Source: Thermodesulfobacteriota bacterium (GTDB lineage Bacteria > Desulfobacterota > Binatia > UBA9968). From it: a DNA stretch of 64,000 nucleotides. Location: positions 25,549-89,548 of the forward strand of contig DAIRFP010000001.1 in NCBI GenBank assembly GCA_036794995.1. The letters are read 5' to 3'. Positions 1 through 64,000 of this stretch are shown piece by piece. How positions within the stretch are numbered: position 1 is the stretch's first letter; every line of letters starts with the position of its first letter. The position numbers and the translations under genes were made by a program. The notes beneath the pieces were generated by a model. The model saw only the letters and a program-made list of their open reading frames with translations, was not told the DNA's origin and did no database searches.

Positions 1-290
1 CCCCGTCCGGAACCTGTGGTAGCACCAAGACTTCGACACTCTGCATAATTTTCATATTATTTTATCATGGCTTTTGATGAGAGAAACCAAGGGAGCAGTT
101 TTTTGTTGGCGGTCATCGACTATGATTTAAGAATGAAAAGATCAGCTTTCAGCTCCGAAAAGAGGATCACCAAGAGTTTAAAAATCGCTAAGTTGGGAAT
201 AGGGCTCGAGGATTGGAAGGTTTAGACAATCGGGTTGGTGCCGCGGCAGACGGAATCCGATGGGGGAGTCTGATGTCCTTACTTCGATGA

Positions 291-1340
291 CTATTGGGTT
301 AGCAGTTTTTTTAGACGCTCGATGATTTCCGGAGGTTGGGTCATTACTTCTTTGACCATGGTTTCCAGTTGTTCACCGCTGATGGGCTCCAGCTCGAAGT
401 TTTTCTTCTTGATATCGTCTAGAAATACTGGGTCTTTAAGCATCTTTTCAAAGGCTTGGCGCAGAATCTTGACTCGATCCGGCGGCGTGCCGGGGGAGGT
501 GAATATCGGCCTACCCATGGTGCCATTGGCAAGAATTACGGTGGCGAGACGTCTGCCAGTCTCGGGCGTCTTGTAGCGGTCCATGAGCTCAAACAGGGTC
601 GGGGTATCGGCCAAGCGTGGATCACGCTTGCGCGCGGTTTGATACGGGTTGAAAACAAACCCTTTCTTCTTCCACGTAAGATAGGGCTCTCGCGCAAAAA
701 ACGTCTCGATGGTAAACGTCCGGCATTGAATCTCGCCACGCTCTATCGCCAGGTCAAGTTCAGGTCCCCCCGGATATCCCAGCACGGAGTGAATCTTCAG
801 CGGCGGCATGATTTCTTCAAGGAGCCGCGACACCATATAGTCCGTACCCGAAGTGCCAGTCGTCCCGCACCTTGGAGGTTCTTTCGCATTGCGGATATCG
901 TCAAAGGACTTATAGGGTGCATCGGCGCGCATGGTCATCTGGGACTCACTCTTGACCGGTGAGCCAATCCAAACAAATCTAGCCCAGTCGTACTTAACCT
1001 CGGGCCGTCCCACAAGTTGGTCCATGTACACCCCCGGCAAGATGGATCCTATGACAGTCAAACCATCGGGCTTGGCTACGTTGTACAAATAGTTGGTGGC
1101 GATCTTATGGCCCGCGCCGGGCATGTTTTGAGCGAGAGTTTCCGGATTCCCCGGGATGTGCCTGCCTATGTGGGCGGCAATCGTGCGCGCCCACAAATCG
1201 TAGAGAGAGCCTGCCGTGGTGCCGACGAGAACCTTAATCGTTTTGCCTTTGTAAAAGGGTTCCTCCTGAGCGAGCGACGGGAGAGCAGGCAGATTGCCCA
1301 TAACTAGACCAAGGCCAAGAATAAGAAGGAGCTTGTTCAT
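291..1340 (-). CDS. Periplasmic solute-binding protein, Bug/TctC-like (tripartite tricarboxylate transporter receptor family)
   Basis: 349-aa ORF with a signal peptide (MNKLLLILGLGLVMGNLPALPSLAQ). AGGAGG Shine-Dalgarno lies directly upstream of the ATG at 1340. The NMPGAGHKIA...KPDGLT pattern resembles Bug/TctC receptors. No TctA/TctB partner in the window. Confidence 0.6.
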   Translation of the reverse strand: MNKLLLILGLGLVMGNLPALPSLAQEEPFYKGKTIKVLVGTTAGSLYDLWARTIAAHIGRHIPGNPETLAQNMPGAGHKIATNYLYNVAKPDGLTVIGSILPGVYMDQLVGRPEVKYDWARFVWIGSPVKSESQMTMRADAPYKSFDDIRNAKEPPRCGTTGTSGTDYMVSRLLEEIMPPLKIHSVLGYPGGPELDLAIERGEIQCRTFTIETFFAREPYLTWKKKGFVFNPYQTARKRDPRLADTPTLFELMDRYKTPETGRRLATVILANGTMGRPIFTSPGTPPDRVKILRQAFEKMLKDPVFLDDIKKKNFELEPISGEQLETMVKEVMTQPPEIIERLKKLLTQ

Positions 1341-1821
1341 AAGACCTCCTGATCGGTTCTGGGGATTGCCGACGCTACCTAACCTTCTGATCAGCCGCTT
1401 ATTTAGCTCCGATGATTAGATCCGTCAACCAAATTCTCCAAGCCGATCTTGATTGAAAAAGCACGGGGCGATTGGGAGCACCAAAGAGTGCTATCTTATT
1501 CGATTCTCTCGGCGAGCGGTGGCTTTATCGAACGGCCCGAAGGGAAAAATCCGTTCGTTTGGATCGGCAAAGTGGAGACAGCAGCGTCCTACGAAGTCAA
1601 CCGGGAAATAACGCACTACGGGTATGGGATCATGCGACAAAGAATAAGAATCTCCGGAGAACTGGATTTGTCCTTGCGCGTGGCGGATTCCGAAAGAAGG
1701 CAGCGAGTGAAGCAGACATGTTCTGATAGACTCGAAGTTGGCCATCCTTCGACGTTGCGGTTGAAATCTGCTACTACTTTGACAGTTTCGTTATACTGCA
1801 CGAAAGAGCGGGAGGAAAAGT

Positions 1822-2823
1822 ATGCCGTTGCCACAGACTTTTAAAGCGATGGTCGTTTCGGAGACGGCCGACCAGAAATTCACCAGAGAGGTAAAAGAAA
1901 AAGCATTAACAGATTTGCCGGCGGGCGAGTTGTTGATCGAAGTCAAGTATTCTTCTTTGAACTATAAGGATGCGCTTTCCGCGACCGGCAACAAGGGCGT
2001 TACCAGAAGATATCCGCATACGCCGGGGATCGATGCTGCCGGAGTGGTCGCCACCAGCTCGACGTCCCAATTCGGCGTCGGGGACCAGGTGATTGTGACC
2101 GGCTTTGATCTGGGAATGAATACTCCCGGTGGTTTTGGCCAATATATCAGTGTGCCGGCGTCATGGGCGGTGAACTTGCCGCAAGGTCTGACGTTGAAGG
2201 AGAGCATGGCCTATGGCACGGCGGGATTGACGGCGGCTTTGTGTGTCATGCGCCTGATGGCGTTCGGACTCACAAAGGACTCGGGTGAGGTTCTTGTAAC
2301 GGGTGCGACAGGAGGAGTAGGGAGTGTGGCTATCGGCATTCTTTCCAAGCTGGGATTCAATGTTGCGGCCGCCACGGGAAAGATAGACCAAAGGGATTTT
2401 CTCATGGGACTTGGTGCCAAAACGATCATTTCGCGAGAAGAGGCGAACGATATTTCGGGAAGGCCGTTGCAAAAAGGCCGGTGGGCGGGAGTCGTCGATG
2501 CGGTGGGAGGTAACATCCTCGCAACAGCGATCAAATCCACCAAGTATGGCGGGCTTGTTGCGGCGTGCGGCAATTCCATGTCAGCGGATCTAGCTGTCAG
2601 CGTCTATCCCTTCATTCTTAGGGGCGTGAGCCTGCTCGGGGTGGATTCGGTGGAAATCCCGATGAATACTCGATTGCGAACCTGGCAAAAGCTTGCGCAG
2701 GACTGGAAACTGGATCTATCCGCCATCATCACCGAATGCGCGCTGGAAGAATTGAGCCGGAAGATCGATCTGATTCAGAAGGGTGGAATTCGGGGAAGGG
2801 TGGTCGTGGATCCAAGCCGGTGA
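1822..2823 (+). CDS. YhdH/YhfP (AcuI-like) family NADPH:quinone/acrylyl-CoA oxidoreductase, MDR superfamily
   Basis: 333 aa. The N-terminus (KAMVV...GELLIEVKYSSLNYKDALSATGNKGVTRRYPHTPGIDAAGVV) and the GATGGVGS nucleotide-binding motif are typical of the YhdH subfamily. GGGAGGA SD before the ATG. Confidence 0.8.
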   Translation: MPLPQTFKAMVVSETADQKFTREVKEKALTDLPAGELLIEVKYSSLNYKDALSATGNKGVTRRYPHTPGIDAAGVVATSSTSQFGVGDQVIVTGFDLGMNTPGGFGQYISVPASWAVNLPQGLTLKESMAYGTAGLTAALCVMRLMAFGLTKDSGEVLVTGATGGVGSVAIGILSKLGFNVAAATGKIDQRDFLMGLGAKTIISREEANDISGRPLQKGRWAGVVDAVGGNILATAIKSTKYGGLVAACGNSMSADLAVSVYPFILRGVSLLGVDSVEIPMNTRLRTWQKLAQDWKLDLSAIITECALEELSRKIDLIQKGGIRGRVVVDPSR

Positions 2824-3112
2824 GTCGTGAAGTGTTGGGTACGCTAGATCTGCTGACCCAACGCTGAGACACTTGTCCCTTGAGACTCCGGGAATCCCTG
2901 TCGTCCTTTAACCCCAGTGATTCGTGGCGATCGAAGATTCATTCCGCATGCGCGGAGAGTTCGGGCTAAAACGCACCATCGTAAGTTCATAAGGCAGTTC
3001 TACCTCTGCCGCTCCGACTTCCATTTCGTTCCTAGTCCCTGGATCATCCTGCAGGCTCCGTAGTACCTCATGGCATAGCGGGTGCTCTCTCCCGGGCGGG
3101 ACGGAGGACCGC

Positions 3113-3550
3113 ATGAAAATTAGAAGCTTCATCTTTTCTGCTGTATTCTTGGTGTGGGTAACTTCAGCTTCGGCTCAGACAATGACGGATATCACAGGCA
3201 AGCAATGGATGGCATCAGAAAAGGCCATTCGAGAAATCTTTGTCTTGGGATACGTAAACGGATTAGAGCAATTACTCTCATCGTATAATTTTCAAATCCG
3301 CAGCGGTGTCGGCAAAGACTTTGACGCGCAAGTTCTTGATGAAGCGATATACAAAAAGCTGATTAGAGAACCGGAATTAAGGAACGGCCCGGTAAGAGAA
3401 ATTCTAATGAGCGTGCTTAACGACTACGCCGTCCTCACCGACAAAGTGGGCAATAGTCTCCCCGCATGGCAAAAGCTCATGTCCACATCTGAGTGCGCCG
3501 AGTTGATGAAGGTCCTGTACGAAAACCAGAAATCCAAAATGGGATTCTGA
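3113..3550 (+). CDS. Secreted hypothetical protein
   Basis: 145 aa with a clear signal peptide (MKIRSFIFSAVFLVWVTSASAQ) and a GGAGGA SD. No family recognised. Confidence 0.5.
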   Translation: MKIRSFIFSAVFLVWVTSASAQTMTDITGKQWMASEKAIREIFVLGYVNGLEQLLSSYNFQIRSGVGKDFDAQVLDEAIYKKLIREPELRNGPVREILMSVLNDYAVLTDKVGNSLPAWQKLMSTSECAELMKVLYENQKSKMGF

Positions 3551-3794
3551 TGGGATAAGTCCAAAAGCGTGGAGCGGCCCTCTACGTGGCGATGCTCCGA
3601 AAGTCGTGTTCCGCAAGTTTTTTCGCACCCAATCTGTGGTATTTCCCGTTTGACATTCAGCTAAACTCTTCGTTAACTTGCCAAACGCCCGCGAGTGTTT
3701 TGGTGGCTATTTGTTGTGAGACCAGGCCCTATCCGATCCTACGGCAAGGGTCATAATGCCAATCGGTCACCTCAATCATGCAAAGGAGTCTTTG

Positions 3795-4679
3795 ATGACG
3801 GCATCCTCAGAAGATATCTTTCGGGTTACGCTCTTAGGTACCGGCGCGCCACCGCCTAGATTGGATCGCTTCGGACCGAGCACGCTTATAGAAGTTGGGG
3901 ACGAAAAGTTCATCGTCGATGCAGGCCGCGGCGCTATGCAGCGGCTGCATCAACTAGGGATTCCGTTTGGTGATATTACCGGAATGTTTCTCACGCACCA
4001 CCATTCCGACCACGTCGTGGGCTTTCCGGATCTGTGGCTGACAGGTTGGATCGGGCGGCCCTGGGGAAAGCGCAATCAGCCTCTAAAGGTCTGGGGTCCG
4101 GAAGGAACCAGACAAATGATGGAGCATTTACCGCAGGCTTTCGGCGTCGATATTCGAGTCCGCAGCAGAAACTACCCGCCCGACGGCGTCAAGTTGGTTG
4201 CACAGGAAATCAAAGAAGGAGTCATTCTTGACCGGGACGGAATCAAAGTCAGCGCTTTCGAAGTAGATCACGGCGGCGAGGAACTAGCGGCCTTCGGTTA
4301 CCGAATCGATTATCAAGGCCGCGCTGCGGTGCTATCCGGTGACACGACGTATAATGAAAACCTGATCCGTCATTCGCAGGGCGCCGACCTGCTGGTTCAC
4401 GAAGTGACCGCTGCCGCCGGAAGCGCCGCTGAGAGCCCGGAGCAGCTCAAAAGAATCGGCAGCAATCACACAACCCCGGACCAAGCCGGTACGATCTTTT
4501 CGCGCATCAGACCGAAATTGGCGGTCTACAATCATCTCTTGCTGTTCGGCGGCGCTACGGCCGAGGATTTGATCCCGGCGACGAGAAAGGAATACTCGGG
4601 GCCGTTGGTTGTCGGGGAGGATTTAATGCAAATTCGAATTGGGGAAAGCATCGAAACTTATCGGCTCGGACGCTCATGA
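3795..4679 (+). CDS. MBL-fold metallo-hydrolase (RNase Z/BN-like)
   Basis: HHHSDH metal-binding motif and an LLGTGAPPP N-terminus. The ATG at 3795 has an AAAGGAG SD 6 nt upstream; the ORF track begins at 3756. Confidence 0.75.
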   Translation: MTASSEDIFRVTLLGTGAPPPRLDRFGPSTLIEVGDEKFIVDAGRGAMQRLHQLGIPFGDITGMFLTHHHSDHVVGFPDLWLTGWIGRPWGKRNQPLKVWGPEGTRQMMEHLPQAFGVDIRVRSRNYPPDGVKLVAQEIKEGVILDRDGIKVSAFEVDHGGEELAAFGYRIDYQGRAAVLSGDTTYNENLIRHSQGADLLVHEVTAAAGSAAESPEQLKRIGSNHTTPDQAGTIFSRIRPKLAVYNHLLLFGGATAEDLIPATRKEYSGPLVVGEDLMQIRIGESIETYRLGRS

Positions 4680-4755
4680 GGAAGTATTGATGCAGGGCTG
4701 CGAAGCGCTGCAGCCAAGGCCCGAGTGGTAATGGGTGATTGTGATCCAAGCGGTT

Positions 4756-5163
4756 CTAGATTCGGTGGATCGGAATCACTTCGGCGTTGGCGGGGTAGGT
4801 ATAGTGAGGGTGTAATCGGAGGTTGATATTCAAATGCCCCTCTGCATCGCCTTTGTTGGTCCTATGGATGACGTTCCAGTTTGCGGTCTCCAGATCATTC
4901 TCGAAACAAATCCAATGTATTTCCAGATCTGCTACGTGCGAAAGAGATTGCACGATAGATTCCCGATAGGCCGACAGACAAAATCTGACCTCGTCAACGA
5001 TACAGTTTTTGCCGTCTTTCAAGCAGTCCATGAGGACGATGAGGTCTCTATCATCGGCCAATAAGCTGGTGAATCGCCTCGCCCCGGTTTGCTTTTCTAA
5101 TTGCTCCGATAGGTGAGTTTTTCCGGAACCCGACAAGCCCAGAATAAATGTCACTTTCGCCAT
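4756..5163 (-). CDS. Small P-loop NTPase (about 135 aa), family unassigned
   Basis: Walker A GLSGSGKT near the N-terminus (MAKVTFILGLSGSGKTHL) and a Walker-B-like CIVDE. I prefer the internal ATG at 5163 over the ORF-track start at 5283. Confidence 0.5.
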   Translation of the reverse strand: MAKVTFILGLSGSGKTHLSEQLEKQTGARRFTSLLADDRDLIVLMDCLKDGKNCIVDEVRFCLSAYRESIVQSLSHVADLEIHWICFENDLETANWNVIHRTNKGDAEGHLNINLRLHPHYTYPANAEVIPIHRI

Positions 5164-5377
5164 TACTGTGCCTCGACACGGCTGAGTCTGTATATCTCGC
5201 CGCCCATCTCTCCGTGAGTAGCCGGGTGACTTCGTAGGTACCCCGCTGCATGCCGACCACGGCCCCCAAATGCTTCGGAACACCCCGAGCGGCGCATGTC
5301 ATGACGTCCAGGGTATTGTCGTCTTGCTAGCGGATGCATATCGACCATGGGCGCATTCCTCTTTTTGCGCAGACGTT

Positions 5378-6493
5378 TTACCAGGCGTTGTACATAATTT
5401 CCAAGAGTCGTTGTTCGGTTTCAGGTGTGTCGAGCCTTCTGGCTTTCAGTTCCGCGCTGCAAATTCGTTTGCAAAAGGCGATAGCCGCCTGATTGACGAT
5501 CATGGCTTTACCGTTCATCGTCGGATGGCCGGTGAATCTACCGTGTGACAAGAAGACGCTCTCTTCGGGATGATAAATCAGATCGTAGAACCCCACACCC
5601 TTCGGAACTGCAGCCGCAATGGCCATGGAGATTTTAAGGTTGGCGTCAATCGCGTGGCTGGCAAGTTCGCGCCAGCGCTGTCGCGCCGCCACTTCACTGC
5701 CGGAAAAGCCTCGTAAGACGGGGGCGGATGACGGTGCGAGGGACGAGAACGGCTCCAGGTCGGTAACTTCATTGTAGGATAGCCTACGTAGGCCCCCTTG
5801 TCCCTTCGTCGTGCTGTTGACAACCAAGCCGGCTTTCGGAGCCCAGGCAGCAACTTCCGCCTCGCTGATCGCTAAGGCGTTCCGGCCCAGCTTTTGGATC
5901 TCCGCCGCGAGAGAAGCGGCGTGCTCTAAGGTTCGATTACTGATGACGAGCCTGCCGTCTTCCAGGTGGTCAGAAAGGTGAAATGCCACCGCCCTGGCAG
6001 AGCCGCCGGCGCCCAGAAGTAAAACGTCCCGCCCTTCGAGCGACTCCACGAAGCGCTGGGGCTGTCCCGGCTGAGGCTTCGAGATACTTTGGATGAAGCC
6101 TTCGCCGTCGGTATTGAATCCGAGGAGCCGACCCGCCGAGGTTCTAACAACCGTGTTGACGGCCCGAATGCGCTGGCTGGCGGGATCGAGTTCGTCTAAG
6201 AAGTCCATAACCCGCATTTTATGAGGAACCGTGACATTCATGCCGATGAAACGATCGCAGCTCCGAAGCGCGGAGACGAGGTCCGGAAGACGAGATCCGT
6301 CGATGTCAAAGGGCAGGTAGACGGCGTTTATGCCAAAATGACCGAAACCAGCGTTCCAGAGGGCCGGGCTCTTAGAATAATGGGACGGCCCGTCGCCGAT
6401 GATACCGGCGATGCGATTGTTGCCAAGGTCAGTTTGCGCCAACCGATTGGTAACGCAATTTTGGATAGCCCTTAGGTTGTCCTCAATTGTCAT
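5378..6493 (-). CDS. Shikimate/quinate 5-dehydrogenase family protein (AroE-like, with a long internal insertion)
   Basis: Motifs NVTVPHK, NTDGEGF and GAGGSARAV are present. At 371 aa it is about 100 aa longer than typical AroE. The extra sequence sits in the NAD(P)-binding half. Confidence 0.7.
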   Translation of the reverse strand: MTIEDNLRAIQNCVTNRLAQTDLGNNRIAGIIGDGPSHYSKSPALWNAGFGHFGINAVYLPFDIDGSRLPDLVSALRSCDRFIGMNVTVPHKMRVMDFLDELDPASQRIRAVNTVVRTSAGRLLGFNTDGEGFIQSISKPQPGQPQRFVESLEGRDVLLLGAGGSARAVAFHLSDHLEDGRLVISNRTLEHAASLAAEIQKLGRNALAISEAEVAAWAPKAGLVVNSTTKGQGGLRRLSYNEVTDLEPFSSLAPSSAPVLRGFSGSEVAARQRWRELASHAIDANLKISMAIAAAVPKGVGFYDLIYHPEESVFLSHGRFTGHPTMNGKAMIVNQAAIAFCKRICSAELKARRLDTPETEQRLLEIMYNAW

Positions 6494-6575
6494 GGCGCTT
6501 CTCCGCGTCGCCTGAGAGTTTACATGCTGGCGGGAAAATTCCCCACAGAAGGAATGGCGCGCAGGAAAGATCGAG

Positions 6576-8009
6576 CTAATGAACCGGCTTGATCGTCAAC
6601 TTATCGTCAGCGAAGCAGAGCAGGGACTTTTTGTCGTTGATGACCGTTTCGAGGACTACCTCGCGTCCCCATAACTGTCGCAAATATTGCAGGGTCTTTT
6701 CGGCGTACTCAAGCTGGAGGTCGCGCCCGTCGTGACTGTGTTTTATGAATAAACCACGGTTATTGCTGTAATCGGCATCCTCGACCTTAATGACCGGAAT
6801 CGTTCCCGTGCCGACGCTTTGGATCAACGTGTCCTTGATCGCTTGCCAGCTGTCTTCGTCAGCCACACGACTGACAACTTTCTCATGACCCCGCGATTGG
6901 TACTCAAAAAGGTTGAGTTCGCGAACCAGGTTCTCGGTGAGATAGCGCCTCAGGAAGGAACTGTCTCGTTCGACTTCGCGCACTTCATAGAGCTTTTCCT
7001 GGGCGTTTTTCTTCTTATGGCCGTACTCCTTTTCTTCCTCGGGATCCGGTTGGCTCCAACGTTTTTCAATATCTTCCCACACCTTCATGCCGACGTGGTA
7101 GGGGTTGAGGGAGCCGGGCGCGGGACTCAAAACCTGCGTATGCCGAACCAGAAATTCGATTTTAAGGCTTTGCGGAAGATCCAATGCCTCAAGAATGCGC
7201 TTGTGCCAGAAGCTCGCCCAACCTTCGTTCATGATCTTGGTTTCAATCTGGGGAATAAAGTACTGCGCCTGCTCGTGAACCATGGTCAGTAAATCTTTTT
7301 CCCATTCGGCAAGCTGAGGATTGTGATCACGGATAAAAAGCAGAATATCCTCTTCGGGATGCACTGGGACCTTGGCGAGATCCGGCGATACCCACTCCTT
7401 GCGCCGGTGTACTGACTGGAATGGATCGAAGGGTGGTTTCGAATCCCGAAGTTTGGCGTCTTTTTGTTCGGTTTCTGTCTGTTTTCGAATCGAAAGATTA
7501 CGCCTGCACTGGAGCGACAACGCATGGGCGGCATCTAGAATACGCTCCACCTTTTCGAGACCGATGCTGGGATCTTCGACGTAGTGGCGCACTCGGTTCG
7601 CATGGGCTTTAAAGGTTTCGATAGTAAATTCGGCCCGGATCGTCCTGAAGGTAAAGTTGTTTTTAAAGAAATCGTTATGGCCGTAGACATGAGCGATGGT
7701 GAGGACCTGCAAAGCGAGGGTATTATCGCGCATGAGATAGGCGATGCAGGGATTGGAGTTGATCACCATCTCATAGGGCAGCCCGCTCAGACCATAGTCA
7801 TAAAGAGTTTTGAGCTTCTCGAAGGCCTTACCGTAGGACCAATGCGGGTAGTGTGAGGGCATACCGGAATAGACCATATAGGAGAGCATCTGCTCGTGGT
7901 CGCAGATCTCGAACTCTTGAGGATAGGGGTTAAGACCGAAACCCTCGACCAAGTCAATGATTCGTTGATTCCATTCCTGGAGGTCTTCGACGGTATAACT
8001 TGCTGCCAT
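6576..8009 (-). CDS. spoVR: SpoVR family protein
   Basis: 477 aa with the characteristic HVYGHNDFFKNN segment. Positioned after the yeaH/yhbH-like and prkA genes. Confidence 0.85.
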   Translation of the reverse strand: MAASYTVEDLQEWNQRIIDLVEGFGLNPYPQEFEICDHEQMLSYMVYSGMPSHYPHWSYGKAFEKLKTLYDYGLSGLPYEMVINSNPCIAYLMRDNTLALQVLTIAHVYGHNDFFKNNFTFRTIRAEFTIETFKAHANRVRHYVEDPSIGLEKVERILDAAHALSLQCRRNLSIRKQTETEQKDAKLRDSKPPFDPFQSVHRRKEWVSPDLAKVPVHPEEDILLFIRDHNPQLAEWEKDLLTMVHEQAQYFIPQIETKIMNEGWASFWHKRILEALDLPQSLKIEFLVRHTQVLSPAPGSLNPYHVGMKVWEDIEKRWSQPDPEEEKEYGHKKKNAQEKLYEVREVERDSSFLRRYLTENLVRELNLFEYQSRGHEKVVSRVADEDSWQAIKDTLIQSVGTGTIPVIKVEDADYSNNRGLFIKHSHDGRDLQLEYAEKTLQYLRQLWGREVVLETVINDKKSLLCFADDKLTIKPVH

Positions 8010-8020
8010 GGCTCAATTGA

Positions 8021-9202
8021 TTACGCGGCGTCGTCGCGGGCACGGTCTTTGGTCAAAAAGGTCTTGAACGAAGGCCAAATGTCTTCTTTGCGTTGGATCT
8101 GCACGGTTTGAAAGTTGGCTTCCTGGATCTGGGAAAAAAACTGGATCATGCTGCTGCCATAATAGCCCGCCCCGAGTGGCTTAATCTCGCCGTAGCCGAA
8201 AAGATTTGAGATCTTTGCCAGCTCCGTAGCCGCCTTAAGCGCAGCGGGATTGTCGGACTCGAAATTGTCCCCGTCGGAGCAGTGAAAAGCGTAGACGTTC
8301 CAAAGACCAGGATGATAGCGCTCATAAATGATCTCCAACGCCTTATTGTATCCCGATGAAATGAAGGTCCCGCCGGACTCGCCTTTGTGAAAGAATTCGT
8401 CTTCGGTCACTTCTTGGGCCTCGGTATGATGCGCGACGAAGACGATTTCGACGTTTTCATAGCGGGTGCAAAGGAATCGATAGAGCAGAAAAAAAAAGCT
8501 CCGGGCCAGGTATTTCTTCATGGTGTCCATCGAACCTGAGGTGTCCATGATACAGAGGACCACAGCATTCGACTCCCGGCGGGTTTCCGTTACGGTGTGG
8601 TGATACCGGAGATCTTCCTTGTGAAAGGGAAACCGCTGCGCGTGTAAGCCGGCGAGGCCGGCGCGCTGGGAGGCTTTCTTGCGTTTCACCCTGGAGCGGG
8701 CGGTTCTTTTTTTGTCCAAACGAACGCGGATGCCCTTCTTCCTGAATCCTTTCTGGCGAAACTGCCGTTCGACTTCCATTTGACGAAGATGTTTGCGGTC
8801 GAGGTCTGGGAGTTCCAAATCCTCAAACATCACCTCGACGAGTTCGTCCAGACTCACCTCGGTTTCATAGTAATCGACACCCGCCTGATCGCCTGCCTGC
8901 CGACCCTGCGCGTTTTCTTTGCCCTTGCCCACGGTTTGGCCGGGTTGTACTTCCCCATCGCCGCCTTGGCCGACTCCCGGGGCATTGTCGCCATAGACGA
9001 ATCGATATTCCTTGACCCCTCGTATAGGTACCTTGACAATGCGATTGTTGTCCTTCCCTATGATGGATTCCTCGGCGATAATGTCGGCGATGTTGTTGCG
9101 AATGGCTTCACGGACTTTTTGGCGGTGGCGCAAGCGATCCCCCGCGCTGCGGTCACCGCGTTGGCCAGAGGAGGGGTGATACGGACGGAAAATGGCTTCC
9201 AC
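8021..9202 (-). CDS. YeaH/YhbH family protein (DUF444, vWA-like)
   Basis: 393 aa with the basic N-terminal RLRHRQKVREAI region and a DTSGSM MIDAS-like motif. Sits between prkA and spoVR. GTG start. Confidence 0.8.
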   Translation of the reverse strand: MEAIFRPYHPSSGQRGDRSAGDRLRHRQKVREAIRNNIADIIAEESIIGKDNNRIVKVPIRGVKEYRFVYGDNAPGVGQGGDGEVQPGQTVGKGKENAQGRQAGDQAGVDYYETEVSLDELVEVMFEDLELPDLDRKHLRQMEVERQFRQKGFRKKGIRVRLDKKRTARSRVKRKKASQRAGLAGLHAQRFPFHKEDLRYHHTVTETRRESNAVVLCIMDTSGSMDTMKKYLARSFFFLLYRFLCTRYENVEIVFVAHHTEAQEVTEDEFFHKGESGGTFISSGYNKALEIIYERYHPGLWNVYAFHCSDGDNFESDNPAALKAATELAKISNLFGYGEIKPLGAGYYGSSMIQFFSQIQEANFQTVQIQRKEDIWPSFKTFLTKDRARDDAA

Positions 9203-9243
9203 GTCAGCTCACTATTCCAGCGTTGACCCGTTGCGTTGTCAAG

Positions 9244-11178
9244 TTAATCCTTCCATAGATTATTGGCTGCGTACTTGAGGATCACATCAACGCAGCTGTG
9301 GCAGTAACCATGGTCAAGCAAGTTCTTCACCATGGTGTTGTATTTCTCTGATTGCTCCTCGTCCCGCATCCTCGCTTTGGTGATGACCCGGCTCAGGTCT
9401 CGAACCGAGGTAATCAGCTTTTTCTCGATGGCCTCTTTCAAGGGTTCATAACTGCGGTAGTCAATTTTCTCCCCCCTTCGATTGGCCGCCCAGAGGTAGG
9501 CGATGACTTCTTGCCGGAAGCCGTCCGCGGCGGAGCCGATAATGGCGATCTGCTCCTCAATGGACTTCATGAAACCTTCGTCGGGGTTGAGCTCTTCCCT
9601 GGTGTTTCGATCTTTGACTTTGCTCTTGTTCACGTAGGCTTCGGCATGGTCGAGATAATTCTGGAACAGAACTTCGGCCTGTTCCTGATAAGAATAGACG
9701 AAGGCGCGCGTAATCTCCTTCTCGAGGACTTCCAGGTACTCTTTGTGCAGCGTATCCTGGAGGAATTCCAAATATTGCTTCCGTGTATCATCGGAGAGCT
9801 CGCCTTCTTTCACCATATTGACCAATGCCTCACGGACGTTGATCGGATTGATGCAATTCCCGGCGGTGTTATCGGAAAGCGCGTTGTCCAGGGCCTTCAT
9901 GATGAAACGCGTCGAGATCCCGGTCATGCCCTCTCGCTTGGAAGCCTCGCGGAGCTCCTGGACGTCAACTTTCTTGGTGCGTCCCTTCTCGACGACTTCC
10001 TCGCCGTTATAGAGTTTCAATTTAGTCATGAGATCGCACTTGTTAGTCGGTTCCAGACGCGACAGGATGGCGAACATGGAGGCGATCTCCAGGGTGTGGG
10101 GCGCCACGTGGGCTCGAAAATCGGAATTGCGGATGATTTTTTGATAAATCTTTACCTCTTCGGATAGCCTGAGGTTATAAGGCACGCGGACCACGACGAT
10201 ACGATCGAGGATAGCTTCGTTCGTATGATCGGCTTTGAACTTCTGCCACTCTGCTTCATTGGAATGGGCGACGATCACGGTGTCGACGTATACCAAACCG
10301 TGTCTACCTGGGGCGGGAACCACCTTCTCTTGGGTTGCCGTAATCATGCAATGGAGATATTCGATCTCGTTTTTGAATACTTCGATGAATTCAACCACGC
10401 CCCGATTGCCGATATTCAATGCGCCGTTAAGCTCTAAGACGCGGGGATCGCCTTCCGAGTAGAGATCCAGCTTCGATATATCCTCGCTGCCAATCAAAAC
10501 GGAGGTGTCCTGGTTGTTGGGATCCACCGGAGGAACCACGCCGATACCGATCCGCGCTCGCTTTGAAAACTCCACCGTGCAGATCGGAAATTCTTCATAT
10601 TTCCCGGCAAATTCTTCCTTGAGGCGGAAGCGGCAGACCGGGCACAGATCTCCTTCCACATGGACGCCCAGCATCTTCTCGAATTCTTTTCTCAAGTGGC
10701 GCGGTATCAGATGGAGCGGTTCTTCGAACATGGGACAGCCATCAATGGCATAGACCGGCTCGCTCTCTTCCAAACCTCGATGCAGTTTTTCGACCAAAGA
10801 GCTTTTCCCCGAACCCACCGGTCCCATGAGATAAAGGACCTGCCGGCTTTCTTCGCCCTTCAGCGATGCCGCGTGAAAATAGCGAACAATCTGGGAAACT
10901 GTCTTTTCGATGCCGAAGAACTCGTCGGCGAAAAAGTCATAGACTTTGATCGATTCGTCTTTATACAGTCGTTTAACGTGGGGGTCGCCGTTTTCGTGGA
11001 TGTCTCTAATACCCGCTTTGATGAGGGTGTCGTAAAGTCGCGCATGCGCTAGTTTGGCGACGGTGGGATCTTCGTTGACCTTTTCGAGATAGCCCAGCAG
11101 GTTTCCCCGCCAAGATCGGGCATGATGAAGGTCTCTATCCTTCTTGATAAGGTTCTCGAATTCCTTGTTATGGTCCAT
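9244..11178 (-). CDS. prkA: PrkA family serine protein kinase (YeaG-like)
   Basis: About 644 aa with P-loop GPVGSGKSS and PrkA-typical length and order. Start chosen at the ATG at 11178, which has a GGGAGG SD 8 nt upstream. Confidence 0.9.
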   Translation of the reverse strand: MDHNKEFENLIKKDRDLHHARSWRGNLLGYLEKVNEDPTVAKLAHARLYDTLIKAGIRDIHENGDPHVKRLYKDESIKVYDFFADEFFGIEKTVSQIVRYFHAASLKGEESRQVLYLMGPVGSGKSSLVEKLHRGLEESEPVYAIDGCPMFEEPLHLIPRHLRKEFEKMLGVHVEGDLCPVCRFRLKEEFAGKYEEFPICTVEFSKRARIGIGVVPPVDPNNQDTSVLIGSEDISKLDLYSEGDPRVLELNGALNIGNRGVVEFIEVFKNEIEYLHCMITATQEKVVPAPGRHGLVYVDTVIVAHSNEAEWQKFKADHTNEAILDRIVVVRVPYNLRLSEEVKIYQKIIRNSDFRAHVAPHTLEIASMFAILSRLEPTNKCDLMTKLKLYNGEEVVEKGRTKKVDVQELREASKREGMTGISTRFIMKALDNALSDNTAGNCINPINVREALVNMVKEGELSDDTRKQYLEFLQDTLHKEYLEVLEKEITRAFVYSYQEQAEVLFQNYLDHAEAYVNKSKVKDRNTREELNPDEGFMKSIEEQIAIIGSAADGFRQEVIAYLWAANRRGEKIDYRSYEPLKEAIEKKLITSVRDLSRVITKARMRDEEQSEKYNTMVKNLLDHGYCHSCVDVILKYAANNLWKD

Positions 11179-11664
11179 TCCAGCAGCCTCCCTTTGCAAA
11201 ATTGATTACACTCTTTGCAGACACGAGAGCTCCCAAAAAGAGAAACGCCGATCGCGCGGACAACAATAATAAGCTGTGACGGTTGAGAGAATGAAGGTGA
11301 GCCGGTGAAATCACTATTTTGATTGCGCGCATCACCTTGAGGTAAGGAAATGAAAATAAACTGAAGCCAGACTACGAGGCGCCGCAGATGATAGTTGGAA
11401 GTAATTCAAGGCTTGCGTTCGACCTCCTTTGCTTTTCGGTCGGCCGCCCGGCTTATTCCTATTTTAGACGCATCAAAGAACTTAATATTCAGTCTGCACC
11501 TTACTGCGCTTCTTACGCTATTATTGAAGCGCCATTTGTCGGGAAAGTCAAGGAAATTCATAGGGGCTGAGTACGTTTGCAGGTCGAAGCCGAGCGCGCC
11601 CATATTATCATGATCGCTTTTGTCTGATACTATTATTGAAATAAGGACAAGTGTGCTGAGACTC

Positions 11665-12189
11665 ATGAGCAAGGAGGCTTTACAGATTGAGCCGGGCCTT
11701 CGCTGGTATGCGATCCAGACGAAGGCTAACAAGGAGAAAGAAGTTGAGAAACGCCTTTCTGATCTCCACGTCGAAGTGTTTCTACCCTGGATGCGAATGC
11801 GACGGCGAATCGGAAGCCGGTTTCACTGGGGGTTGGTTCCGCTTTTTCCCGGTTATCTGTTTTGTCGTTTGGACCTTGTACAATCCGGAAAAGCGGCTCG
11901 CTATTCTCCGGGTGTTAGAGATTTTCTAAAGTTCGGCAATCAGATTGCCGAGGTGGGAATCGAGATTCTGGCGTCATTACGCGAGCGTTGTCCGGAAGGC
12001 ATTGCCCAGATAGAATTTTTATCGGCAAAGCCCGGCGATGCGGTTAAAATCAAAGAAGGACCATTTTCTGGGATTGAAGCGATCTTCGAGAAAAACATGA
12101 AGGGCAGCGAGCGCGTTGCCGTTCTGCTCGATATCTTAGGTCGTCAAACCCGCTTGGTTCTGCCCAGCGAAACCATCGAAAGAATCTAG
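11665..12189 (+). CDS. NusG-family transcription antitermination paralogue (RfaH/UpxY/LoaP-like)
   Basis: NGN-like N-terminus (RWYAIQTKANKEKEVEKRL...LFPGYLF) and a KOW motif (GDAVKIKEGPFSGIEAIFEK). Start uncertain: TTG at 11620 or ATG at 11665. Confidence 0.7.
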   Translation: MSKEALQIEPGLRWYAIQTKANKEKEVEKRLSDLHVEVFLPWMRMRRRIGSRFHWGLVPLFPGYLFCRLDLVQSGKAARYSPGVRDFLKFGNQIAEVGIEILASLRERCPEGIAQIEFLSAKPGDAVKIKEGPFSGIEAIFEKNMKGSERVAVLLDILGRQTRLVLPSETIERI

Positions 12190-12363
12190 CCGTCCGCGAT
12201 CACAGCCTGCCCGCACAAATTTCTTCTGCCATTGAAGCTTGAATCCTTTCGGGGTACGCCTTCCCTGCCAGCGTACCCCGTCTTGACAGAGTTCGCTGAG
12301 CCTTGATAAAGGCCCCCGTGCGGCGATCTCGATCCAGCAGGCATTCCGCCCTGAGGAGGCTAC

Positions 12364-14850
12364 ATGGGTAAACAACCGTGGCAACGACAACTGCTGCTGG
12401 CGACTATAGGCCTCATTGCGCTGTTCCTGGTCGGTGGAACCTTGGTCGCTTCATTGCAGTGGATTTCTAAACCCTTTCCCGGGTTCTTTCTGCACGAGAA
12501 CTTGACCGTGGGGCCTTATTTTCTTCCGGGATGGAGTGGTGGGTGGGTCGGGATACGAGCCTTGGATCGTGTCGTCGCCGTCGACGGCCGAGCCATAAAA
12601 GAGCGCGGCGAACTATATGATTGGGTTAAGCGTGCACCCTCCGGCTCCATTTTTCATTACCGCGTTATTAGAGATTCCCATGCGTTGGAGTTCTCGGTTC
12701 CGTCGATGACCTTATCGGTCCATGATTGGTTTCTGAGTTTTGGTGTTTACGTGATCATGGGGATAGCGTTTCTCGTCATCGGCATGGCGCCGTATTACTT
12801 CCGCGCGTCGTCTCCGGCCGCCGTACCGCTTTGCCTTATGGTCATCGCGGTTTTTGTCTGGTTCGAGACGACATTCGATTTCATGACGGCCGGTGTGCTG
12901 CCCAAGGAGTTGCGTATCTTTGGTTTGACCCTCACGCCAAGCGCCGCGGTCCACTTATCTTTGTTGCTGCAGAGTGGGAAACCCCTGCGACGGTCTCATC
13001 CTGTTTGTTTGCTCTGCCTGTATGGGGCCGGCGGCCTGTTGGGGGTCTTAAACAGCGTGACGTTTCTTGGGTCGGCGGAGACTTGGATATATGTTTTTCG
13101 CGCCGGGTATGTTTTCACCTGCCTCGGTGCTTTGGCTTTTTTAGTTGTGATCGGGTCGGCGTTGCGTGGTTCAGTGCCCGACTTGGAGCGGTCACGCCTT
13201 CGTGTCATGTTCGTCGGCGCTTTGTTGGGATTTCTGATTCCCACGCTCAGCACGGTTTTGACCAGCTCGTTTCAACTGCCCATCCCGTATAACCTTGCTT
13301 TGGTCCCGACGGTCTTCTTTCCTCTTTCTGTGGCTTATGCGCTTTTGAAATACAGCCTGTTTGATCTCGGCAATGTCTTGAAAGTCGCGTTGAGCCGCAT
13401 CGCGTTGACCGCCTTTTTGTTGGCGATCTACGCCGTTGTGGTTTTGCTTCTGGGCCCTTGGGCCGGTATTTACGACAACGATCCTCTCGTTCCGCTGTTT
13501 TTCTCGGTTCTCGTCGTGATCCTCTTTAATCCTCTCTTGCGTTGGATTGAAGGGGCAGTGGATCGACATGTTTATCGCCAGGATTATGACCCCGTGCGGG
13601 TGCAAGAGGAGGTAAGCCTGTTTCTGCGATCTCTGGCCCCCGCGCCTGACCTCGCCAGCGGTTTTATCCAGCAGATGACAGCACGCCTGGGTCTGGAGAC
13701 AGCGACCGTGGCTTATCAACCCAAAGGCGCGGATCAATATGTAATGGCTCCTCCGGAGGAGACGGACCCGTGCAGCGGAGCCATTATCGAGGAACTGAGA
13801 TTCCTGCGGGACAATCAAAAGGCGATTTACTATCGTGGCCTTTCCCGCGGCGAGGTAGCGACCGATCCTTTGTTTCAAGAAAGACGGGATAGGCTGTTGA
13901 GTATTTTCAATCGCTTGCACTCAGAGTTACTGATGCCGCTGATTTTTGAACGGCAGGTCCGCGGTTATGTTTCCTTTGGGAAAAAACAATCGGGAAGAGA
14001 GTATAGCACCGAAGACCTGCGCTTGCTCGTAACTCTGACGGATCAGCTGGCTTTATCGCTTGAGAATGGACGACTTTACGAAGAGTCGGTAAAGGCTTAC
14101 GAAAGAGCGGAGGCGACCAATAGGCGGTTGATTGAAATGGATCGAGTGAAGAAACAGTTCGTAGCCAATATCTGCCACGAACTGAGAACACCCGTAAGCA
14201 CGATTATTGGATACGCGGAAGTGTTGTTGTTAGATATCTATCTCAAAGACGACGCGCGCAAGGTCTTGGACCGGCTTATCAACAACGGCCAAGAATTGGT
14301 AAACCTAATGGACAATCTGATGAATTTCTCACGTACGGACGCGGACACGCTAAGCGTCCAGTTTAAGGTGGTCAAACTCAAGGAGATCCTGATTGGGTTG
14401 GAAATCATGACTCAGAGGTTGATTCGAGAACGACCGATCCAGTTTGGCGTCGTCATGGCATCGACCATCGATACTATCGAGAGTGATGCGCAGAAGCTGC
14501 AACAGATCCTGGTGCAACTTCTAACCAACGCGCTTAAATTTACCGAGAGAGGGAGGATCGATCTCACCACCCAGGTTGTCAAGGAAGGGGGAAAGGATTT
14601 CGTTAAGATAGCGGTCGCCGATACCGGTATCGGTATCAAAAGGGAGGATCAAGAAGTCATCTTCGAAGATTTCCGTCAGCTCGACGGCTCTTCGAGCCGG
14701 CAATACGGTGGCACCGGGTTGGGTCTCAGTCTCTCCAAAAAGCTTGCGGTTGCTCTGGGAGGGACGATTCAAGTTGCGAGCGAAACCGGGGTGGGAAGTG
14801 TGTTTAGCCTGTTGCTGCCGGTGAAAAGTTCGGCGGTCTCAGCCGGGTAA
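12364..14850 (+). CDS. Sensor histidine kinase with a large polytopic membrane N-domain, GAF-like domain, HisKA and HATPase_c
   Basis: 828 aa. Roughly 10 hydrophobic helices in the first ~400 aa. H-box ICHELRTPVSTIIGYAE, N-box LLTNALKFT, G-boxes DTGIGI and GGTGLGLS. No receiver domain and no adjacent response regulator. Confidence 0.85.
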   Translation: MGKQPWQRQLLLATIGLIALFLVGGTLVASLQWISKPFPGFFLHENLTVGPYFLPGWSGGWVGIRALDRVVAVDGRAIKERGELYDWVKRAPSGSIFHYRVIRDSHALEFSVPSMTLSVHDWFLSFGVYVIMGIAFLVIGMAPYYFRASSPAAVPLCLMVIAVFVWFETTFDFMTAGVLPKELRIFGLTLTPSAAVHLSLLLQSGKPLRRSHPVCLLCLYGAGGLLGVLNSVTFLGSAETWIYVFRAGYVFTCLGALAFLVVIGSALRGSVPDLERSRLRVMFVGALLGFLIPTLSTVLTSSFQLPIPYNLALVPTVFFPLSVAYALLKYSLFDLGNVLKVALSRIALTAFLLAIYAVVVLLLGPWAGIYDNDPLVPLFFSVLVVILFNPLLRWIEGAVDRHVYRQDYDPVRVQEEVSLFLRSLAPAPDLASGFIQQMTARLGLETATVAYQPKGADQYVMAPPEETDPCSGAIIEELRFLRDNQKAIYYRGLSRGEVATDPLFQERRDRLLSIFNRLHSELLMPLIFERQVRGYVSFGKKQSGREYSTEDLRLLVTLTDQLALSLENGRLYEESVKAYERAEATNRRLIEMDRVKKQFVANICHELRTPVSTIIGYAEVLLLDIYLKDDARKVLDRLINNGQELVNLMDNLMNFSRTDADTLSVQFKVVKLKEILIGLEIMTQRLIRERPIQFGVVMASTIDTIESDAQKLQQILVQLLTNALKFTERGRIDLTTQVVKEGGKDFVKIAVADTGIGIKREDQEVIFEDFRQLDGSSSRQYGGTGLGLSLSKKLAVALGGTIQVASETGVGSVFSLLLPVKSSAVSAG

Positions 14851-14942
14851 AGCTGGCTTTGCTCACCCGGCTCAGGGATTGGACTGATTTCACCGCAGCG
14901 CGGCCTGTGATACGGTGAAAGTCGATAGAAAGGAATTGCAGC

Positions 14943-15656
14943 ATGCCACAATTGCGTCGCTTAGCGATCCGGGCCGAGGATCCATTCAAGTTGGCTGACT
15001 TCTACCAGGCAGTTTTTGAGCTTGACCAGGTTGCCGACGACCACGGAGCTGTTTTCCTTTCTGACGGGAGTTTCAACCTGGCACTGCTGCCGGCGCGAGA
15101 CGGCATGTCCATGGGTCTAATGGGCTTGGGGTTCGAGGCCGCCCGGGTCGACTCGATCCGGAGAAAACTCGCACGCACGGCGGACGGTGACCAAAGCCTG
15201 GTTGAATGCGATGCGCATACTGGTAGCGAACATGAAATAAGAGACCCTGACGGCAACGTCATCGGCCTTTGCAAAAGAGCCTTTGACGTATCGTTTCGCA
15301 AAGGACCCGTGCCAATTCGACACATCGCCCTTTATACACCGGCTCCGCAGCGGCTGGCGAATTTCTATTGTCAGGTCCTAGACATGAAAGAAGTGGAGCG
15401 GACGGATCGGTCGTCAATTTTCGTTTCTGACGGATACTTAAACCTGGCGCTTTTGTATCAGCGAAAGGAAGAGCCCATGGGGCTTAATCACTTTGGGTTT
15501 CATGTCGATAACAACGAAGAAATGCAAATTAGAGCGGAGCGGGCTGGCGTGCGGCGGGGCGCAGCGCGGCCGGAGCGCATCCCTTTTGCCGAGTATCGCG
15601 TCCATGACCCCGAAGGCAACGGTATCGATATCTCGCAAAAGGGCTGGAAGGTGTAA
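14943..15656 (+). CDS. VOC (glyoxalase/bleomycin-resistance/dioxygenase) family protein, two-module
   Basis: 237 aa with two repeats of the betaalphabetabetabeta VOC pattern (LAIRAEDP..., IRHIALYTP...; HFGFHV). Confidence 0.6.
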   Translation: MPQLRRLAIRAEDPFKLADFYQAVFELDQVADDHGAVFLSDGSFNLALLPARDGMSMGLMGLGFEAARVDSIRRKLARTADGDQSLVECDAHTGSEHEIRDPDGNVIGLCKRAFDVSFRKGPVPIRHIALYTPAPQRLANFYCQVLDMKEVERTDRSSIFVSDGYLNLALLYQRKEEPMGLNHFGFHVDNNEEMQIRAERAGVRRGAARPERIPFAEYRVHDPEGNGIDISQKGWKV

Positions 15657-15739
15657 GCTACGGAGAAGGATTCAAATCGCGGCAGAACATTCAAATCGTT
15701 GCGACTTCCGTTTCATTGGGTTATTTGGTTATTGGGGCC

Positions 15740-16387
15740 ATGAACGGTGAAGAGTTTCTAAACGAGCTTCTAGCGCCGGTCAATGAATTCTGCCGGTCAC
15801 TCGACGCTAATCCTCCAGCCTATTGTTACGTCCCTTTGCGCACGGACGAAGAACGAATTCGAGTAATGAAAAGCCGTTTGTTTAACGAACTGCGTGCCGC
15901 GGACCTATTCGGTACGTGGTTGAGGACAACGCCGGAGCTGGAAATCAAAGCGACTATGGCGGAATCCGCCCACGAAGAAATGGTGCACGCGGAGCTTTTG
16001 GCCCAACGCCTCCGTGATTTGGGCGCTGAACCCTATGATTACAGACCTTTGCCAGCGCAGATCGCCATGTTCAACGCGATGGAAGGGCTCAACGAAACCT
16101 GCGAGCGTATCGCGGGCTTGTCCTTAGCGGGCGAAACCGTTGCCAATTACCTCATCCAGATGTGTCTTAAGTCCCCCGCGGTCCCTGAGTGGATAAAACA
16201 GCCCTACCGGCGCATTACCCAAGACGAAGAGGGGCATGGCAGTGTGCCGCAGGAGGCTCTTAAACGCTACGCGACGACGGAGGAGCGCCAAGACCGGGTC
16301 CGGCGCGCCGTGGCGATGCGCCTGGTTTTGTTTCGTGAGTATTTGGCGAGCCTGGACCGTTGGGCCACGGGTAAGGATCGGTGGTAG
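15740..16387 (+). CDS. Ferritin-like di-iron carboxylate superfamily protein
   Basis: Two E..H motifs (AHEEMVH and QDEEGHG) about 90 aa apart in a predicted helical protein. The ATG at 15740 is preferred over the TTG at 15716. Confidence 0.5.
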   Translation: MNGEEFLNELLAPVNEFCRSLDANPPAYCYVPLRTDEERIRVMKSRLFNELRAADLFGTWLRTTPELEIKATMAESAHEEMVHAELLAQRLRDLGAEPYDYRPLPAQIAMFNAMEGLNETCERIAGLSLAGETVANYLIQMCLKSPAVPEWIKQPYRRITQDEEGHGSVPQEALKRYATTEERQDRVRRAVAMRLVLFREYLASLDRWATGKDRW

Positions 16388-16427
16388 GTCGCGGCAGTCT
16401 TTGCGGGCGACTCGCCCAACCGACCCG

Positions 16428-16736
16428 TCAGTTTTCCTGCCTGGCATAGTCACAGCGCGGGCAGACTTGTGGGGACGGGGTTAGCAGCACGGGCCAACCG
16501 CACTCGTTGCAGCTCACCACGGCCTCGCCAAGCATCCCCCGCACCATGGAGCCGCAGCGCCTACCGCCACAGGGACCCGTGCCAACGCCGGTGCGTTTGC
16601 TAATTTGCTCAAAGGTTTTTGCTCCGGCTTGGATGGCTTTGAGCACGGTGCCTTTGCGGATCTTGTTGCATAGGCAGGCGGGCTTGAGGTTCTCGATGAC
16701 CGCCTGCTCCCTGGCTTTGCGTTCTAGCTCGTCGAT
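16428..16736 (-). CDS. BFD-like [2Fe-2S]-binding domain protein with a C-terminal CxxC...CxxC zinc ribbon (start codon unresolved)
   Basis: CLCNKIRKGTVLKAIQAGAKTFEQISKRTGVGTGPCGGRRC fits the BFD-like C-x-C...C-x2-C pattern. It is followed by CNECG...CPRC. The only canonical start (GTG 16646) lies after the first Cys pair. The frame is open up to the stop at 16776-16778. Confidence 0.5.
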   Translation of the reverse strand: MDELERKAREQAVIENLKPACLCNKIRKGTVLKAIQAGAKTFEQISKRTGVGTGPCGGRRCGSMVRGMLGEAVVSCNECGWPVLLTPSPQVCPRCDYARQEN

Positions 16737-16800
16737 GGTGAGGTGTCCTTCCTTAGTTGTGACCTTCCAAGCAGTTTACCACATTTTTGCTCGACGCTAA

Positions 16801-17799
16801 TTACTTGGTGCCTATAACCAGAGAGGAAGTGAAGGGTGGCGGAAGGTCGATCCTTTGTACCTGCGACAGATGCGCTCGTTGCATCCACAGTTTGATTTCG
16901 TCGAAGCTGTAGCAGCGTCCGGCACTCGTTGTTAATAGCATGAGCAGGCTGAACACCGCGCCCACCGGAGGGTTCGCGCGGCTTTCGTCGAGGATGTGGT
17001 CTTTGACGAGGAGCTTCCCACCCGGCTGAAGGCTGGAGACCAATTTGCGGACCAGCGATTCGTTAACCTGTTCACTTTCTCCATGAATGATATTCGAAAG
17101 CAATATGACGTCATAGCGCCCGGGAATCGCATCGGTTCGATAGTCGCCGGCGATGAGGCGGATTCTGTTTTCCATGCCTCCCTCGCGCACATAGCGCTGA
17201 GTTATTCTTAGAGTTGCGGGTAGATCGAAGATCGTCGCATTAAGCTCGGCGAATCGTTCGCAGAGCGCGATCGGATAAGTCGCCGGCCCAGAGCCAACAT
17301 CGAGGAATTCGGTAGTGTCGCGCCAATCGATAGCCTGTGCCAGCCATTCAGCGTCGCCCCGGGCCTTCACTAGCGAGTGCATCGCGGCGATGAAGATCTC
17401 AGTTTCCGCGGGGTCGCTCTGATACATATCGGGTGGACGAACCGGCGCACCGGAGCGAATCGCTTCAGCCAAGTTTCCCCAACAACTCCACAGCCCGGCA
17501 TCGAACAGGATCATACCCCCCAAGTACTGAGCGGAGCTTCGTAAAAGATGGTTGGTCGCGATCGGGGTGAGGGAGAACCGGCCTGCGCTTTTCTCCAAAA
17601 GGCCCATGGCCGCAAGGGCGTTCAATAGAAGAGTTGTGGCACGTGGATCGGTGCCCAAACTAAGAGCGATACCCGGCGCATCCAGCGATCTACCGCCGAT
17701 GGCGTCGAAAACACCGAGCCGAACTGCGACCTGGAGGATCCGCGCTTCGACGTGTGCGCTTGCCAAGCGCGCTAATTCAGGGAAGTCCATCGTTTCCAA
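16801..17799 (-). CDS. Class I SAM-dependent O-methyltransferase (dimerisation domain + Methyltransf_2 type)
   Basis: 332 aa. The N-terminal winged-helix-like dimerisation region and the LDVGSGPA SAM-binding motif are typical of small-molecule O-methyltransferases. Confidence 0.75.
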   Translation of the reverse strand: METMDFPELARLASAHVEARILQVAVRLGVFDAIGGRSLDAPGIALSLGTDPRATTLLLNALAAMGLLEKSAGRFSLTPIATNHLLRSSAQYLGGMILFDAGLWSCWGNLAEAIRSGAPVRPPDMYQSDPAETEIFIAAMHSLVKARGDAEWLAQAIDWRDTTEFLDVGSGPATYPIALCERFAELNATIFDLPATLRITQRYVREGGMENRIRLIAGDYRTDAIPGRYDVILLSNIIHGESEQVNESLVRKLVSSLQPGGKLLVKDHILDESRANPPVGAVFSLLMLLTTSAGRCYSFDEIKLWMQRAHLSQVQRIDLPPPFTSSLVIGTK

Positions 17800-17847
17800 T
17801 CCGACTCCCGCCCCGCTAGTTTGTCTGCAACGCGAAACCCAATTCTC

Positions 17848-19326
17848 TCACAGCCTTTCGATGATTCGATAGCTACGGCTTTTCGGCTTGAGCGGCGCGA
17901 CGATGCCATTCTTCATCAAGCTGCGAATTTCCCTATAGGCGGTGTCGCGGTCGACTTCGGCGACCTGCTGATACTCCGCTGTCGAAAAGGTTTTGCCGTG
18001 GCAATAGGCATAAGCCAGCAGCCGCCGTTGGCGAAGGTTGATTTGAGCCCGCGGAAATTGGTTGAGCCAGCGCAGGGTATTCTCGTCATAAACGGGGGTG
18101 TTGCGCAAAGTAACAATGAAAAAAAATCCTTCAACGGAAAATTCCGGGGGGTGCAGACCGTGGTGTTCCATCTCCTGAAAAATCCTTGGTATGCCCTCGC
18201 CCATCTCCCGCAGATAACCAAGATCGGCCAGCACGCGTACGATCAGGGGATTGCGGGAGAAGTGAATGCTCTTGTGTTGACGCAATTGTTCAAGTGTAAC
18301 CGGTGAAGGGGGCGGGCCGGGACTGCGCACCTCAATGCGGTCATCGAACATCCAGACCTCGATGGAGGCCCCGGTGATGGCATAATCACGGTGCGCAACG
18401 GCGTTTACTAGGGTCTCTTGCCAGGCAAACGGGGGATACTCCATACGCTCACGAAAAAAGAGATCGTGGAGCACCGTCCGTTCCCGGACATGTTCCTTGA
18501 TTCGACCTACGGCCTCGTCGATGAGGCGCCCGAGTGGCACCTCGAATCGAATGCGCTTTACCACATTGAGCGCGGCACCGTGTTGTCTTTCGGTCCCCTC
18601 GTATCTCACGAAGTCGATGCCACAGCGGGGATGCCAAAGTATCGGGTCTTTAGCGAAGAGGAGGAGACCCGCTAGGTTGGGAATCGGTCTGCTTCGGGAA
18701 GTATCCAGCAAATGATAGGAGTGGGCGAGAATGACCTCCGGCGGCCTGGAGTCCCCAATTCGCGCCCTAAAGCGCGCAACGGCCGTCTGATCCAAATCAT
18801 CCCAGCCGGCGTTCAACGGTTGTTGTCTTTCGTAGAGAACGTTGCGTTTAGCTTCTCTGAGAGTCGCAATTTGTTCTCCGGGTAGCGACGGCGTTTCAGT
18901 GGCGATCCGACAAAAGGATCGGCCCCCTGTGACGCGGTGGACTTCCAGGGTAGGTGCCAGCAAGAACTTGATGAGCAGGAGGTTGCCGAGCCGAATCCTT
19001 TCCACTGACGGGTGAAGGGGCGGAGTGAGCAGCGTTTCTGGAGCCTGAATCAGACTTTGCAACTCCTCATGTTCATGAGGAATTCCGGTTACGCTCCGAT
19101 CCGGTTCCACCCCCACCAGCAGCGTTCCGCCATCGGCATTGGCCATGCCGGAAACAATGCGGACTATTTCCCGGGCGAGATCTGCACTGCTTTTCTCGTG
19201 GGTTCGGCCGCGCCGATACTCATAGGCGCTCACGAATTCCAAGAACTGTCCACGCTCTTGCTTGAGAAGAAGTCCGATTTCTTCCGCGCGCATGGCTGCT
19301 GGCCGGTTAGCGGTTAAACGATTCAC
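17848..19326 (-). CDS. COG2865-type protein: AlbA_2 (Schlafen-like) domain + HATPase_c_4-like domain + C-terminal wHTH
   Basis: 492 aa. The N-terminal FLEF...IVSGMANADGGTLLVGV block matches the AlbA_2 pattern. The central NAVAHRDY block matches HATPase_c_4. The C-terminal region looks HTH-like. Confidence 0.65.
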   Translation of the reverse strand: MNRLTANRPAAMRAEEIGLLLKQERGQFLEFVSAYEYRRGRTHEKSSADLAREIVRIVSGMANADGGTLLVGVEPDRSVTGIPHEHEELQSLIQAPETLLTPPLHPSVERIRLGNLLLIKFLLAPTLEVHRVTGGRSFCRIATETPSLPGEQIATLREAKRNVLYERQQPLNAGWDDLDQTAVARFRARIGDSRPPEVILAHSYHLLDTSRSRPIPNLAGLLLFAKDPILWHPRCGIDFVRYEGTERQHGAALNVVKRIRFEVPLGRLIDEAVGRIKEHVRERTVLHDLFFRERMEYPPFAWQETLVNAVAHRDYAITGASIEVWMFDDRIEVRSPGPPPSPVTLEQLRQHKSIHFSRNPLIVRVLADLGYLREMGEGIPRIFQEMEHHGLHPPEFSVEGFFFIVTLRNTPVYDENTLRWLNQFPRAQINLRQRRLLAYAYCHGKTFSTAEYQQVAEVDRDTAYREIRSLMKNGIVAPLKPKSRSYRIIERL

Positions 19327-19355
19327 CAGGCGAAAAAAAACGCTGATCCCCGCGA

Positions 19356-20504
19356 TTAGTGACCTGCACCGTTAAGCCTGACAATTTCTAGAACCATCTG
19401 CGCCGAGAGGTTGAGATCCTTCAGATCGAGCCATTCATGGACCGTATGGATTTCCCGCATGCCGGTAGATAGATTGGCGACCTCAAGCCCCTTTTGATTC
19501 AGCACGTTGGCGTCGCAGCCGCCGCCGGTGGCGAGGGTCTTCAGTTCGACATGGAGGTTCTCCGCAGCGGCCTGCACAAGTTGCACGATCATGGACTCGT
19601 CGGGAACGTGCATACGATCGTAGTCGCGGTCGATCTGGGCTTCAACCGTCGCTTGAAAACGCTTACCGTCCACTTCCAAAGAATGCTGGGCGGCCGCCTC
19701 ACGCAGGCACTGCAACATGTGCCAGGTCTGACGTTCCAATTTCTCTTCGCTGTGACTCCTGGCTTCAGCCCGGAGTACCACCGCGTTGGGAACGATATTC
19801 ACGGCCATGCCGCCTTCGATGACGCCGATGTTGGCGGTGGTTTCGTGGTCGATTCGCCCAAGCTGCATGCGCGCGATTCCTTCGGCTGCGACTTTGATCG
19901 CGTTGATTCCTTTCTCAGGGCACACACCGGCATGAGCCTCGAGGCCTCGGATATGAAACTCCATCCGATTGGCCGCGGGCGCCTTGGTGAATAAGAAGCC
20001 GACGGAGTCGCTGTCAAGCACTAACCCGGTTCGGGCGCGCAAGCGGCTCACGTCGAGACACTTCGCCCCGATGAGGCCGGCTTCCTCACAGATGGTGAAG
20101 ACAACGTCGATATCGCTGCAAGCAAGCTGATTCTCTTTGACGACGCGCAGAACTTCGCAAATGATGGCAACGCCGCTCTTGTCGTCGCCGCCCAAAACGG
20201 TCCTGCCATCGGTGCGTAAGATATCGCCCTCAAGGATCGGAAAAATGCCTTCCCCGGGAACCACCGTGTCCATATGCGCGGAAAGCAGCAGGGGGGGGGC
20301 TCCGGGCACGGTGCCGCGAAAATGAGCGATCAGGTTGCCGGTATCTCCACCGACCTTTTCTCCGGCGTCATCGAGCCAAACTTGCGCGCCGAGACTTTCC
20401 ATTTCTCGCTGCAAACGAACTGCAACGTTGCGTTCCCGGCGCGAGAGACTGTCGATCTTGATCAGTTCGATAAGGAGGTGTTTAAGTCTGTTTTGATTGA
20501 TCAA
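19356..20504 (-). CDS. M20/M25/M40 family metallopeptidase (PepT/tripeptidase-like)
   Basis: Motifs HMDTV, GGDDKSG and CEEAG. Likely start is the TTG at 20504 (MINQNRLKHLL...) with a GGGAGG SD 8 nt upstream; the ORF track extends to 20585. Confidence 0.8.
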   Translation of the reverse strand: MINQNRLKHLLIELIKIDSLSRRERNVAVRLQREMESLGAQVWLDDAGEKVGGDTGNLIAHFRGTVPGAPPLLLSAHMDTVVPGEGIFPILEGDILRTDGRTVLGGDDKSGVAIICEVLRVVKENQLACSDIDVVFTICEEAGLIGAKCLDVSRLRARTGLVLDSDSVGFLFTKAPAANRMEFHIRGLEAHAGVCPEKGINAIKVAAEGIARMQLGRIDHETTANIGVIEGGMAVNIVPNAVVLRAEARSHSEEKLERQTWHMLQCLREAAAQHSLEVDGKRFQATVEAQIDRDYDRMHVPDESMIVQLVQAAAENLHVELKTLATGGGCDANVLNQKGLEVANLSTGMREIHTVHEWLDLKDLNLSAQMVLEIVRLNGAGH

Positions 20505-20752
20505 AATGCTAACCTCCCACCTGGGGTACGGAACAGCTACGCGTGCGGTGTGGAGCTTTACAGACGTTCTCTTGACGCGGGTCACTGTGCCATAGTTCGC
20601 GGAGCAATGCCACTGCCGCCGTGGTACTTTGTGGCGCTTAGGGTGGCTCTCCCTGAGGTTGCTGTGAGTGATGAAAGGGTGCGAAAAAATTCTTAGCGAA
20701 TGGGAAGAATCCGAGGTCCTGAAGACCGCAAACAGTCCTTAGCAACCGAGTT

Positions 20753-22174
20753 TTACGACGATTCTCGGCGCGTTGTAAGCATATGGGTTGCGGTGCCATA
20801 GAAAGTTTCAGCGGCTTCCATCAGCGTTTCGGAGAGCGTGGGGTGCGGATGGACCGAATCCGCGAGATCCCTTGCGGTGGCTCCCATTTCAACCGCCAGG
20901 ACGCCTTCACTGATCAGCTCTCCAGCGCCCACTCCAGCGATACCAACACCGAGGATTCTTTCGGTCTCGGGATCGATGATCAATTTGGTCAATCCGTCCG
21001 TCCGGTCCAAACTCAGGGCTCTGCCGGAGGCACCCCACAAAAACTTGGTCACCTGGGTAGGAATCCCTTTCTGGTTGGCTTCCGTCTCCGTTAGCCCGCA
21101 CCAGGCGACTTCAGGATCGGTGTATACGACCGCCGGAATAACGATATTCTCAAACCCGCTGGTTTCTCCCAGCATCGCTTCTACGGCGATTCTCGCCTCT
21201 CTAAATGCCCGGTGAGCGAGGAGTATTCCGCCATTGACGTCGCCGATGGCATATATATTCGGATCGTCGGTCTGTTGTTGCGGATTGCATTTGATGAAAC
21301 CCTTGTCATCTTTCGTTACCCCGGTGTTTTGCAGCCCCAAGTCGCTGTAGTTCGGAGCGCGGCCCACACTGACCAAAACGCGATCATAGAGTTCTTCCCG
21401 CTGTTGTTTGTCAATTTCCATTGTCACTTTGATGTGCTTTCCTGCAGTCGCCATCTTGAGCACTTTGGTATTGACGCGGATCTCTCTGAAGGCTTTTTGC
21501 GCCGAGCGCCTGACGGGACGCACCAAGTCGGGATCGACCCCCGTCAATATGGAAGGCATGGCTTCGAGCACAACCACATTGCTGCCGAGGGCGGCATAAA
21601 CGGTACCCAATTCCATACCGATATAGCCGCCACCGACCACGAGCAGGTCATGGGGAATATCCTGAACTTCCAGCGCTTCTGTAGATGTCATGATTCTCTT
21701 ATTGCCGAGATCAAAGGCCGACGGCATTGCCGGCTTCGACCCCACAGCGATGATGGCTTTCTCGTAATTGATGAATTTTTGTCCTTCAGCAGTCTCGACC
21801 CGAAGGGTCTGGGAGTCTTCGAAATGGCCCCTGCCGTGAATCAGTTGCACGTGGCGCTTCTGGGCGAGACCTTTGATTCCTTGGCCTAATCGGTCAAGGA
21901 TCGACTCTTTCCAGGAGCGCAGTTTGTCGAGGTCAATTTTAGGTGCGCCGAATTCGATGCCGCGAGCGGCCGACTCCTTGGTCTCACGAAGTATCTCCGT
22001 CGCATGGAGTAGCGCCTTCGAGGGAACGCAGCCGCTGTTGAGACAGACGCCGCCCAGGCGGGGGCTCTGCTCTACCAGCGTTACCTTTTTGCCTTTGTCC
22101 GCCGCATAAAAGGCAGCGGTATATCCTCCCGGCCCGGCGCCAAGAACGACAATCTCGGTTTTGATAGGTTCCAT
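20753..22174 (-). CDS. lpdA: Dihydrolipoyl dehydrogenase (E3)
   Basis: 473 aa with FAD motif GAGPGGY, redox-active disulfide CLNSGCVPSK and a C-terminal HPTLSE interface motif. Last gene of the PDH operon. Confidence 0.95.
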   Translation of the reverse strand: MEPIKTEIVVLGAGPGGYTAAFYAADKGKKVTLVEQSPRLGGVCLNSGCVPSKALLHATEILRETKESAARGIEFGAPKIDLDKLRSWKESILDRLGQGIKGLAQKRHVQLIHGRGHFEDSQTLRVETAEGQKFINYEKAIIAVGSKPAMPSAFDLGNKRIMTSTEALEVQDIPHDLLVVGGGYIGMELGTVYAALGSNVVVLEAMPSILTGVDPDLVRPVRRSAQKAFREIRVNTKVLKMATAGKHIKVTMEIDKQQREELYDRVLVSVGRAPNYSDLGLQNTGVTKDDKGFIKCNPQQQTDDPNIYAIGDVNGGILLAHRAFREARIAVEAMLGETSGFENIVIPAVVYTDPEVAWCGLTETEANQKGIPTQVTKFLWGASGRALSLDRTDGLTKLIIDPETERILGVGIAGVGAGELISEGVLAVEMGATARDLADSVHPHPTLSETLMEAAETFYGTATHMLTTRRESS

Positions 22175-22180
22175 GTCTGT

Positions 22181-23503
22181 CTACTTGAGCTTTACTTCGC
22201 CTTCGGGAAAGTTTTCCAGGCCGCTGATGATTTCCTTTAGAAACCGCACCGCATCAGCGCCGTCGAGCACGCGATGATCGTAGGCGAGGCAAAGGGGGAG
22301 CAGGTTGCGAACGGTAATTTTCTTGTCTCTGGCGATGGGTTTCGGTTGTCCTTGGCCGACGCCTAAGATCGCCACTTGAGGGGCATAAATAATCGGTGTG
22401 AAATGACTTCCGCCAATACTCCCTTGGTTGGAGATCGTAAAGGTGCCGCCTTGAAGCTCTTCCAAAGAGACTTTCCGTTGCCGGGTTTTTTCCGTGAGCT
22501 CGTGGAGCTCTTTGGAAAGCTCGAGTAGAGGCTTCTTGTCCACATTGTGCAGCACCGGAACAATAAGACCGCCTTCGGTATCGACGGCGACGCCAATGTG
22601 GAAATAGTCCTTATAGACCATCTCGCTCGTTGATTCGTCGATGCTGGAGTTGGCGCGGGGATATTTTTGCAGGGCGCCGGCAACGATTTTGAGGAGAAAC
22701 GAAGTCAAGGTTAATCGCGATCCATGCTTCTCGTAGTCGGCGGCATACTTCTTTCGCACAGTCAGGAGATCGGTAATATCGGCATCGTCGAACTGGTTGA
22801 TTTTGGGAATCGCTGTCCAAGACTCTACCATTCGGCGGCTTACGGTTCGTCGCAAAGGGGACATGCGTTCACGGCGAACAGGTCCCCACTTGCTGAAGTC
22901 GATGGGTGCGGCTGGCGGCGCCGCTTCGGATGGAGCAGGCGAAGCCGTGCCTGGCGGCTGCCCTTTGGCTCCTTCCAGGGACAGTTGTTGCAGTTGCTGA
23001 ATATAGGCGCGTAGATCGGCAAGCGCTATTCTGCCGCCGGCTTCGCTGCCTTTGACCCGTGTGAGATCGATACCAAGCTCGCGAGCGATCTTGCGGATCG
23101 ACGGAGGCGCCGGTGGCGGCGCGCCGCTTTTGGATTCGTATCGGTAATCTTCCGCTTGTGCCGCCACTTTAGCCTCGCGGGCCGCAGGTAAAGGCGTCGC
23201 ACGGCGAGTTTCTACCTCGGCGGGATTGGTGCGTTCGTGGGGGAGCGGCGCGTTACCGGTCGCAAGTTTGTTCTCCGTGGATATGGAGATGAGCAGTTGG
23301 CCGACGGCGACCTCCATTCCGTCTTTCACGTGAATCTTGCTCACGACGCCGGATTCCGGAGAAGGGATGGAGCCCACGGCCTTTTGAGTTTCCAACTCTA
23401 TGAAAGGTTGGTCTTTTTTGATCTCCTGCCCCTCGGAGACCAAAATGTTAACGACGATTCCTGACTCTACGCCTTCAGCCAGTCGCGGAAGTTTGACGTC
23501 CAT
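22181..23503 (-). CDS. aceF: Dihydrolipoamide acetyltransferase (E2), single lipoyl domain
   Basis: 440 aa with a lipoyl-lysine motif (ELETQKA), a Pro/Ala linker, a subunit-binding domain (PSIRKIARELGIDL) and the catalytic DHRVLDGA. Confidence 0.9.
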   Translation of the reverse strand: MDVKLPRLAEGVESGIVVNILVSEGQEIKKDQPFIELETQKAVGSIPSPESGVVSKIHVKDGMEVAVGQLLISISTENKLATGNAPLPHERTNPAEVETRRATPLPAAREAKVAAQAEDYRYESKSGAPPPAPPSIRKIARELGIDLTRVKGSEAGGRIALADLRAYIQQLQQLSLEGAKGQPPGTASPAPSEAAPPAAPIDFSKWGPVRRERMSPLRRTVSRRMVESWTAIPKINQFDDADITDLLTVRKKYAADYEKHGSRLTLTSFLLKIVAGALQKYPRANSSIDESTSEMVYKDYFHIGVAVDTEGGLIVPVLHNVDKKPLLELSKELHELTEKTRQRKVSLEELQGGTFTISNQGSIGGSHFTPIIYAPQVAILGVGQGQPKPIARDKKITVRNLLPLCLAYDHRVLDGADAVRFLKEIISGLENFPEGEVKLK

Positions 23504-23529
23504 TGGAGAGTTTGCGAGTTAAGTGCAAA

Positions 23530-26256
23530 TCAGAGGTAAAAGGGAAAAGACTTTTCGGGGTTGATCCCCAGCTTTCTGATCGCTGCATCGACCGTTTGTG
23601 CGGGCAGGGCGCCCTTTTGATAGAGAGCATACAGCGTCGCGACGGCGGTTGATTCCGCATCCACTTCGAAAAAACGCCGTAGAGTCGGGCGAGTATCACT
23701 GCGGCCGAAACCATCCGTTCCTAGGGTGGTGAGACCCCCAGGTATCCACGGAGCGATTTGGTCCGGTACTATTTTCATATAGTCCGACACGGCGACGAAT
23801 GCGCCCGCTTCGTTTTGCAGCAGTGATTCCAAATAGGATTTTTTCTGGGGCGCCAAGGGATGCAACATATTCCAGCGTTTAACATTGAGGGCATCGCCGC
23901 GTAGGAGCTTATAACTCGTAGCGCTCCACACGTCGGCTGAAACGTCGAACTGTTCGGCCAATATTTGCTGAGCCCGGAGAGCTTCTCTCAGCAATGGTCC
24001 GCTGCCTAAGATATGAGCTTTATGGGTTTTTCCTTTCTCGGCTGCCTTGAATTTATAGAGCCCTTTCAAAATACCTTCTTCGACGCCGTTGGGCATTTCC
24101 GGCATCTCGTAGCTTTCATTGTAAAGGGTCAGATAGTAGAAGAATTCCTCGCCTTCCCCGTAAAGCCGCCGCAGGCCATCGCGTACGATGACGGCTATTT
24201 CATAGGCAAATCCGGGGTCATAGGTTAACAACGTCGGAATCGTGCTCGCAAGAATGTGGCTATGACCGTCCTGGTGCTGCAATCCTTCGCCATTTAAAGT
24301 CGTTCGCCCCGCCGTGGCGCCCAACAGAAATCCCTTGGCTTTGATGTCACCCGCCGCCCACATCAAATCGCCGATGCGCTGGAACCCGAACATAGAGTAA
24401 TAAAAATAGAAAGGAATCATCTGGATACCCAAGTTAGCGTAGGCCGTGCCGGCGGCGATGAAGGAAGACATGGCGCCGGCCTCGGTGATTCCTTCTTCAA
24501 GGATCTGGCCGTCCTTGGCCTCGTTGTAATACAAGAGTGTTTCGCGATCCACCGGCTCATAAAGCTGTCCTTTGGGAGAGTAGATGCCGATCTGGCGGAA
24601 AAGCGCGTCCATTCCGAAAGTTCTCGCCTCATCGGGGATGATCGGGACGATGCGTTTGCCGATTTCTTCGTGGCGCAGGAGCTTGGTCAATAGACGCACC
24701 ATGGCTGATGTCGTCGACAGGGTATGTTGACCGGAGCCTTTGAAGAATTCCGTGTAGTGACTCAGGTCTGGAAGAGTCAACCGAGATGCCATCACTTTGC
24801 GCTCCGGAACAAATCCACCGAGTTGCTTCCGCCGCTCCAGCACATACTGTGTTTCCGCACTATCGAGGGGCGGCCGGTAGAAGGGTGTCTCAACGACCTC
24901 TTCGTCCGCTAGGGGTATGTCGAAGCGCGTACGAAACTCGCGCAGCTCGCGTTCGTTAAGCTTCTTTTGCTGGTGCGTGATGTTACGTCCCTCACCGGCT
25001 TCGCCCAGCCCGTATCCCTTGACCGTCTTGGCCAGGATGACGGTGGGGTGGGCTCTATGAGCGACGGCGGCCCGGTAAGCTGCGTACACTTTTTTGGGGT
25101 CGTGACCTCCGCGCAGCAGCTTGTGAATCTCATCGTCAGTCAAGTGGTTGACCATTTCCAGGAGCGCAGGGTACTTTCCGAAGAAATGCTTGCGCGTGTA
25201 GCTACCCGGTTCAACAGAGTATTTCTGGTAGTCTCCATCCACCGCTTCCTCCATGCGTTTCACCAGCAGGCCGCTATCGTCGGCGGCGAGCAGCGGATCC
25301 CAATCCGAGCCCCAGACCACCTTGATGACGTTCCATCCGGCACCGCGAAAGATCGACTCTAGCTCCTGGATAATTTTCCCATTGCCTCTCACCGGACCGT
25401 CCAAACGCTGCAAGTTGCAGTTTACCACCCAGATTAGGTTGTCCAGATTTTCTCGCCCTGCCAGCGATAACGCGCCCTGTGCTTCAGGTTCGTCCATCTC
25501 GCCGTCGCCGACAAAACACCACACTTTGGGCTGCTCGGCCGTGAGTAGACCACGGCTCTCGAGGTAGCGATTGAAGCGAGCCTGATAGATGGACATGATT
25601 GGGGCGAGTCCCATGGAGACGGAAGGGAACTGCCAAAAATTTGCTATCAGATAGGGATGGGGATAGGACGACAAGCCCCCCACCGGAGCCAACTCCTGGC
25701 GGAAATGATGGAGCTTGGGGGCATTGATGCGCCATTCGATATAAGCTCTGGAGTAGGCGCCAGGTGAGGCGTGTCCTTGAAAATAAACCATATCGGCCAA
25801 GCCGGCGCCATCGCCGCCACGAAAGAAGTGGTTGAGGCCGACTTCGTAGAGAGTTGCGGAAGAAGCATAGGTGGATATGTGGCCGCCGATATCAGGGTGG
25901 AGCCGATTGGCTTTCACCACCATGGCCAGGGCGTTCCAGCGTACGTAACTCTTGATGCGCCGCTCGATTTCGCGGATGCCGGGATAGACGGGCTCCCTTT
26001 CCGCCGCGATCGTGTTGATGTAAGGGGTATTGACGGCGTAGGGAATCTTCAGTCCAGACTCCCTGAGTCTCTCGATTAGCTCTTCAATCAGGAGCGTGGC
26101 TTGCTCTGATTCTTCGTTCTTGAGAATATACTCGAGAATGTATTCCAGCGAGGCGACCCATTTATGCTTTTCGTTCTTGAGCCCTTTATTATTATTGTTT
26201 TCGCGAGGGCTGTTAACTTCTGCACCATCCGTTGCGTCCTTTTTTTCGGCTTCCAT
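23530..26256 (-). CDS. aceE: Pyruvate dehydrogenase E1 component, homodimeric type
   Basis: 908 aa. Length and sequence are typical of AceE-type E1 (ThDP motif region GDGEMDEPE...NCNLQRLDGP). AGGAGAG SD. Confidence 0.95.
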   Translation of the reverse strand: MEAEKKDATDGAEVNSPRENNNNKGLKNEKHKWVASLEYILEYILKNEESEQATLLIEELIERLRESGLKIPYAVNTPYINTIAAEREPVYPGIREIERRIKSYVRWNALAMVVKANRLHPDIGGHISTYASSATLYEVGLNHFFRGGDGAGLADMVYFQGHASPGAYSRAYIEWRINAPKLHHFRQELAPVGGLSSYPHPYLIANFWQFPSVSMGLAPIMSIYQARFNRYLESRGLLTAEQPKVWCFVGDGEMDEPEAQGALSLAGRENLDNLIWVVNCNLQRLDGPVRGNGKIIQELESIFRGAGWNVIKVVWGSDWDPLLAADDSGLLVKRMEEAVDGDYQKYSVEPGSYTRKHFFGKYPALLEMVNHLTDDEIHKLLRGGHDPKKVYAAYRAAVAHRAHPTVILAKTVKGYGLGEAGEGRNITHQQKKLNERELREFRTRFDIPLADEEVVETPFYRPPLDSAETQYVLERRKQLGGFVPERKVMASRLTLPDLSHYTEFFKGSGQHTLSTTSAMVRLLTKLLRHEEIGKRIVPIIPDEARTFGMDALFRQIGIYSPKGQLYEPVDRETLLYYNEAKDGQILEEGITEAGAMSSFIAAGTAYANLGIQMIPFYFYYSMFGFQRIGDLMWAAGDIKAKGFLLGATAGRTTLNGEGLQHQDGHSHILASTIPTLLTYDPGFAYEIAVIVRDGLRRLYGEGEEFFYYLTLYNESYEMPEMPNGVEEGILKGLYKFKAAEKGKTHKAHILGSGPLLREALRAQQILAEQFDVSADVWSATSYKLLRGDALNVKRWNMLHPLAPQKKSYLESLLQNEAGAFVAVSDYMKIVPDQIAPWIPGGLTTLGTDGFGRSDTRPTLRRFFEVDAESTAVATLYALYQKGALPAQTVDAAIRKLGINPEKSFPFYL

Positions 26257-26312
26257 CTGACTCTCCTAAATTGTAACAGACAACAAAATAAAACCAAAAG
26301 CAACACGATGTC

Positions 26313-27032
26313 GTGAAATATCTCGACTTAACTTTCTCTGATCCCGCGAGCAATCTCGCTTGTGATGAAGCGCTGCTGGAGCGCTGTGAAAACAGCGAGG
26401 GAGATGGCTTCTTGCGGCTCTGGGAGCCCGATCATCACTTCGTCGTTGTCGGCTATTCCAATAAAGTCTCAACCGAGGTCAATGTTACTGCATGCGATGC
26501 CAAAGGTATACCTATACTGAGACGCTTCAGTGGCGGTGGGACCGTACTGCAGGGGCCGGGCTGCTTGAACTATGCTTTAGCCGTGAAAAGTCACGCCCTG
26601 GGGATTCCCGCTGATCTTACGGATTCGTACCGTTTTGTGCTGGGACGTCATCTTAATTGTTTTGCAGCTCACGGTTCTGAAGCCGTTCAAGTTCAAGGGA
26701 TTAGCGATCTTGCGCTCGAGGGGCGGAAGTTTTCGGGTAACGCCCAGCACCGGAAACGGCTTTGCAGCCTGTTTCATGGGACCATTCTCTACCGTTTCGA
26801 CTTATCGCTTATCGAATCCTGTTTGAGCATGCCGTCTAAGCAGCCAGCCTATCGGCATGGCCGCTCTCATGGAGCTTTCTTATGCAACTTGAAGATCGCG
26901 GCCGACGATATTCGTCGTGCGCTCAGGCGGGAATGGGGGGCGGAAGAAAAACTCCGAGAGATCCCTTTTGAGAGGATCAAAGTGCTGGTGCGCGAGCGCT
27001 ATGCCCGCAATGAGTGGAATCTCAAGTATTAG
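26313..27032 (+). CDS. Lipoate/octanoate-protein ligase family protein (BPL/LPL catalytic domain only)
   Basis: 239 aa with RRFSGGGTV and GRKFSGNAQ motifs typical of the LplA/LipM catalytic domain. Divergent from the PDH operon. GTG start. Confidence 0.75.
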   Translation: MKYLDLTFSDPASNLACDEALLERCENSEGDGFLRLWEPDHHFVVVGYSNKVSTEVNVTACDAKGIPILRRFSGGGTVLQGPGCLNYALAVKSHALGIPADLTDSYRFVLGRHLNCFAAHGSEAVQVQGISDLALEGRKFSGNAQHRKRLCSLFHGTILYRFDLSLIESCLSMPSKQPAYRHGRSHGAFLCNLKIAADDIRRALRREWGAEEKLREIPFERIKVLVRERYARNEWNLKY

Positions 27033-27134
27033 CCTTGCGCGCTGATCCGATCGGTGCCCGTTCCTACGGCGAGAAACGGTCTCGCCGGGCCGAAATCCGT
27101 CGCGTCTGGCGTTACAACAAGACTTGCTGGACTT

Positions 27135-27211
27135 TGGTGGCGGTGGGCGGATTCGAACCGCCGACGCCGCGGATATGAGCCGCGTGCTCTGACCAACTGA
27201 GCTACACCGCC
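27135..27211 (-). tRNA. tRNA-Met (anticodon CAU), elongator-type, CCA encoded
   Basis: Minus strand reads GGCGGTGTAGCTCAGTTGGTCAGAGCACGCGGCTCATATCCGCGGCGTCGGCGGTTCGAATCCGCCCACCGCCACCA. Cloverleaf folds cleanly, anticodon loop is CUCAUAU, and 1-72 is a G-C pair, so it is not an initiator. A lysidine-modified Ile2 identity cannot be excluded. Confidence 0.9.
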
Positions 27212-27282
27212 GTGTGACCGTAGTGACCTTTATAAACTATGACGGGTTAGAAAAAAGATCAAGCTTCGGCAATGCATGATGT

Positions 27283-27987
27283 CTAACTCCACTGGTCCGC
27301 AGCGACGATCCGTGTCACCTGCTTATGCCCTCGGCTGATTTGATAAAGCACCTTATCGACGATCTCCAGGCAACTGAGTTTGTTGCCGTACACAAGGCCG
27401 GTATCGAGGCCGATTTTGAAGGGTAGATCAAAGAGCACGGAATTTCGGGGCGTGTGTCCGAACACTACGGTGTAAGGAAGCCTGTGGGGATGGCTGATAA
27501 ACTCATTGCGGATCCAGAGAAGATCGGTATCGGTTTGCTTCTCTAAGGTCTTCAACGGGTGAATGCCGGCATGGACCAAGATGAATGGCGCCATGACAAA
27601 GTAACGTTTTAGGTTCTTGAGAAACTCGATATGATCTGGGGCAATTCGTGCAAGGGTATCGTCTAACGAAATTTGTTTTGGTTTTATACCGTAACTGTAA
27701 AGTGTTGCCAGCCCGCCATTATATAAGAACATGTCACCGTGCTGACCAGGCAGGCCAAGGTAAGCCATAAACATGTCTTCATGATTACCTTTTAAGCAGA
27801 TTAGCTCCAGATCCTTCCGTTTCTGCAACTCCAGAATGTAGGTCAAGACACCCTTCGAATTAGGCCCCCGATCCACATAATCTCCCAGGAAAACCAGGCG
27901 GTCACCGGATTCCAGTGGGAGACCCTCGATCAGGTATGCCAACTCGTCAAGGCATCCGTGTATATCTCCGATCACGTAACAACGCAT
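27283..27987 (-). CDS. Metallophosphoesterase (PPP-family Ser/Thr phosphatase / ApaH-like)
   Basis: Motifs GDIHG, GDYVDRGP and GNHE in canonical order. 234 aa. Confidence 0.85.
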   Translation of the reverse strand: MRCYVIGDIHGCLDELAYLIEGLPLESGDRLVFLGDYVDRGPNSKGVLTYILELQKRKDLELICLKGNHEDMFMAYLGLPGQHGDMFLYNGGLATLYSYGIKPKQISLDDTLARIAPDHIEFLKNLKRYFVMAPFILVHAGIHPLKTLEKQTDTDLLWIRNEFISHPHRLPYTVVFGHTPRNSVLFDLPFKIGLDTGLVYGNKLSCLEIVDKVLYQISRGHKQVTRIVAADQWS

Positions 27988-28432
27988 GAAGTACCCTTAT
28001 GGTAAGCTGCTCTGGTGCGTCGTGCAAGGCCGTCTGCCGCGATGCGGTTGTACGGATCCGCGCCGTGGACGGATCAAGCCTTGAATAAGGGCGGGGTCGG
28101 TGACTGGTTGTTTTCGTCAGGGCAGCGGTTCTGAACTGCGCATTTAGCGAAGAGCAGGGATAGAGATGGCGGACGGAACTCCACCGTCTTATGGAAAAAG
28201 CGATCGGAAAAATCGAGGTAGTGACTGGCGGGTTACCTTAGCGCTAAAGGTGGTCAGCCGAAAATTCAGATTACAACCAGCTTAGATTCAATCCGATGGG
28301 CCGTTTGCCTACGGGGCGGTTGGCAGATCGAGTACGAGGATGAAGATCCGGAAATCGGCCGCCTTTTCGAAGCAGAATGCGCCAAGTCCGGGGCGGAAGT
28401 TAAGATGCCGCCGATCACACTTTGCGCGCCAA

Positions 28433-28461
28433 TTGACATAAGGCATGGTTTTTTCTAATAA
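28433..28461 (+). promoter_or_regulatory. Candidate sigma70-type promoter for the downstream VOC gene
   Basis: TTGACA (28433-28438), 17-nt spacer, TAATAA (28456-28461). AAGGAGA SD before the ATG at 28504. Confidence 0.45.
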
Positions 28462-28503
28462 TAATCTAATTTTGGTAAGCGTTGCTTTCTCAAGGAGACA
28501 GAC

Positions 28504-29334
28504 ATGCTGAAACTGGTCGGGTTGACTGAAGGCCATTATGAATGCCGCTCGTTAGACGAAACGCTGCCCATCTTTTCCGAGCTCTTAGCACTGGAAGTCG
28601 TGGAGCGGAAGGAAAAGGAAGCCGTGGTGAAGCATCCCAACACGGAATGGCGCTTGGTTGTCCACGAGGGCGGACCCAATGCCGCCAACAAACCGCACAG
28701 CAATCACTACGGATTTCGCGTTGCGTCTTCCAAAGAAATCCCGCGAGCGTACGAATATCTCTCCGACCACAAAGCTCAATATGGGATCAAGAGCGTGACG
28801 AAACCTCACGAGGCGCATTTTGCCTATTCGGTTTATTTCAAGGAACCCGGCGGGAACGATCTCGAGATCGAGTATTACAATCCACAGGCCGTGAAGCATG
28901 GCCGCACGATCGCTGCGCCGCACTGGAAAGAGCCGATCAGTGAAGACCGTTTTCCGGGGAGGGGCTATATTCCTCAAGCCATGACTCACGGAACTTTGAA
29001 CTGCGACGACAAAGCGACGAACGATCGGTTCCTGGAAGAGGTCCTTGGGTTCAAGATCGTCGGGGGCGGAAGGATGTCGACCTATATTCGCCACCCCGAC
29101 ACACCCTGGTATATCGTGGTGCTGCCGACGACCCATCGCGACTACTTATCGCCGGCTAGTCGCTTTACGCTAAAAGTGGCATCTGTGGAAGAAGTCGAAG
29201 ATGCTCACAAAGAGTTCTCGACCAAAGGGAAACAGATCGGTATCAACGAGCTTTGGGACCTGGAGGAGAAAGACGGCCGGGCGTTCTTTATCTTCAGCGA
29301 CATTAGCCGGAACTGGTGGGAAGTCACCTCCTAA
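28504..29334 (+). CDS. VOC family protein, two-module (extradiol dioxygenase/glyoxalase-like)
   Basis: 276 aa with two VOC-like halves (HYGFRV...; MTHGTLNC...). Family-level call only. Confidence 0.6.
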   Translation: MLKLVGLTEGHYECRSLDETLPIFSELLALEVVERKEKEAVVKHPNTEWRLVVHEGGPNAANKPHSNHYGFRVASSKEIPRAYEYLSDHKAQYGIKSVTKPHEAHFAYSVYFKEPGGNDLEIEYYNPQAVKHGRTIAAPHWKEPISEDRFPGRGYIPQAMTHGTLNCDDKATNDRFLEEVLGFKIVGGGRMSTYIRHPDTPWYIVVLPTTHRDYLSPASRFTLKVASVEEVEDAHKEFSTKGKQIGINELWDLEEKDGRAFFIFSDISRNWWEVTS

Positions 29335-29446
29335 CCCCACGATTCACCCTCCTTTGGTCCACACGTTTGACGCCGCTGACCCGATTCTCTCAGCGGCGTT
29401 GCCATTTTCTCCGCTTCAATTCGCGGCACTGCAATCGCCGGAATTA

Positions 29447-30433
29447 TTACCGAAACTGTGGCATGACCTTGGTGGCGAAGGCTGCGACGGTCTCGTGATA
29501 GACCTTTCGGGCGGGTGTGAGCATGAGATGCTCGACGCCGTGGTCTTTCAGTTCTTCGATCCGCTCAATGCATTCTTTCGGTGTGCCTGCGATGGAGAAG
29601 CGATGAACGAGGTAGGCACTAACCAGTTCGGGAGCGACTCTTTCTTCCATGGGTTGCATGACGTCGAAGCCGGCCATGAATTTTTCGATGCCATCGAGTT
29701 CCTCGAGGGGGACGGTCTCCAGGGTGAAGCGAAAATTGTGATGGGCCCGATTGGCAATACGATTGCGAACGATACGGCGCGCCTCGTCGCCGTTGTCGCG
29801 GACGCAGAGCATTCCGGCGGCGAGGATAGCGACGTCACTTTCGCTTCGACCGGCCTCAGCAGTTCCTTCACGGATTTTCTGGCGTGCCCAGTCTAACACG
29901 CGAAGATCGAAACCAGTGCCGAGAATAACACCGTCAGCGGATCGGCCGGCGAGGCGAAGACCTTTGGGACCTTCCGCGGAAACGTAGATTGGTACCGGCC
30001 GAAGGTTGAAGCCAATCCCGACCTTGCCTGTGGGAAAAGTGATGCGCTTGCCCTGAACCAAATCGCGGATCAGCTTGACTCCGGTTTCGAATTCTGCAAG
30101 CGGCGTCGCCTTGCACCCCTGCGAGTACACGGGGCCATCCCCGGTACCCAATCCCAAGATCGCGCGGCCCTTGGAAATCTCGTTGAGCGATGCGGCGGCC
30201 CCCGCCAGTACGGTGGGGTGACGGAAGACCATATTGGTTACGGCAATGCCCAGCCACACGCGTTTTGTCAGCATGGCGCAGGTGGCGAGGGTCTGAAATG
30301 AATCGATGGAGCTCAGGTGACTTTCGCCGATAAAGATGCCGTCGTAGCCCAGCTCTTCGACGCGCTGGGCGCGTTGATGTATGTCGTCGATGTTTTTGAC
30401 ACCGCCGTGAACGCTGTGAAGACTAAAGCGCAT
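29447..30433 (-). CDS. LLM-class (luciferase-like) flavin/F420-dependent oxidoreductase
   Basis: About 328 aa from the ATG at 30433 (MRFSLHSV...). TIM-barrel LLM pattern (GYDGIFIGESH, LGLGTG). The longer ORF-track version would overlap the upstream gene. Confidence 0.7.
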   Translation of the reverse strand: MRFSLHSVHGGVKNIDDIHQRAQRVEELGYDGIFIGESHLSSIDSFQTLATCAMLTKRVWLGIAVTNMVFRHPTVLAGAAASLNEISKGRAILGLGTGDGPVYSQGCKATPLAEFETGVKLIRDLVQGKRITFPTGKVGIGFNLRPVPIYVSAEGPKGLRLAGRSADGVILGTGFDLRVLDWARQKIREGTAEAGRSESDVAILAAGMLCVRDNGDEARRIVRNRIANRAHHNFRFTLETVPLEELDGIEKFMAGFDVMQPMEERVAPELVSAYLVHRFSIAGTPKECIERIEELKDHGVEHLMLTPARKVYHETVAAFATKVMPQFR

Positions 30434-30468
30434 CGTTCGCTTCCCTAGGCGATCAGGATTATCTCTCT

Positions 30469-31287
30469 TTAGGGTCGACTGAAGGCAACCACGCCGCAGC
30501 CTGTGGCCCAAGGCACGACCGGTTCGTAGGCGAGCACGGTGGCTTTCCAGTCAGGCAAAGCGCCTGCCAACGTAATCCAGGTTCTGATTTCGTGTCCCCC
30601 GGAGCCGGCTTCGCGGCTTATTTCTTCATGGGTGTATTGGGCGAGCTGGCTGCGATCTCCAGTCGTTAGAATGTCCAAGAATCGTTTGTCGAAGGGAATG
30701 TTGATTTTTCCATGCTTGGCTTCTCCAGGCCAATGCGAGAGACCGCCGGTGGCCACGATGGCGACGCGTTTGGATTCTTTCTCCAATGCCGCTCTGAGGA
30801 CGCGACCCAGCGCGTAACAACGCTTCGGTGATGGCATAGGCGGGGTGAGGGTATTGAGAATGAGCGGAACCACAGGAATTTCCATTCGCGGCGTTAAAAA
30901 GTGAATGGGTAACATGGTCGCGTGATCGAAGAGCAGCTCATCCGAGTAGGATAAATCGAAGCCGCTTTCGAGACAGTGATCCAGCAGTTGTGCGGATAAT
31001 TGAGCGTCCCCGGGAATCCGGCGCTTGGCTATCCGCAGCCATTCTTCGACGGGTCCGTAGTAATGATCCGCTCGCCCAATACAAAAAGTCGGCATATGGT
31101 TTAAAAAAAAATTGGCCCAGTGTTCGACACTGATGGCGAGGAGGACATCGGGCCGTGTCGCGTCAAGCATGCCCTGGAGACGGTGATAGCTACCGATAAT
31201 TTTGTCCGCTTGTTCCTTGGGTGCCGCCTCGGTCCATGCCGTTATTCCCGGCGCGTGACTCGCCGCGCAAGCAAAAACGATAGACAT
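30469..31287 (-). CDS. Class III extradiol ring-cleavage dioxygenase, LigB (catalytic) subunit family
   Basis: 272 aa with N-terminus MSIVFACAASHAPGI and a later GGLSHWPG, typical of LigB-type dioxygenases. Directly preceded by a LigA-like small ORF. Confidence 0.75.
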   Translation of the reverse strand: MSIVFACAASHAPGITAWTEAAPKEQADKIIGSYHRLQGMLDATRPDVLLAISVEHWANFFLNHMPTFCIGRADHYYGPVEEWLRIAKRRIPGDAQLSAQLLDHCLESGFDLSYSDELLFDHATMLPIHFLTPRMEIPVVPLILNTLTPPMPSPKRCYALGRVLRAALEKESKRVAIVATGGLSHWPGEAKHGKINIPFDKRFLDILTTGDRSQLAQYTHEEISREAGSGGHEIRTWITLAGALPDWKATVLAYEPVVPWATGCGVVAFSRP

Positions 31288-31289
31288 GC

Positions 31290-31544
31290 TTAATCCAATC
31301 CCGCCAAGGCCTTGGCGTAATCTTCGATCGACACTCTGTGAATCAAAGTGAACGGGCGCAGCAGCAAAGAGTGCACGCCGAGCATATAAAGGGTGCGTAT
31401 ATCTAGATCAAGCGCCGCGCTTGCTTCCCGCTCGGTGAGCTCATAACCGCTTATGAACGCCGCAGGATCATGGCGATAGCGCTCGCGCTGGGTTTCATCG
31501 CGGTTGACGTGATAAATCAGTTTTTGCAGTTCATACAGGCTCAT
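31290..31544 (-). CDS. LigA-like small subunit of LigAB-type dioxygenase
   Basis: 84 aa from the ATG at 31544 (MSLYELQKLIYHVNRDETQRERYRHDPAAFISGYELTEREASAALDLDIRTLY). The start lies 2 nt after the upstream stop, and the stop lies 2 nt before the ligB-like start. Confidence 0.65.
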   Translation of the reverse strand: MSLYELQKLIYHVNRDETQRERYRHDPAAFISGYELTEREASAALDLDIRTLYMLGVHSLLLRPFTLIHRVSIEDYAKALAGLD

Positions 31545-31546
31545 GT

Positions 31547-32641
31547 CTAGCTCTCCAGCCGTAGATGTAGCCAAGGGATGACGGTTTCAAAAACGAACGG
31601 AATATTCCCCATGTGGCCGCCGGGAAAAAGTCGAATCGTCTTGGGATCGCCATGCTCCAGGAGCAGATAAAGATCCTCCAGCGGGACCTGCCTGTCTTCC
31701 TTCCCGTTGACGATAAGCAGCGGTGCGCAGGATCTGTCCAGCAAGTTTTGAGTTTTCAACGAAAGTGCCGGCATCACCTGATTCAGTTCTTCTAGGGTTT
31801 TCTTGCCGAATAGATTGGCCCGCGCCTCGATGAGATCGAACAGGTAGGAATCGGCGTTGCGCGATTTCTCTTGCCACTGGGGCTGGAAAAAAAAGTGAAT
31901 GCCACCGCCCCAGTTGACTACGGCGCGCAGGCGTTGGGCTTCGAGGTGGGCGAGCTTGGTTGCCCAATAGCCGCCGAAACTCGCACCTACTACGGCGACC
32001 CGATTCGGATCAACTTCGGGTCGTTTGACCAGATAGTCGAGCGCGGCGACGTGAACCTGATGGGCATCCGGTGACGCGAGCATGGGGCACTCACCAGTGC
32101 CGGGACTGTCGAGCACCAGACAACCCCAGCCCTCTCTGACAAACCTTTCGGCGAAAGTGTGGCGCTCTTCCTTCCAATTGTCGATGCCGCCCCAGTGCAT
32201 GATGAGCGGAGCAGGGACCTGCTTCGGCAAACGGAGATGGCCGACGATTTGTTTACCCCCGAATGGTATGACCACACGCTCCAGCGGAATCTCAAAATAC
32301 TTGGATGCGGCAAGATGCATCTCCCGAGCTTTGCGATACGCATGTATCTTGCCGGGCGTACTCGGAAAGGGGTGACGAGCGATTCCGTAATAACCATAGG
32401 ACTTCAGATAAGCCTCTTTGGCTTCGTGGGTTTCACTTGAAACCTCTGCTGTTCGCGCTCTTTCCTCCCAACGTGCTCCCAGCTCATTCCAGGCGGCGGC
32501 CCAAGCTTCGCCCTCCACGCTGTTCAATTTTGCGATTGCTTCTTCCGCTTCCTGTTTGTCGGCGTGATTGAAAGGTGCTCGGTGGCCCACCCGGCTGCGG
32601 ATGTCGTTCTTGATATCGTCAAGGGTTCGTGGTCTATCCAT
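31547..32641 (-). CDS. Alpha/beta hydrolase (FrsA/DUF1100-like)
   Basis: About 364 aa from the ATG at 32641 (MDRPRTLDD...). Nucleophile elbow GASFGG and a C-terminal His region. First gene of the hydrolase-ligA-ligB-LLM string. Confidence 0.65.
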   Translation of the reverse strand: MDRPRTLDDIKNDIRSRVGHRAPFNHADKQEAEEAIAKLNSVEGEAWAAAWNELGARWEERARTAEVSSETHEAKEAYLKSYGYYGIARHPFPSTPGKIHAYRKAREMHLAASKYFEIPLERVVIPFGGKQIVGHLRLPKQVPAPLIMHWGGIDNWKEERHTFAERFVREGWGCLVLDSPGTGECPMLASPDAHQVHVAALDYLVKRPEVDPNRVAVVGASFGGYWATKLAHLEAQRLRAVVNWGGGIHFFFQPQWQEKSRNADSYLFDLIEARANLFGKKTLEELNQVMPALSLKTQNLLDRSCAPLLIVNGKEDRQVPLEDLYLLLEHGDPKTIRLFPGGHMGNIPFVFETVIPWLHLRLES

Positions 32642-32796
32642 GATGCTTCCTAATATGATCAAAACTTGAATTTGTCCTATCAAAACTGACCATAGAAAGA
32701 TATATCTAAGAAAATTGCTGCAATTGTTCGACCAGGTCAGCGACAGGCTTGAACCCGCGTTTGCGCCCGTCCGATTTTCAAGTCTCGTTTGTGTGG

Positions 32797-32840
32797 TTGG
32801 GCGCTTATCGTTGGTTCTCTCGATAAGAGATTGCGCCCAA
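32797..32840. repeat. Imperfect inverted repeat (hairpin) in the divergent hydrolase/folD intergenic region
   Basis: TTGGGCGCTTATCG ... CGATAAGAGATTGCGCCCAA. The outer 8 bp and inner 6-7 bp are complementary, with an internal bulge. Confidence 0.5.
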
Positions 32841-32953
32841 GACCGTTCGGGGGTTGACCTTTAGGTGGCTCCATGTCATGCCAATCATATATCCCTTCTT
32901 TACAAAGTTTTCTTTTTCGGTATAGATTTTTCAATCTCGTCACGGAGCCAATC

Positions 32954-33814
32954 ATGGCATCGATCATAGACGGCAAAGCCGTCGGCAAAGAAGTACAAAA
33001 GCAAATCAAAGAAGGGGTCGAAGGGCTTGAGCGACGTTGGGGAATGGTGCCGGGACTGGGCGTCGTGGTGGTTGGAGATGATCCGGCGTCCCACATCTAC
33101 GTCAAGAACAAGGAAAAGGCATGCAAAGAGGTGGGGATAAAATCCTACGAGTACTTGCTCCCTGCGACGGTATCCGAGAGAGAGTTGTTGGCGTTGGTTC
33201 ACCAGCTCAATAAAGACAAAAATGTCCATGGAATTTTAGTCCAACTTCCCTTACCTGCGCACATCCGGCCCGAGAAGATTCTCGAAACGGTCTCTCCTTA
33301 CAAAGATGTGGATGGGTTTCATCCTATGAGCCAGGGCATGCTGCTCCTTGGCGGTGATGGTTTCAGACCCTGCACTCCGATGGGGATCATGAAGCTCTTG
33401 GAATCCGTCGGTTGCGATCCCAAAGGAAAGAACGCTGTGGTCGTGGGTCGCAGTAATATAGTGGGCAAGCCAGTGGGATTAATGCTGCTCGAACGACACG
33501 CGACGGTGACTCTCTGTCACTCCCGGACCGCCAGCCTGCGCGACGAAGTGGCTCGTGCCGATATTCTTGTCGTCGCCATCGGCAAGGCAGGGTTCGTTAG
33601 GGGCGACTGGATTAAGCCTGGCGCGGTGGTGGTGGATGTCGGTGTGAATCGGCTGCCGAGTGGGAAGTTGACCGGCGATGTGGAGTTTGAAACTGCCAAG
33701 GAGCGGGCGGCATGGATTACGCCGGTTCCGGGTGGGGTCGGCCCCATGACAATCTGTATGCTTCTTCACAACACGCTCAAGGCGGCCAAAGATTCCCTGC
33801 AACGCGAGAAATAA
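32954..33814 (+). CDS. folD: Bifunctional methylenetetrahydrofolate dehydrogenase/methenyl-THF cyclohydrolase
   Basis: 286 aa from the ATG at 32954 ([11 protein letters not shown]...). Motifs [29 protein letters not shown] and PGGVGPMT. Confidence 0.95.
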
Positions 33815-33853
33815 TCGACCGGTGCCTGGTTTGAGAACGCCGTGGCGCACGGA

Positions 33854-34933
33854 ATGAAGAGAACTCCACTTTATGCCATGCATCGGCGCGCGGGCGCGAG
33901 GATGGTGGAGTTTGCTGGCTGGGAGATGCCGGTTCAATACCGTGGTGTCATCGACGAACACGTGGCGGTTCGTCAGCGCGCAGGGCTCTTCGACGTCAGC
34001 CATATGGGGGAAATCGAGATCCGCGGTCCGGCGGCGCTGGACCTCTGTCAAAGAGTTACGGCCAACGATGTCTCGCGGCTCAAACTGCAACAGGCCCAGT
34101 ACAATCTGTTGATGAACGAGAACGGCGGCATCGTCGATGACGTTATTTTCTACCGTCTTGAGTCAAATTATTTCTTGGTCTGCGTGAATGCCTCCAATTC
34201 CGACAAAGCTTTCACGTGGATTCAGAAACAAGCCCAAGGCGATGTCGAGTTGAACAACGTGAGCTCTCGCTATGCCCAATTGGCCCTTCAAGGTCCGTTG
34301 GCGGAAAAGATCTTGCAACCGCTGACGCCCGTGGACCTGGGCGAGATTCATGCATTTTTCTTCGCATCCGGCGAGGTGAGTTCGATTCGTTGCTTGATTG
34401 CGCGCACGGGCTATACGGGGGAAGACGGTTTCGAGCTCTACTGTGACCCGTCGGAAGCGGAGCGTTTGTGGACGGTGTTGCTTGAAAGCGGAGAGCCCGC
34501 GGGACTTGAGCCGGCGGGTCTCGGTGCCCGTGACACGCTCCGATTGGAAAAGGGCTATCCATTGTACGGCCACGAGCTGGATGATACGACGACGCCGCTG
34601 GAAGCCGGGTTGGAGTGGGTCGCGAAACTGGCTAAAGGGCCATTCATCGGGCGGGAAGCCCTGTTGAAACAGAAAGAGCAGGGGGTCCTGCGAAGGCTCG
34701 TCGGGTTGGAGCTTTTGGATCCGGGAATCGCGCGAAGCGGTTATGCCCTATTCAAGAACGGAAAATCCGTCGGTCGGGTGACGAGCGGCACGAAGTCTCC
34801 CACCCTCGGGAAATCGATTGCGCTCGCCTACGTGGCCAGCGAAGAGACTGGACTGAATAACTCGATCCAAGTAGAAATTCGTGGCCGAAAGATCGCAGCG
34901 CAGATAGTTCCTTTGCCGTTTTACCCGCGGTAA
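33854..34933 (+). CDS. gcvT: Glycine cleavage system aminomethyltransferase (T protein)
   Basis: MKRTPLYAMHRRAGARMVEFAGWEMPVQY is a classic GcvT N-terminus. An alternative GTG start exists at 33842. Confidence 0.95.
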   Translation: MKRTPLYAMHRRAGARMVEFAGWEMPVQYRGVIDEHVAVRQRAGLFDVSHMGEIEIRGPAALDLCQRVTANDVSRLKLQQAQYNLLMNENGGIVDDVIFYRLESNYFLVCVNASNSDKAFTWIQKQAQGDVELNNVSSRYAQLALQGPLAEKILQPLTPVDLGEIHAFFFASGEVSSIRCLIARTGYTGEDGFELYCDPSEAERLWTVLLESGEPAGLEPAGLGARDTLRLEKGYPLYGHELDDTTTPLEAGLEWVAKLAKGPFIGREALLKQKEQGVLRRLVGLELLDPGIARSGYALFKNGKSVGRVTSGTKSPTLGKSIALAYVASEETGLNNSIQVEIRGRKIAAQIVPLPFYPR

Positions 34934-34971
34934 CGAGAGAAGTAATAAGCCATAAAGTAAGGAGGTTAGCG

Positions 34972-35412
34972 ATGGAGTTTCCCGAAGGCCTGAAATATTC
35001 CAAAGAACATGAATGGGTGCTCGTCGAAGGCAATACCGCTACGATTGGGATTACTGAGTTCGCCCAGGAAGAGCTGGGCGACGTTGTGTACGTGGAACTG
35101 CCCGAAGTTGGAGAAAAGGTCGTGAAAGACGATCCTTTCGGCGCGGTGGAGTCTGTGAAGGCGGTCTCTGACGTCTACGCGCCGGTGGGTGGAACGGTTC
35201 TCGAAGTTAATGATGTGTTGCCGGATAATCCGGAGACTATCAACGATGATCCTTACGGTGATGGGTGGATGATCCGGGTTGAAATGACGGATGAGGACGA
35301 TCTTAAGGATTTGATGACCGCGGAGGAGTACGCTGAATATGTAGATCAACAAAAGGAAGACGAGGACGAAGAAGAGGAGGACGACGAAGCGGAAGAAGAA
35401 GAGGAGGAATAG
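34972..35412 (+). CDS. gcvH: Glycine cleavage system H protein with a poly-acidic C-terminal tail
   Basis: Lipoyl-lysine motif VESVKAVSDV. The core of about 125 aa is followed by QQKEDEDEEEEDDEAEEEEEE. Confidence 0.95.
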   Translation: MEFPEGLKYSKEHEWVLVEGNTATIGITEFAQEELGDVVYVELPEVGEKVVKDDPFGAVESVKAVSDVYAPVGGTVLEVNDVLPDNPETINDDPYGDGWMIRVEMTDEDDLKDLMTAEEYAEYVDQQKEDEDEEEEDDEAEEEEEE

Positions 35413-35421
35413 CTTCCAGGA

Positions 35422-36768
35422 ATGCGCTACACTCCCCACACTCCCCTCGACAAGGAGCAGATGCTCCGAGTCATTGGAATCGATTCCCTTGACGAACTAT
35501 ACCGTCACGTTCCGGAAACCCTCCGCAACCGCGCCAAGATCGGTCTTCCCGAAGGTTTGACCGAGTTGGCGGTTCGCCGGCGTCTGGCCGCGCTGGCCGC
35601 CAAAAACGCAACCCCTTCCGAGTGGAGTTTTTTTCTGGGTGGCGGGATCTATCACCATTTCATACCGAGCGCAGTAGATGCGGTTATCTCCCGTTCGGAG
35701 TTTGCCACTTCCTACACGCCTTACCAACCGGAAGTCAGCCAGGGCACGTTGCAAGCCTTGTTCGAGTACCAGACGTTGGTCTGTCAGCTCACTGGCATGG
35801 AAGTATCCAACGCAGGGGTCTATGACGGGGCTTCTGCGGCCGCAGAAGCGGTTCTTATGTCTCGGCGCATCCAGCCGCTGAATCGACGGCGAGTTTTGCT
35901 GTCCAGAGCCCTGCATCCGCACTATCGTGAGGTTATTTCGACCTATTTGAAGAATCTCAACGATATGCGACTGGAAGAAGTTGGCTTCGATAACAGTGGT
36001 GGAACCGATTTGGAACAGCTGACGGCAAAGCTTGACCATCAATCCATGTGTGTCGTCGTAGGCTATCCGAATTTTTTCGGTATCATCGAAGATCTCACCC
36101 CGATACAGGCTGCTTGCGCCAGCTCCGGTGCACAACTGATTACCGTGACAGCAGAACCGTTGGCGTTGGGCGTCCTCAAGCCCCCCGGGGAATGGGGTGC
36201 GGACATTGCTGTGGGCGAAGGACAGAGTTTGGGAGTTCCCATGACGCTGGGCGGCCCGGGATATGGTTTCTTCGCCTCTCAGAGGAGGTTCGTACGCAGC
36301 TTGCCGGGTCGTTTGGTCGGAGAAACCGTCGACGCCGAAGGTCAACGCGGTTTCGTGTTGACCCTCGCGACACGCGAACAGCATATTCGCCGCGAGAAGG
36401 CGACCTCCAATATTTGCACCAGTCAAACGCTGTGTACGCTGGCATCGACGGTTTTTATGTCTCTCCTAGGCAAGACCGGAATGCGCCGACTCGCAGAAGT
36501 GAACGTTTCGCGCGCTCACGAGGCCTGCGATCGGCTCGTCGACGAGGCCAAACTCGAGTTTTGCTTTTCACGCCCGTTTTTTAACGAGTTCGTTTTACGT
36601 GCCAAGAATTTGCCCGATCTTATGAAGCGCTGTGCCGCGGAGCGGATCGTGCCGGGGGTGCCCTTGGGTCAGTGGTATCCTGAGCTCCATGATTGTTTGT
36701 TAGTTTGCGTCACGGAAATGAACCAGAGAGAGGAGATCGATCGCCTTGTCGGAAGTATCGGTGGGTAG
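35422..36768 (+). CDS. gcvPA: Glycine dehydrogenase (decarboxylating) subunit 1
   Basis: 448 aa with the typical split P-protein N-terminal subunit (MRYTPHT...; SYTPYQPEVSQGTLQ). Confidence 0.95.
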   Translation: MRYTPHTPLDKEQMLRVIGIDSLDELYRHVPETLRNRAKIGLPEGLTELAVRRRLAALAAKNATPSEWSFFLGGGIYHHFIPSAVDAVISRSEFATSYTPYQPEVSQGTLQALFEYQTLVCQLTGMEVSNAGVYDGASAAAEAVLMSRRIQPLNRRRVLLSRALHPHYREVISTYLKNLNDMRLEEVGFDNSGGTDLEQLTAKLDHQSMCVVVGYPNFFGIIEDLTPIQAACASSGAQLITVTAEPLALGVLKPPGEWGADIAVGEGQSLGVPMTLGGPGYGFFASQRRFVRSLPGRLVGETVDAEGQRGFVLTLATREQHIRREKATSNICTSQTLCTLASTVFMSLLGKTGMRRLAEVNVSRAHEACDRLVDEAKLEFCFSRPFFNEFVLRAKNLPDLMKRCAAERIVPGVPLGQWYPELHDCLLVCVTEMNQREEIDRLVGSIGG

Positions 36769-38236
36769 GCGCTTGCAACCGGCTGCTCCCCGGCTGCTGT
36801 TTGAGAGCGGATCGTCGGGACGGAGTGCTTTCTATTGGCCAGATGGGGATGACCAAGGCCAAGGAAACATCCCGGAGACGCTATTGCGGCACGATATCCC
36901 TGGGTTTCCCGAATTGGGGGAGTTGGAAGTGTTGCGCCACTTCACGCGCCTCTCGCAGCGAAATTTCGCTATCGAAAGCCAGTTCTATCCCTTGGGTTCT
37001 TGTACGATGAAATATAATCCCAAGGTCAATGAAGTAGCGGCGCGACTTCCTGGATTTGCGCAAATTCATCCGTTGGCTCCCGTCGAGGTGCTGCAAGGGG
37101 CCATGGAGTTGCTCTACGATCTGGAGCGAATGCTCTTGGAAATCTGCGGGATGGACTCCGTGAGCTTGCAGCCATCGGCGGGCGCCCAGGGCGAGCTAAC
37201 CGGGTTGATGCTGATTCGCGCCTGTCTAGCTGAAAGAGGAAATCCTCGCAAGAAAATCATCGTCCCGGACACGGCGCACGGAACCAACCCTGCGAGCTCA
37301 ACGTTGTGCGGCTATGATGTCGTGCAAATTTCCTCCACCGCCCAAGGCGTGATCGACCCGGCGACGATCGCAAAAGTGATGGATGAGCAGGTCGCCGCGT
37401 TGATGATTACGAATCCCAACACACTGGGGCTGTTCGAAAAGGACATTGAGGCGATTGCTGAGGTCGTCCATGGAAAGGGTGGCTTGGTGTATCTCGATGG
37501 CGCGAATCTCAACGCGCTTATGGGCGTTGCGAAGCCCGGTCACATGGGTGTCGACGTGCTTCATATGAACCTCCACAAGACATTCTCCACACCCCATGGC
37601 GGCGGCGGTCCAGGTGCCGGGCCGGTTGCGGTTAAGAAGATGCTGTCCGACTATCTGCCTGTGCCACGGATCGCTAAGAACGCCGGCACCTTTTACTTGC
37701 AGGAGCGTTGTCCTAAAACGATCGGCCGCGTGCGCTCGTTTTTTGGCAATTTTGGAATCTTGGTCCGAGCCTACACCTACATTATCTCGATAGGAGGGAA
37801 TGGTCTCGAGGAGTCAAGCCGCATGGCGCTCCTCAACGCCAACTATATTCGCAAGCGGTTGGAAAAGAGTTATCAGCTTGCTTACAATGAGCCCTGCATG
37901 CACGAGTGCATTTTTACGGACCGGCTGCAGCATAAGCACGGTATTAGTACACTTGATATTGCAAAGCGGCTTTTGGATTACGATTTCCATCCACCAACGA
38001 TCTATTTCCCCTTGGTCGTTTCAGGCGCGCTGATGATTGAACCTACGGAAACCGAGACCCCCGAAACTTTGGACGCGTTTGTTGAGGCCATGCTTGCCAT
38101 CGCGCGGGAAGCCGAAGAGACTCCCGAAGTCGTCAAAGCCGCCCCTCACTCAACGCCGGTAAGGCGCCTTGATGAAGCCAGAGCGGCGCGAAGGCAGATT
38201 TTGAGATGGGAGCCGACGCATGGGAAAGCCGAATGA
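36746..38236 (+). CDS. gcvPB: Glycine dehydrogenase (decarboxylating) subunit 2
   Basis: 496 aa containing the PLP-lysine region NLHKTFSTPHGGGGPG. Start is TTG 36746 or GTG 36761, overlapping the gcvPA stop. Confidence 0.95.
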   Translation: MSEVSVGRRLQPAAPRLLFESGSSGRSAFYWPDGDDQGQGNIPETLLRHDIPGFPELGELEVLRHFTRLSQRNFAIESQFYPLGSCTMKYNPKVNEVAARLPGFAQIHPLAPVEVLQGAMELLYDLERMLLEICGMDSVSLQPSAGAQGELTGLMLIRACLAERGNPRKKIIVPDTAHGTNPASSTLCGYDVVQISSTAQGVIDPATIAKVMDEQVAALMITNPNTLGLFEKDIEAIAEVVHGKGGLVYLDGANLNALMGVAKPGHMGVDVLHMNLHKTFSTPHGGGGPGAGPVAVKKMLSDYLPVPRIAKNAGTFYLQERCPKTIGRVRSFFGNFGILVRAYTYIISIGGNGLEESSRMALLNANYIRKRLEKSYQLAYNEPCMHECIFTDRLQHKHGISTLDIAKRLLDYDFHPPTIYFPLVVSGALMIEPTETETPETLDAFVEAMLAIAREAEETPEVVKAAPHSTPVRRLDEARAARRQILRWEPTHGKAE

Positions 38237-38283
38237 TTTGTGGATTCTGTCGTTCCGGTGCGGATGACCGAATTGCCGTCGGT

Positions 38284-39120
38284 CTAACGCATGTAACGGT
38301 AGTTTAGGCGGTTGTCCAAGTACTCGAAGCTCGCGACTATATCGATGCGATTTCTGCCAATCCAGGGTGGTATAGCGCCAAATGGAGCAGCCGCCTTGAC
38401 CGCCCGCAGGGCTTCCTCATCGAGCAAGTTGGACCCGGAAGAGCGGACAATTTTTGCGCTCTCAAGGTCCCCGTTGCCGAGGATGGAGAACTCCAATAAG
38501 AGTCTTCCCTGAAGGCCATACCTGAGTGCCAGTTCTGGATATTGCCACACGACTTCGATGGCCCGTTTGATGCTGTTAAAGTAGGTTACATATTGAGGAT
38601 CTTTTGTATCCAACCGAACGGGTCCGTCGCTCCCGCGAGTTCTCGCGTCGGCCGACCAGCCTACTGGCGGGAGTAATTCTTTGAGCGTCGGTAGCGGCCG
38701 CTCGGCGAAAATTGCCCGGTCGGGGATTGGTTCTCGTACAGGAGGACGCGCTTCTTGACGAGCTGGCTCTTTTTCTTCAGGACTCTCTAGCGGGCTCGCG
38801 GTCTTGTCTCGCGCGGTCTTTTCGCGGACGGGTTTTTCCCGTAGGAGGGGCGTGTTTTTCTTTGCAACCTGGACAGGTGCTTTCGAAGGTCGGCGCGGTG
38901 TTGCTCTTGGAGCGGGCGATGGTTTTGTTTGGCTCTCCTCGGGCTGTGGCGGGAGCAGTGAAACGGCGATCGTTTCCGGACTGATGGTTCGGTTCACGGG
39001 CTGCTGCCACAGCAGCAGCAAAATAACGTGAATGGTCAGCGAAGCGACAAAGAAGCGCAGCAACGGAGTATTCAGATAAGCCACGGGAATAGTGTACTTC
39101 ACGCCCCGTGGGCGGAGCAA
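38284..39120 (-). CDS. TonB-family energy transducer (TonB C-terminal domain protein)
   Basis: N-terminal TM helix, a Pro/Lys-rich spacer and a C-terminal TonB_C-like block (GRLLLEFSILGNGDLESAKIVRSSGSNLLDEEALRAV). Exact start uncertain. Confidence 0.75.
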   Translation of the reverse strand: MLRPRGVKYTIPVAYLNTPLLRFFVASLTIHVILLLLWQQPVNRTISPETIAVSLLPPQPEESQTKPSPAPRATPRRPSKAPVQVAKKNTPLLREKPVREKTARDKTASPLESPEEKEPARQEARPPVREPIPDRAIFAERPLPTLKELLPPVGWSADARTRGSDGPVRLDTKDPQYVTYFNSIKRAIEVVWQYPELALRYGLQGRLLLEFSILGNGDLESAKIVRSSGSNLLDEEALRAVKAAAPFGAIPPWIGRNRIDIVASFEYLDNRLNYRYMR

Positions 39121-39177
39121 ATAAGAGGTTGCAAATCGAACACAGGCTCAATTAGGATTATACCAAAAGGGGGATGC

Positions 39178-39372
39178 ATGTTTGGTCTGGGATTGGGGGA
39201 GTTGCTGGCAATTTTGCTGGTTATCATCGTGCTGTTCAATCGTCGATTGCCTGACCTCGGCCAGAGTTTTGGTAGCGCGATCCGAAACTTTCGGAAGGCA
39301 GTCAAGGCATCCGACGAGATCGATATCACGCCGCCAACAGATGAGCCCGGCGCCACGGGCAAGAAAGATTGA
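39178..39372 (+). CDS. tatA: Twin-arginine translocase subunit TatA/E
   Basis: 64 aa (MFGLGLGELLAILLVIIVLFNRRLPDLGQSFGSAIRNFRKA) with TM plus amphipathic helix. AAAGGGGGA SD upstream. Confidence 0.9.
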   Translation: MFGLGLGELLAILLVIIVLFNRRLPDLGQSFGSAIRNFRKAVKASDEIDITPPTDEPGATGKKD

Positions 39373-39377
39373 CTGGC

Positions 39378-40394
39378 CTAAGCTTGACCTTCCACCGCCA
39401 CGACAGCGCAGCTAAAGTCCTTGATTCCTTTCGTTGATTTGAGAAAGACAATCGTGAACGGAATCGAATCTCCCGGCGGCATTTCGAAAGTCTTCAACGG
39501 TTTGAGCCGTTGGAGGTCGGAAATATCCTGCGCCGTCATGCCCCGGATGATTCTCGGCGAAATGGCATTGCCGATCCAGATCGTTTGCTGCTCGATCTCC
39601 TTTCCCTCCAGATTGTAGAGTTGTCCGGCGATCCGAACCTCCCGGATGGCAACCGGGTTCTGGTTATAGGCTACACCCGTGACGACGAAGACTTCTCGGT
39701 TGCCTTGGATTGTTTGATGGCCAGCCTGTAGTGATTGGAGCGCCATGCCGTCTTTTAGATGATTGTCCTTGAGCACGGACATTCCGATTAAGGGGATCCC
39801 TTTTATAATGCGTTCCGAGGCCTCCCCATGGACCCGATGCAGGGCGGTCACGAATGCAAATGAGATGAGGAGGAGGCCGAAAAGCATCAGATAAGGTAGC
39901 GTAGAAGCAGGCTGGTCACGGTAGGGATCCAGGGACAGAATGTTATCTGTCGCTTCCCGGGCCATTGGCAGTGGTTGCGATGGCGATTCTTCAGATGGAA
40001 TGCTACCCGCAGGTTCCATCACTTCCTTTTTTTCCTCGCCATCCCGGCGTCTCGGGGCAGTTAACGGTTTCCCCGGCTTTGATTCGCTGGAATTCATTGA
40101 CCCGATCTCGGATTGAGTGCTGGTGGCCGGCAACGGTTCCCCAAAGTTTCTCTGGCTTTGAGTTTTTTTGTACTCGTTTGATGGAAAAGTAAAGCTCAAT
40201 TCCTCATCGGCCTCCGTTTTGGAAAGAGCCTTCTCTGAGCGGTGGGATCTGTCCGCCGGTTGCTCCACCGCTGCGGCTGGTTCAGCCTCGAATGTATGTT
40301 TGCATCTGGAGCAACGGAATACCGGTGTAGTATCTTTAAGGACTTCGTCGGCTACTCTGTATGCGGTCTTGCAACTGGGACAGCGAACAATCAT
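39378..40394 (-). CDS. MJ0042-type zinc-ribbon protein with a TM segment and DUF3426-like C-terminal domain
   Basis: MIVRCPSCKTAYRV...FRCSRCKHTFE N-terminal zinc finger, a low-complexity linker, one TM helix and a beta-rich C-domain. Confidence 0.65.
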   Translation of the reverse strand: MIVRCPSCKTAYRVADEVLKDTTPVFRCSRCKHTFEAEPAAAVEQPADRSHRSEKALSKTEADEELSFTFPSNEYKKTQSQRNFGEPLPATSTQSEIGSMNSSESKPGKPLTAPRRRDGEEKKEVMEPAGSIPSEESPSQPLPMAREATDNILSLDPYRDQPASTLPYLMLFGLLLISFAFVTALHRVHGEASERIIKGIPLIGMSVLKDNHLKDGMALQSLQAGHQTIQGNREVFVVTGVAYNQNPVAIREVRIAGQLYNLEGKEIEQQTIWIGNAISPRIIRGMTAQDISDLQRLKPLKTFEMPPGDSIPFTIVFLKSTKGIKDFSCAVVAVEGQA

Positions 40395-40555
40395 AAATGA
40401 GTCCTTCAGGAGAGGTTGGGTGCGAAAATGCAAGAAAATCAAGGTGATTGTAGGGGAATTTGCGAGAAATTCAAGGTTCTGACACTAACTCATTGCGTGC
40501 GCGTGATAAACGCTGAATAAATCGCGACCGGGTACGTCCAATAAGTAGGGTTATT

Positions 40556-41110
40556 GTGGAGTTAAGCGACTCGGAGCTGGTCCTGAAATGTCAGGCTGGA
40601 GAAATAGATGCGTTCCAGGAGCTGGTCTTGCGATACCAGCAAAAAATTTTCATCGTCATCGTCGGATTACTTCGTAATCGTGAGGACGCCATGGAAGTTG
40701 CCCAAGAGGCTTTTTTTCGAGCCTATAGAAAGATCAAGAGCTTTCAAGGGGGTTCTTCGTTCTATACCTGGCTTTACCGCATAGCCGTAAACCTAGCGAT
40801 CGATTCCCAGCGAAAGCAGAAAAGGACCCCACTGGACTTCCGAGATACCATGGATGGACTCTTTGAGGAGCAAAATGAAGTTGCCAAGGATCCGTTCTCA
40901 GATGTTCAAGATCGAGAGCTGAGGGAGAAGCTAGTTTCCGCAATTAACGATTTGACTCCAGAACATAAGGCCGTCATCATACTCAGAACCATAGAAGGTC
41001 TCTCCTATAGAGATATCGGTGAGATTTTGGGCTGCTCGGAAGGCACGGTAATGAGCCGGCTTCATTACGCAAGAAAAAAACTTCAGCAAAAGTTAAGCGG
41101 GTTTCTGTGA
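40556..41110 (+). CDS. ECF-type RNA polymerase sigma-70 factor
   Basis: 184 aa with region 2 (FYTWLYRIAVNLAIDSQRK) and region 4 (LSYRDIGEILGCSEGTVMSRLHYARKKL). GTG start. Confidence 0.9.
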   Translation: MELSDSELVLKCQAGEIDAFQELVLRYQQKIFIVIVGLLRNREDAMEVAQEAFFRAYRKIKSFQGGSSFYTWLYRIAVNLAIDSQRKQKRTPLDFRDTMDGLFEEQNEVAKDPFSDVQDRELREKLVSAINDLTPEHKAVIILRTIEGLSYRDIGEILGCSEGTVMSRLHYARKKLQQKLSGFL

Positions 41111-41640
41111 GAAACTGCGAAGACATAAGAGAGTCGCTGGGGGTATGGCTCGATGGTGAGTTGAGCTTAGCGGATGCCGAAGTGATTCGCCTGCACTTGG
41201 AGAACTGCGCAGCGTGCGACGAACAGCGACGCCAATGGGTAAAATTGGATGTTTCGCTCAAGAGTCTTACGGAGTCGAATGTCCGGCAGGTGGACTTCGA
41301 ACCTTTTTGGCGCGGAGTACAAGAACGGATTGCAAAACAGCGGGCATGGCATACGGAACTCCTGGAATGGTTTCATTCTGCGTTTGCCGGGCCGGGACTG
41401 GCTTGGGCCGTGCCCGCGGTGATCCTTATTATCATCGGCGTGCTTTCGTTCGATTCGTTTTGGAAGCTCAGGGGCCAACGAAATAACTTTTCAGCGGTCG
41501 AATCTATTGATGCTCACGGGCGGAACGTTGCGCTACTGCGTGAAGATGAAACAAAAACCACTGTCATTTGGCTGTATCAGAATCAAGAAGGTGAAGATGA
41601 ATCTTCCGGGGAGAATGTTGAAACGAGCCCTGCTTTTTAG
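41107..41640 (+). CDS. Anti-sigma factor (zf-HC2 type, single TM)
   Basis: N-terminal C...H...C..C signature (CEDIRESLGVWLDGEL...HLENCAACDEQ) and a central TM helix. GTGA overlap with the sigma-factor stop. Confidence 0.8.
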   Translation: MRNCEDIRESLGVWLDGELSLADAEVIRLHLENCAACDEQRRQWVKLDVSLKSLTESNVRQVDFEPFWRGVQERIAKQRAWHTELLEWFHSAFAGPGLAWAVPAVILIIIGVLSFDSFWKLRGQRNNFSAVESIDAHGRNVALLREDETKTTVIWLYQNQEGEDESSGENVETSPAF

Positions 41641-42064
41641 TTCTCTGATCTGTTTCGTAGCGGCGTTCTCTCACGGCGCGGAAAGCGACTCGCAAACAGT
41701 ACGCGTCAGGATTGGGACGATCCTAGCCAGTAATCAAAGCGACGAAATCGACCCCAGGTTGAATGCTATGAAAAATCAGTTGAAGGTAATGAAATATCGT
41801 TCTTATCGGTTACTCAAAGAGGAAACTAAGAATGTGTCTTGGCAAGGGAACGCCGCATTTGATATTCCCGGCGGGCGGTCTTTAGTTGTAACCCCTCAGG
41901 AGTTTCGGAACAAGCAGCTGGCCTTAAAAGTGCGCTTACAGCACGGAGATAAACCCGTCGTGGACACAATCGTGCGCCTGAACAATGGCGGGAATTTTTT
42001 GCTCGGCGGGCCCCAACATGAAGGTGGGGTCTTGGTCCTATCGATCTCAGCAGCCGCTCAATAG
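41597..42064 (+). CDS. Secreted hypothetical protein, third gene of the ECF module
   Basis: 155 aa from the ATG at 41597 with a signal peptide (MNLPGRMLKRALLFSSLICFVAAFSHGA). Overlaps the anti-sigma 3' end by 44 nt. Confidence 0.5.
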   Translation: MNLPGRMLKRALLFSSLICFVAAFSHGAESDSQTVRVRIGTILASNQSDEIDPRLNAMKNQLKVMKYRSYRLLKEETKNVSWQGNAAFDIPGGRSLVVTPQEFRNKQLALKVRLQHGDKPVVDTIVRLNNGGNFLLGGPQHEGGVLVLSISAAAQ

Positions 42065-42251
42065 ATCGGTCTGCTCGATCAAATTCGCTCGATAGGCTTC
42101 ACCACTAGGTTTTTGAGGCTTAACCTCTGCTTGCCTAGCATTGAGTTCCTGCGCTTCTGATCCCAGTGCTGCTGTAACAGGGAAAGCCTCATTGTTAAAA
42201 CCCCCATCGAATCGCTTTGCCAGGCTGCATTGGCTTTTGTGCTTATCCCCA

Positions 42252-43253
42252 CTATATTGAGAATTTGAGATTTCCGACCGCCATCCGGTCACGCCAACCA
42301 ACCCAAAGATTCGTGCTCAGATATTTGTCGCCGAAATCAGGAAATACCGTGACTAACGTGCCGGTGCGGAGTTTGCGCGCGACTTTCAAGGTGGCAAACA
42401 TGGCTGCTCCGGATGACTGACCCACTAGAACTCCTTCTTCCTGACTCAAGCGATAAACCATTGCATAGGCGTCTTCAGTGGCAACAGGGATCTTTTCGTC
42501 CAACTCTTCTTCGTGGTATATCCCAGGCACGATGGAACTAGCCATGTGCTTGAGACCTTCCAGGCCATGAAGCGAGTCGTCAGGTTCCACGGCGAGAATC
42601 TTGATATTTGGATTTACCTCCTTGAAATATCGGCCCGTGCCCATAACCGTTCCGCCTGTGCCAATCCCCGCAATGAAGTGCGTAATCTGTTGCTGCGTTT
42701 GCCGATAGATTTCCGGACCTGTGGTTTCATAATGAGCCTGGGGATTCATCGGATTGAAATATTGATCTGGCTTGAAATAACGCTCAGGGTTTTCTTCGAG
42801 AATTTTTCTACATAGGCGAATGGCGCCATCCGAGCCTTCTAATGGGTCGCTAAAAACGATCTTTGCCCCGTAGGCAGTTATGATCTGTTTGCGTTCCCTG
42901 CTCACGTTTTCCGGAACGACTAACTCCACCGAATAACCGAGGACGCAACCGATCATGGCAAGGGCGATTCCGGTGTTTCCCGAGCTGGAATCCAAGATCG
43001 TTTTATCCGGTCGTAGCTTTCCTGAGCGAATTCCTTCCTGCACCATTCTCAGTGCGGCGCGATCCTTAACCGATCCGCCCGGATTAAAACCTTCCAATTT
43101 TGCATAGACCCGCACGCTTGCAGGGAGGCCTTCGGTGAGCTTGCGAATTTCGAGTAAGGGGGTATCGCCGATCAAATCCAGCACTGACTCGACTTTCCTG
43201 GGCTCCTTTGACGGGACCGGAACGAGGCGAAGAAGTGGAGTCGTTTGTGCCAT
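42252..43253 (-). CDS. cysM: CysM/CysK-family PLP-dependent sulfhydrylase (CysO-thiocarboxylate-dependent cysteine synthase-like)
   Basis: 333 aa with PLP-lysine motif GGSVKDR and SSGNTG. The start ATG overlaps the stop of the upstream CysO-like gene by 1 nt (TGATG). Confidence 0.85.
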   Translation of the reverse strand: MAQTTPLLRLVPVPSKEPRKVESVLDLIGDTPLLEIRKLTEGLPASVRVYAKLEGFNPGGSVKDRAALRMVQEGIRSGKLRPDKTILDSSSGNTGIALAMIGCVLGYSVELVVPENVSRERKQIITAYGAKIVFSDPLEGSDGAIRLCRKILEENPERYFKPDQYFNPMNPQAHYETTGPEIYRQTQQQITHFIAGIGTGGTVMGTGRYFKEVNPNIKILAVEPDDSLHGLEGLKHMASSIVPGIYHEEELDEKIPVATEDAYAMVYRLSQEEGVLVGQSSGAAMFATLKVARKLRTGTLVTVFPDFGDKYLSTNLWVGWRDRMAVGNLKFSI

Positions 43254-43558
43254 CAGCGCCTCTGCCTCTGTGCGGGCGTTTGCAGTCCCCCGGCGATCGC
43301 CGGGACAATCGCGATGTTATCACCCTCTTTTAACGCTGTTTCCAGGTTTTGTAGAAAACGGATATCGTCACCGTTGACGTAAACGTTTACAAAGCGGCGG
43401 ATCTTGCCGGTTTCATCGCAGATTCGTTCTTTAATACCAGGGAAATTCTTCTCCAGGTCTTCGACCATCGTCTTAACATTGATGCCTTGCGCGCTGACCT
43501 CGTCGGCACCTTGAGTGAACTTTCTAAGCGGAGTGGGTACGCGAACTCGTACTGGCAT
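43253..43558 (-). CDS. cysO: MoaD/ThiS-family sulfur-carrier protein, CysO-like, with a 10-aa extension after the Gly-Gly
   Basis: 101 aa with ...RRFVNVYVNGDDIRF...GDNIAIVPAIAGG followed by LQTPAQRQRR and the stop. Pattern strongly resembles mycobacterial CysO (from memory). AAGGAGG SD upstream. Confidence 0.8.
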   Translation of the reverse strand: MPVRVRVPTPLRKFTQGADEVSAQGINVKTMVEDLEKNFPGIKERICDETGKIRRFVNVYVNGDDIRFLQNLETALKEGDNIAIVPAIAGGLQTPAQRQRR

Positions 43559-43760
43559 AGGGAGCCTCCTTCGAATCTATCGAGAAATCACTTGATGAAT
43601 TGCGCATCCATGTCGTTCTAATAAGATAAACTCTCGTCTTGTTCCTTGCAAACCTCCACCCTCCAAGACGCGATCCGTCTAACTAGCCGCCGCGCGTGCT
43701 GTCGCTGTTGGACTAAGCTGCTGGCAAAGTTTATCGAAGTTTTCGAGAGTCGCACGGATG

Positions 43761-44013
43761 CTAAAAGGGCTTTTCGAGGGGTGTAAAGCCGGAATACAGA
43801 CCAACCTGTGGTTCCCCATCGATGGCAAGCAGTTCTCCATAGCACCATAGGTTTTTGCCGCGGGAGGTGATTTTTTCCCGACTGATGTATGACTTGTTGC
43901 TATCGTAGTCACAGATTATTTCCGAGGGTCCAAGCAGGTTTCACATACGTGAGTGGCTGCTTCGGAGCGTCCTGCCCGCACTCTCTGCATTGAAGTCCTA
44001 GGACAAAACTCAT
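43761..44013 (-). pseudogene. Threonine-synthase-like (ThrC/MetM-like) N-terminal remnant, frameshifted and truncated
   Basis: ATG at 44013 has a GAAAGGAG SD. Three frames in succession read MSFVLGLQCRECGQDAPKQPLTYV / VCETC / LGPSEIICDYDSNKSYISREKITSRGKNLWCYGELLAIDGEPQVGLYSGFTPLEKPF*. This is the zinc-ribbon plus LWRY..LLP...GxTPL pattern of long-type ThrC N-termini. Only about 480 nt separate the flanking genes. Confidence 0.65.
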
Positions 44014-44041
44014 TGGGGTACTCCTTTCACTGATTTCGATC

Positions 44042-44833
44042 CTAGGTGCTGGTGGCAGGCGATTTTGTCGCGGATTCGACACCGCAGGCCAGGCAATGGG
44101 CGTCTCTGCTGACATTCACGACGTAAAACTTCATCCATCTCGCGTCGAACGTGAGCAATCGATCCGTCAGCAACCCTTCTTCGAAGCCGGCGAGATACTT
44201 AATTGCTTCGATTGCCTGGATCGAACCCACGGTCCCTGCGACGGCGCCGAGTATACCGGCTTGCTGGCAACTCAAGATTTCTTCGAGCGGAGGTGGTTGC
44301 CCGAAGAAACATCGATAGCAGGCGCTTTTTCCAGGTACGACTGTCATGGTCTGCCCTTGCAGCCGAACGATTCCAGCATGCGAAAAGGCAATGCCCAGAG
44401 CCACAGCAATGTCGTTGACTAGAAATTTTGTCGCGAAGTTGTCGCTGCCGTCAACAATGAAATCGTAACCTGAAAGGATTGCGGCTGCGTTGTCCGGTTC
44501 GACCCGAGCGGCATAGGTTACGACTTCCACGTCGGGGTTCAGGAGGCTAATTTTTTCTTTGGCGGAGTCCACCTTGCGCCGGTCCCGGTCAGACGTCGTG
44601 TGCAAGATTTGTCTCTGCAAATTGGATAACTCCACGTGATCGGGATCGACCAAGCCGAGGGTGCCGACACCAGCGGCGGCTAGATAGAGCGCTGCCGGAG
44701 AGCCGAGTCCACCGGCTCCGACGACCAAAACGCGAGCTTGCCGAAGCCGGACCTGTGCTTTCCCACCCAGATCGGGAATCATGATCTGCCTGCTGTATCG
44801 CTCAATTTGGTCTGTGGTAAGGCGAATGCTCAT
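44042..44833 (-). CDS. ThiF/MoeB/HesA-family E1-like adenylyltransferase (no rhodanese domain)
   Basis: 263 aa with RYSRQI, the nucleotide motif VVGAGGLGSPAALYLAAAGVG, and two CxxC pairs (CYRC, CLAC). Confidence 0.9.
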   Translation of the reverse strand: MSIRLTTDQIERYSRQIMIPDLGGKAQVRLRQARVLVVGAGGLGSPAALYLAAAGVGTLGLVDPDHVELSNLQRQILHTTSDRDRRKVDSAKEKISLLNPDVEVVTYAARVEPDNAAAILSGYDFIVDGSDNFATKFLVNDIAVALGIAFSHAGIVRLQGQTMTVVPGKSACYRCFFGQPPPLEEILSCQQAGILGAVAGTVGSIQAIEAIKYLAGFEEGLLTDRLLTFDARWMKFYVVNVSRDAHCLACGVESATKSPATST

Positions 44834-44847
44834 TTTGCTATTCCGGC

Positions 44848-44884
44848 AAAAAAAGCCTCTTCCCCTAGGATAAGAAGAGGCTTT
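44848..44884 (-). terminator. Intrinsic terminator (expression platform of the S-box-like leader)
   Basis: Minus strand reads AAAGCCUCUUC-UUAUCCUAGGG-GAAGAGGCUUU followed by more U (U7 run in total). It ends 14 nt before the thiF/moeB ATG. Confidence 0.75.
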
Positions 44885-44890
44885 ACCTCA

Positions 44891-44991
44891 CCTTATCTTT
44901 TGCCCCGGTAAGAGGCGGGTTGGAATTAGCACCAGCGTTTCGTCTTCCGGAACCGGTTGCTGTGACTTCGCTGGGGCCGCTCTGGATAAGG
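44891..44991 (-). promoter_or_regulatory. SAM-I clan (S-box)-like riboswitch aptamer
   Basis: Minus strand reads CCUUAUCCAGAGCGGCCCCAGCGAAGUCACAGCAACCGG...CGCUGGUGCUAAUUCCAACCCGCCUCUUACCGGGGCAAAAGAUAAGG. Hallmarks are CUUAUC/GAUAAG (P1), AGAG, GCAACC/GGUGC (P3) and AAUUCC. The P2 region is atypically short. Confidence 0.6.
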
Positions 44992-45014
44992 TGTCCAGAT
45001 GTTGCTAGACGCTT

Positions 45015-45043
45015 AAGCTATCGTAGCAGCCAAGGTGTGTCAA
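45015..45043 (-). promoter_or_regulatory. Candidate sigma70-type promoter for the S-box-like leader
   Basis: Minus strand TTGACA (45038-45043), 17 nt, TAGCTT (45015-45020). About 25 nt upstream of the P1 5' strand. Confidence 0.4.
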
Positions 45044-45170
45044 GCCCTTCAAATGCTTCTCTTTGGAACAAAAAAATGTTTAATTTCAAAGGGTTTAGGC
45101 TGGTGACGACTCGAAACTGCGGCGGGCAAAATTGACCCTGCTGAGCAATTCTGTTACACCGGAACTTGGA

Positions 45171-45578
45171 ATGAAGGTACGTGAAGTCTATTCGAGTTAT
45201 TTACTCATTGCCGGGGTTGTCTGCTTTTTGCTGGGCATCGGTAACTGGGCAATCGGTGCGGTGGAAACCTCGAAATACCAGAAGCTGCTGCATAGAACTG
45301 AACAAACCGGGCTGGAAGAATCCTACAGAAGCTTCCAGGAGCTTGATCACCAAAAAAACGAAGAGGTCCTTCGGCGAATTAACGAGGATCGCGAGAAATA
45401 CAACACTGCCCGGGTGAAGCTAAATTTCTTTTCTGTGGTGTTGGTAGGTGGAAGGTCGTTGTTTCTTTGCGGGGTTCTATTGATGTTATGCTCCCTGATT
45501 CGACTTATACGTCGTGATACGCAGAAGAAAATGACTACTCTGAGTGACCTAGCTAGGGGCGACAATAGGGGGCGTTGA
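45171..45578 (+). CDS. Hypothetical membrane protein (two TM helices flanking a charged coiled segment)
   Basis: 135 aa from the ATG at 45171. TM helices LLIAGVVCFLLGIGNWAIGAV and FFSVVLVGGRSLFLCGVLLMLCSLI. No family recognised. Confidence 0.4.
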   Translation: MKVREVYSSYLLIAGVVCFLLGIGNWAIGAVETSKYQKLLHRTEQTGLEESYRSFQELDHQKNEEVLRRINEDREKYNTARVKLNFFSVVLVGGRSLFLCGVLLMLCSLIRLIRRDTQKKMTTLSDLARGDNRGR

Positions 45579-45601
45579 CTAGTGCTCCGGAGCAGACACG
45601 C

Positions 45602-46624
45602 CTACTTGGAAGGTTTCGACTTCTGATACTTTCGGTAATCGTATCCTGTGGCCATAGCCAGTAGGATATCTTCCATACCCCCATTCTTTTCCCGCCTGAG
45701 GACCAAGAGCCTGTCGTAGAATTCCTTGAAGTCTTTATAGATCCGTTGACTATCGTCGGTCTTTCTCAGATAAAAGTCCTTAATTCGAGTGACGGTGAAT
45801 CGCAGAGCGGAAAAACGAAGCTCGTTGGGAAACGAATCCCATTCCGGAAGAGAGAGAGGGCGAAGGCTTTCATAGCCGGAGATCAGCGCTTCGAAACGGT
45901 CAATGCGGTATCGTTGGTCAACGAAACAGAGCGCATTAACCGCTGTCGCCAAGTCGTATATTAGCTTGCCGCGACAGGCCGCTTCAAAATCCATGACCCC
46001 GGCCAGGCGACTGCCCTTGAACTTGACATTATCGGGGAAAAAGTCTCCATGAATAATTCCCTTGGGGAGATTGTTGTCGAGGTAGTTCTCCAGGTATGAG
46101 AACTCATCGTCCAGAACTCGAACAATGTTTCTTAGGTGGGTTGGAAGTTGTCGACGTACTTCACGGTAAATGGCGACGATTCTGCTGAAGCCAAATCGGT
46201 TATCGATACCTTTTTTGTAACTTCTTCCGATTAGATGCAGGTTGGCTAAGGTGTGACCTAAAATTCCCAGATGGGTGGCAGTGAGAGACTCAATTGGGAG
46301 ATCAACGCCGTCCAGATAGCGGCTGACGGTCAGGCATTTACCCCGGAAGTCAATGTAGTATCTCCCCGTCTTGGTTTTGAGGGGTTGTAGGCAAGGGAAC
46401 CCTTGCTTCCTCACGTGAAACAGCAGATCCAACTCTTGCTTTACTTCAAGTTCACTTTTGACTTCATCGATCTTGGCAAAAAACCTCCCCCGTTTAGTTT
46501 CTAGTAGATAGTGGGTATTCACTGAGCCATTCTTGACGCCGGAAGAGGACACCAAGTCCCCCAAGGTGAACTCTTCGGCGATCCTCGTCGCATCCTTCCT
46601 TGTAACTTCAGTGTAAATAGCCAT
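45602..46624 (-). CDS. thrB: Homoserine kinase type II (ThrB_alt; APH/choline-kinase fold)
   Basis: 340 aa. The N-terminus (MAIYTEVTRKDATRIAEEFTLGDLVSSSGVKNGSVNTHYLLET) and the catalytic IHGDFFPDNV motif match the pattern of protein-kinase-fold homoserine kinases. Confidence 0.7.
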   Translation of the reverse strand: MAIYTEVTRKDATRIAEEFTLGDLVSSSGVKNGSVNTHYLLETKRGRFFAKIDEVKSELEVKQELDLLFHVRKQGFPCLQPLKTKTGRYYIDFRGKCLTVSRYLDGVDLPIESLTATHLGILGHTLANLHLIGRSYKKGIDNRFGFSRIVAIYREVRRQLPTHLRNIVRVLDDEFSYLENYLDNNLPKGIIHGDFFPDNVKFKGSRLAGVMDFEAACRGKLIYDLATAVNALCFVDQRYRIDRFEALISGYESLRPLSLPEWDSFPNELRFSALRFTVTRIKDFYLRKTDDSQRIYKDFKEFYDRLLVLRREKNGGMEDILLAMATGYDYRKYQKSKPSK

Positions 46625-46701
46625 CGGTTGTTTCCTGATCAACCCTTACAGGCATACGAAAACCCAAGTATTACGCACCCCTGCAAAGGCTAACTAAGCC
46701 A

Positions 46702-46730
46702 TTTATAATGAAAAAAACACGCGAAGTCAA
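46702..46730 (-). promoter_or_regulatory. Candidate sigma70-type promoter for the homoserine-kinase gene
   Basis: Minus strand TTGACT (46725-46730), 17 nt, TATAAA (46702-46707). About 75 nt upstream of the ATG. Confidence 0.5.
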
Positions 46731-46789
46731 TATAAAATCGGTTTCTCGCTTGTAAATCACGACGGTTTAAAAATTCACTATTGGATTCA

Positions 46790-46850
46790 GACCTTTAGCA
46801 AATGCCCAAAGAACAAGCACGGTTCTTCAAAAGGGATTTGCTAAAGGGTC
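46790..46850. repeat. Nested inverted repeat (long stem-loop) in an ORF-free region
   Basis: Outer arms GACCTTTAGCAAAT / ATTTGCTAAAGGGTC (one extra G). Inner arms AAGAAC / GTTCTT around a 7-nt loop. Confidence 0.6.
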
Positions 46851-47110
46851 TCTTAGATGAATACCCCCATAGACCCATAGAACTAACCCTAGGATAAGGC
46901 ACTTGAGAGACTAAAGCCGTTATGGGAGCATGATAGCGCTAATGCCCGCTTAGAAGACACGAAGGGGTTCTATATTCATTTTTTGGCATGACTGAACCGG
47001 GATAGTCTTCCTGCCTGACGCTCCTGTGAACATCACATTGCCGGTCGCCCGGATTGCAAGGGCGATTGGAAGAACTGCTGACTCTTCACGAGGTCGGCGG
47101 AAAATTTTTC

Positions 47111-47140
47111 TTGACAAGAAGACTTAGCTTTATCTAATGT
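47111..47140 (+). promoter_or_regulatory. Candidate sigma70-type promoter for cspA, giving a leader of about 180 nt
   Basis: TTGACA (47111-47116), 18 nt, TAATGT (47135-47140). Preceded by an A/T tract (AAAATTTTTC). Confidence 0.45.
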
Positions 47141-47325
47141 CCGTCCCTACGGTAGGTCCAGAAAGAGTTATTTTTTCATCAGTCTCAGGAGCGTGAGACC
47201 ATGGGTTAAGCCCTCAGTCGCGACCGGAATATGGAACCGAGAGTTGAAAATCGGGCGGCAAGGGGCACCGCCGCGTGCTTGCAGTGGGACACCATTTAAA
47301 GCAACTTGGATAGGGAGGGCTAGGC

Positions 47326-47526
47326 ATGGCAACAGGAAAAGTAAAATGGTTTAATAACTCAAAAGGATATGGTTTCATAGAAAAAGAAGGCGGTGGTGAT
47401 GTTTTTGTCCATTACACGGCGATCCAAGGCGACGGATTCAAAACCTTAAACGAAGGTCAGGCTGTAGAGTTTGAAATCGCTCAGGGAGAAAAGGGCCCGC
47501 AGGCCATAAATGTGGTAAAGCTTTAA
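47326..47526 (+). CDS. cspA: Cold-shock protein, CspA family
   Basis: 66 aa ([34 protein letters not shown]) with RNP1/RNP2 motifs. GGGAGGG SD. Confidence 0.95.
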
Positions 47527-47595
47527 CTATTGCGCGCGGAAACTGAACACCTTGGACCGCAGCGCCGCCAAAAAAACCCATCGAAACAAAATCCT

Positions 47596-48105
47596 ATGCA
47601 AACGGGAAACGATCCCGGTAAATCACAAATCGTCCAAGGAAATCTCTTGGCAGATACCGTTGTCCTGACTCGCTTGGACAAGGCTGTTGGTTGGGCGCGC
47701 AAGTACTCATTGTTCCCTTACCCGTTCGCAACGGCCTGCTGTGCGATGGAATACATGTCGCTTTCAATGTCTCCCTATGACATCGATCGGTTTGGTGCGC
47801 TCTTGCCCCGGTTTAGTCCAAGGCAGGCCGATCTCTTAATGGTTATCGGAACCGTCAATCACAAACTCTCTCCGGTGCTCAAGCGCGTATACGAACAAAT
47901 GTCTGAGCCTAAGTGGGTGATGGCATTCGGTGCCTGTGCCGCGAGCGGCGGTTTTTACGATAACTATGCCACCGTTCAGGGAATTGATCGAATCATTCCA
48001 GTCGACGTATACGTTCCTGGTTGTCCCCCACGGCCCGAGGCGGTACTGGATGGTTTGATGGAGCTGCAGGGGCGAATCGCGACGCAAAAGCAACCCCTAA
48101 GCTAA
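47596..48105 (+). CDS. nuoB: NuoB-family protein (complex I 20-kDa / NiFe-hydrogenase small-subunit-like), orphan copy
   Basis: About 169 aa from the ATG at 47596. All four N2-cluster cysteines are present (ATACCAMEY, GACAASGG, PGCPPRPE). No other nuo/hyc/ech genes in the window. Confidence 0.8.
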   Translation: MQTGNDPGKSQIVQGNLLADTVVLTRLDKAVGWARKYSLFPYPFATACCAMEYMSLSMSPYDIDRFGALLPRFSPRQADLLMVIGTVNHKLSPVLKRVYEQMSEPKWVMAFGACAASGGFYDNYATVQGIDRIIPVDVYVPGCPPRPEAVLDGLMELQGRIATQKQPLS

Positions 48106-48136
48106 GATTGTTCGACGAGCGTCTGAGATTGCCGCT

Positions 48137-48412
48137 ATGGGTGATAATCAGCCTAACTCAATACCGCAGGCGGACTATTACCATCAAGGTGTGATCGTAA
48201 AGCTATTTCCGTCAAACAATATGGGCGTGGTCCGGACGGAAAGCGGGCGAGAGGTTCGTTTTTCCTATGATTTGGTCATCCTCTCCGGTGAGGTAAAGAC
48301 GCCGCTCGACCTTCGTGAAGGGGAGCGGGTTGGGTATGATCTCGGATGGACTTCAGGAGGCTTACGAATTACGAAAATAAAGACCTATCCGCGATCTTCT
48401 GAACGACGGTAA
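48137..48412 (+). CDS. Hypothetical small protein (possible OB/cold-shock-like fold)
   Basis: 91 aa. GVIVKLFPSNNMGVVRTESGREVRFSYDLV loosely resembles a CSD beta-strand pattern. Weak call. Confidence 0.35.
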   Translation: MGDNQPNSIPQADYYHQGVIVKLFPSNNMGVVRTESGREVRFSYDLVILSGEVKTPLDLREGERVGYDLGWTSGGLRITKIKTYPRSSERR

Positions 48413-48419
48413 ATCCACG

Positions 48420-49265
48420 CTAGAACGGCAGATAGGTTAGCGCCAGTATCTGCTTTCCCAAAATCTCTCCAACGAAGACACCTAAAACAGCAATGTAGAA
48501 AAGACCTGTTGCAGCCATCGTGTGTGGAATCAACAGCGTTCGCCAGATCATCCAGGAAAGAACCAAGGGTGCGGCTTGACCGACGATCACCCGTGTAACG
48601 AGGAGCGTGGAATGGTTCATCCACAAACGTTCTAGGCGGATAACGCTTTCCGATACGCCGAACAGATAGAGTACAACCGGTGACGTTAGCAGGAAAATCG
48701 TCTGCGCGATTAGCGTAATAAGGAAGAATTTGTAGATGCGGATGAATGGTTCCAAACTCTGGCCCGTGTCGATCAGGTACCAGTGTCCGATCAGCATGCC
48801 CACCGTGACTGTCCCAAGGAGCAGAGCAGACAAAAAGAAAGCCACAGGGTAGACCACGGTTTCGAAGGACCACAAGGGGGCCACGTAAAAGCTATGTGCG
48901 CTGAAAATGAGTCCCGTCAGGCCGCAGAGCAAACAGGAAGCAAAAGTCCGTGCTCTGAATCTTTGGTTTTCGCCCCGGAGAGAGATCATATATAGAGCAA
49001 AAAAGATCACAAACAAGCAGTGAAACAGGATCTCGACTAGAGTCACAAGACTAATTTCAGTGGAAATAATCTCCCAGTAAAAGCTGCTTTTTCCCCAGAG
49101 GCCCAATAGGGCGATCACAAACAGAACGCCGCCCGTGGACTTATAGAACGCTCTCTCCAGCTCATGAAAAGGAGTAGCCGAAACTCCAAAGAGACCGCCC
49201 AATGCGATCTGATAGAAAAAAAGTACGAAGCTGCTCGAAAAACTGCGCATAACGTTGCTATCCAT
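48420..49265 (-). CDS. Polytopic integral membrane protein (about 8 TM), family unrecognised
   Basis: 281 aa and strongly hydrophobic throughout. The start overlaps the ubiE/menG stop by 8 nt, suggesting translational coupling. Confidence 0.55.
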   Translation of the reverse strand: MDSNVMRSFSSSFVLFFYQIALGGLFGVSATPFHELERAFYKSTGGVLFVIALLGLWGKSSFYWEIISTEISLVTLVEILFHCLFVIFFALYMISLRGENQRFRARTFASCLLCGLTGLIFSAHSFYVAPLWSFETVVYPVAFFLSALLLGTVTVGMLIGHWYLIDTGQSLEPFIRIYKFFLITLIAQTIFLLTSPVVLYLFGVSESVIRLERLWMNHSTLLVTRVIVGQAAPLVLSWMIWRTLLIPHTMAATGLFYIAVLGVFVGEILGKQILALTYLPF

Positions 49266-50016
49266 GCGGTGCTATACCGGACTTCTCGGCCACGTGCATG
49301 CAAACTGCCCCGCTGAGAAACCTTTGCGCGCGCACTTGCTTGAAACCTGCCTGTTCGAGAAGTTCGGTGACTTTCTCCGGCGGGTAAAAATTTTCAACCG
49401 ATTCGGCCAGGTATCGGTACGCGCGGTGGTCCTTGGCCAAAAACCCACCGATCCAGGGAACGAAGCGGTAGAAGTAGAGGGCGTAAAAAGGCGAAAACCA
49501 AGTATGAGAGGGGGGGAATATATCTAAAGAGACGAATTTGCCGCCGACTTTCAAGACGCGGAACGCGTGGCCAAAAAATAACGAGAGATCTGAGACGTTC
49601 CGTAATACGAATGCAGTCATGACACCATCAAATACGGTGTCCTTGAAAGGAGAAGCTAGCGCGCTGCCTTGGATGAAGGACACTTTTTCGCCGTTCGTTG
49701 CAAGGGTCTGCTTTAACCGCGCCAATTCTAGCATCCGCAACGAAAAATCCAGTCCGACTATTCGCGCGTCGCCGTGGATCTTTTTGGCTGCGGTGAACGT
49801 AAGGTCACCGGTGCCGGCCCCCAAATCCAAGATGGACCGACCGCCGCCTCTTAGAACTTCATTTATGGCTTTTTTTCTCCACGCGGAGTCCAACCGAAAA
49901 CTGATAATGCGATTCAGAAAATCATAACGCCCCGCGATCCTGTCGAACATAGCTTGAATCGCATGGTCGCGGGGATTGTCGACGGATGGCATCACTCGGA
50001 CCCATTGAGCCGGCAC
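49258..50016 (-). CDS. ubiE: Demethylmenaquinone/ubiquinone C-methyltransferase (UbiE/MenG family)
   Basis: MFDRIAGRYDFLNRIISF N-terminal signature and the SAM motif LDLGAGTGD. Start is GTG 50016 or ATG 49992. Confidence 0.85.
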   Translation of the reverse strand: MPAQWVRVMPSVDNPRDHAIQAMFDRIAGRYDFLNRIISFRLDSAWRKKAINEVLRGGGRSILDLGAGTGDLTFTAAKKIHGDARIVGLDFSLRMLELARLKQTLATNGEKVSFIQGSALASPFKDTVFDGVMTAFVLRNVSDLSLFFGHAFRVLKVGGKFVSLDIFPPSHTWFSPFYALYFYRFVPWIGGFLAKDHRAYRYLAESVENFYPPEKVTELLEQAGFKQVRAQRFLSGAVCMHVAEKSGIAPHG

Positions 50017-50050
50017 ACTTGAAAACTGAAGATATGGGCTTGGTTAGGAC

Positions 50051-51067
50051 CTAAAAGTCTCGATCAATAATCAACTGAACAAGGGTTTTGAGCCCATTGC
50101 GGTAGCGCGAAGGAGGAAACTTCCGGATCGATTTGAGGGCTTCCTCGGCATAGCTGCGGGATATGGATTTTGCCTGTTGGATGGTGGGCCCCGATTTGAT
50201 CGCGTCAAGTGCGGCACTAACCAAGGATTCCCCTGGCTGTGCAGTCTGAAATGCCTCGCAAACGGCGCTTTGTTTCGCTTTGAGTGCCAGGATGATGGGC
50301 AACGAGGGATTGCCGTCGCGCAAATCCATGCCCGTCGGCTTTCCGAGAAGCTCGATATGGCCCACGACATCAAGAATGTCATCAACCATTTGAAAGGCGA
50401 CGCCCATGTTAAGGCCGTAGCGGTGGGTATCTTCCACCGAAGCGGCATTGGCGCCGGCGAGATAGGCTCCTATTTTGGCCCCAGTTTGAAATAGGGAGGC
50501 GGTTTTGCGCTTTACGATTTCGATGTAGTCGTCCAGCGTGACGGCACGATTGCGATTGAAATAGCCTTGGAGGGTTTCCCCTTCGGTTAATTGTGCGCAG
50601 GCGTCCGCGGTCCATTCGACGACGGTCTCGTCGAACTTTCCCGCGAACTCAAATGCCTTAATAAAAAGAAAGTCCCCTGCTACCAAGGTGTTTTTCAGTC
50701 CGAATTTTCTGTAGGCAGATTCCTTGCCGCGGCGGGTTTCCGCCCCGTCAATGATGTCGTCGTGCAGTAGTGTCGCGGTGTGAATCAGTTCTATCGCAGT
50801 GGCGATATCAACGATGTCTTGGGTTCTTTTTCCGCCGAAGGCGAGGAAGGCCAAGAGAGTGACCATGGGCCGAACCCGTTTGCCTCCACCGCAAATCAAG
50901 TGAGCCGAGATATCGGTGAGTGTCTGCTCGCGCGAACGGATGGCCCGAATTAAGTTCTCTTCGACAAGTTGTAGCTCGTCACTCACGAAACTGAAAGGGT
51001 CGCTTGGGCCTGCAAGGGAGGGGATTTTACGTCTAGTTTCAGGAGCCACAGCAACGGTTGATTTCAT
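50051..51067 (-). CDS. Long-chain polyprenyl diphosphate synthase (hepta/octaprenyl type)
   Basis: First and second Asp-rich motifs (LLHDDIIDGAETRRG and DDILD). ATG at 51067 preferred. Confidence 0.85.
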   Translation of the reverse strand: MKSTVAVAPETRRKIPSLAGPSDPFSFVSDELQLVEENLIRAIRSREQTLTDISAHLICGGGKRVRPMVTLLAFLAFGGKRTQDIVDIATAIELIHTATLLHDDIIDGAETRRGKESAYRKFGLKNTLVAGDFLFIKAFEFAGKFDETVVEWTADACAQLTEGETLQGYFNRNRAVTLDDYIEIVKRKTASLFQTGAKIGAYLAGANAASVEDTHRYGLNMGVAFQMVDDILDVVGHIELLGKPTGMDLRDGNPSLPIILALKAKQSAVCEAFQTAQPGESLVSAALDAIKSGPTIQQAKSISRSYAEEALKSIRKFPPSRYRNGLKTLVQLIIDRDF

Positions 51068-51333
51068 AGGCTTACTTCTTGTTTCCCGAATCAGAGAGAC
51101 TCCATGCAGCGAGACAAAAGATAGCACGCAAAATGTCATAGTTCTATAGTCAGGTCAAGGACAGAGTCGAAGCGCTACGGCGGTGGAAAAGATATGAGTC
51201 CGGATAAACTCGTGGAGATAATCGGTGGATGGAGGCAGGGGTAGACGGTTCGACTCTGATGGATCAGGTGCCGGATTCCCACGCCGCAACGAAAACCAGT
51301 TGGATCCCTCGATCTAATGAGCGTTTTTTGTCC

Positions 51334-51363
51334 TTGACAAAAATGAGTATCCCTTAATATATA
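51334..51363 (+). promoter_or_regulatory. Candidate sigma70-type promoter
   Basis: TTGACA (51334-51339), 18 nt, TATATA (51358-51363). GAAGGAGGGGAG SD before the ATG at 51432. Confidence 0.45.
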
Positions 51364-51431
51364 AAACAGTCCAACTCAGAAGTGGTTGTGCCGTCACTAT
51401 TTCAAATCAGGGGTAGAAGGAGGGGAGAGCT

Positions 51432-52133
51432 ATGGAAGTTACTTTATTTTTCTTACGCTGGATTCATTTTTTGGCGGGTATCACTTGGATCGGAATCCTA
51501 TATTACTTTAACTTTGTGCAGACGCCATTTTTTGCCGAGACGGAGGCGGCTGTGCGGACCGGCGCCATCCAAAAACTCGTTCCTCGAGCCCTTTGGTGGT
51601 TTCGCTGGGGTGCAATGTTTACTTTTCTCGCGGGTATATTGATGTATCTTATCGAGTTACATCGGACGGGCGGAGCCGTTTTTTTCACCCAGCAATATGG
51701 TGCTGCCATTACTCTTGGCGGCTTGATCGGCACGATGATGTTCTTGAACGTCTGGATGGTTATTTGGCCCAATCAACAGACCGTCATTGCCTCTGCCAAT
51801 CAAGTGGCGGGAGGAGGCCAAGCGTTGCCGGCTGCCGCAGGGGCGGCGCGCCGGGCGGCACTCACATCAAGAACCAACGTAGTGTTCTCTATACCGATGC
51901 TATTTTTCATGGGTGCGGCAAGGCACTACCCTTCGTTAGTCAATCCATCATCCGGCGGCCACGGGATTTTTTGGCTCCTTTGCTTAATCATACTCGCTGC
52001 ACTAGAGTACAATGCATTGGTGGGAACTCAGGGTGCGACCAAGAAACCTCTTGACTCGGTATCTGGAGCTCTCTGGGCCGGGTTCATTTTGACGGGAGTG
52101 TTTTACTTCCTGACGCTCGTTCTACTGGGATAA
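51432..52133 (+). CDS. Integral membrane protein (6 TM); N-terminus reminiscent of the PuuD-type urate-hydroxylase membrane domain (low confidence)
   Basis: 233 aa with six hydrophobic segments and the RWIHFLAGITWIGILYYFNFVQ motif. Strong SD. Confidence 0.5.
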   Translation: MEVTLFFLRWIHFLAGITWIGILYYFNFVQTPFFAETEAAVRTGAIQKLVPRALWWFRWGAMFTFLAGILMYLIELHRTGGAVFFTQQYGAAITLGGLIGTMMFLNVWMVIWPNQQTVIASANQVAGGGQALPAAAGAARRAALTSRTNVVFSIPMLFFMGAARHYPSLVNPSSGGHGIFWLLCLIILAALEYNALVGTQGATKKPLDSVSGALWAGFILTGVFYFLTLVLLG

Positions 52134-52484
52134 TTTAATGTTGTTGTTAAGGTAGGCGGCAAGGTAAGGAACCTCGTTCTTTAAGAAAGGAAACGTAGGC
52201 ATTACCGTCGTGTTTCGCTTGGGTTTATAGCCGGCGGGATATTCAGTACGGAGCACGCGAGATTCAAGCAATTCCTGGGGCGAACCCTTAATGGCGGGGC
52301 CGAGGGGGCCATCTTTTGACGGATCGTTGTTGTGACAGGCGACACAGTTGGCGATGTAGACGGCCCTGCCTCTTTCCCAATCAGGATTGTGACCTGAGAC
52401 CTCAGATTCCTTGGAGCACGCTCCACTAACGAGCGCCAATAGAAGAACCGCATGTACTTTCCTCGGTAGTCTCATCAGTTTCAT
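52122..52484 (-). CDS. Class I c-type cytochrome, lipoprotein
   Basis: 120 aa with a lipobox (LVSGAC), haem motif CVACH and a distal Met region. The 3' end overlaps the convergent membrane-protein gene by 12 nt. Confidence 0.8.
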   Translation of the reverse strand: MKLMRLPRKVHAVLLLALVSGACSKESEVSGHNPDWERGRAVYIANCVACHNNDPSKDGPLGPAIKGSPQELLESRVLRTEYPAGYKPKRNTTVMPTFPFLKNEVPYLAAYLNNNIKLSQ

Positions 52485-52719
52485 CTCGCAGAATTGCTAG
52501 GGCGCGCACCTTGTTATTTTGCTGCCTTTGCTCGGGTCCAACAAACAGGTTGATGAACGTTTTGTCAGGCCGTCAAATAAATAATGGATACGATCGTTCT
52601 TCTATTGTTCTGTCGCCAAATTGATAAACCAACTTGCAGCCAAATCCGTGCGTCGTAAAATCCTATGAAAAGGAAATGTCGACGTTAGAGAAAATCTGGC
52701 TAGTATGTTAAATATTGTT

Positions 52720-52806
52720 TGGTGCGAAAGAGGGGAGTCGAACCCCTACGGGTATTACCCCACAGGATCCTGAATCCTGCGCGTCTACCAATTCCGCCAC
52801 TTTCGC
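52720..52806 (-). tRNA. tRNA-Leu (anticodon CAG), CCA encoded
   Basis: Minus strand reads GCGAAAGTGGCGGAATTGGTAGACGCGCAGGATTCAGGATCCTGTGGGGTAATACCCGTAGGGGTTCGACTCCCCTCTTTCGCACCA. Long variable arm; anticodon loop UUCAGGA. Confidence 0.9.
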
Positions 52807-52890
52807 TCCGAGGTGGAAGCCCTAACCCTATGTAACTTGGGGGTGAGAGGTTGTCAAGATAACCAGCCGAACCCCGTGAAGAATCGTCGT

Positions 52891-53427
52891 ATGAGCAAGA
52901 TTCTAGTTTTTGCACCTCAAAGAATGATACAGCAGGCGATTGTGTTGTCACTTTTTTCTGATCACGACGTTCAGTTGTGTGTCGGTTTAGGGGAAAACAG
53001 CTCACCCGCCGTAAACGATTTTGATTTAGCGATCGTCGATGCGACTGCCTTGCGGAACGTGAAAGCACCCGCAACCCAACTGCTGAAGAGGATTCAGGAT
53101 GGGAAGATTCCGACGGTCTGGATCGAGGAGGCCGGAGGGGACCAGGAGCCGTGTGGCGACAACTTGGCGGTACTCAAGCGACCGATTCAGAAAGATGCGT
53201 TGCAATCCGCGGTTGCAGCGTGCCTGACTTCCTTGGATGCAAAACCGCACGCGAAGCGGCGCGCTGTGAAGAAGGAAAAAAGTAGATCACCGAGAACTAC
53301 GGCAAAGCAAGCGAGCATCGATGTGGCGCCTCACGTGACGGGCTTTCAGGTTATTGAGCTGGTTGACGTCGTGGAAGAGGCCCCGGAGCGTAACCAGAAT
53401 AATAAGCAACAGGGAAAGACGAAATAA
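52891..53427 (+). CDS. Receiver-like (pseudo-REC) domain protein with a basic/low-complexity tail
   Basis: 178 aa. KILVFAP...DLAIVDA...PTVWIEE...VLKRPI follows REC beta1/beta3/beta4/beta5 spacing, but the beta1 acidic pair is missing. Ends 4 nt before valS. Confidence 0.45.
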   Translation: MSKILVFAPQRMIQQAIVLSLFSDHDVQLCVGLGENSSPAVNDFDLAIVDATALRNVKAPATQLLKRIQDGKIPTVWIEEAGGDQEPCGDNLAVLKRPIQKDALQSAVAACLTSLDAKPHAKRRAVKKEKSRSPRTTAKQASIDVAPHVTGFQVIELVDVVEEAPERNQNNKQQGKTK

Positions 53428-53431
53428 TGAC

Positions 53432-56200
53432 ATGGAACTAGCGAAGGCCTACTCGCACAAGGACGTTGAAGCTAAATGGTACGCCTATTGGGAGCGATCG
53501 GGGGCGTTTAAGCCGGCGGCAGGGAGTGGTCTGTATTTTTCCATGGTCATTCCGCCTCCCAATGTGACCGGATCTCTGCATATGGGTCATGCGCTGAACA
53601 ATACGCTACAGGATATTCTCTGCCGCTACCAAAGGATGGACGGGAAACGCGTTCTTTGGGTGCCGGGCACGGATCACGCCGGCATCGCCACGCAGAACGT
53701 CGTCGAGCGGCGTTTGGCGGCGCAAGGTCTGAGCCGCACCCAGGTGGGGCGAGAAGAATTCGTCAAAAGGGTTTGGCAGTGGAAGCAGGAAGCGGGCAAC
53801 GCCATCTTGCATCAGCTGAGAGCCCTCGGTATTTCCTGCGATTGGGAGCATGAACGCTTCACCATGGATCAAGGGCTTTCCCTAGCCGTGCGTGAAGCCT
53901 TTGTGCGCCTTTGGGAAGATCGCCTTCTCTATCGCGCCCAGAGACTCATCAATTGGTGTCCCCGCTGCAAGACAGCGCTTGCCGACATCGAGGTGATTCA
54001 TGAAGAATCCGACGGCAACCTTTGGTTCATTCGATATCCATTTGCGGATGACCCGTCGCAATCATTGATCGTCGCCACGACACGGCCTGAAACCATGCTT
54101 GGCGATACCGCATTGGCGGTGCATCCTGACGATCAGCGCTATCGGGGCTTCGCCGGCAAGAAGATTCGGCTGCCCATAACTGGCCGCGTGGTGCCGCTGC
54201 TCAATGATTCCTATGTTGATCAGAACTTCGGGACCGGTGTTTTAAAAGTCACTCCGGGTCACGACTTCAATGATTTTGAGATCGGCGAGCGCTTTGGTCT
54301 GGATCGGATCAGCATCTTCAATGCCGATGCGAGGATCGATGGCTCGGCGTTTTCCTCCCGGGGCGAGACGGGAGACTGGATCGATCGGTACAATTTGAAA
54401 GATCGGTTCGAGGCAAGGAAGCTGTTGGCGGCCGAGCTGAAAGAAAAGGGTTTTTTGAAAAAGGTCGAACCCTACCGTCTTGCGATTGGCCGTTGTTACC
54501 GTTGCCAGACCGTGGTCGAGCCGTATCTTACGCCGCAATGGTTCGTCAATATCAAGCCATTGGCGGAGCCGGCGCTGCGGGCGGTGCGGGAAGGTGGGAT
54601 TCGAATTATTCCCGAAGGGTGGACCAACTCCTATTTTGCATGGATGGAAAATATCAAAGATTGGTGCGTTTCGCGGCAGATTTGGTGGGGGCACCAGATA
54701 CCGGCCTGGTATTGTGTCGCCTGTGATGCGGGGAATCTGATTCGCAACCATGAAGGTGAGTATATTTTTACCAAAGACGCCCATCCGATCGTGGCTCGGC
54801 AAACACCGAAGAGTTGTCCCCAATGCGGTGGTCACGAGTTGGTCCAGGATTCCGACGTATTGGATACCTGGTTTTCTTCGGCCCTCTGGCCGTTTTCAAC
54901 TCTCGGCTGGCCGGATACGACGGACGATCTCAAGAGTTTCTACCCGACGTCCGCGCTGGTCACAGGCTTCGATATCTTGTTTTTCTGGGTAGCCAGAATG
55001 ATCATGATGGGGCTAAAGTTCATGGAGGATGTGCCGTTTCGGGACGTTTACATTCACGCACTGGTTCGCGATGAGCAAGGGCAAAAAATGTCGAAATCGA
55101 AGGGCAACGTTATCGACCCACTCGACATCATGAGCCAATACGGGACAGATGCGTTCCGTTTTACGCTAGCCGCCATGGCCGCTATGGGTCGGGATATCAA
55201 GCTCGCCGAGGATCGCATCGCCGGCTATCAAAATTTTGTGAATAAGCTCTGGAATGCGGCGCGTTTCGTTCTTATCAACCGTGGCGAGCATGCAAGTAGT
55301 CAGGAGGATCATGAACGCATTCTTGCTAGAAGCGACCTGAATTTGGCGGACCGTTGGATTCGCTCCCGTCTTGCATCGACCATCGCTGAAGCCAGAAAAG
55401 CGATCGACGCTTACCGATTCAATGACTACGCCAACGTTCTATACCAATTCATCTGGCATGAGTTCTGTGATTGGTACATCGAGATGAGCAAGCTGTCCCT
55501 GAACCGCACGATGGGCGCGGATCCCAAGCAAAGTCAGCGGTTGCTGGTGGAGATCCTGGAACAGATTCTGTTGTTGCTGCATCCGATCATGCCGTTTATT
55601 ACCGAGGAGATCTGGCAAGTGTTGGCAGGACCCGAGTCAAAAAAACCACGTGGCAGCTTAATGCTGGAGTCCTATCCTGGTATCCAACCAGGTTGGATCG
55701 AAGCGGAAACCGAGAAAGCGATGGAATTTCTGATGAACGCGGTTCGTGCTACTAGAAATCTGCGCACCGAAATGAACTGTCCGCCGGGTAAGGAAGTCAA
55801 AGTCGTTTTCCACGGTCCGGCGCAGGAGCTATCTTTTCTACGGGCGCAGGAGCCCTATCTTCGGTTGCTGGCGCGCATCGGATCCGTTGAGTATCTGACT
55901 TCCGGCGAGCGACCCAAAGGTGCTGCCATGGCGATTGTCGGCGGCACGGAAGTGCTTCTCCCGCTGGGGGATATGATCAACCTGAAGGAAGAGCAAACGC
56001 GATTGACCAAAGAGGTGGACAAGATGGAAGAGGAGCTTTCACGGGTTCAAAAAAAGCTTTCTAACCCTGATTTTTTGGGCAAAGCGAAAGCAGAAGTTAT
56101 TGAGAAAGAGCGGGAGAAGTCAGCTCAATACATGGAGAAACTGCGCACCCTCAACCTGAGTCTGGAACGGCTCGGGGAAATCGAACAAGGAAGGAACTAA
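53432..56200 (+). CDS. valS: Valine--tRNA ligase
   Basis: 922 aa from the ATG at 53432 with a HIGH-type motif (PNVTGSLHMGHAL), KMSKS and a C-terminal coiled coil. Confidence 0.97.
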   Translation: MELAKAYSHKDVEAKWYAYWERSGAFKPAAGSGLYFSMVIPPPNVTGSLHMGHALNNTLQDILCRYQRMDGKRVLWVPGTDHAGIATQNVVERRLAAQGLSRTQVGREEFVKRVWQWKQEAGNAILHQLRALGISCDWEHERFTMDQGLSLAVREAFVRLWEDRLLYRAQRLINWCPRCKTALADIEVIHEESDGNLWFIRYPFADDPSQSLIVATTRPETMLGDTALAVHPDDQRYRGFAGKKIRLPITGRVVPLLNDSYVDQNFGTGVLKVTPGHDFNDFEIGERFGLDRISIFNADARIDGSAFSSRGETGDWIDRYNLKDRFEARKLLAAELKEKGFLKKVEPYRLAIGRCYRCQTVVEPYLTPQWFVNIKPLAEPALRAVREGGIRIIPEGWTNSYFAWMENIKDWCVSRQIWWGHQIPAWYCVACDAGNLIRNHEGEYIFTKDAHPIVARQTPKSCPQCGGHELVQDSDVLDTWFSSALWPFSTLGWPDTTDDLKSFYPTSALVTGFDILFFWVARMIMMGLKFMEDVPFRDVYIHALVRDEQGQKMSKSKGNVIDPLDIMSQYGTDAFRFTLAAMAAMGRDIKLAEDRIAGYQNFVNKLWNAARFVLINRGEHASSQEDHERILARSDLNLADRWIRSRLASTIAEARKAIDAYRFNDYANVLYQFIWHEFCDWYIEMSKLSLNRTMGADPKQSQRLLVEILEQILLLLHPIMPFITEEIWQVLAGPESKKPRGSLMLESYPGIQPGWIEAETEKAMEFLMNAVRATRNLRTEMNCPPGKEVKVVFHGPAQELSFLRAQEPYLRLLARIGSVEYLTSGERPKGAAMAIVGGTEVLLPLGDMINLKEEQTRLTKEVDKMEEELSRVQKKLSNPDFLGKAKAEVIEKEREKSAQYMEKLRTLNLSLERLGEIEQGRN

Positions 56201-56205
56201 GAGTC

Positions 56206-57060
56206 ATGGATATCCTCGTCAGTCCTCAGATCGAGCGATTGATTCGCGACGCCTTGGATGAGGACATCGGCGCCGGCGATTTAGCAACCATGGCGACCAT
56301 TTCAGCCGAGTCTCAGGGTAAGGGGTTGTTTCGCGCCAAGAAAGATGGCGTGGTGGCGGGATTGGTGCTACTGGATCGGATCTTCTACTTTATCGATCCG
56401 AAGGTAGAGGTACGTCTTTTGACCAAGGATGGCAGCCAAGTGAAGAATGGTACAGTGGTTGCGGAAGCCGCAGGTCCGGTGCGCGCACTCTTGCTTGCCG
56501 AGCGGACGGCTTTGAACTTTCTCCAACGACTATCGGGGACGGCGACGTTGACCCGCAAATACGTCGACGCCGTGAAGGATTTTTCTTGCAAGGTTTTGGA
56601 TACGAGGAAGACGACGCCCGGGCTTCGAACTTTAGAGAAATACGCTGTGCGCATGGGCGGGGGAACCAATCACCGCATCGGGCTTTACGATGCCGCACTT
56701 GTGAAAGACAATCATATCGAAGCAACGGGGTCTATCGCCGACGCGGTTAAGGCCGTGAGACGCCATGCGCCATTTATGGCAAAAGTCGAAGTGGAGGCCG
56801 GCAATTTAAAGCAGGTCCAAGAGGCGATGGATGCCGGGGCGGATGTGATCATGTTGGACAACATGACGATTTCACAGATGGCGGAGGCGGTTCGATTGGT
56901 CAATAAACGTGCTTGGATCGAGGCTTCCGGCGGCATCACTATGGATAGCATTCGCCAAGTCGCCGAGACGGGCGTGGATTTTATCTCGGCGGGGGCGCTG
57001 ACCCACTCAGCGCCCGTAGTCGATTTCAATATGAAGATCACGATGAATGCCCGTTCATGA
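56206..57060 (+). CDS. nadC: Nicotinate-nucleotide diphosphorylase (quinolinate phosphoribosyltransferase)
   Basis: 284 aa. ERTALNFLQRLSG, KTTPGLR and KDNHI motifs are typical of NadC. Confidence 0.92.
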   Translation: MDILVSPQIERLIRDALDEDIGAGDLATMATISAESQGKGLFRAKKDGVVAGLVLLDRIFYFIDPKVEVRLLTKDGSQVKNGTVVAEAAGPVRALLLAERTALNFLQRLSGTATLTRKYVDAVKDFSCKVLDTRKTTPGLRTLEKYAVRMGGGTNHRIGLYDAALVKDNHIEATGSIADAVKAVRRHAPFMAKVEVEAGNLKQVQEAMDAGADVIMLDNMTISQMAEAVRLVNKRAWIEASGGITMDSIRQVAETGVDFISAGALTHSAPVVDFNMKITMNARS

Positions 57061-57886
57061 TCCGGTCAAGACACAAAGCCCGGGGGCGATCGGCGAACCC
57101 CTGCGGCTTCAGGAAGTCCAGGACGGCTTGACGACGAGACGTCTTGGCAAGCTCCTCCACTATTTTTCACAGATCAATTCTACCAACTCTTACGCCCGGC
57201 TGCTTGCCGAACAAGGAGCGGATGAAGGTGAGGTTGTCGTTGCGGAAGCCCAAACTCATGGTCGCGGGCGCTTGAGTAGAAGCTGGGTATCGCCGCCCTT
57301 TTTGAACCTGTATTGCTCCGTGATACTCCGTCCCAAGCTACCGCCGGTGCATGCCCCGCAGCTCACCTTGATGGCTGCGGTAGCTCTGGCTGAGACGGTT
57401 GCTTCGTTTATCGCTACCGAACCCGCCATCAAATGGCCCAACGATATTCTGGTGGGGGGAAAGAAACTCGCCGGAATCTTGACCGAATCGTCGTGTCGGG
57501 CCGACCGGATCGAATTCGTCATCCTGGGTATCGGCGTCAATCTGAATTACCCGGTTGTGCTGATGCCAGATACTATTCGCGGAGCAGCGACTTCTATTAT
57601 AAGTTTGACGCAAAACAGCGTGAGCCGCGAGTTGTTTGTGCGGAGATTGATTCAAGACCTCGACCGGTGCTATGGAGAACTCGAGGAAGCGGGTTTTGGT
57701 GTCATTGCGCCGCGCTGGGAGGCACGTTTTGGGTTGCGGGGAAAGAAAGTCCGAGTCGAGATGGCGGATGGGATTCTGATCGGAACCGCCCGGGGTATCG
57801 ATCAGGACGGTGCTCTCATCGTGGAAGACGGGCGACAGGAGCGGCGGCGGATTGTCGCGGGTGACGTGGTGCCTATAGACGGTTGA
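57047..57886 (+). CDS. birA: Biotin--[acetyl-CoA-carboxylase] ligase (group I, no HTH)
   Basis: 279 aa with the GRGRLSRSW biotin-binding loop and KWPNDI. Overlaps the nadC 3' end by 14 nt. Confidence 0.9.
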
Positions 57887-57897
57887 ATTGGAAGAAC

Positions 57898-58692
57898 ATG
57901 CTTCTTGCCATCGATATCGGCAATACCAACATCGTCCTGGGCCTATACCAGGGCAAAAAACTAATTACTCATTGGCGTCTTTTGACCGAAGCGGAGCGAA
58001 CCGCTGACGAGTACGGCGTGATCATTTCGCATCTCGTTTCATCCAAAGGGTTCCGTTGCAATCAGATCCATTCCATCGTTGCCTCTTGCGTGGTCCCTCC
58101 GATGGTGAGTATGACGCAAGAGCTCGCCGCCAAGTTTTTCGAGCTCGAACCGCTGATGGTCGGTCCGGGGATCAAGACCGGGATGCCGATCTTGTACGAC
58201 AGCCCTAAGGACGTGGGCGCGGATCGCATTGTGAATGGTATCGCCGCGTATGAAAAGTATTGCGATACATGCATCGTGGTGGATTTCGGTACCGCCACGA
58301 CGGTGGATCTAATCTCCCGGAAGGGCGAGTATGTCGGAGGCGCGATTGCGCCGGGCCTGTTGATTTCCCTGGAGGCTCTGTTTCAGCGGGCGTCTAAACT
58401 TCCCAGAATCGAGATTGTTAAACCTAAAGAGGTCGTGGGACGCAATACAGTCAATTCCATGCAGGCCGGGATCTTCTTTGGTTACGTCGGCCTCGTGGAC
58501 GGCATCGTGAAACGGATTCAGAAGGAAAATCGCGTTCAAGCCAAAGTTGTGGCAACCGGAGGCGTGGCGCCCTTGATTGCGTCAGAATGCTCCACCATCA
58601 GCGAGATCGACGAATTTCTTACCCTGGACGGACTTCGAATTATCTATGAGAGGAATGCCTTTGAAGAGGTGAAAGTAAAAGCGCAAAAATAG
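57898..58692 (+). CDS. coaX: Type III pantothenate kinase
   Basis: [15 protein letters not shown] and DFGTATT motifs. An alternative TTG start at 57883 overlaps the birA stop. Confidence 0.92.
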
Positions 58693-58721
58693 GAAGGTTC
58701 GAAAGGAGGAATCCCACGGCT

Positions 58722-60827
58722 ATGGCTACAGTGGAGTTGGATAAACTGCGTAACATCGGCATTCTGGGTCAAGGCGGCTCTGGCAAGACTTCCTTAGCAG
58801 AGGCGATGCTGTTTGCGGCGGGGGTGACGCAGCGGCTGGGGAGGGTCCAGGACGGGACGTCGGTGTTCGATCATGAACCGGAAGAGATTAAACATCATGT
58901 TTCGATCGTGACCGCCTTTCACTCCTTAACGTGGAAGAAACACTCTTTTTATGTCGCGGACACACCTGGCTACGCGGCGTTCTTGGCGGATTCGATAAAT
59001 TGCCTGCGCGGGTTTGGCGGCGCGGTGTTGGTGTTGAATCCATCCGTCGGCCTCAGAGTCGAATCGGAACGTTTGTGGGCCAAAGCCAATGAATATCGCA
59101 TCGCCAGGTTGCTATTCATCAACAAGATGGACCATGAACAAGCCAATGTCGAAGAGCGTATCGACTCAATCTTGGAGGGGCTGGAAGCCAAAGGCCTTTA
59201 TCTCCAGATCCCCATTGGCGTTGAGGCGGAGTTCAAAGGCGTGGTGGATCTGCTTTCCATGAAAGCCTATTGCTATGAGGGAGATACCGGAAAATTTGCA
59301 GAATCGGCAATGCCCGCCGACTTGAAAACCGCAGCTGATGAAATGCGCCAGAAGCTAGTGGAAGCCGTATCAGAAATCGACGACGAGCTCTTGGAAAAAT
59401 ATCTGGACGGCAAAGAACTCTCGACGGAAGAGCTGAAGGGAGCCATTCGTAACGGGACGAGGGAGGGAAAGCTCTATCCAATTTTGTACGGTTCGTCGAC
59501 TCGTCAGATCGGCATTCCTCAATTCCTCGATGCCGTCATGGATTACCTGCCTGCGCCGATGGAGGAAGGTGAAATGGAAGGCAAGAATCCGATAACAGGT
59601 GAGTCCGAGAAGCGGCGGCAGGACCCCGGAGCCCCCTTTTCCGCCTATGTGTTTAAAACCATCGTTGATCCTTTTGCCGGGAAACTATCTGTGATGCGGG
59701 TCATTTCCGGCAAGCTTGCTGCGGATGGAGTGGCCTACGATCCCAACAAGCAGGTTAAAGAAAGAATCGGCCATCTGTTTCGTTTGGAAGGGAAAAAACA
59801 AGAGGCGGTTAGAGAAGCTTGCGCCGGGGAAATCGTGGCGACCGCTAAATTAAAAGACGTCACCACTGGGGATACGCTGTGCGACGAAAAAGCGCCGATC
59901 CAATATCCCGGGGTGGAGCATTTTTCTCCGGTGATTTCCTTTGCACTGGAGCCGAAGAGCAAAACCGACGAGGAAAAATTGCCCCAGGGGCTACAGAGGA
60001 TAAGGGAAGAAGATCCGACGATTGATCTCCATCGCGACGAGGAAACTCGTGATTTTATCCTTTCGGGCATGGGACAGCAGCATATCGAGATTATCGTTGA
60101 AAAGCTCAAGCGCAAGTATGGCGCCGAGGTCGTGCTGAAAGCACCAAAGGTGCCTTACAAAGAAACCATCAGGGGCAGCGCCAGCGCCCAAGGGAAGCTA
60201 AAGAAGCAGTCTGGGGGCAGAGGACAGTATGGAGACACCTGGCTAAAGATCGAACCGCTCCCCCATGGTAAGGGATTCGAGTTCGTCGATGGGATCGTCG
60301 GCGGCGCCATCCCACGCAACTACATCCCAGCGGTGGAAAAAGGGATCCGGGAGACGATGGCCGGAGGGGTGATCGCCGGCTATCCCATGGTGGACGTTCG
60401 GGTTACCCTTTACGACGGCTCCTATCATGACGTGGATTCTTCGGATATGGCGTTCAAGATCGCCGGCTCCATGGGTTTCAAAAACGCAGTGGAAAAGGCA
60501 AAACCGGTGCTGCTCGAGCCGATTATGAACATGGCAGTCACCGTACCCGACGAATGTATGGGCGACGTCATTGGCGACCTCAATAGCCGGCGGGGCAAGG
60601 TGGTTGGGATGGATACCAAAGGACACAGCCAGGTGATTAAATCCAAGGTGCCGATGTCCGAAGTTTTGAAATATGCGCCCGACCTGCGCTCGATCACCAG
60701 TGGACGCGGGGAGTTCCACCTGGAATTTTCGCATTACGAGGAACTGCCGCCTCACTTGTCGGAGAAGGTGATCAAGGAAGTGAAAGCGCGGCTGGCGGCG
60801 GAGCAGCACGGTGAACACAAGGCTTGA
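58722..60827 (+). CDS. Elongation factor G paralogue with divergent GTPase motifs
   Basis: 701 aa with five-domain EF-G architecture (INKMD G4; QSGGRGQYG domain IV). G1 is GQGGSGKT rather than AHIDAGKT, and G3 is DTPGY rather than DTPGH. AAAGGAGGA SD. Confidence 0.85.
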   Translation: MATVELDKLRNIGILGQGGSGKTSLAEAMLFAAGVTQRLGRVQDGTSVFDHEPEEIKHHVSIVTAFHSLTWKKHSFYVADTPGYAAFLADSINCLRGFGGAVLVLNPSVGLRVESERLWAKANEYRIARLLFINKMDHEQANVEERIDSILEGLEAKGLYLQIPIGVEAEFKGVVDLLSMKAYCYEGDTGKFAESAMPADLKTAADEMRQKLVEAVSEIDDELLEKYLDGKELSTEELKGAIRNGTREGKLYPILYGSSTRQIGIPQFLDAVMDYLPAPMEEGEMEGKNPITGESEKRRQDPGAPFSAYVFKTIVDPFAGKLSVMRVISGKLAADGVAYDPNKQVKERIGHLFRLEGKKQEAVREACAGEIVATAKLKDVTTGDTLCDEKAPIQYPGVEHFSPVISFALEPKSKTDEEKLPQGLQRIREEDPTIDLHRDEETRDFILSGMGQQHIEIIVEKLKRKYGAEVVLKAPKVPYKETIRGSASAQGKLKKQSGGRGQYGDTWLKIEPLPHGKGFEFVDGIVGGAIPRNYIPAVEKGIRETMAGGVIAGYPMVDVRVTLYDGSYHDVDSSDMAFKIAGSMGFKNAVEKAKPVLLEPIMNMAVTVPDECMGDVIGDLNSRRGKVVGMDTKGHSQVIKSKVPMSEVLKYAPDLRSITSGRGEFHLEFSHYEELPPHLSEKVIKEVKARLAAEQHGEHKA

Positions 60828-60843
60828 TCGGAGCGCAGGCTCG

Positions 60844-61056
60844 ATGGCGCAGTCCTTCGATCAATTCAACGCGGCTTTACTCTACTGTAACAAGTGCCGC
60901 AAAGCCATGCCGGTGAGGGAGCGGCTGCTTCTCGTGCTGCCCGACGGCGAGTTATACGATTATACCTGTCAGGGATGTAACAGCTCGGTGGGTTCGAAGA
61001 CCGAGCGGGCGGGACTCAAGCAATCCTTAGGCAAAACGAGAATTGGAGGCGCATAA
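60844..61056 (+). CDS. Small zinc-ribbon protein
   Basis: 70 aa from the ATG at 60844 with CNKC...CQGC (CxxC-x29-CxxC). Lies 16 nt after the EF-G paralogue and 2 nt before the next gene. Confidence 0.45.
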   Translation: MAQSFDQFNAALLYCNKCRKAMPVRERLLLVLPDGELYDYTCQGCNSSVGSKTERAGLKQSLGKTRIGGA

Positions 61057-61058
61057 AA

Positions 61059-62087
61059 ATGATGGTTATCGATTCGGACGCGCATGTCTTGGAAACGGAG
61101 CGAACCTGGGACTACATGCTGGAGTCAGAACGTTCGTATAGACCCCGGATAGTGGCGACGCCCAACGATGACAGTTCCGGGGGAGAATCCTGGTTAGTCG
61201 ACGGCAATTATATCGGCAAGGCTCGCAACGTGGGTGCGGATACGTCCAGAGCCGCTCGAGAAATGGATGATATCAGGGGCCGTCTTACCCACATGGATGA
61301 ACTAGGTATCGACGTGCAGGTGCTCTATCCAACGATATTTTTGCGACCCTATACGAAGCGACCGGAGGTAGAATGCGCCGTTACGCGAAGCTACAACCGC
61401 TGGCTCATCGATATTTGGCAAAAGGCTCCGGAAAGACTGCGATGGGTAGCGGTTTTGCCGCTTCTTTCTATGGACAAAGCGTTGGCAGAGGCTCGTTTCG
61501 CTAAAGAAAACGGCGCCTGTGGAATTTTTATGCGTGGTCTGGAAGGGGATAAACGGCTGAGCGACGCACACTTTTTCCCGCTCTATGAGGAAGCGGGCCG
61601 ACTGGATTTGCCGATTTGCGTCCACTCGGCCACGGGTAGTTTCGCGCTGCATGACTTCTTCCTGAGTGAATCCGGGTTCTCCAAGTTTAAGCTTGCGGTG
61701 GTCGGCTCCTTTCACGCGCTGATCTTCCATCAGATCCCCGAGCAGTTTCCGAAGACCAAGTTCGCGTTCATCGAGGTCAGCTCGCAGTGGGTGCCCTATG
61801 CGATTCATGACTTTGCCCGACGCTTGGAGCGGGGCGGAAAAAAGGTCGACAAGTCAGAGGTTCTGCGCAAAAACAGAATCTACGTCGCCTGTCAAACCGA
61901 TGATGATCTTCCTTACGTGCTGAAATATTCCGGTGAGGATCAATTGGTTATCGGAACTGACTACGGACATAATGACACGTCTTCGGAGATCCTAGCATTG
62001 CGCAAACTCAAGGAAGATGGGCATGTGCCAACGCGCATTGTTAATAAGATCCTTGATGACAACGCCAGGGCACTGTACGGCCTTTAG
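61059..62087 (+). CDS. Amidohydrolase_2 family protein (ACMSD/TIM-barrel metal hydrolase-like)
   Basis: 342 aa with N-terminal IDSDAHV (HxH-like metal ligands) and later HSA...H, GTDYGH. Confidence 0.7.
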   Translation: MMVIDSDAHVLETERTWDYMLESERSYRPRIVATPNDDSSGGESWLVDGNYIGKARNVGADTSRAAREMDDIRGRLTHMDELGIDVQVLYPTIFLRPYTKRPEVECAVTRSYNRWLIDIWQKAPERLRWVAVLPLLSMDKALAEARFAKENGACGIFMRGLEGDKRLSDAHFFPLYEEAGRLDLPICVHSATGSFALHDFFLSESGFSKFKLAVVGSFHALIFHQIPEQFPKTKFAFIEVSSQWVPYAIHDFARRLERGGKKVDKSEVLRKNRIYVACQTDDDLPYVLKYSGEDQLVIGTDYGHNDTSSEILALRKLKEDGHVPTRIVNKILDDNARALYGL

Positions 62088-62136
62088 TCACTAAGCAGTC
62101 GCATCAGGTTGTCCGTCACTCCTTGATCGGAGTCCT

Positions 62137-63162
62137 ATGGTAATTGATTTTCAAGCCCATATTTATCCGCAGGCGTACCTCGATGAGATGAGGCGCATCG
62201 ATGGCGCCGTGATCCTGGAAGCGCCGGATCCCCACAGCGGCATGACCTATTTTTACGATAAGAAACTCGGTTGCCGGATCAATACCGCGACCTTCCAGGG
62301 ACAGGATATTGAGCGCCGACTCCAGCACATGGATCAGCTGGGAATAGATATTCACATTCTGACCATTCCAGCTCCCGGGGCCGACCGCTTTGAAGGCCAA
62401 GATGCCGTCGGCCTTGCAGAGATCGCCAACAACGCGGTGGCGGCGATTTGCCGGCAATACCCCAACCGTTTCATTGGATTTTTTACCCTGCCGACATGCT
62501 CGATTAGAGATTCCCTCAATGAGCTCGAACGCGGAGTCCACGAGTTGGGGCTGAGAGGCTTTGCGTGCTTTGCTAACCTCAACGGCAAAGCTCTGGATCG
62601 CGAGGAACTGTTTCCCATTTACGAGCGGCTCGTCCGATATAAGCTTCCCGTCTATATCCATCCGACTGCGCCGCTTGCGACCGCGGCCACCGGATTGGAT
62701 ATTATGCCGACGTTGATCTTCGGCTGGGCTTTTGACAGCACGGTGGCGATGACTCGCTTAATTTACGGCAGAGTGCTGGAAAGATTCCCAGAAATTAACT
62801 TTGTGGTCGCAGACGTGGGCGGAGTACTGGCCTTCTTCGCGCAACGGGCGATCAATATTTACAGCGGTCGTACCGAGGAGATCCGGCAACGGTACGGATT
62901 GACGGAAAACCCCCTGGACTCATTCAGGAGATTTTACGTCGACACCGCGGATCACCCGGCTTCGACGTTACGGTGCGTGAAGGATTTTTTTGGGGTGGAC
63001 AGGATGGTGCTTGGCACAAACTATCCCTACGGCCCCCAGGAAGGTTGCCTGTTGGTGAGAAACAGCTTGAAAGCCATCGACGGCTTGGAAATCAATGAGC
63101 CAGAAAAAGCACAGATTTTGGGTGGTAACGCTGCCCGAATTCTCGGAATAGGAGCGGCATGA
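62137..63162 (+). CDS. Amidohydrolase_2 family protein (paralogue of the preceding gene)
   Basis: 341 aa with N-terminal IDFQAHI, VYIHP and LGTNYPY. Same fold pattern as 61059..62087. Confidence 0.7.
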   Translation: MVIDFQAHIYPQAYLDEMRRIDGAVILEAPDPHSGMTYFYDKKLGCRINTATFQGQDIERRLQHMDQLGIDIHILTIPAPGADRFEGQDAVGLAEIANNAVAAICRQYPNRFIGFFTLPTCSIRDSLNELERGVHELGLRGFACFANLNGKALDREELFPIYERLVRYKLPVYIHPTAPLATAATGLDIMPTLIFGWAFDSTVAMTRLIYGRVLERFPEINFVVADVGGVLAFFAQRAINIYSGRTEEIRQRYGLTENPLDSFRRFYVDTADHPASTLRCVKDFFGVDRMVLGTNYPYGPQEGCLLVRNSLKAIDGLEINEPEKAQILGGNAARILGIGAA

Positions 63163-64000
63163 ATTTCGAAAAGGCGGCCCGGCCTCTAACGATGGGCCGG
63201 AGTGGGATGATCTCTTCCGGCCATTCGCTCGCTTCCCTGGCCGGCGTTAAGGTCCTGCAAGAGGGGGGGAACGCGATCGACGCGGCGCTGGCGGCAGCGT
63301 TCGTAATGACGGTCGTCAAACCGGAGACCTGCGGGCCAGGCGGCGACCTGTTCGCGCTGGTTCATATGAAGAAGACCGGCAAGGTAGAGGCACTCAATGC
63401 CAGCGGACCCGCACCAGGCAAAGCCACCGTCGATTACTTCCATGAGAAGGGGCTTAGTGCGATTCCGGTTTCAGGACCCCTGAGCGTCGCTGTACCGGGA
63501 GCGGTGGATGGTTGGCTCGAATTGCACAAAAAGTATGCAACCAAGGATTTATCACGCCTCACTAGCGACGCGGTTCGTCTGGCGCGCGACGGCTTCCCTG
63601 TGCAACAGGATCTGGTGGAGTGTATCGAAGAGCTGGGTTCGCAGTTTCCTTGGATCGATCGCGTCTATCGCCGGCCGTTGAACGGCCTATGCGCGGGCAA
63701 GCTGCTTTATCAGAAAGGACTTGGCGACGTTCTCGAACGAATCGCTGCCCAGGGCCGGGATGGCTTCTATGGCGGCGATGTCGCAGACAAGATCTGCCGG
63801 TCGCTTGCGGCCGAGGGAGGCCTGCTCACCCAGGAGGATCTCCAGGCTCCCGTCGCGCAATGGCTGGACCCGCTGAGTTCAGGTTATCGGGATTACCTGG
63901 TTTATGAACAGCCGCCGGTATCCCAAGGCTTTATGGTCCTGGAAATGCTCAACATCGTCGAGGCTTGGCCGATGAACGACGGAAAGTTAAATCGGGCCGA
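63159..64000 (+). CDS. ggt: Gamma-glutamyltransferase family protein (5' part; runs off the window)
   Basis: My own translation from the ATG at 63159 is MNFEKAARPLTMGRSGMISSGHSLASLAGVKVLQEGGNAIDAALAAAFVMTVV...GPGGDLFALV...AVPGAVDGWLELHKKY, a typical GGT N-terminus. ATGA overlap with the upstream stop. It is absent from the ORF track because no stop is reached. Confidence 0.8.
   Translation, partial: MNFEKAARPLTMGRSGMISSGHSLASLAGVKVLQEGGNAIDAALAAAFVMTVVKPETCGPGGDLFALVHMKKTGKVEALNASGPAPGKATVDYFHEKGLSAIPVSGPLSVAVPGAVDGWLELHKKYATKDLSRLTSDAVRLARDGFPVQQDLVECIEELGSQFPWIDRVYRRPLNGLCAGKLLYQKGLGDVLERIAAQGRDGFYGGDVADKICRSLAAEGGLLTQEDLQAPVAQWLDPLSSGYRDYLVYEQPPVSQGFMVLEMLNIVEAWPMNDGKLNRA

Follow-up and report, generated by a model that had tools for sequence, protein, structure and literature searches.

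In Mycobacterium tuberculosis, CysO, CysM, Mec+ and MoeZR make up a cysteine pathway, in which the carrier thiocarboxylate is a kinetically better sulfur donor for CysM than free sulfide. Wolinella succinogenes is said to use HcyS, HcyF, HcyD and MetY in a protein-thiocarboxylate methionine pathway, reportedly worked out by Krishnamoorthy and Begley in 2011. For Streptomyces albulus, Hasebe et al. 2024 describe a system of MetM, MetO, Mec and MoeZ that converts O-phosphohomoserine to homocysteine, with a SAM riboswitch on metM. Neighbourhoods of the form ThiS-E1-cysteine synthase have been described as gene neighbourhood class 4c/4d (Iyer, Burroughs and Aravind 2006, PMC1779556).

The locus analysed here lies in a 64-kb stretch of DNA (the window), with its cassette on the minus strand from the leader through CysM (Table 1). 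With the S. albulus system it shares a ThrC-family PLP enzyme paired with a ThiS/MoaD-type carrier, the need for an E1 (MoeZ there), an upstream SAM riboswitch, and carrier residues past the Gly-Gly that a protease has to remove. It differs in that the ThrC-like gene of the window is a pseudogene, whose likeness to MetM is one of family and context, the operon supplies its own E1, one without a rhodanese domain, Mec/JAMM genes are missing from the surroundings, and intact relatives add a CysM gene after the same carrier. The M. tuberculosis system likewise has a ThiS/MoaD-type carrier gene directly 5' of a CysM-type PLP enzyme and requires an E1 for the thiocarboxylate; however, the window operon has no JAMM protease, its E1 has no fused rhodanese, and the mycobacterial operon is not under S-box control. 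The W. succinogenes genes resemble the locus in the carrier extension past the Gly-Gly, the dedicated E1 and the role in sulfur amino-acid synthesis, but include a MetY-type O-acetylhomoserine sulfhydrylase and a clustered JAMM protease, HcyD, neither of which is in the window locus.

The first-pass annotation did not recognise this combination as a described operon type. Its parts are already described, both MetM/MetO with a SAM riboswitch and the ThiS-E1-cysteine synthase neighbourhoods, and the intact arrangement is widespread among Binatia-like MAGs. Judged against its relatives, the locus is most likely a partly decayed version of an operon that Binatia-like soil bacteria carry as standard, with a dead ThrC-like gene and a broken S-box.

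Table 1. Features of the locus, in window positions.
Feature	Position	Strand	Evidence and remarks
APH-fold kinase resembling alternative homoserine kinase (thrB_alt), 340 aa from ATG 46624	45602..46624	-	PF01636 APH
Conserved predicted membrane protein, 148 aa	45132..45578	+	Between kinase gene and leader; context only
Promoter-like site of operon	45015..45043	-	TTGACA 45043-45038, 17-nt spacer, TAGCTT 45020-45015; read from sequence
Damaged S-box (SAM-I) aptamer	44890..44992	-	RF00162, 41.7 bits, E = 6.8e-8; local alignment
Expression platform	44848..44897	-	Antiterminator and intrinsic terminator, read from sequence; conserved in 47 leaders
ThiF/MoeB-type E1 adenylyltransferase, 263 aa	44042..44833	-	PF00899 ThiF, 263 bits
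ThrC-like (MetM-like) N-terminal remnant	43775..44013	-	nt 1-241 of L001/L002 gene
ThrC-like C-terminal remnant	43679..43777	-	nt 1166-1263 of L001/L002 gene
ThiS/MoaD-type sulfur carrier (CysO/MetO-like), 101 aa	43253..43558	-	PF02597 ThiS, 63.5 bits
CysM/CysK-family PLP enzyme, 333 aa	42252..43253	-	TIGR01136, TIGR01138; start overlaps carrier stop

Ancestral cassette and recurrent loss

We compared the window with 80 related loci from Binatia and 'Deltaproteobacteria' MAGs, which makes 81 loci in all. The ancestral order is S-box, E1, a 420-aa ThrC-like gene, a ThiS/MoaD-type carrier and CysM. Of the 64 loci that could be evaluated, 50 have E1, an intact ThrC-like gene, carrier and CysM in that succession, and the carrier gene is directly upstream of CysM in 80/80 related loci. 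An intact gene between E1 and carrier, which the first-pass annotation had proposed as the origin of the fragment seen here, is thus present at the same position in relatives. Its product is a PLP enzyme of the ThrC family that carries a zinc ribbon at its N terminus; the NCBIfam name is threonine synthase, and the homologues listed, which are close relatives, all carry that name as well. Where the ThrC-like gene is intact, 45 of 50 loci have an S-box, which fits the methionine (MetM/MetO-type) role that had been suggested for the ancestral cassette. Genes for APS kinase and ATP sulfurylase follow the cassette in some relatives.

The ThrC-like gene has been lost independently 10-12 times across 100 bootstrap trees, so at least 10 times, and the window grouped with its relatives L001 and L002 in 100/100 of these trees. 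A full S-box is kept in only 3 of 14 ThrC-less loci (co-loss Fisher p = 1.6e-6, a value that ignores kinship among the loci). The leaders of L014 and L054 retain the terminator alone, and L054 combines an absent ThrC-like gene with a deleted aptamer and a 9-residue carrier tail.

The ThrC-like pseudogene

We checked singly each of the five features in the first-pass annotation (S-box-like leader, E1, broken ThrC-like gene, carrier with residues after the Gly-Gly, and coupled CysM) and found all of them in place. Five contigs from independent metagenome assemblies (L081-L085, 99.7-99.9% identical) have the same features and the same lesions, so the lesions are not assembly artefacts.

With the intact 1263-nt gene of L001/L002 as reference, the whole ThrC-like remnant covers 43679-44013 (-). 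Its two parts meet at a 924-bp internal deletion whose junction shows TCG microhomology. The remnant has several 1-bp indels in all, including 1-bp deletions in the N-terminal part at about 43952 and 43923, and the conserved C-terminal peptide ATLENFDKLCQQL is visible in frame translations of the C-terminal part. This bears out the description of the gene as frameshifted and truncated. The remnant, roughly 480 bp, holds 7 of the 10-11 population differences; two of its small indels (frameshifts) are polymorphic, with the 43952 frameshift missing from L083 and L084, and the nucleotide changes in CysM are synonymous. Judged by this pattern of variation, the remnant is a true pseudogene. The large deletion came first and the small indels after it.

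The leader RNA

The promoter-like site of the operon was not flagged in a simple consensus scan because its -10 hexamer is weak. However, TTGACA-N17-TAGSTT also occurs 5' of the leader or E1 in relatives. The leader that follows falls just below the RF00162 gathering score of 44.4 bits, and an Rfam search at that threshold gave no match in it; its score is about half that of the relatives' S-boxes (83-94 bits). Like the Rfam SAM-I family, it has P1, P3, P4, the junction nucleotides, the terminator and antiterminator, and a place 5' of sulfur amino-acid genes. Unlike that family, it has a 12-nt deletion, with the junction between 44976 and 44975 in our alignment of 47 leaders, which takes out the 5' strand of the K-turn, the 5' strand of P2b and the P2 loop from which the pseudoknot forms. 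The 3' strand of P2a also carries a C-to-T change. At 10 of the 78 columns that are >=95% conserved the window leader departs from the alignment, the most of any sequence.

Both hairpin alternatives can be read in the expression platform, as the first-pass annotation had seen. In the antiterminator 44869-44880 pairs with 44886-44897. The intrinsic terminator (44848-44883) has a stem of 44853-44862 with 44874-44883 and then a seven-T run (44848-44854) that overlaps the stem base. Removal of the K-turn left no detectable SAM binding in published mutagenesis (PMC3651934). Without P2b, the 5' strand of the K-turn and the pseudoknot loop, the window leader is probably no longer a SAM sensor, and "SAM-gated" is the wrong label for this copy.

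The surviving genes and their neighbours

PF00899 is the only domain in the E1, and Pfam and NCBIfam profile searches found no rhodanese in it, as first described. In NCBIfam it comes closest to MoeB and the SAMP-activating E1, with every score under its cut-off; the carrier comes closest to SAMP1 and archaeal MoaD. The carrier has its Gly-Gly at residues 90-91 and ends in AIAGG followed by the ten residues LQTPAQRQRR (43256-43285). This tail is the longest among the 81 loci, most of which have 0-1 residue after the Gly-Gly, and a Pro/Arg polymorphism lies within it in the population contigs. Relative to L001 the carrier end has one indel and a lost stop codon. The tail is, from this alignment, a lineage-specific read-through into the start of cysM. 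The "extended CysO" is thus a by-product of the lost stop, and so is the translational coupling, in which the cysM ATG shares ATGA with the carrier TGA. The CysM-like protein scores 352 with TIGR01136 cysKM (cut-off 344) and 362 with TIGR01138 cysM (cut-off 394). Its PDB matches are cysteine synthases, with 240-245 bits for CysK structures versus 214 for M. tuberculosis CysM.

E1, carrier and CysM are under strong purifying selection, both in the window and in other ThrC-less lineages. Their dN/dS is 0.02-0.14 overall and 0.02-0.11 against L001/L002 (E1 0.10-0.11, CysM 0.06-0.07), although a pairwise ratio is a mean over a long branch and is blind to selection that has relaxed very recently. 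Within ThrC-less clades, pairs of members give 0.05-0.13, at dS up to 1.3. In the window the E1, carrier core and CysM are conserved, full-length reading frames that have lost no invariant catalytic column; E1 and CysM each deviate at one near-invariant column. This goes part of the way to answering whether the module was re-purposed or is decaying.

The first-pass annotation placed a protein-kinase-fold homoserine kinase immediately upstream. The APH fold and the likeness to thrB_alt stand, but the protein is under both NCBIfam homoserine-kinase cut-offs (TIGR00938, 200 versus 255.9; the other, 203 versus 271). The kinase does have its own promoter-like site, at 46729-46756 in a promoter scan. 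It is not immediately upstream, as the opposite-strand 148-aa gene intervenes, and the window, L001 and L002 are the only loci where it is linked to the cassette. The 148-aa protein had no Pfam or NCBIfam match; it shows 78-82% identity to its counterparts in L001 and L002, and dN/dS is 0.05-0.13. A search of the 64-kb window and of the relatives' flanks gave no JAMM motif. Of the earlier interpretation, then, the ancestral cassette and its fit to methionine synthesis hold, while SAM gating, kinase adjacency and novelty of the operon do not.

Proposed mechanism and alternatives

In the intact form, a sigma-70-type promoter and a transcription-attenuation S-box would precede four genes. E1 would adenylate the C-terminal glycine of the carrier, and the thiocarboxylate later formed there would supply sulfur to both the ThrC-like enzyme (O-phosphohomoserine to homocysteine, as in MetM/MetO) and CysM (cysteine formation, as in CysO/CysM). 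SAM would stabilise P1, so that the terminator forms and the operon is off. In the window there would be no ligand-stabilised P1, the antiterminator would win, and constitutive read-through would make transcription insensitive to SAM. Constitutive termination may occur instead, because the terminator hairpin is part of the leader's predicted minimum-energy fold. The remaining trio would still be a carrier-dependent cysteine-synthesis module. A protease encoded elsewhere would be needed to expose the Gly-Gly end, and the tail may block adenylation of the carrier unless it is trimmed. We believe that a decayed operon, whose surviving trio is a thiocarboxylate-dependent cysteine module without SAM response, is a reasonably likely reading.

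It is also conceivable that the whole operon is dying, with the trio left roleless by the loss of the ThrC-like gene and the broken riboswitch and tail as first signs. There are three independent lesions within one 2.8-kb operon, which could be the onset of complete decay, the tail masks the Gly-Gly that E1 needs, and L054 has the same triple pattern. We consider this unlikely given the full-length frames and low dN/dS of the trio, which is also kept under purifying selection in ThrC-less clades at dS about 1.3. Moreover, the population differences gather in the remnant and spare the trio, and the CysM protein is identical in the five contigs. Even less probable, in our view, is that the E1 and carrier work in some other process of sulfur transfer or modification (for example molybdopterin synthesis, tRNA thiolation or SAMP-like conjugation), beside an ordinary sulfide-using CysM that just happens to share the operon. 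The NCBIfam matches of E1 and carrier, the closeness of CysM to CysK structures and the failure to find a JAMM protease or rhodanese gene in cis would suit such a role. However, the carrier directly precedes CysM in every related locus and in most evaluable loci lies, after E1, between two sulfur-incorporating PLP enzymes; SAM riboswitch control suits the making of sulfur amino acids, not cofactor or tRNA pathways, and APS kinase and ATP sulfurylase genes follow some cassettes.

The view of the first-pass annotation, in which the leader still works and SAM represses the operon, we regard as very improbable. The helices, junction and both hairpins named above are conserved, 68 of the 78 near-invariant columns are intact, the local RF00162 match is significant, and SAM binding survives some K-turn point changes within a whole riboswitch (PMC3651934). 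The lesion here is a deletion and not a point change, though, and the leader, under the Rfam threshold, reaches half the relatives' score. Pseudoknot mutations also lower termination (PMC3064774). Taken as a partly decayed operon, the locus would not be a new pathway, but a natural case of a riboswitch decaying along with the gene that it served.

The cassette in related genomes

A scan with the CysM protein, taking one genome per species, gave 80 related loci (L001 to L080; 68–87% identity), nearly all of them in MAGs that are labelled either Candidatus Binatia or "Deltaproteobacteria bacterium". We read gene order by tblastn with the window proteins and the ThrC-like protein of L002. The gene for the carrier, a ThiS/MoaD-type sulfur-carrier protein, is directly upstream of CysM in 80 of 80 loci, and where there is sufficient sequence E1 comes first, followed by a 420-aa ThrC-family gene, the carrier and CysM. 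The first-pass annotation had suggested checking related genomes for an intact ThrC-like gene at the position where the window has a damaged one, and that gene is present, between E1 and the carrier. L001 and L002 are the closest relatives and the only ones that share with the window both the kinase (an APH-fold gene resembling homoserine kinase) and the 148-aa gene next to it. In seven relatives (L007, L016, L024, L036, L056, L063, L067) the interval between the ThrC-like gene and the carrier has an insertion of 2.8–5 kb, and we found no JAMM gene in any of these insertions. The one that we examined, in L007 (4913-7525), encodes, on the opposite strand, an unrelated secreted protein of 870 aa and splits the operon.

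In L076 (9243-12510), and similarly across the more distant, Binataceae-type loci L069 to L080, CysM is followed by a 237-aa E1-like ORF that does not have the nucleotide-binding glycine motif, then by a HAD-like ORF and ORFs resembling APS kinase and ATP sulfurylase. Those last ORFs tie the cassette to sulfate assimilation. L070 (CAMBFS010000033.1) is titled as a Klebsiella pneumoniae MAG, but this contig has a Binatia-type cassette and hardly differs from L069 ("Deltaproteobacteria bacterium"), so the bin is probably mislabelled or contaminated.

Features of the cassette and its surroundings, in window coordinates
Feature	Coordinates	Strand	Basis or remark
Promoter-like site, TTGACA, 17 nt, TAGCTT	45043-45015	-	read from sequence
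S-box/SAM-I-like leader	44890-44992	-	RF00162, 41.7 bits, E = 6.8e-8
Antiterminator	44886-44897 paired with 44869-44880	-	read from sequence
Intrinsic terminator, seven T at end	44848-44883	-	read from sequence
E1, ThiF/MoeB, 263 aa, no second domain	44042-44833	-	PF00899
Interval of ~480 bp without a long reading frame (ThrC-like remnant)	43559-44041	-	
Carrier, ThiS/MoaD family, 101 aa, C-terminus AIAGG-LQTPAQRQRR	43253-43558	-	PF02597
CysM/CysK-family enzyme, 333 aa	42252-43253	-	ATG overlaps carrier TGA
Kinase, APH fold, resembles alternative homoserine kinase	45602-46624		upstream of leader
Conserved 148-aa gene	45132-45578	+	between kinase and leader, opposite strand
Pyruvate dehydrogenase	20753-26256		
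Glycine cleavage	33842-38236		
ValRS	53354-56200		
EF-G	58722-60827		
tRNAs	27138-27211 and 52723-52806		

The kinase had been described as lying immediately upstream of the cassette. A conserved gene on the opposite strand separates it from the leader, so the kinase is a separate transcription unit, and this intervening gene together with a linkage limited to the window, L001 and L002 ruled it out as a member of the operon. It has the APH fold and falls below two curated cut-offs, thrB_alt (TIGR00938, 200.4 bits vs 255.9) and NF003558 (203.1 vs 271). The product of the 148-aa gene is a predicted membrane protein with no family match, 78–82% identical in L001 and L002, with dN/dS of 0.05–0.13; it is transcribed divergently relative to the S-box promoter. 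The remainder of the window consists of chromosomal housekeeping genes. There is also a PrkA, DUF444 and SpoVR gene trio at 6576-11199 (minus strand), in a lineage that is non-sporulating.

Identity of the E1, the carrier and CysM

The E1 has a ThiF-family Rossmann domain (PF00899, 263 bits, residues 13-247), and its translation shows the nucleotide-binding glycine motif GAGGLG and two CxxC pairs, CYRC and CLAC. A domain search found no C-terminal rhodanese of the MoeZ/MoeZR type; the protein stops at residue 263 and aligns with positions 14-260 only of the 392-position MoeZ profile. The carrier is a beta-grasp protein of the ThiS family (PF02597, 63.5 bits) and is above the TIGR01687 moaD_arch cut-off (57.1 vs 49.5). 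The CysM-like enzyme has the PLP-lysine motif SVKDR as well as SSGNTG and clears the TIGR01136 cysKM cut-off (352.1 vs 344.15), but it is short of both equivalog models (cysM 362 vs 394, cysK 301 vs 351). In a PDB search, Mycobacterium tuberculosis CysM (3dki/3dwg) matched it with 214 bits. Enzymes of the M. tuberculosis type use O-phosphoserine and the carrier thiocarboxylate as substrates and have a phosphate-binding arginine in a mobile loop.

The ThrC-like gene

DNA alignment against L001 and L002 showed that the ~480-bp interval holds two pieces of the gene, with 44013-43775 corresponding to nt 1-241 and 43777-43679 to nt 1166-1263. The 924 nt (308 codons) between them are absent, and the junction shows TCG microhomology. 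The N-terminal piece is interrupted by two 1-bp deletions and the C-terminal piece by further small indels, so the window has no intact ThrC-family reading frame of the kind expected for MetM. Mismatches between the remnant and L001 number 11, 10 and 34 at the three codon positions (~80 sites each). This bias towards third positions indicates that much of the divergence arose while the gene was still coding. Promoter-like matches within the remnant were no more frequent than in shuffled sequence.

The intact protein of the relatives has the PLP-lysine motif P[TS]xSYKDR. All 55 intact copies have N[LI]RP[YF]YxEGAKT (for example L002:6320-7579), where Aquifex threonine synthase (2zsj) has NPYRIEGQKT, and in 54 of the 55 the N-terminus has a CxxC..CxxC ribbon. 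Such features could distinguish carrier-dependent enzymes from true threonine synthases. The protein just passes the NF006050 "threonine synthase" cut-off (306 bits vs 303), and a homologue search with it gave at least 8000 matches; among the matches listed, all are close relatives, either named "threonine synthase" or unnamed. A MetM/MetO/Mec/MoeZ pathway with a SAM riboswitch upstream of metM is reported for Streptomyces albulus (Hasebe 2024; MetM on contig BHXC01000007), and a Microcystis ThrC has a metO-like gene as its neighbour. By analogy, we believe that the ThrC-like enzyme is probably a MetM-type, carrier-dependent homocysteine synthase. In L002 (5492-7582) the E1 and the ThrC-like gene form a single 696-aa ORF with no stop between them, which reflects either a natural fusion or an error of this long-read MAG.

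The leader

The leader had been read as a SAM-gated S-box. Much of its architecture stands, but the SAM gating probably does not. The alignment to the RF00162 model is full-length (positions 1-108) with P1, P3 and P4 of the four-way junction paired, and the expression platform, in which the terminator and antiterminator compete with P1, is kept across 47 aligned leaders. The score is 41.7 bits, below the gathering score of 44.4, so a scan at that threshold returns no match; leaders of ten relatives score 82.7–94 bits. In the alignment of 47 leaders, 12 nt (GGAGGGA-xxGG) are missing from the window alone. According to the structure line of L018, they make up the 5' strands of K-turn and P2b and the loop of P2, whose partner in the pseudoknot is J3/4, so the window leader does not have the P2 with K-turn and pseudoknot-forming loop of a SAM-I riboswitch. 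A second lesion is a C-to-T change in the 3' strand of P2a. The window leader deviates at 10 of the 78 columns with conservation of 95% or more, the most of any sequence aligned, and the other 68 near-invariant columns, including those of P1, P3, P4, antiterminator and terminator, are unchanged.

In an S-box without ligand, P1 loses to the antiterminator and transcription reads through. Turning the SAM-I K-turn into a simple bulge abolished detectable SAM binding (PMC3651934), and pseudoknot mutations reduced termination both in vitro and in vivo (PMC3064774). From these published effects we infer that the window leader is no longer a SAM sensor. With no ligand-stabilised P1, the antiterminator would win and transcription would read through into the genes. 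The predicted minimum-energy fold includes the terminator, but such leaders are kinetically controlled, so this fold does not decide between ON and OFF. The leader is a natural SAM-I variant without the K-turn 5' strand, P2b and pseudoknot loop, and it is directly testable against its intact relatives.

The carrier tail

In the window, the Gly-Gly of the carrier is followed by 10 residues, the longest tail among 81 loci. In 69 of the 80 relatives there are 0 or 1 residues, and where a single residue occurs its identity is variable. DNA alignment with L001 showed that the tail arose from an indel and a lost stop codon, after which the reading frame continues through what was the spacer, with the cysM ribosome-binding site in it, as far as the TGA that overlaps the cysM ATG. 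The extension of CysO and its translational coupling to CysM, both noted earlier in this operon, are thus one lineage-specific accident. In the window and the 80 related loci, we searched ORFs of 80 aa or longer for the JAMM/Mec-type HxH...SxxD motif and obtained chance-like matches only, a search that divergent members could escape; the window ORFs of at least 180 aa include no gene for a JAMM protein or a rhodanese and no met, cys or thr gene. Any protease that trims the tail must be encoded elsewhere, and likewise in the relatives with one-residue tails.

The lesions in a natural population

Five contigs (L081 to L085), independent assemblies from different samples, encode exactly the window CysM protein and are 99.7–99.9% identical to the window. 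All five have the E1-gap-carrier-CysM order, the 101-aa carrier and the leader deletion. Samples with this population include ENA ERZ27267613 and ERZ27267686 and JGI 3300027513 and 3300011445. An assembly or sequencing artefact is ruled out, as the ThrC-like deletion, the S-box lesion and the 101-aa carrier are found in five independent assemblies. The two most divergent contigs have 10–11 differences from the window, 7 of which are inside the ~480-bp remnant. Among the seven are indels at 43952 and 43766, which means that two window frameshifts are still polymorphic. Outside the remnant there are two differences in CysM, both synonymous, and one in E1, and one population variant has a Pro-to-Arg change in the carrier tail. 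This is the pattern expected of a neutral pseudogene flanked by selected genes.

Repeated loss of the ThrC-like gene and the S-box

We could evaluate 64 loci (63 relatives and the window), those whose sequence reaches upstream of E1 and also spans the stretch from E1 to the carrier. The ThrC-like gene is intact in 50; 45 of these have a full S-box, 5 have none, and none has only a terminator or a deleted P2. In the 14 loci where the gene is absent or a remnant, the S-box is full in 3, gone in 8, reduced to a terminator in 2 and P2-deleted in 1, the window. The two losses are associated (Fisher p = 1.6e-6, with the window counted as damaged and the loci treated as independent, without phylogenetic correction). 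Rfam at the gathering threshold gave no match in the ten ThrC-less loci without a leader.

We built a neighbour-joining tree from the joined E1, carrier and CysM sequences (57 taxa, 709 columns), in which the ThrC-less loci fall into 10 distinct groups. Of the bootstrap replicates, 68 have 10 such groups, 29 have 11 and 3 have 12, and the window grouped with L001 and L002 in 100 of 100. The remnants also differ by lineage, which supports independent losses: L030 and L048 keep an N-terminal piece, L012 and L033 a C-terminal piece, and the window both. The ThrC-like gene has been lost at least 10 separate times, usually along with the S-box.

The S-box was lost in three ways. It was removed cleanly, so that the promoter now adjoins E1 (L040, L057 and the L032 clade); the aptamer was deleted and the terminator left (L014 and L054, degenerate in L012 and L026); or P2 was deleted internally, as in the window. 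At L014:620-700 and L054:4040-4115 the terminator hairpin and its U-run are kept between the promoter, which they follow directly, and E1, with the aptamer and the ThrC-like gene gone. In two clades the S-box is also lost in members that have an intact ThrC-like gene (L026, L049), so the order of events is not fixed. The co-loss loci are a ready comparative series for how a riboswitch comes apart after the logic of its regulation has lapsed.

What the remaining genes may do

The trio of E1, carrier and CysM is still under purifying selection. Between the window and L001 or L002, dN/dS is 0.10–0.11 for E1, 0.02–0.07 for the carrier and 0.06–0.07 for CysM, similar to the values for L001 vs L002. 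Within ThrC-less clades it is 0.05–0.13 (L040/L057 and L003/L012, both with dS ~1.3, L033/L074 and L033/L048). We looked for a functional shift as convergent replacements in the three proteins across the ten ThrC-less lineages, and none was significant by permutation. The standout columns were E1 Pro183 (P = 0.36), carrier Ser83-to-Ala (P = 0.06) and CysM Phe160-to-Tyr (P = 0.27). Carrier Ser83 (window 43310-43312, within DNISIVPAIAGG) is invariant in 56 of 56 ThrC-intact loci and is Ala in three independent ThrC-less lineages, the window, L055 and L057. With a permutation P of ~0.06, this is only a hint that the ThrC-like partner once constrained the residue.

In M. tuberculosis, CysM takes sulfur from the carrier CysO, and the CysM of the cassette probably receives its sulfur in the same way. 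A neighbourhood class corresponding to this carrier-CysM arrangement has been described (PMC1779556). We believe that the surviving trio probably makes cysteine, with the SAM control gone. The main alternative is an operon in an early phase of complete decay, with which the masked Gly-Gly of the carrier is consistent. That reading is weakened by the selection data on the trio, which speak against it, and by how long the trio has persisted in other ThrC-less clades. Cysteine synthesis by a trio freed from SAM control is the reading that we prefer to decay. It is very improbable that the remainder has been rewired, with the CysM-type enzyme, supplied by the long-tailed carrier and the nearby APH-type kinase, making homocysteine (or cysteine and homocysteine) from phospho-esters and the P2-less leader acting as a SAM-independent attenuator. 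If it were so, the enzyme would be a CysM-family, thiocarboxylate-dependent homocysteine synthase, and we know of none described. For the intact Binatia cassette, a likelier reading than this one, and one to which we give about an even chance, is that it has a dual output, with one E1 and one carrier serving a MetM-type as well as a CysM-type enzyme and a single SAM riboswitch in control.

Significance of the locus

The combination had been taken for an unrecognised operon type. Each of its parts is of a known kind: the riboswitch is SAM-I, the E1 is ThiF-type, the ThiS/MoaD carrier has a removable tail, and the two PLP enzymes are a MetM-like one and CysM. We found no description of all of them in one operon, with one carrier between two PLP enzymes, a rhodanese-less E1 and no JAMM gene in cis. 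The combined cassette is common in Binatia-like MAGs, and the window is a degraded copy of it that adds no new pathway. The main value of the locus is as part of the comparative series for co-loss of a riboswitch and a gene, and as a warning for annotation, because MetM-like genes get called threonine synthase. The cassette is widespread in uncultured Binatia-like soil bacteria, where its MetM-like gene is automatically annotated in this way, and the label affects the reconstruction of methionine and threonine metabolism in these abundant MAGs.

Follow-up and report, generated by a model that had tools for sequence, protein, structure and literature searches.

A unitary pseudogene of the threonine synthase family within a sulfur-carrier cassette of a Binatia genome, and the recurrent loss of its orthologues

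In the stretch of Binatia DNA analysed here (64,000 nt, hereafter the window, whose numbering is used throughout), an E1 gene and a sulfur-carrier gene that follow one another on the minus strand are separated by a spacer of 483 nt (43559-44041), which raises the question of what this spacer once encoded. A sequence-only reading had put the gap at about 480 nt, in agreement with the measured length, and had proposed that it holds a frameshifted, truncated gene resembling threonine synthase (ThrC). We therefore describe the locus, then the remnant and its lesions, and ask what the gene was and why it could be lost.

The genes on both sides of the spacer are intact and read from the minus strand. 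Upstream, a thiF/moeB-type E1 adenylyltransferase gene (44042-44833, 263 aa; PF00899, E 2e-78) also matches the NCBIfam MoeB and SAMP-activating E1 models; a rhodanese domain is absent in the Pfam and NCBIfam searches. The operon leader contains a weakened SAM-I riboswitch (RF00162, 44890-44992, minus strand), scoring 41.7 bits for a gathering score of 44.4. Beyond a small divergent membrane ORF lies, in the same orientation as the cassette, an intact alternative-type homoserine kinase gene, thrB_alt (45602-46642, minus strand; NF003558 / TIGR00938, E ~1e-60, under the curated cut-offs). Its placement is kept in relatives (synteny at L010, L011 and L047), and its predicted product would supply O-phosphohomoserine. 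Downstream of the spacer, a ThiS/MoaD-type carrier gene (cysO/metO-like, 43253-43558, 101 aa; PF02597, E 2.7e-17, with further matches to the NCBIfam SAMP1 and MoaD-family models) is followed by a cysM-type cysteine synthase gene (42252-43253, 333 aa; TIGR01136 cysKM, 352 bits, over the cut-off), the start of which overlaps the cysO stop.

The carrier C-terminus varies among relatives. In the window (43253-43285, minus strand) it ends in AIAGG followed by 10 residues, LQTPAQRQRR; the Gly-Gly is followed by a single Cys in G001 (L010 3711-3989) and by ANSH in G002 (L011 3697-3984), two genomes of the same genus. Such a variable tail past Gly-Gly would need removal. One Prok-JAB/JAMM gene was found in the organism's own genome, on another contig (C254:24179-24493, 57.8 bits).

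A Shine-Dalgarno sequence, GAAAGGAG (44028-44021, minus strand), lies 7 nt before an ATG at 44013-44011, as read earlier. The frame from this ATG gives MSFVLGLQCRECGQDAPKQPL.. and stops at TGA 43911-43909, a second frame gives VCETC, and a third gives EIICDYD...LWCYGELLAIDG...GFTPLEKPF up to TAG 43763-43761; when the sequence was re-read, all three frames and the closing stop were found as they had been quoted. The N-terminal motifs of the remnant are a zinc ribbon, EIxYDYD, LWxYxELL and GFTPL. Once the frames are joined, residues 1-81 of the read-through peptide align collinearly with positions 3-83 of the 406-position NCBIfam profile NF006050 (threonine synthase; E 3.2e-8). A Pfam search with the 85-aa read-through peptide returned no significant match, and only full-length NCBIfam models detected it.

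Comparison with syntenic loci, a check that the sequence-only reading had itself named, revealed what is missing. In a DNA search against 40 related genomes, thiF and the first ~250 nt of the spacer matched, ~0.93 kb was skipped, and the match resumed at the spacer end and cysO. The skipped DNA belongs to an intact 420-aa ThrC-family gene, which sits between thiF and cysO in both G001 and G002 (L010 2320-3582; L011 2312-3574) and to which the remnant DNA is ~76% identical at the same site.

Codon-level comparison with these two loci resolved four lesions. A first frameshift results from the loss of 1 nt in a C-run after codon 21 (CTCCAC to CTCAC, ~43951). A second is due to the loss of 1 nt within 43933-43923, for which two placements fit, in TTC or at the T of a CTG three codons later; the earlier suggestion of a T lost from TTC, whose restoration would give CFGP, is thus compatible with the data but is not the unique solution, and the CTG version costs fewer substitutions. 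The third lesion is a 927-nt deletion with its junction at 43776/43775 (minus strand), which removed codons 81-389 (309 codons) in phase with the local frame and fused GFTPL to EKP. The codons lost, which span the entire PLP-binding catalytic core with its SYKDR motif (K110 in relatives' numbering), come close to the roughly 300 missing codons, PLP lysine included, that had been estimated. The junction was fixed at the codon level, a lenient DNA alignment having broken the large gap into many small ones. Both break points have the sequence TC|G in relatives, and this 3-nt TCG microhomology is too short to support a claim on mechanism. Last, the T-run 43766-43763 has gained 1 nt, and this insertion produces the TAG at 43763-43761.

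The remnant extends beyond this TAG. The true C-terminus (SIRATLENFDKLCQQLSPTATARAAAS, 27 residues) runs past it in another frame to the ancestral TAG at 43681-43679, so that codons 1-80 of the ancestral gene survive at 43776-44013 and codons 390-420 (E390 to G420 in relatives' numbering, 31 codons), with the ancestral stop, at 43679-43775, 120 nt upstream of the PF02597 carrier gene. Thus the start proposed for the remnant was right, but the end, formerly placed at 43761, moves to 43679. For the same reason, the description of the two short ORFs called in the spacer as out-of-frame readings fails for the 77-aa ORF (43679-43912), which is not wholly out of frame since the C-terminal codons survive at 43775-43679 and make up its last 27 residues; neither ORF is a gene. 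The remaining codons are split over three frames, and no single open frame contains the PLP lysine and the catalytic domains. We conclude that a ThrC-family gene of 420 aa has left a real, non-functional remnant, a unitary pseudogene, at 43679-44013 (minus strand), and the sequence-only proposal of a frameshifted, truncated ThrC-like gene is therefore upheld by both the profile match and the mapped lesions.

We searched public assemblies for independent contigs with the exact CysO and ThiF proteins of the window. Sixteen distinct contigs (JGI, ENA and Logan), including one of 540 kb and several from short-read assemblies, match the region at 97-99.8% identity, and the 14 that span the whole spacer were aligned. 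The 927-nt deletion and the second frameshift are present in 14/14. The first frameshift is polymorphic (9/14 contigs keep the ancestral extra C), as is the additional T (absent from 7/14), and one contig of the 14 has a further 2-nt deletion at 43880-43879. Because the lesions are shared by independent assemblies, they are not an assembly error of this metagenome-assembled genome (MAG), an alternative that had been raised together with the original proposal. The deletion and the second frameshift are fixed in the sampled contigs of the population, while two small indels still segregate; therefore, the pseudogene is still decaying in nature. The loss had been called recent, and it does postdate the split from the same-genus relatives; however, the fixed deletion and an excess of ~0.09 non-synonymous changes per site temper this term.

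Pairwise dN/dS between the window and its relatives was uninformative, dS being saturated at 1.1 or more, and constraint was therefore assessed from an invariant-site count and a relative-rate dN. Of the 37 sites conserved throughout 37 intact Binatia orthologues, the remnant has replacements at 5 (Y16A, Y35C, I40N, R58C and P64A), while the intact orthologues show at most one departure each, and the dN of the remnant to outgroup orthologues lies ~0.09 above that of same-genus intact genes. Within the population, the remnant shows ~30 SNPs and 12 indel columns per kb; in cysM there are 10 variable sites (10/kb; 7 synonymous and 4 non-synonymous alternative alleles) and 0 indels. These results show that the remnant is no longer under constraint, whereas thiF, cysO and cysM have remained intact. 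Counts from promoter and terminator scans were close to those expected by chance; since the terminator scan found no terminator-like site inside the remnant, it is probably still transcribed, as a spacer.

One cysM variant affects annotation. Codon 103 (window 42947) carries a Cys/Arg polymorphism in 5/10 population contigs, and in contigs with this variant some gene callers begin cysM 23 codons later (310 instead of 333 aa).

What, then, was the lost gene? The order thiF, thrC-like, cysO, cysM is found in at least 43 of 80 loci encoding relatives of the intact protein and is the conserved Binatia order, in line with the earlier view that a ThrC/MetM-like partner has been lost from the cassette. 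On Planctomycetota and Omnitrophota contigs the order is thrC-like, cysO, thiF. In most of the 80 loci, over several phyla (contigs of Binatia, Planctomycetota and Omnitrophota), the ThrC-like gene is immediately followed by a carrier gene; the sulfur-carrier gene is its constant partner. By profile, the intact orthologue reaches 309.6 bits with NF006050 (cut-off 303) and 289.4 bits with TIGR00260, over the cut-off. Since it just passes NF006050, threonine-synthase activity is compatible with the sequence, which counts against a MetM reading. The closest solved structures are all threonine synthases, and the search of solved structures with the intact orthologue found none of a MetM. Orthologues bear the name 'threonine synthase' in IMG; the account in GapMind 2026 describes MetM as a ThrC homologue to which the name threonine synthase is often wrongly given. 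From the carrier-gene adjacency, the SAM-I riboswitch and the distribution across 41 genomes, the intact gene most likely encodes a MetM-type, sulfur-carrier-dependent homocysteine synthase.

Some loci contain unusually long frames. In G002 (L011 1484-3574) the thiF stop is absent, and the E1 and the ThrC-like gene form one open frame of 696 aa; in another genus, open frames of 561-745 aa surround the ThrC-like match (G028, G030, G032 and G039). These may be natural E1-MetM-like fusions, an idea that fits the mixture of 'threonine synthase' and 'adenylyltransferase' members within one protein cluster at 90% identity.

The riboswitch points to methionine. In Binatia relatives, RF00162 upstream of thiF scores 78-94 bits (Rfam), and in two Planctomycetota loci the element lies directly upstream of the ThrC-like gene (~69 bits). 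A SAM riboswitch on the operon or on the gene signals methionine rather than threonine control. In the window, P2 is shortened to 5 nt where the model expects 14, and this weakened form is common to all nine population contigs tested (41.7-44 bits). Among other genomes that have lost the gene, G013 has no detectable riboswitch, but G008 and G017 keep strong ones, so that erosion is not a necessary consequence of the loss. Erosion of SAM control thus sometimes, though not always, accompanies gene loss.

We next considered the distribution of the gene among 41 genomes, the organism's own (G000) and 40 relatives. The cassette gene is intact in 34 (76-93% identity). A MetH-type homocysteine methyltransferase domain is encoded by 38/41, DUF39/HcyBio by 0/41, and a PF01053 (Cys/Met-metabolism PLP) enzyme is absent from 18/41, including all 11 members of one genus with several closed assemblies. 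All 18 genomes without PF01053 keep the cassette gene intact, and no other homocysteine synthase can be recognised in them. Of the 41 genomes, 29 have a 448-aa ThrC paralog, and most of the rest have a short ThrC type; this roughly complementary distribution, as though the two types took turns in the housekeeping role, fits the housekeeping threonine synthase better than does the cassette gene and suggests that the cassette gene is not needed for threonine. Binatia genomes have up to six ThrC-family paralogs, and the short type lacks the zinc ribbon.

The gene is lost or broken in 6/41 genomes: G000, G008, G013, G017, G025 and G027. In G008, ~90 nt separate thiF from cysO and nothing of the gene is left; G013 keeps a decayed N-terminal piece (LQCREYGHEDSQQPVH...) and G017 a C-terminal one (tblastn E 2e-4). 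In two closed or nearly closed genomes of a sister family, both with intact flanking thiF, cysO and cysM, the gene is broken at full length: that of G025 (closed; L131, G025:C1:3364954-3366174) is interrupted by four TGA and one TAA and has shifted blocks, while that of G027 (L132, G027:C1:510054-511309) has one frameshift at residue 302 that could still be a sequencing error. We built a tree from ThiF and CysM (603 columns, FastTree), which is a locus tree and not a species tree. The sister of the window is the intact G001 locus (support 0.995), and that of G013 is likewise an intact locus (0.985); G017 is nested among six intact loci (0.998), G025 and G027 form a sister pair (0.92), and G008 is placed elsewhere with weak support. 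Since the loss genomes are scattered among intact ones, the gene was lost separately at least three times, and probably four or five times.

The losses follow another gene. On contig C148 of the organism's own genome, a 448-aa zinc-ribbon ThrC gene (4712-6055) directly precedes, with a 10-nt gap, a 417-aa gene of the cystathionine-gamma-synthase (CGS) family (6065-7315; L041). This pair of a 448-aa ThrC with a type-A CGS, for which the best NCBIfam models all score under their cut-offs, is conserved in 16 relatives, and all six loss genomes carry the CGS-family orthologue (at least 81% identity) directly beside the 448-aa ThrC. Loss occurs in 6/16 scorable genomes with type-A CGS versus 0/24 without (hypergeometric 0.002) and, among genomes with the 448-aa ThrC, in 6/16 with CGS versus 0/13 without (0.017), figures that overstate the significance because the relatives are not independent; the association rests on related genomes, some of them incomplete MAGs. 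Even so, the losses track CGS and not the ThrC paralog, which suggests that it is the presence of CGS that allows the cassette gene to be lost, as would be expected of a gene that made homocysteine. The 448-aa ThrC and CGS pair may also form a branch point at O-phosphohomoserine comparable to the one in plants.

How do other explanations fare? The most serious one takes the ancestral gene for an ordinary threonine synthase, present by chance in a sulfur-carrier operon, its loss being offset by a ThrC paralog (the 448-aa C148 gene, or those on C197 or C390). The scores above the TIGR00260 thrC and NF006050 cut-offs and the nearest structures are what this explanation would predict; moreover, the organism retains three intact ThrC-family paralogs and the 448-aa ThrC is present in every loss genome. 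However, this same paralog, when found without type-A CGS, never coincides with loss (0/13), the SAM riboswitch ahead of the operon or gene is a methionine-type control, the carrier gene adjoins the ThrC-like gene across phyla, and 18 relatives with MetH would otherwise be left without a recognisable homocysteine source. We thus regard an ordinary threonine synthase as unlikely.

Two further explanations concern the remnant itself, and we consider both highly improbable, the second even more so than the first. The remnant could have been reused, as a zinc-ribbon mini-protein of ~32-34 aa translated from the kept Shine-Dalgarno and ATG, or as a spacer for cysO/cysM expression: population variants without the first frameshift would encode a complete CxxC...CxxC peptide, and probable transcription through the remnant, free of terminator-like sites, would allow it. 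Yet the second CxxC is broken in the allele carried by the window itself, the remnant has a higher density of indels and SNPs than the flanking genes, and other lineages kept different pieces (the N-terminus in G013, the C-terminus in G017) or nothing (G008). Alternatively, the frameshifts and the deletion could be artefacts of assembly or binning in an organism that has an intact gene. Indeed, the genome is a MAG of 419 contigs with 7% estimated contamination, and all three 1-nt indels are in or beside short homopolymer runs. Against this stand the contigs from different samples and pipelines, all site-spanning ones sharing the deletion and the second frameshift next to intact flanking genes, as well as the replacements at otherwise invariant sites. 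Besides, the organism's own genome has no second orthologue elsewhere: the other ThrC-family genes (C197, C390 and C148) are at most 37-38% identical.

We therefore favour, with a probability of about 0.8, a joint explanation in which the spacer holds a dead 420-aa ThrC-family gene that was probably MetM-like and whose loss was tolerated through a CGS-family enzyme. The lost enzyme would have worked like the MetM of Streptomyces albulus (UniProt A0A059WBP2), making homocysteine from O-phosphohomoserine and the sulfur of a carrier thiocarboxylate, with O-phosphohomoserine provided by the neighbouring homoserine kinase and the carrier activated by the E1. The CGS-family enzyme beside the other ThrC paralog (C148) would offer a second homocysteine route. 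The leftover cassette (E1, carrier and CysM) most likely serves cysteine synthesis only, with a leader riboswitch that would be eroding too; since thiF, cysO and cysM are intact, it probably still makes cysteine via the carrier thiocarboxylate. A broader proposal, to which we give even odds, is that in Binatia the MetM-type and the ThrC-linked CGS-family routes are interchangeable for making homocysteine from O-phosphohomoserine, that the MetM-type gene is free to decay where both are present and has done so at least three to five separate times, and that the SAM riboswitch erodes after the methionine function is lost.

Taken by itself, the pseudogene is an ordinary case of gene decay within a recently described enzyme family, and it is the comparative pattern across Binatia that adds value. 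The locus carries a warning for annotation: the cassette here would be the cysteine-only remnant of a dual cysteine/homocysteine sulfur-carrier operon, and in many Binatia genomes the intact orthologues named 'threonine synthase' are the only recognisable homocysteine source. The analysis adds comparative support for the recently described MetM pathway, and the restriction of repeated, independent losses to genomes with a CGS-family gene provides a testable prediction of pathway redundancy in a phylum without cultured members. If the two routes are indeed interchangeable, these natural knock-outs provide evidence, of a comparative kind, for the function of MetM in this uncultured phylum, and the type-A CGS-family enzyme becomes a candidate bacterial O-phosphohomoserine-dependent homocysteine or cystathionine synthase.

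The surviving part of the cassette resembles the CysO-CysM-Mec-MoeZ cysteine pathway of Mycobacterium tuberculosis, in which the carrier gene directly precedes the gene for a CysM-type PLP enzyme and an E1 is required to form the thiocarboxylate: the carrier gene, the CysM-type gene and the E1 are common to both. The mycobacterial cluster differs in that it has no ThrC-like gene and has mec next to cysO, whereas the single Prok-JAB gene found in the organism studied here lies on a different contig (C254), and 10 residues follow the Gly-Gly of the carrier.

The intact Binatia orthologues are closest to MetM/MetO of S. albulus (Hasebe et al. 2024, Appl Environ Microbiol 90:e0124724, as cited in PMC13759103 and PMC12172450), where a ThrC homologue is described as making homocysteine from O-phosphohomoserine. 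In the accounts of PMC13759103 and PMC12172450, the sulfur comes from the thiocarboxylate of the MoaD-like MetO, with the assistance of an E1 (MoeZ) and the protease Mec; according to PMC12172450, metM lies behind a SAM riboswitch. Compared by description and context, the two systems share the gene family, the carrier adjacency, the involvement of an E1 and the SAM riboswitch; unlike S. albulus metM, the window gene is dead, and the Binatia operon adds cysM and has an E1 without rhodanese domain. A carrier thiocarboxylate also gives sulfur for homocysteine in the HcyS/HcyF/HcyD and MetY system of Wolinella succinogenes (Krishnamoorthy and Begley 2011, as related in PMC5764234), but there the enzyme is a MetY-type (PF01053) O-acetylhomoserine sulfhydrylase and not a ThrC-family protein as in Binatia. 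Finally, thrC of Microcystis aeruginosa is 51.6% identical to MetM and adjoins a metO-like carrier gene, and the account in PMC12172450 reports for it mainly threonine synthase/deaminase activity and no upstream SAM riboswitch. That gene is intact, unlike the window remnant, but both share the pairing of a ThrC-family gene with a carrier gene, and the Microcystis case illustrates how widespread this pairing is and that threonine synthase is its usual annotation.

Follow-up and report, generated by a model that had tools for sequence, protein, structure and literature searches.

Decay of a SAM-I riboswitch with a truncated P2 as the most likely state of a thiF leader in Candidatus Binatia

The leader of a thiF operon in an uncultured Candidatus Binatia population carries a SAM-I (S-box) aptamer with a shortened P2. 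We consider it about 75% probable that this element is a canonical SAM-I transcription-termination riboswitch in decay, with a leader that now reads through. The element lies on the minus strand of the window, the 64,000-nt stretch of DNA analyzed here, and all of the features described below are on that strand. When compared with leaders at the orthologous position, the short P2 appears as a lineage-specific 11-nt deletion in a canonical SAM-I riboswitch, found in one species-level lineage. The odd P2 is, most likely, a deletion in a decaying regulator and does not define a new structural class.

The aptamer and its promoter

The degenerate SAM-I aptamer spans positions 44890-44992 and contains P1, J1/2, P3, J3/4, P4, and J4/1, together with a truncated P2. 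As read from the sequence, P1 consists of 8 bp between ACCUUAUC (44992-44985) and GAUAAGGU (44897-44890), J1/2 is CAGA (44984-44981), which belongs to a CAGAG string, and J3/4 is AAUUCCAA (44927-44920). P3 (44928-44961) is built from AGCA-A-CC and GGUGCU and includes the SAM-contacting bulge region. Its conserved strands, GCAACC and GGUGC, are identical to those of the relatives. The P4 hairpin (44903-44919) can be drawn as CCCG/CGGG or as GCCUC/GGGGC. An earlier note on this DNA had listed the SAM-I strings of P1, J1/2, P3, J3/4, and a short P4, and each of them is in place on the minus strand.

The earlier note had also assigned the RNA to the S-box (SAM-I) clan and suggested a search with the Rfam SAM model, RF00162. 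This model aligned to 44992-44890 at 41.7 bits with an E-value of 2.3e-8 (model positions 1-108; 341 nt searched), which is far beyond chance. The aptamer is homologous to those of its relatives, which score 56-92 bits, and the clan assignment holds. The score of 41.7 bits is below the gathering score of the family, 44.4 bits, and an Rfam scan of the whole window at the gathering threshold gave two tRNAs only and no riboswitch match. E-value mode on the short stretch (341 nt) was needed to detect the aptamer. In the alignment of the window to the model, the 14-nt distal P2 block of RF00162 is shrunk to 5 nt. Covariation among homologous leaders, another check that had been proposed, came out in favor of the helices, since the P1, P3, and P4 pairings are kept. 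Across 18 leaders, the P1 pairs are all standard and the core pairs of P3 are invariant, and RNAalifold shows that the distal P3 pairs and P4 covary among the relatives.

A sigma-70-like promoter can be read from the sequence at 45015-45043, with TTGACA (45043-45038), a 17-nt spacer, and TAGCTT (45020-45015). It would place the start of the leader transcript near 45008. The promoter-region sequence CTTGACAC is unchanged across nine aligned leaders. A consensus promoter scan did not call the leader promoter, the -10 hexamer of which matches at three of six positions only. The same scan also missed the real terminator, due to its limits on the hexamer and on loop size.

The expression platform

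An intrinsic terminator is located at 44848-44884. Its arms are AAAGCCUCUUC (44884-44874) and GAAGAGGCUUU (44862-44852), which form a stem of 11-13 bp, followed by a U7 run with its last U at 44848, 14 nt upstream of the thiF ATG (44833). The 3' strand of P1 with its flank, GAUAAGGUGAGG (44897-44886), was read from the sequence as the 5' strand of an antiterminator. Its partner would be CCUCUUCUUAUC (44880-44869), with 11 of the 12 positions paired, one G-U included. The 5' arm of the terminator (44880-44869) therefore doubles as the 3' strand of the antiterminator, and a terminator and an antiterminator that share the P1 3' strand, the arrangement of S-box attenuation, are both present in the window. 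This is the P1/antiterminator/terminator switch that the earlier note had described, and it was confirmed in all its parts. The terminator and the antiterminator are conserved in the relatives, and GAUAAGGUGAGG is identical in most of them. One position of the terminator stem is a G-C pair in the window lineage, compared with A-U or G.U in the relatives, as a result of a derived U>C change in the 3' arm.

Origin of the short P2

The P2 remnant (44962-44980) reads GCGGC-CCCAGCGAA-GUCAC and is 19 nt long, compared with 30 nt in the orthologous leaders. In an alignment of 18 aptamers, the difference is an 11-nt gap. Columns 18-28 (GGAGGGAGCGG) are missing from the window alone, which puts the deletion between 44976 and 44975. 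With these columns, both the K-turn (GGA) and P2b (GGG(A)) have lost their 5' strands, and most of L2, where the pseudoknot bases are found, is gone as well. On the 3' side, the GAA of the K-turn and the CCC of P2b are left. P2 is no longer split into P2a and P2b by a K-turn. The L2-J3/4 pseudoknot is also missing, since the L2 nucleotides fall inside the deletion: AAUUCCAA is retained in J3/4 but is partnerless, and the remnant loop CCCAGCGAA has no complement there. The segment had previously been noted as about 10 nt short and without the K-turn/pseudoknot signature, which is accurate; 11 nt are missing, with the K-turn and the L2 bases among the losses.

Orthologous Binatia thiF leaders (ThiF 68-91% identical) have a canonical P2, GUGGU-GGA-GGGAGCGGCCC-UUCGAA-GCCAC, and RNAalifold on the 18-aptamer set gives the standard P1/P2a/P2b/P3/P4 structure. 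At the gathering threshold of RF00162, 18 of 20 orthologous thiF loci score 56-92 bits. These leaders, from 18 other Binatia, all have a full-length P2 with a K-turn. Three leaders (L108, L103, and L105) were scored in a later E-value scan, beyond the 18 found at the gathering threshold. The closest intact relative, L091 (aptamer L091:224-337), scores 79.3 bits, compared with 41.7 for the window. Because the 18 other Binatia leaders, including that of L091, have a full P2, the deletion is lineage-specific and probably recent.

The short P2 is present in ten contigs that come from independent JGI and ENA assemblies of different samples and are 98.8-99.9% identical to the window. Samples with this population include JGI 3300027513 and 3300034147 and ENA ERZ25039555. 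These contigs were found through contigs encoding the protein of this population; the metagenome pattern scan described below did not return them. The short P2 is a real, fixed allele of the window population.

Class membership

The earlier note had raised the possibility of a structural variant like SAM-IV or SAM-I/IV. To look for other RNAs of this shape, we used a pattern for the SAM-I core in which P2 is limited to 8-24 nt; it matches the window. There was no match to this pattern in 185,579 species reference genomes. In a metagenome collection there were eight matches, three of which are genuine. The genuine ones (L098, L101, and L102) are real short-P2 RNAs with 40-49 bits, and they are unrelated to the window. 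The others were rejected: L096, L099, and L100 are canonical riboswitches with GCAACC by chance inside P2, L097 contains a scaffold gap (NN), and L095 has no P1 3' strand.

Membership in SAM-I/IV (RF01725) or SAM-IV (RF00634) is not supported either, since the window RNA keeps an internal P4, has no conserved PK-2, and has a SAM-I ancestor. No PK-2-like pairing of the P3 loop (L3) with the 3' tail is conserved in the window and its relatives (six leaders), and the best L3-tail helix has a different place and partner in each of the six. Cmscan kept SAM-I as the best clan member for the window RNA; it reports the best clan member only and thus gives no RF01725 or RF00634 scores. With canonical relatives, no conserved PK-2, and short-P2 SAM-I RNAs essentially absent elsewhere, the idea of such a variant is not supported. 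The window RNA falls outside strict RF00162 membership by its score, its K-turn, and its pseudoknot, but by descent it is a SAM-I riboswitch.

The operon and its ancestral pathway

The first gene of the operon encodes a thiF/moeB/moeZ-type adenylyltransferase (44042-44833; Pfam ThiF, E 2e-78; NCBIfam MoeB/MoeZ/SAMP-E1 models). Further along the operon are a ThiS/MoaD-like sulfur carrier, similar to CysO and MetO (43253-43558; Pfam ThiS, E 3e-17; NCBIfam SAMP1/MoaD_arch), which has a 10-residue tail beyond its GG motif, and a cysM-type cysteine synthase (42252-43253; Pfam PALP, E 3e-70; TIGR01136 cysKM, 352 bits, above the cut-off). A homoserine kinase of the ThrB_alt type is encoded upstream (46642-45602). 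In the window, 483 nt without a called gene separate thiF from thiS. In every relative examined, this position is taken by an intact ThrC-like PLP enzyme of 390-420 aa. A tblastn search with the intact 420-aa L094 gene identified a pseudogene of this ThrC-like (MetM-like) enzyme in the window (43709-44013), in which residues 1-82, in three frames, are joined to residues 390-411. Comparison with L091 by blastn showed a clean 924-bp internal deletion in the window gene.

The genes for the ThrC-like enzyme, the ThiS-like carrier, and the ThiF/MoeZ activator are adjacent in the relatives, and NCBIfam calls the intact ThrC-like protein a threonine synthase. As described in a preprint, O-phosphohomoserine is converted to homocysteine by a ThrC-like MetM, a ThiS-like MetO, and MoeZ (Hasebe et al. 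2024, in bioRxiv 10.1101/2024.10.14.618325). The same preprint states that MetM is often misannotated as ThrC/threonine synthase. From this statement and the gene context, we infer that the ThrC-like gene is MetM. Judging from the relatives, the ancestral operon would have consisted of thiF, the thrC-like (MetM-like) gene, the thiS-like gene, and cysM. SAM control of that operon is logical because the MetM-like gene belongs to it. S-box control of a ThiF-CysO-CysM operon had been called unusual in the earlier note. It is explained by the ancestral MetM-like gene. The gene that gave SAM control its logic is, like the riboswitch, damaged in the window, where it is a pseudogene.

Lesions in sister lineages and in the window lineage

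The clade of the window in a ThiF tree also includes L091, L103, L105, and L093, and four of these five lineages carry different riboswitch lesions. The K-turn of L103 (66.1 bits) contains an insertion, which is 4 nt long according to the Rfam alignment and 5 nt according to the MAFFT alignment, and this leader has other changes too. L105, at 67.1 bits, has two P1 mismatches, a weakened terminator, and an interrupted U-tract. In L093, only the first ~35 nt of the aptamer are left, the 3' two-thirds have been lost, and the leader gives no RF00162 match. The leaders of the sister clade (L094, L108, L011, and L012) are intact, with 82-90 bits. Because the damage is repeated and independent, it points to relaxed selection on the SAM-I leader in the window clade. 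Loss of the thrC-like gene was rejected as the sole cause of decay, since L103, L105, and L093 keep the gene yet carry lesions.

In the window, six consensus pairs are broken, compared with zero to two in each of the 17 other leaders. There are private substitutions at three otherwise invariant columns, and P2a and P4 are weakened without compensation. At column 14, a U>C change turns a U-A pair of P2a into a C.A mismatch, and at column 39, a C>U change turns a G-C pair of P2a into G.U. Where 17 leaders close the base of P4 with a C-G pair (columns 91-118), a private G>C change has left the window with C.C. Position 44940 in P3 has a private, polymorphic G>A change that produces a C.A mismatch; L001, which also has the P2 deletion, keeps the G. 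When changes inside the riboswitch are polarized with outgroups, about seven substitutions and the deletion fall on the window lineage and none on its sister L091.

Comparison of the window with L001 gives an estimate of polymorphism. The leader differs by 2.2% (five differences only) and the thrC-like pseudogene remnant by 2.9%, and thiF has five synonymous changes in ~195 sites and no non-synonymous changes. Leader polymorphism would thus be at about the neutral level, with small numbers. In thiF, thiS, and cysM together, there are nine synonymous and three non-synonymous differences between the strains, and all three genes remain open reading frames, which suggests that they are still expressed and under purifying selection. 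Constraint after the deletion is judged from L001 only, which is 1.25% diverged from the window. The 90% cluster of the window ThiF has five members, most of which are fragments.

Compared with L091, at a thiF dS of 0.40, the binding core of the window (P1, J1/2, the P3 bulge region, J3/4, and J4/1) is unchanged. The antiterminator and the terminator are almost unchanged, and the derived U>C change strengthens one terminator pair. Divergence from L091 is ~20% in the thrC-like remnant and ~12% in thiF. The thrC-like pseudogene looks old, and the riboswitch outside P2 appears to have changed much less. An old pseudogene next to a little-changed riboswitch would mean either that the P2 deletion is much younger or that the remaining RNA is still selected.

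Predicted folding

Folding was predicted with ViennaRNA, including constrained folds, for the window and for L091 (and L001). Within the P2 remnant, CCAGCG (44969-44974) is perfectly complementary to CGCUGG (44937-44932), which belongs to the 3' strand of P3, and the remnant is predicted to mispair with this strand. The alternative fold of the window aptamer has a free energy of -31.8 kcal/mol, compared with -27.9 kcal/mol when canonical P3 is enforced. The pair probability of canonical P3 is ~0.01 in the window and ~50% in L001. For L091, the values are 0.90-0.99 for five of the six pairs and ~50% for the sixth. The P1 pairs of the window are predicted to form with probabilities of 0.99 or more at equilibrium.

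For the full leader of the window, the state with P1 and the terminator lies 6.6 kcal/mol below that with the antiterminator. The gap between the terminated and antiterminated states in L091 is similar, at 6.0 kcal/mol. Before the 3' arm of the terminator has been made, the antiterminator and P1 states are at -38.9 and -38.2 kcal/mol in the window, compared with -51.6 and -53.3 kcal/mol in L091. In these models, the deletion would tip the balance at the decision point towards the antiterminator, by about 2.4 kcal/mol compared with L091.

Weighing the explanations

In the ancestral state, judging from the relatives and the established S-box mechanism, SAM binding would have stabilized P1. P1 would have kept GAUAAGGUGAGG from the antiterminator, so that the terminator formed and the operon, which would have made homocysteine and cysteine through a protein thiocarboxylate, was turned off. 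In the window lineage, the 11-nt deletion was followed by pair-breaking substitutions in the P2 remnant. The window aptamer may no longer reach the collapsed SAM-bound fold, or may do so only at much lower affinity. P1 would be left unprotected from strand invasion, the antiterminator would form, and the operon would be read through more or less constitutively. A leader that is SAM-blind or weakened is expected because the K-turn and the pseudoknot, both found to matter in published experiments, are gone. When the K-turn of SAM-I was changed to a plain bulge, SAM binding was undetectable by ITC (Schroeder et al. 2011, PMC3651934). Mutations in the L2-J3/4 pseudoknot increased the Kd about tenfold, prevented collapse of the aptamer, and gave less termination in vitro and in vivo (Hennelly and Sanbonmatsu 2011, PMC3064774). 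Continued purifying selection on thiF, thiS, and cysM fits read-through rather than silencing. Most likely, then, the window leader would be SAM-blind or strongly weakened and mostly read through.

Some of the same data could be accounted for by a functional minimal SAM-I variant, in which a stub P2 gives weaker SAM binding, the RNA still switches, and the operon has been retuned to a higher SAM threshold. Neither the binding core nor the expression platform has lost any part, and both have changed very little since the lineage separated from L091 (thiF dS 0.40). The derived U>C change strengthens a terminator pair, and the allele is fixed in at least ten contigs from many samples. SAM-I/IV binds SAM with an unkinked P2 and without PK-1, relying on a second pseudoknot (PMC6890682), so its pocket works with a plain P2 and the K-turn is dispensable in principle. 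However, SAM-I/IV compensates by PK-2, and no conserved pairing of L3 with the 3' tail is found here. A real SAM-I riboswitch showed no more SAM binding after its K-turn had been removed (PMC3651934). In the stub, the substitutions have disrupted pairs and given rise to a sequence that competes for the 3' strand of P3. The sister lineages are losing the same riboswitch by other lesions, the architecture has no second occurrence in 185,579 genomes, and leader polymorphism is at about the neutral level. We therefore regard a retuned switch as unlikely. The claim that the window RNA is a working minimized SAM-I aptamer, without a K-turn, an L2-J3/4 pseudoknot, or a PK-2 substitute, is if anything a little more doubtful.

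Constitutive attenuation would lead to the opposite outcome for the genes. Here, even with the aptamer out of action, the 8-9-bp P1 would form as the RNA is transcribed, and most transcripts would be stopped by the strengthened terminator, leaving the operon largely silenced and, like the thrC-like gene, on its way to loss. The P1 pair probability of at least 0.99 at equilibrium agrees with this, as do the 6.6 kcal/mol by which P1 with the terminator lies below the antiterminator state in the full leader, the G-C pair gained by the terminator, and the thrC-like operon gene that is already a pseudogene. The full-length gap is non-discriminating, though, since it is similar in the intact L091 (6.0 kcal/mol), and the balance at the decision point has moved by ~2.4 kcal/mol towards the antiterminator compared with L091. 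The genes thiF, thiS, and cysM are also intact, with nine synonymous vs three non-synonymous differences (five vs none in thiF). Silencing of this kind seems distinctly improbable. We give almost no credence to the short P2 being a sequencing or assembly artefact, or to the whole element being a chance resemblance with no real feature behind it. The match does fall below the Rfam gathering score, but it has an E-value of 2.3e-8, and it is unmistakably homologous to the canonical riboswitches that occupy the orthologous position. Because ten independent contigs from JGI and ENA assemblies share the same deletion, an assembly artefact can be set aside. Decay of a canonical SAM-I riboswitch, with read-through of the leader, remains the reading that we prefer.

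Implications

With four lesions in one small Binatia clade and an intact sister clade, this riboswitch offers a clear natural example of riboswitch death. Our search of the literature on degenerate riboswitches found nothing useful. Before a sub-threshold Rfam match that looks like a variant is put forward as a new class, it should be compared with orthologous leaders. As a P2-deletion mutant that arose naturally, the window RNA could be used to gauge what the K-turn and the pseudoknot contribute to SAM-I function. If the minimal aptamer were true, the peripheral tertiary scaffold of the SAM-I clan would be dispensable in vivo. In the intact Binatia relatives, a SAM-I riboswitch stands before probable MetM/MetO-type thiocarboxylate genes, which supports a role of this cluster in methionine biosynthesis.

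Comparison with known systems

CysO-CysM of M. tuberculosis is a protein-thiocarboxylate route to cysteine. This route and the MetO/MoeZ/MetM route of Streptomyces use the same gene set as the putative ancestral Binatia operon. As in the thiocarboxylate routes, the Binatia locus has a ThiF/MoeZ-type activator, a ThiS-like carrier with a tail, a ThrC-like PLP enzyme, and CysM, and a homoserine kinase gene lies just upstream. Unlike in the thiocarboxylate route to homocysteine, the ThrC-like gene of the window is a pseudogene, which would leave at most the CysM branch.

The window RNA shares with SAM-I (RF00162) the four-way junction with P1, P3, and P4 and the strings UUAUC-AGAG, GCAACC/GGUGC, AAUUCC, and AGAUAAG. 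It also shares a transcription terminator, an antiterminator overlapping with the 3' strand of P1, and the position upstream of sulfur amino-acid genes. It differs from SAM-I in its P2, which is 19 nt instead of 30 nt. The 5' strand of the GGA/GAA sheared-pair motif is missing, which leaves no K-turn, and there is no P2b and there are no L2 pseudoknot bases. SAM-I/IV and SAM-IV belong to the same clan as the window RNA and have the same ligand-pocket nucleotides. The P2 of SAM-I/IV is not split by a K-turn, and likewise the window remnant has none. In contrast to the window RNA, which has an internal P4 and no conserved PK-2, SAM-I/IV and SAM-IV have PK-2, formed by the P3 loop with the 3' tail, and no internal P4. 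The closest parallel is with the engineered K-turn and pseudoknot mutants of SAM-I, of which the window RNA is a natural counterpart, since in both the kink that brings L2 to J3/4 is lost. The engineered mutants change one to three nucleotides, whereas in the window the whole 5' half of the distal P2 is gone and the remnant has drifted further.

Lesions of the riboswitch in related lineages

The riboswitch at the orthologous thiF leader is damaged in several members of the window's clade. In the relative L093, with 84-87% ThiF identity, the SAM-I aptamer of the leader (L093:1200-1500) is reduced to its initial ~35 nt (CCTTATCCAACGTGGTGGAGGGAGC), the remainder being replaced by unrelated sequence, and the leader gave no Rfam match; the thrC-like gene of this contig is intact. 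Two other relatives score 66-67 bits, compared to 79-90 bits in intact relatives. The riboswitch at L103:288-413 has GGGG inserted in its K-turn, while that at L105:1329-1443 has two mismatches in P1 and a weakened terminator with a U-tract interrupted by C residues. The aptamer at L022:2798-2913 is of canonical length and scores 72.8 bits, with CGUG in place of the J1/2 AGAG and GGUGGUA in place of the K-turn GGAGGGA. This may be another impaired copy.

The thiF operon and the region around its leader

Between thiF and the thiS-like gene, the window carries only a remnant of the thrC-like gene (43709-44013, minus strand). A 924-bp internal deletion and frameshifts have disrupted a gene that encodes 420 aa at full length and is intact in every relative examined. 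The pseudogene is probably of MetM-type ancestry. In L012, from the sister clade, a single uninterrupted 696-aa reading frame (2992-5082, plus strand) spans thiF and the thrC-like gene. The two may be fused into one protein, or the stop codon between them may have been lost.

In the ThiS-like carrier (window 43253-43558, minus strand), AIAGG precedes a C-terminal tail of 10 residues, LQTPAQRQRR, compared to a tail of 4 residues in L012. Processing of the carrier at its C-terminus, by a JAMM/Mec-type protease, would be needed before activation.

On the opposite strand, an ORF of 135-148 aa (window 45132-45578, plus strand) separates the leader from the homoserine kinase gene. It was called in all related contigs examined and had no Pfam match. 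Just 5' of the thiF start codon, CCGGAAU (44839-44845, minus strand) complements GUUCCGG in distal P3 (44947-44953, minus strand) over 7 bp. This complementarity is not present in L091, the closest intact relative, and is therefore probably a coincidence.

Short-P2 RNAs in metagenomes

Across the 64-kb window, Rfam at the gathering threshold found nothing besides two tRNA genes, both on the minus strand (27138-27211, 68.9 bits; 52723-52806, 58.1 bits). Among metagenomic contigs, SAM-I-like RNAs with a shortened P2 occur at L101:478-562 (minus strand, 48.6 bits), where the 3' half of P2 is missing, and at L102:88-190 (minus strand, 41.3 bits), where P2 is compressed. A groundwater contig carries a third RNA (L098:1983-2091, plus strand, 40.3 bits), which is unrelated to the window riboswitch. 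P1, P3, and P4 are intact in this RNA, and a simple hairpin of 6 bp (CCCCGC/GCGGGG, loop CAAAU) without a K-turn makes up P2. This RNA could be a better candidate than that of the window for a genuine K-turn-less variant.
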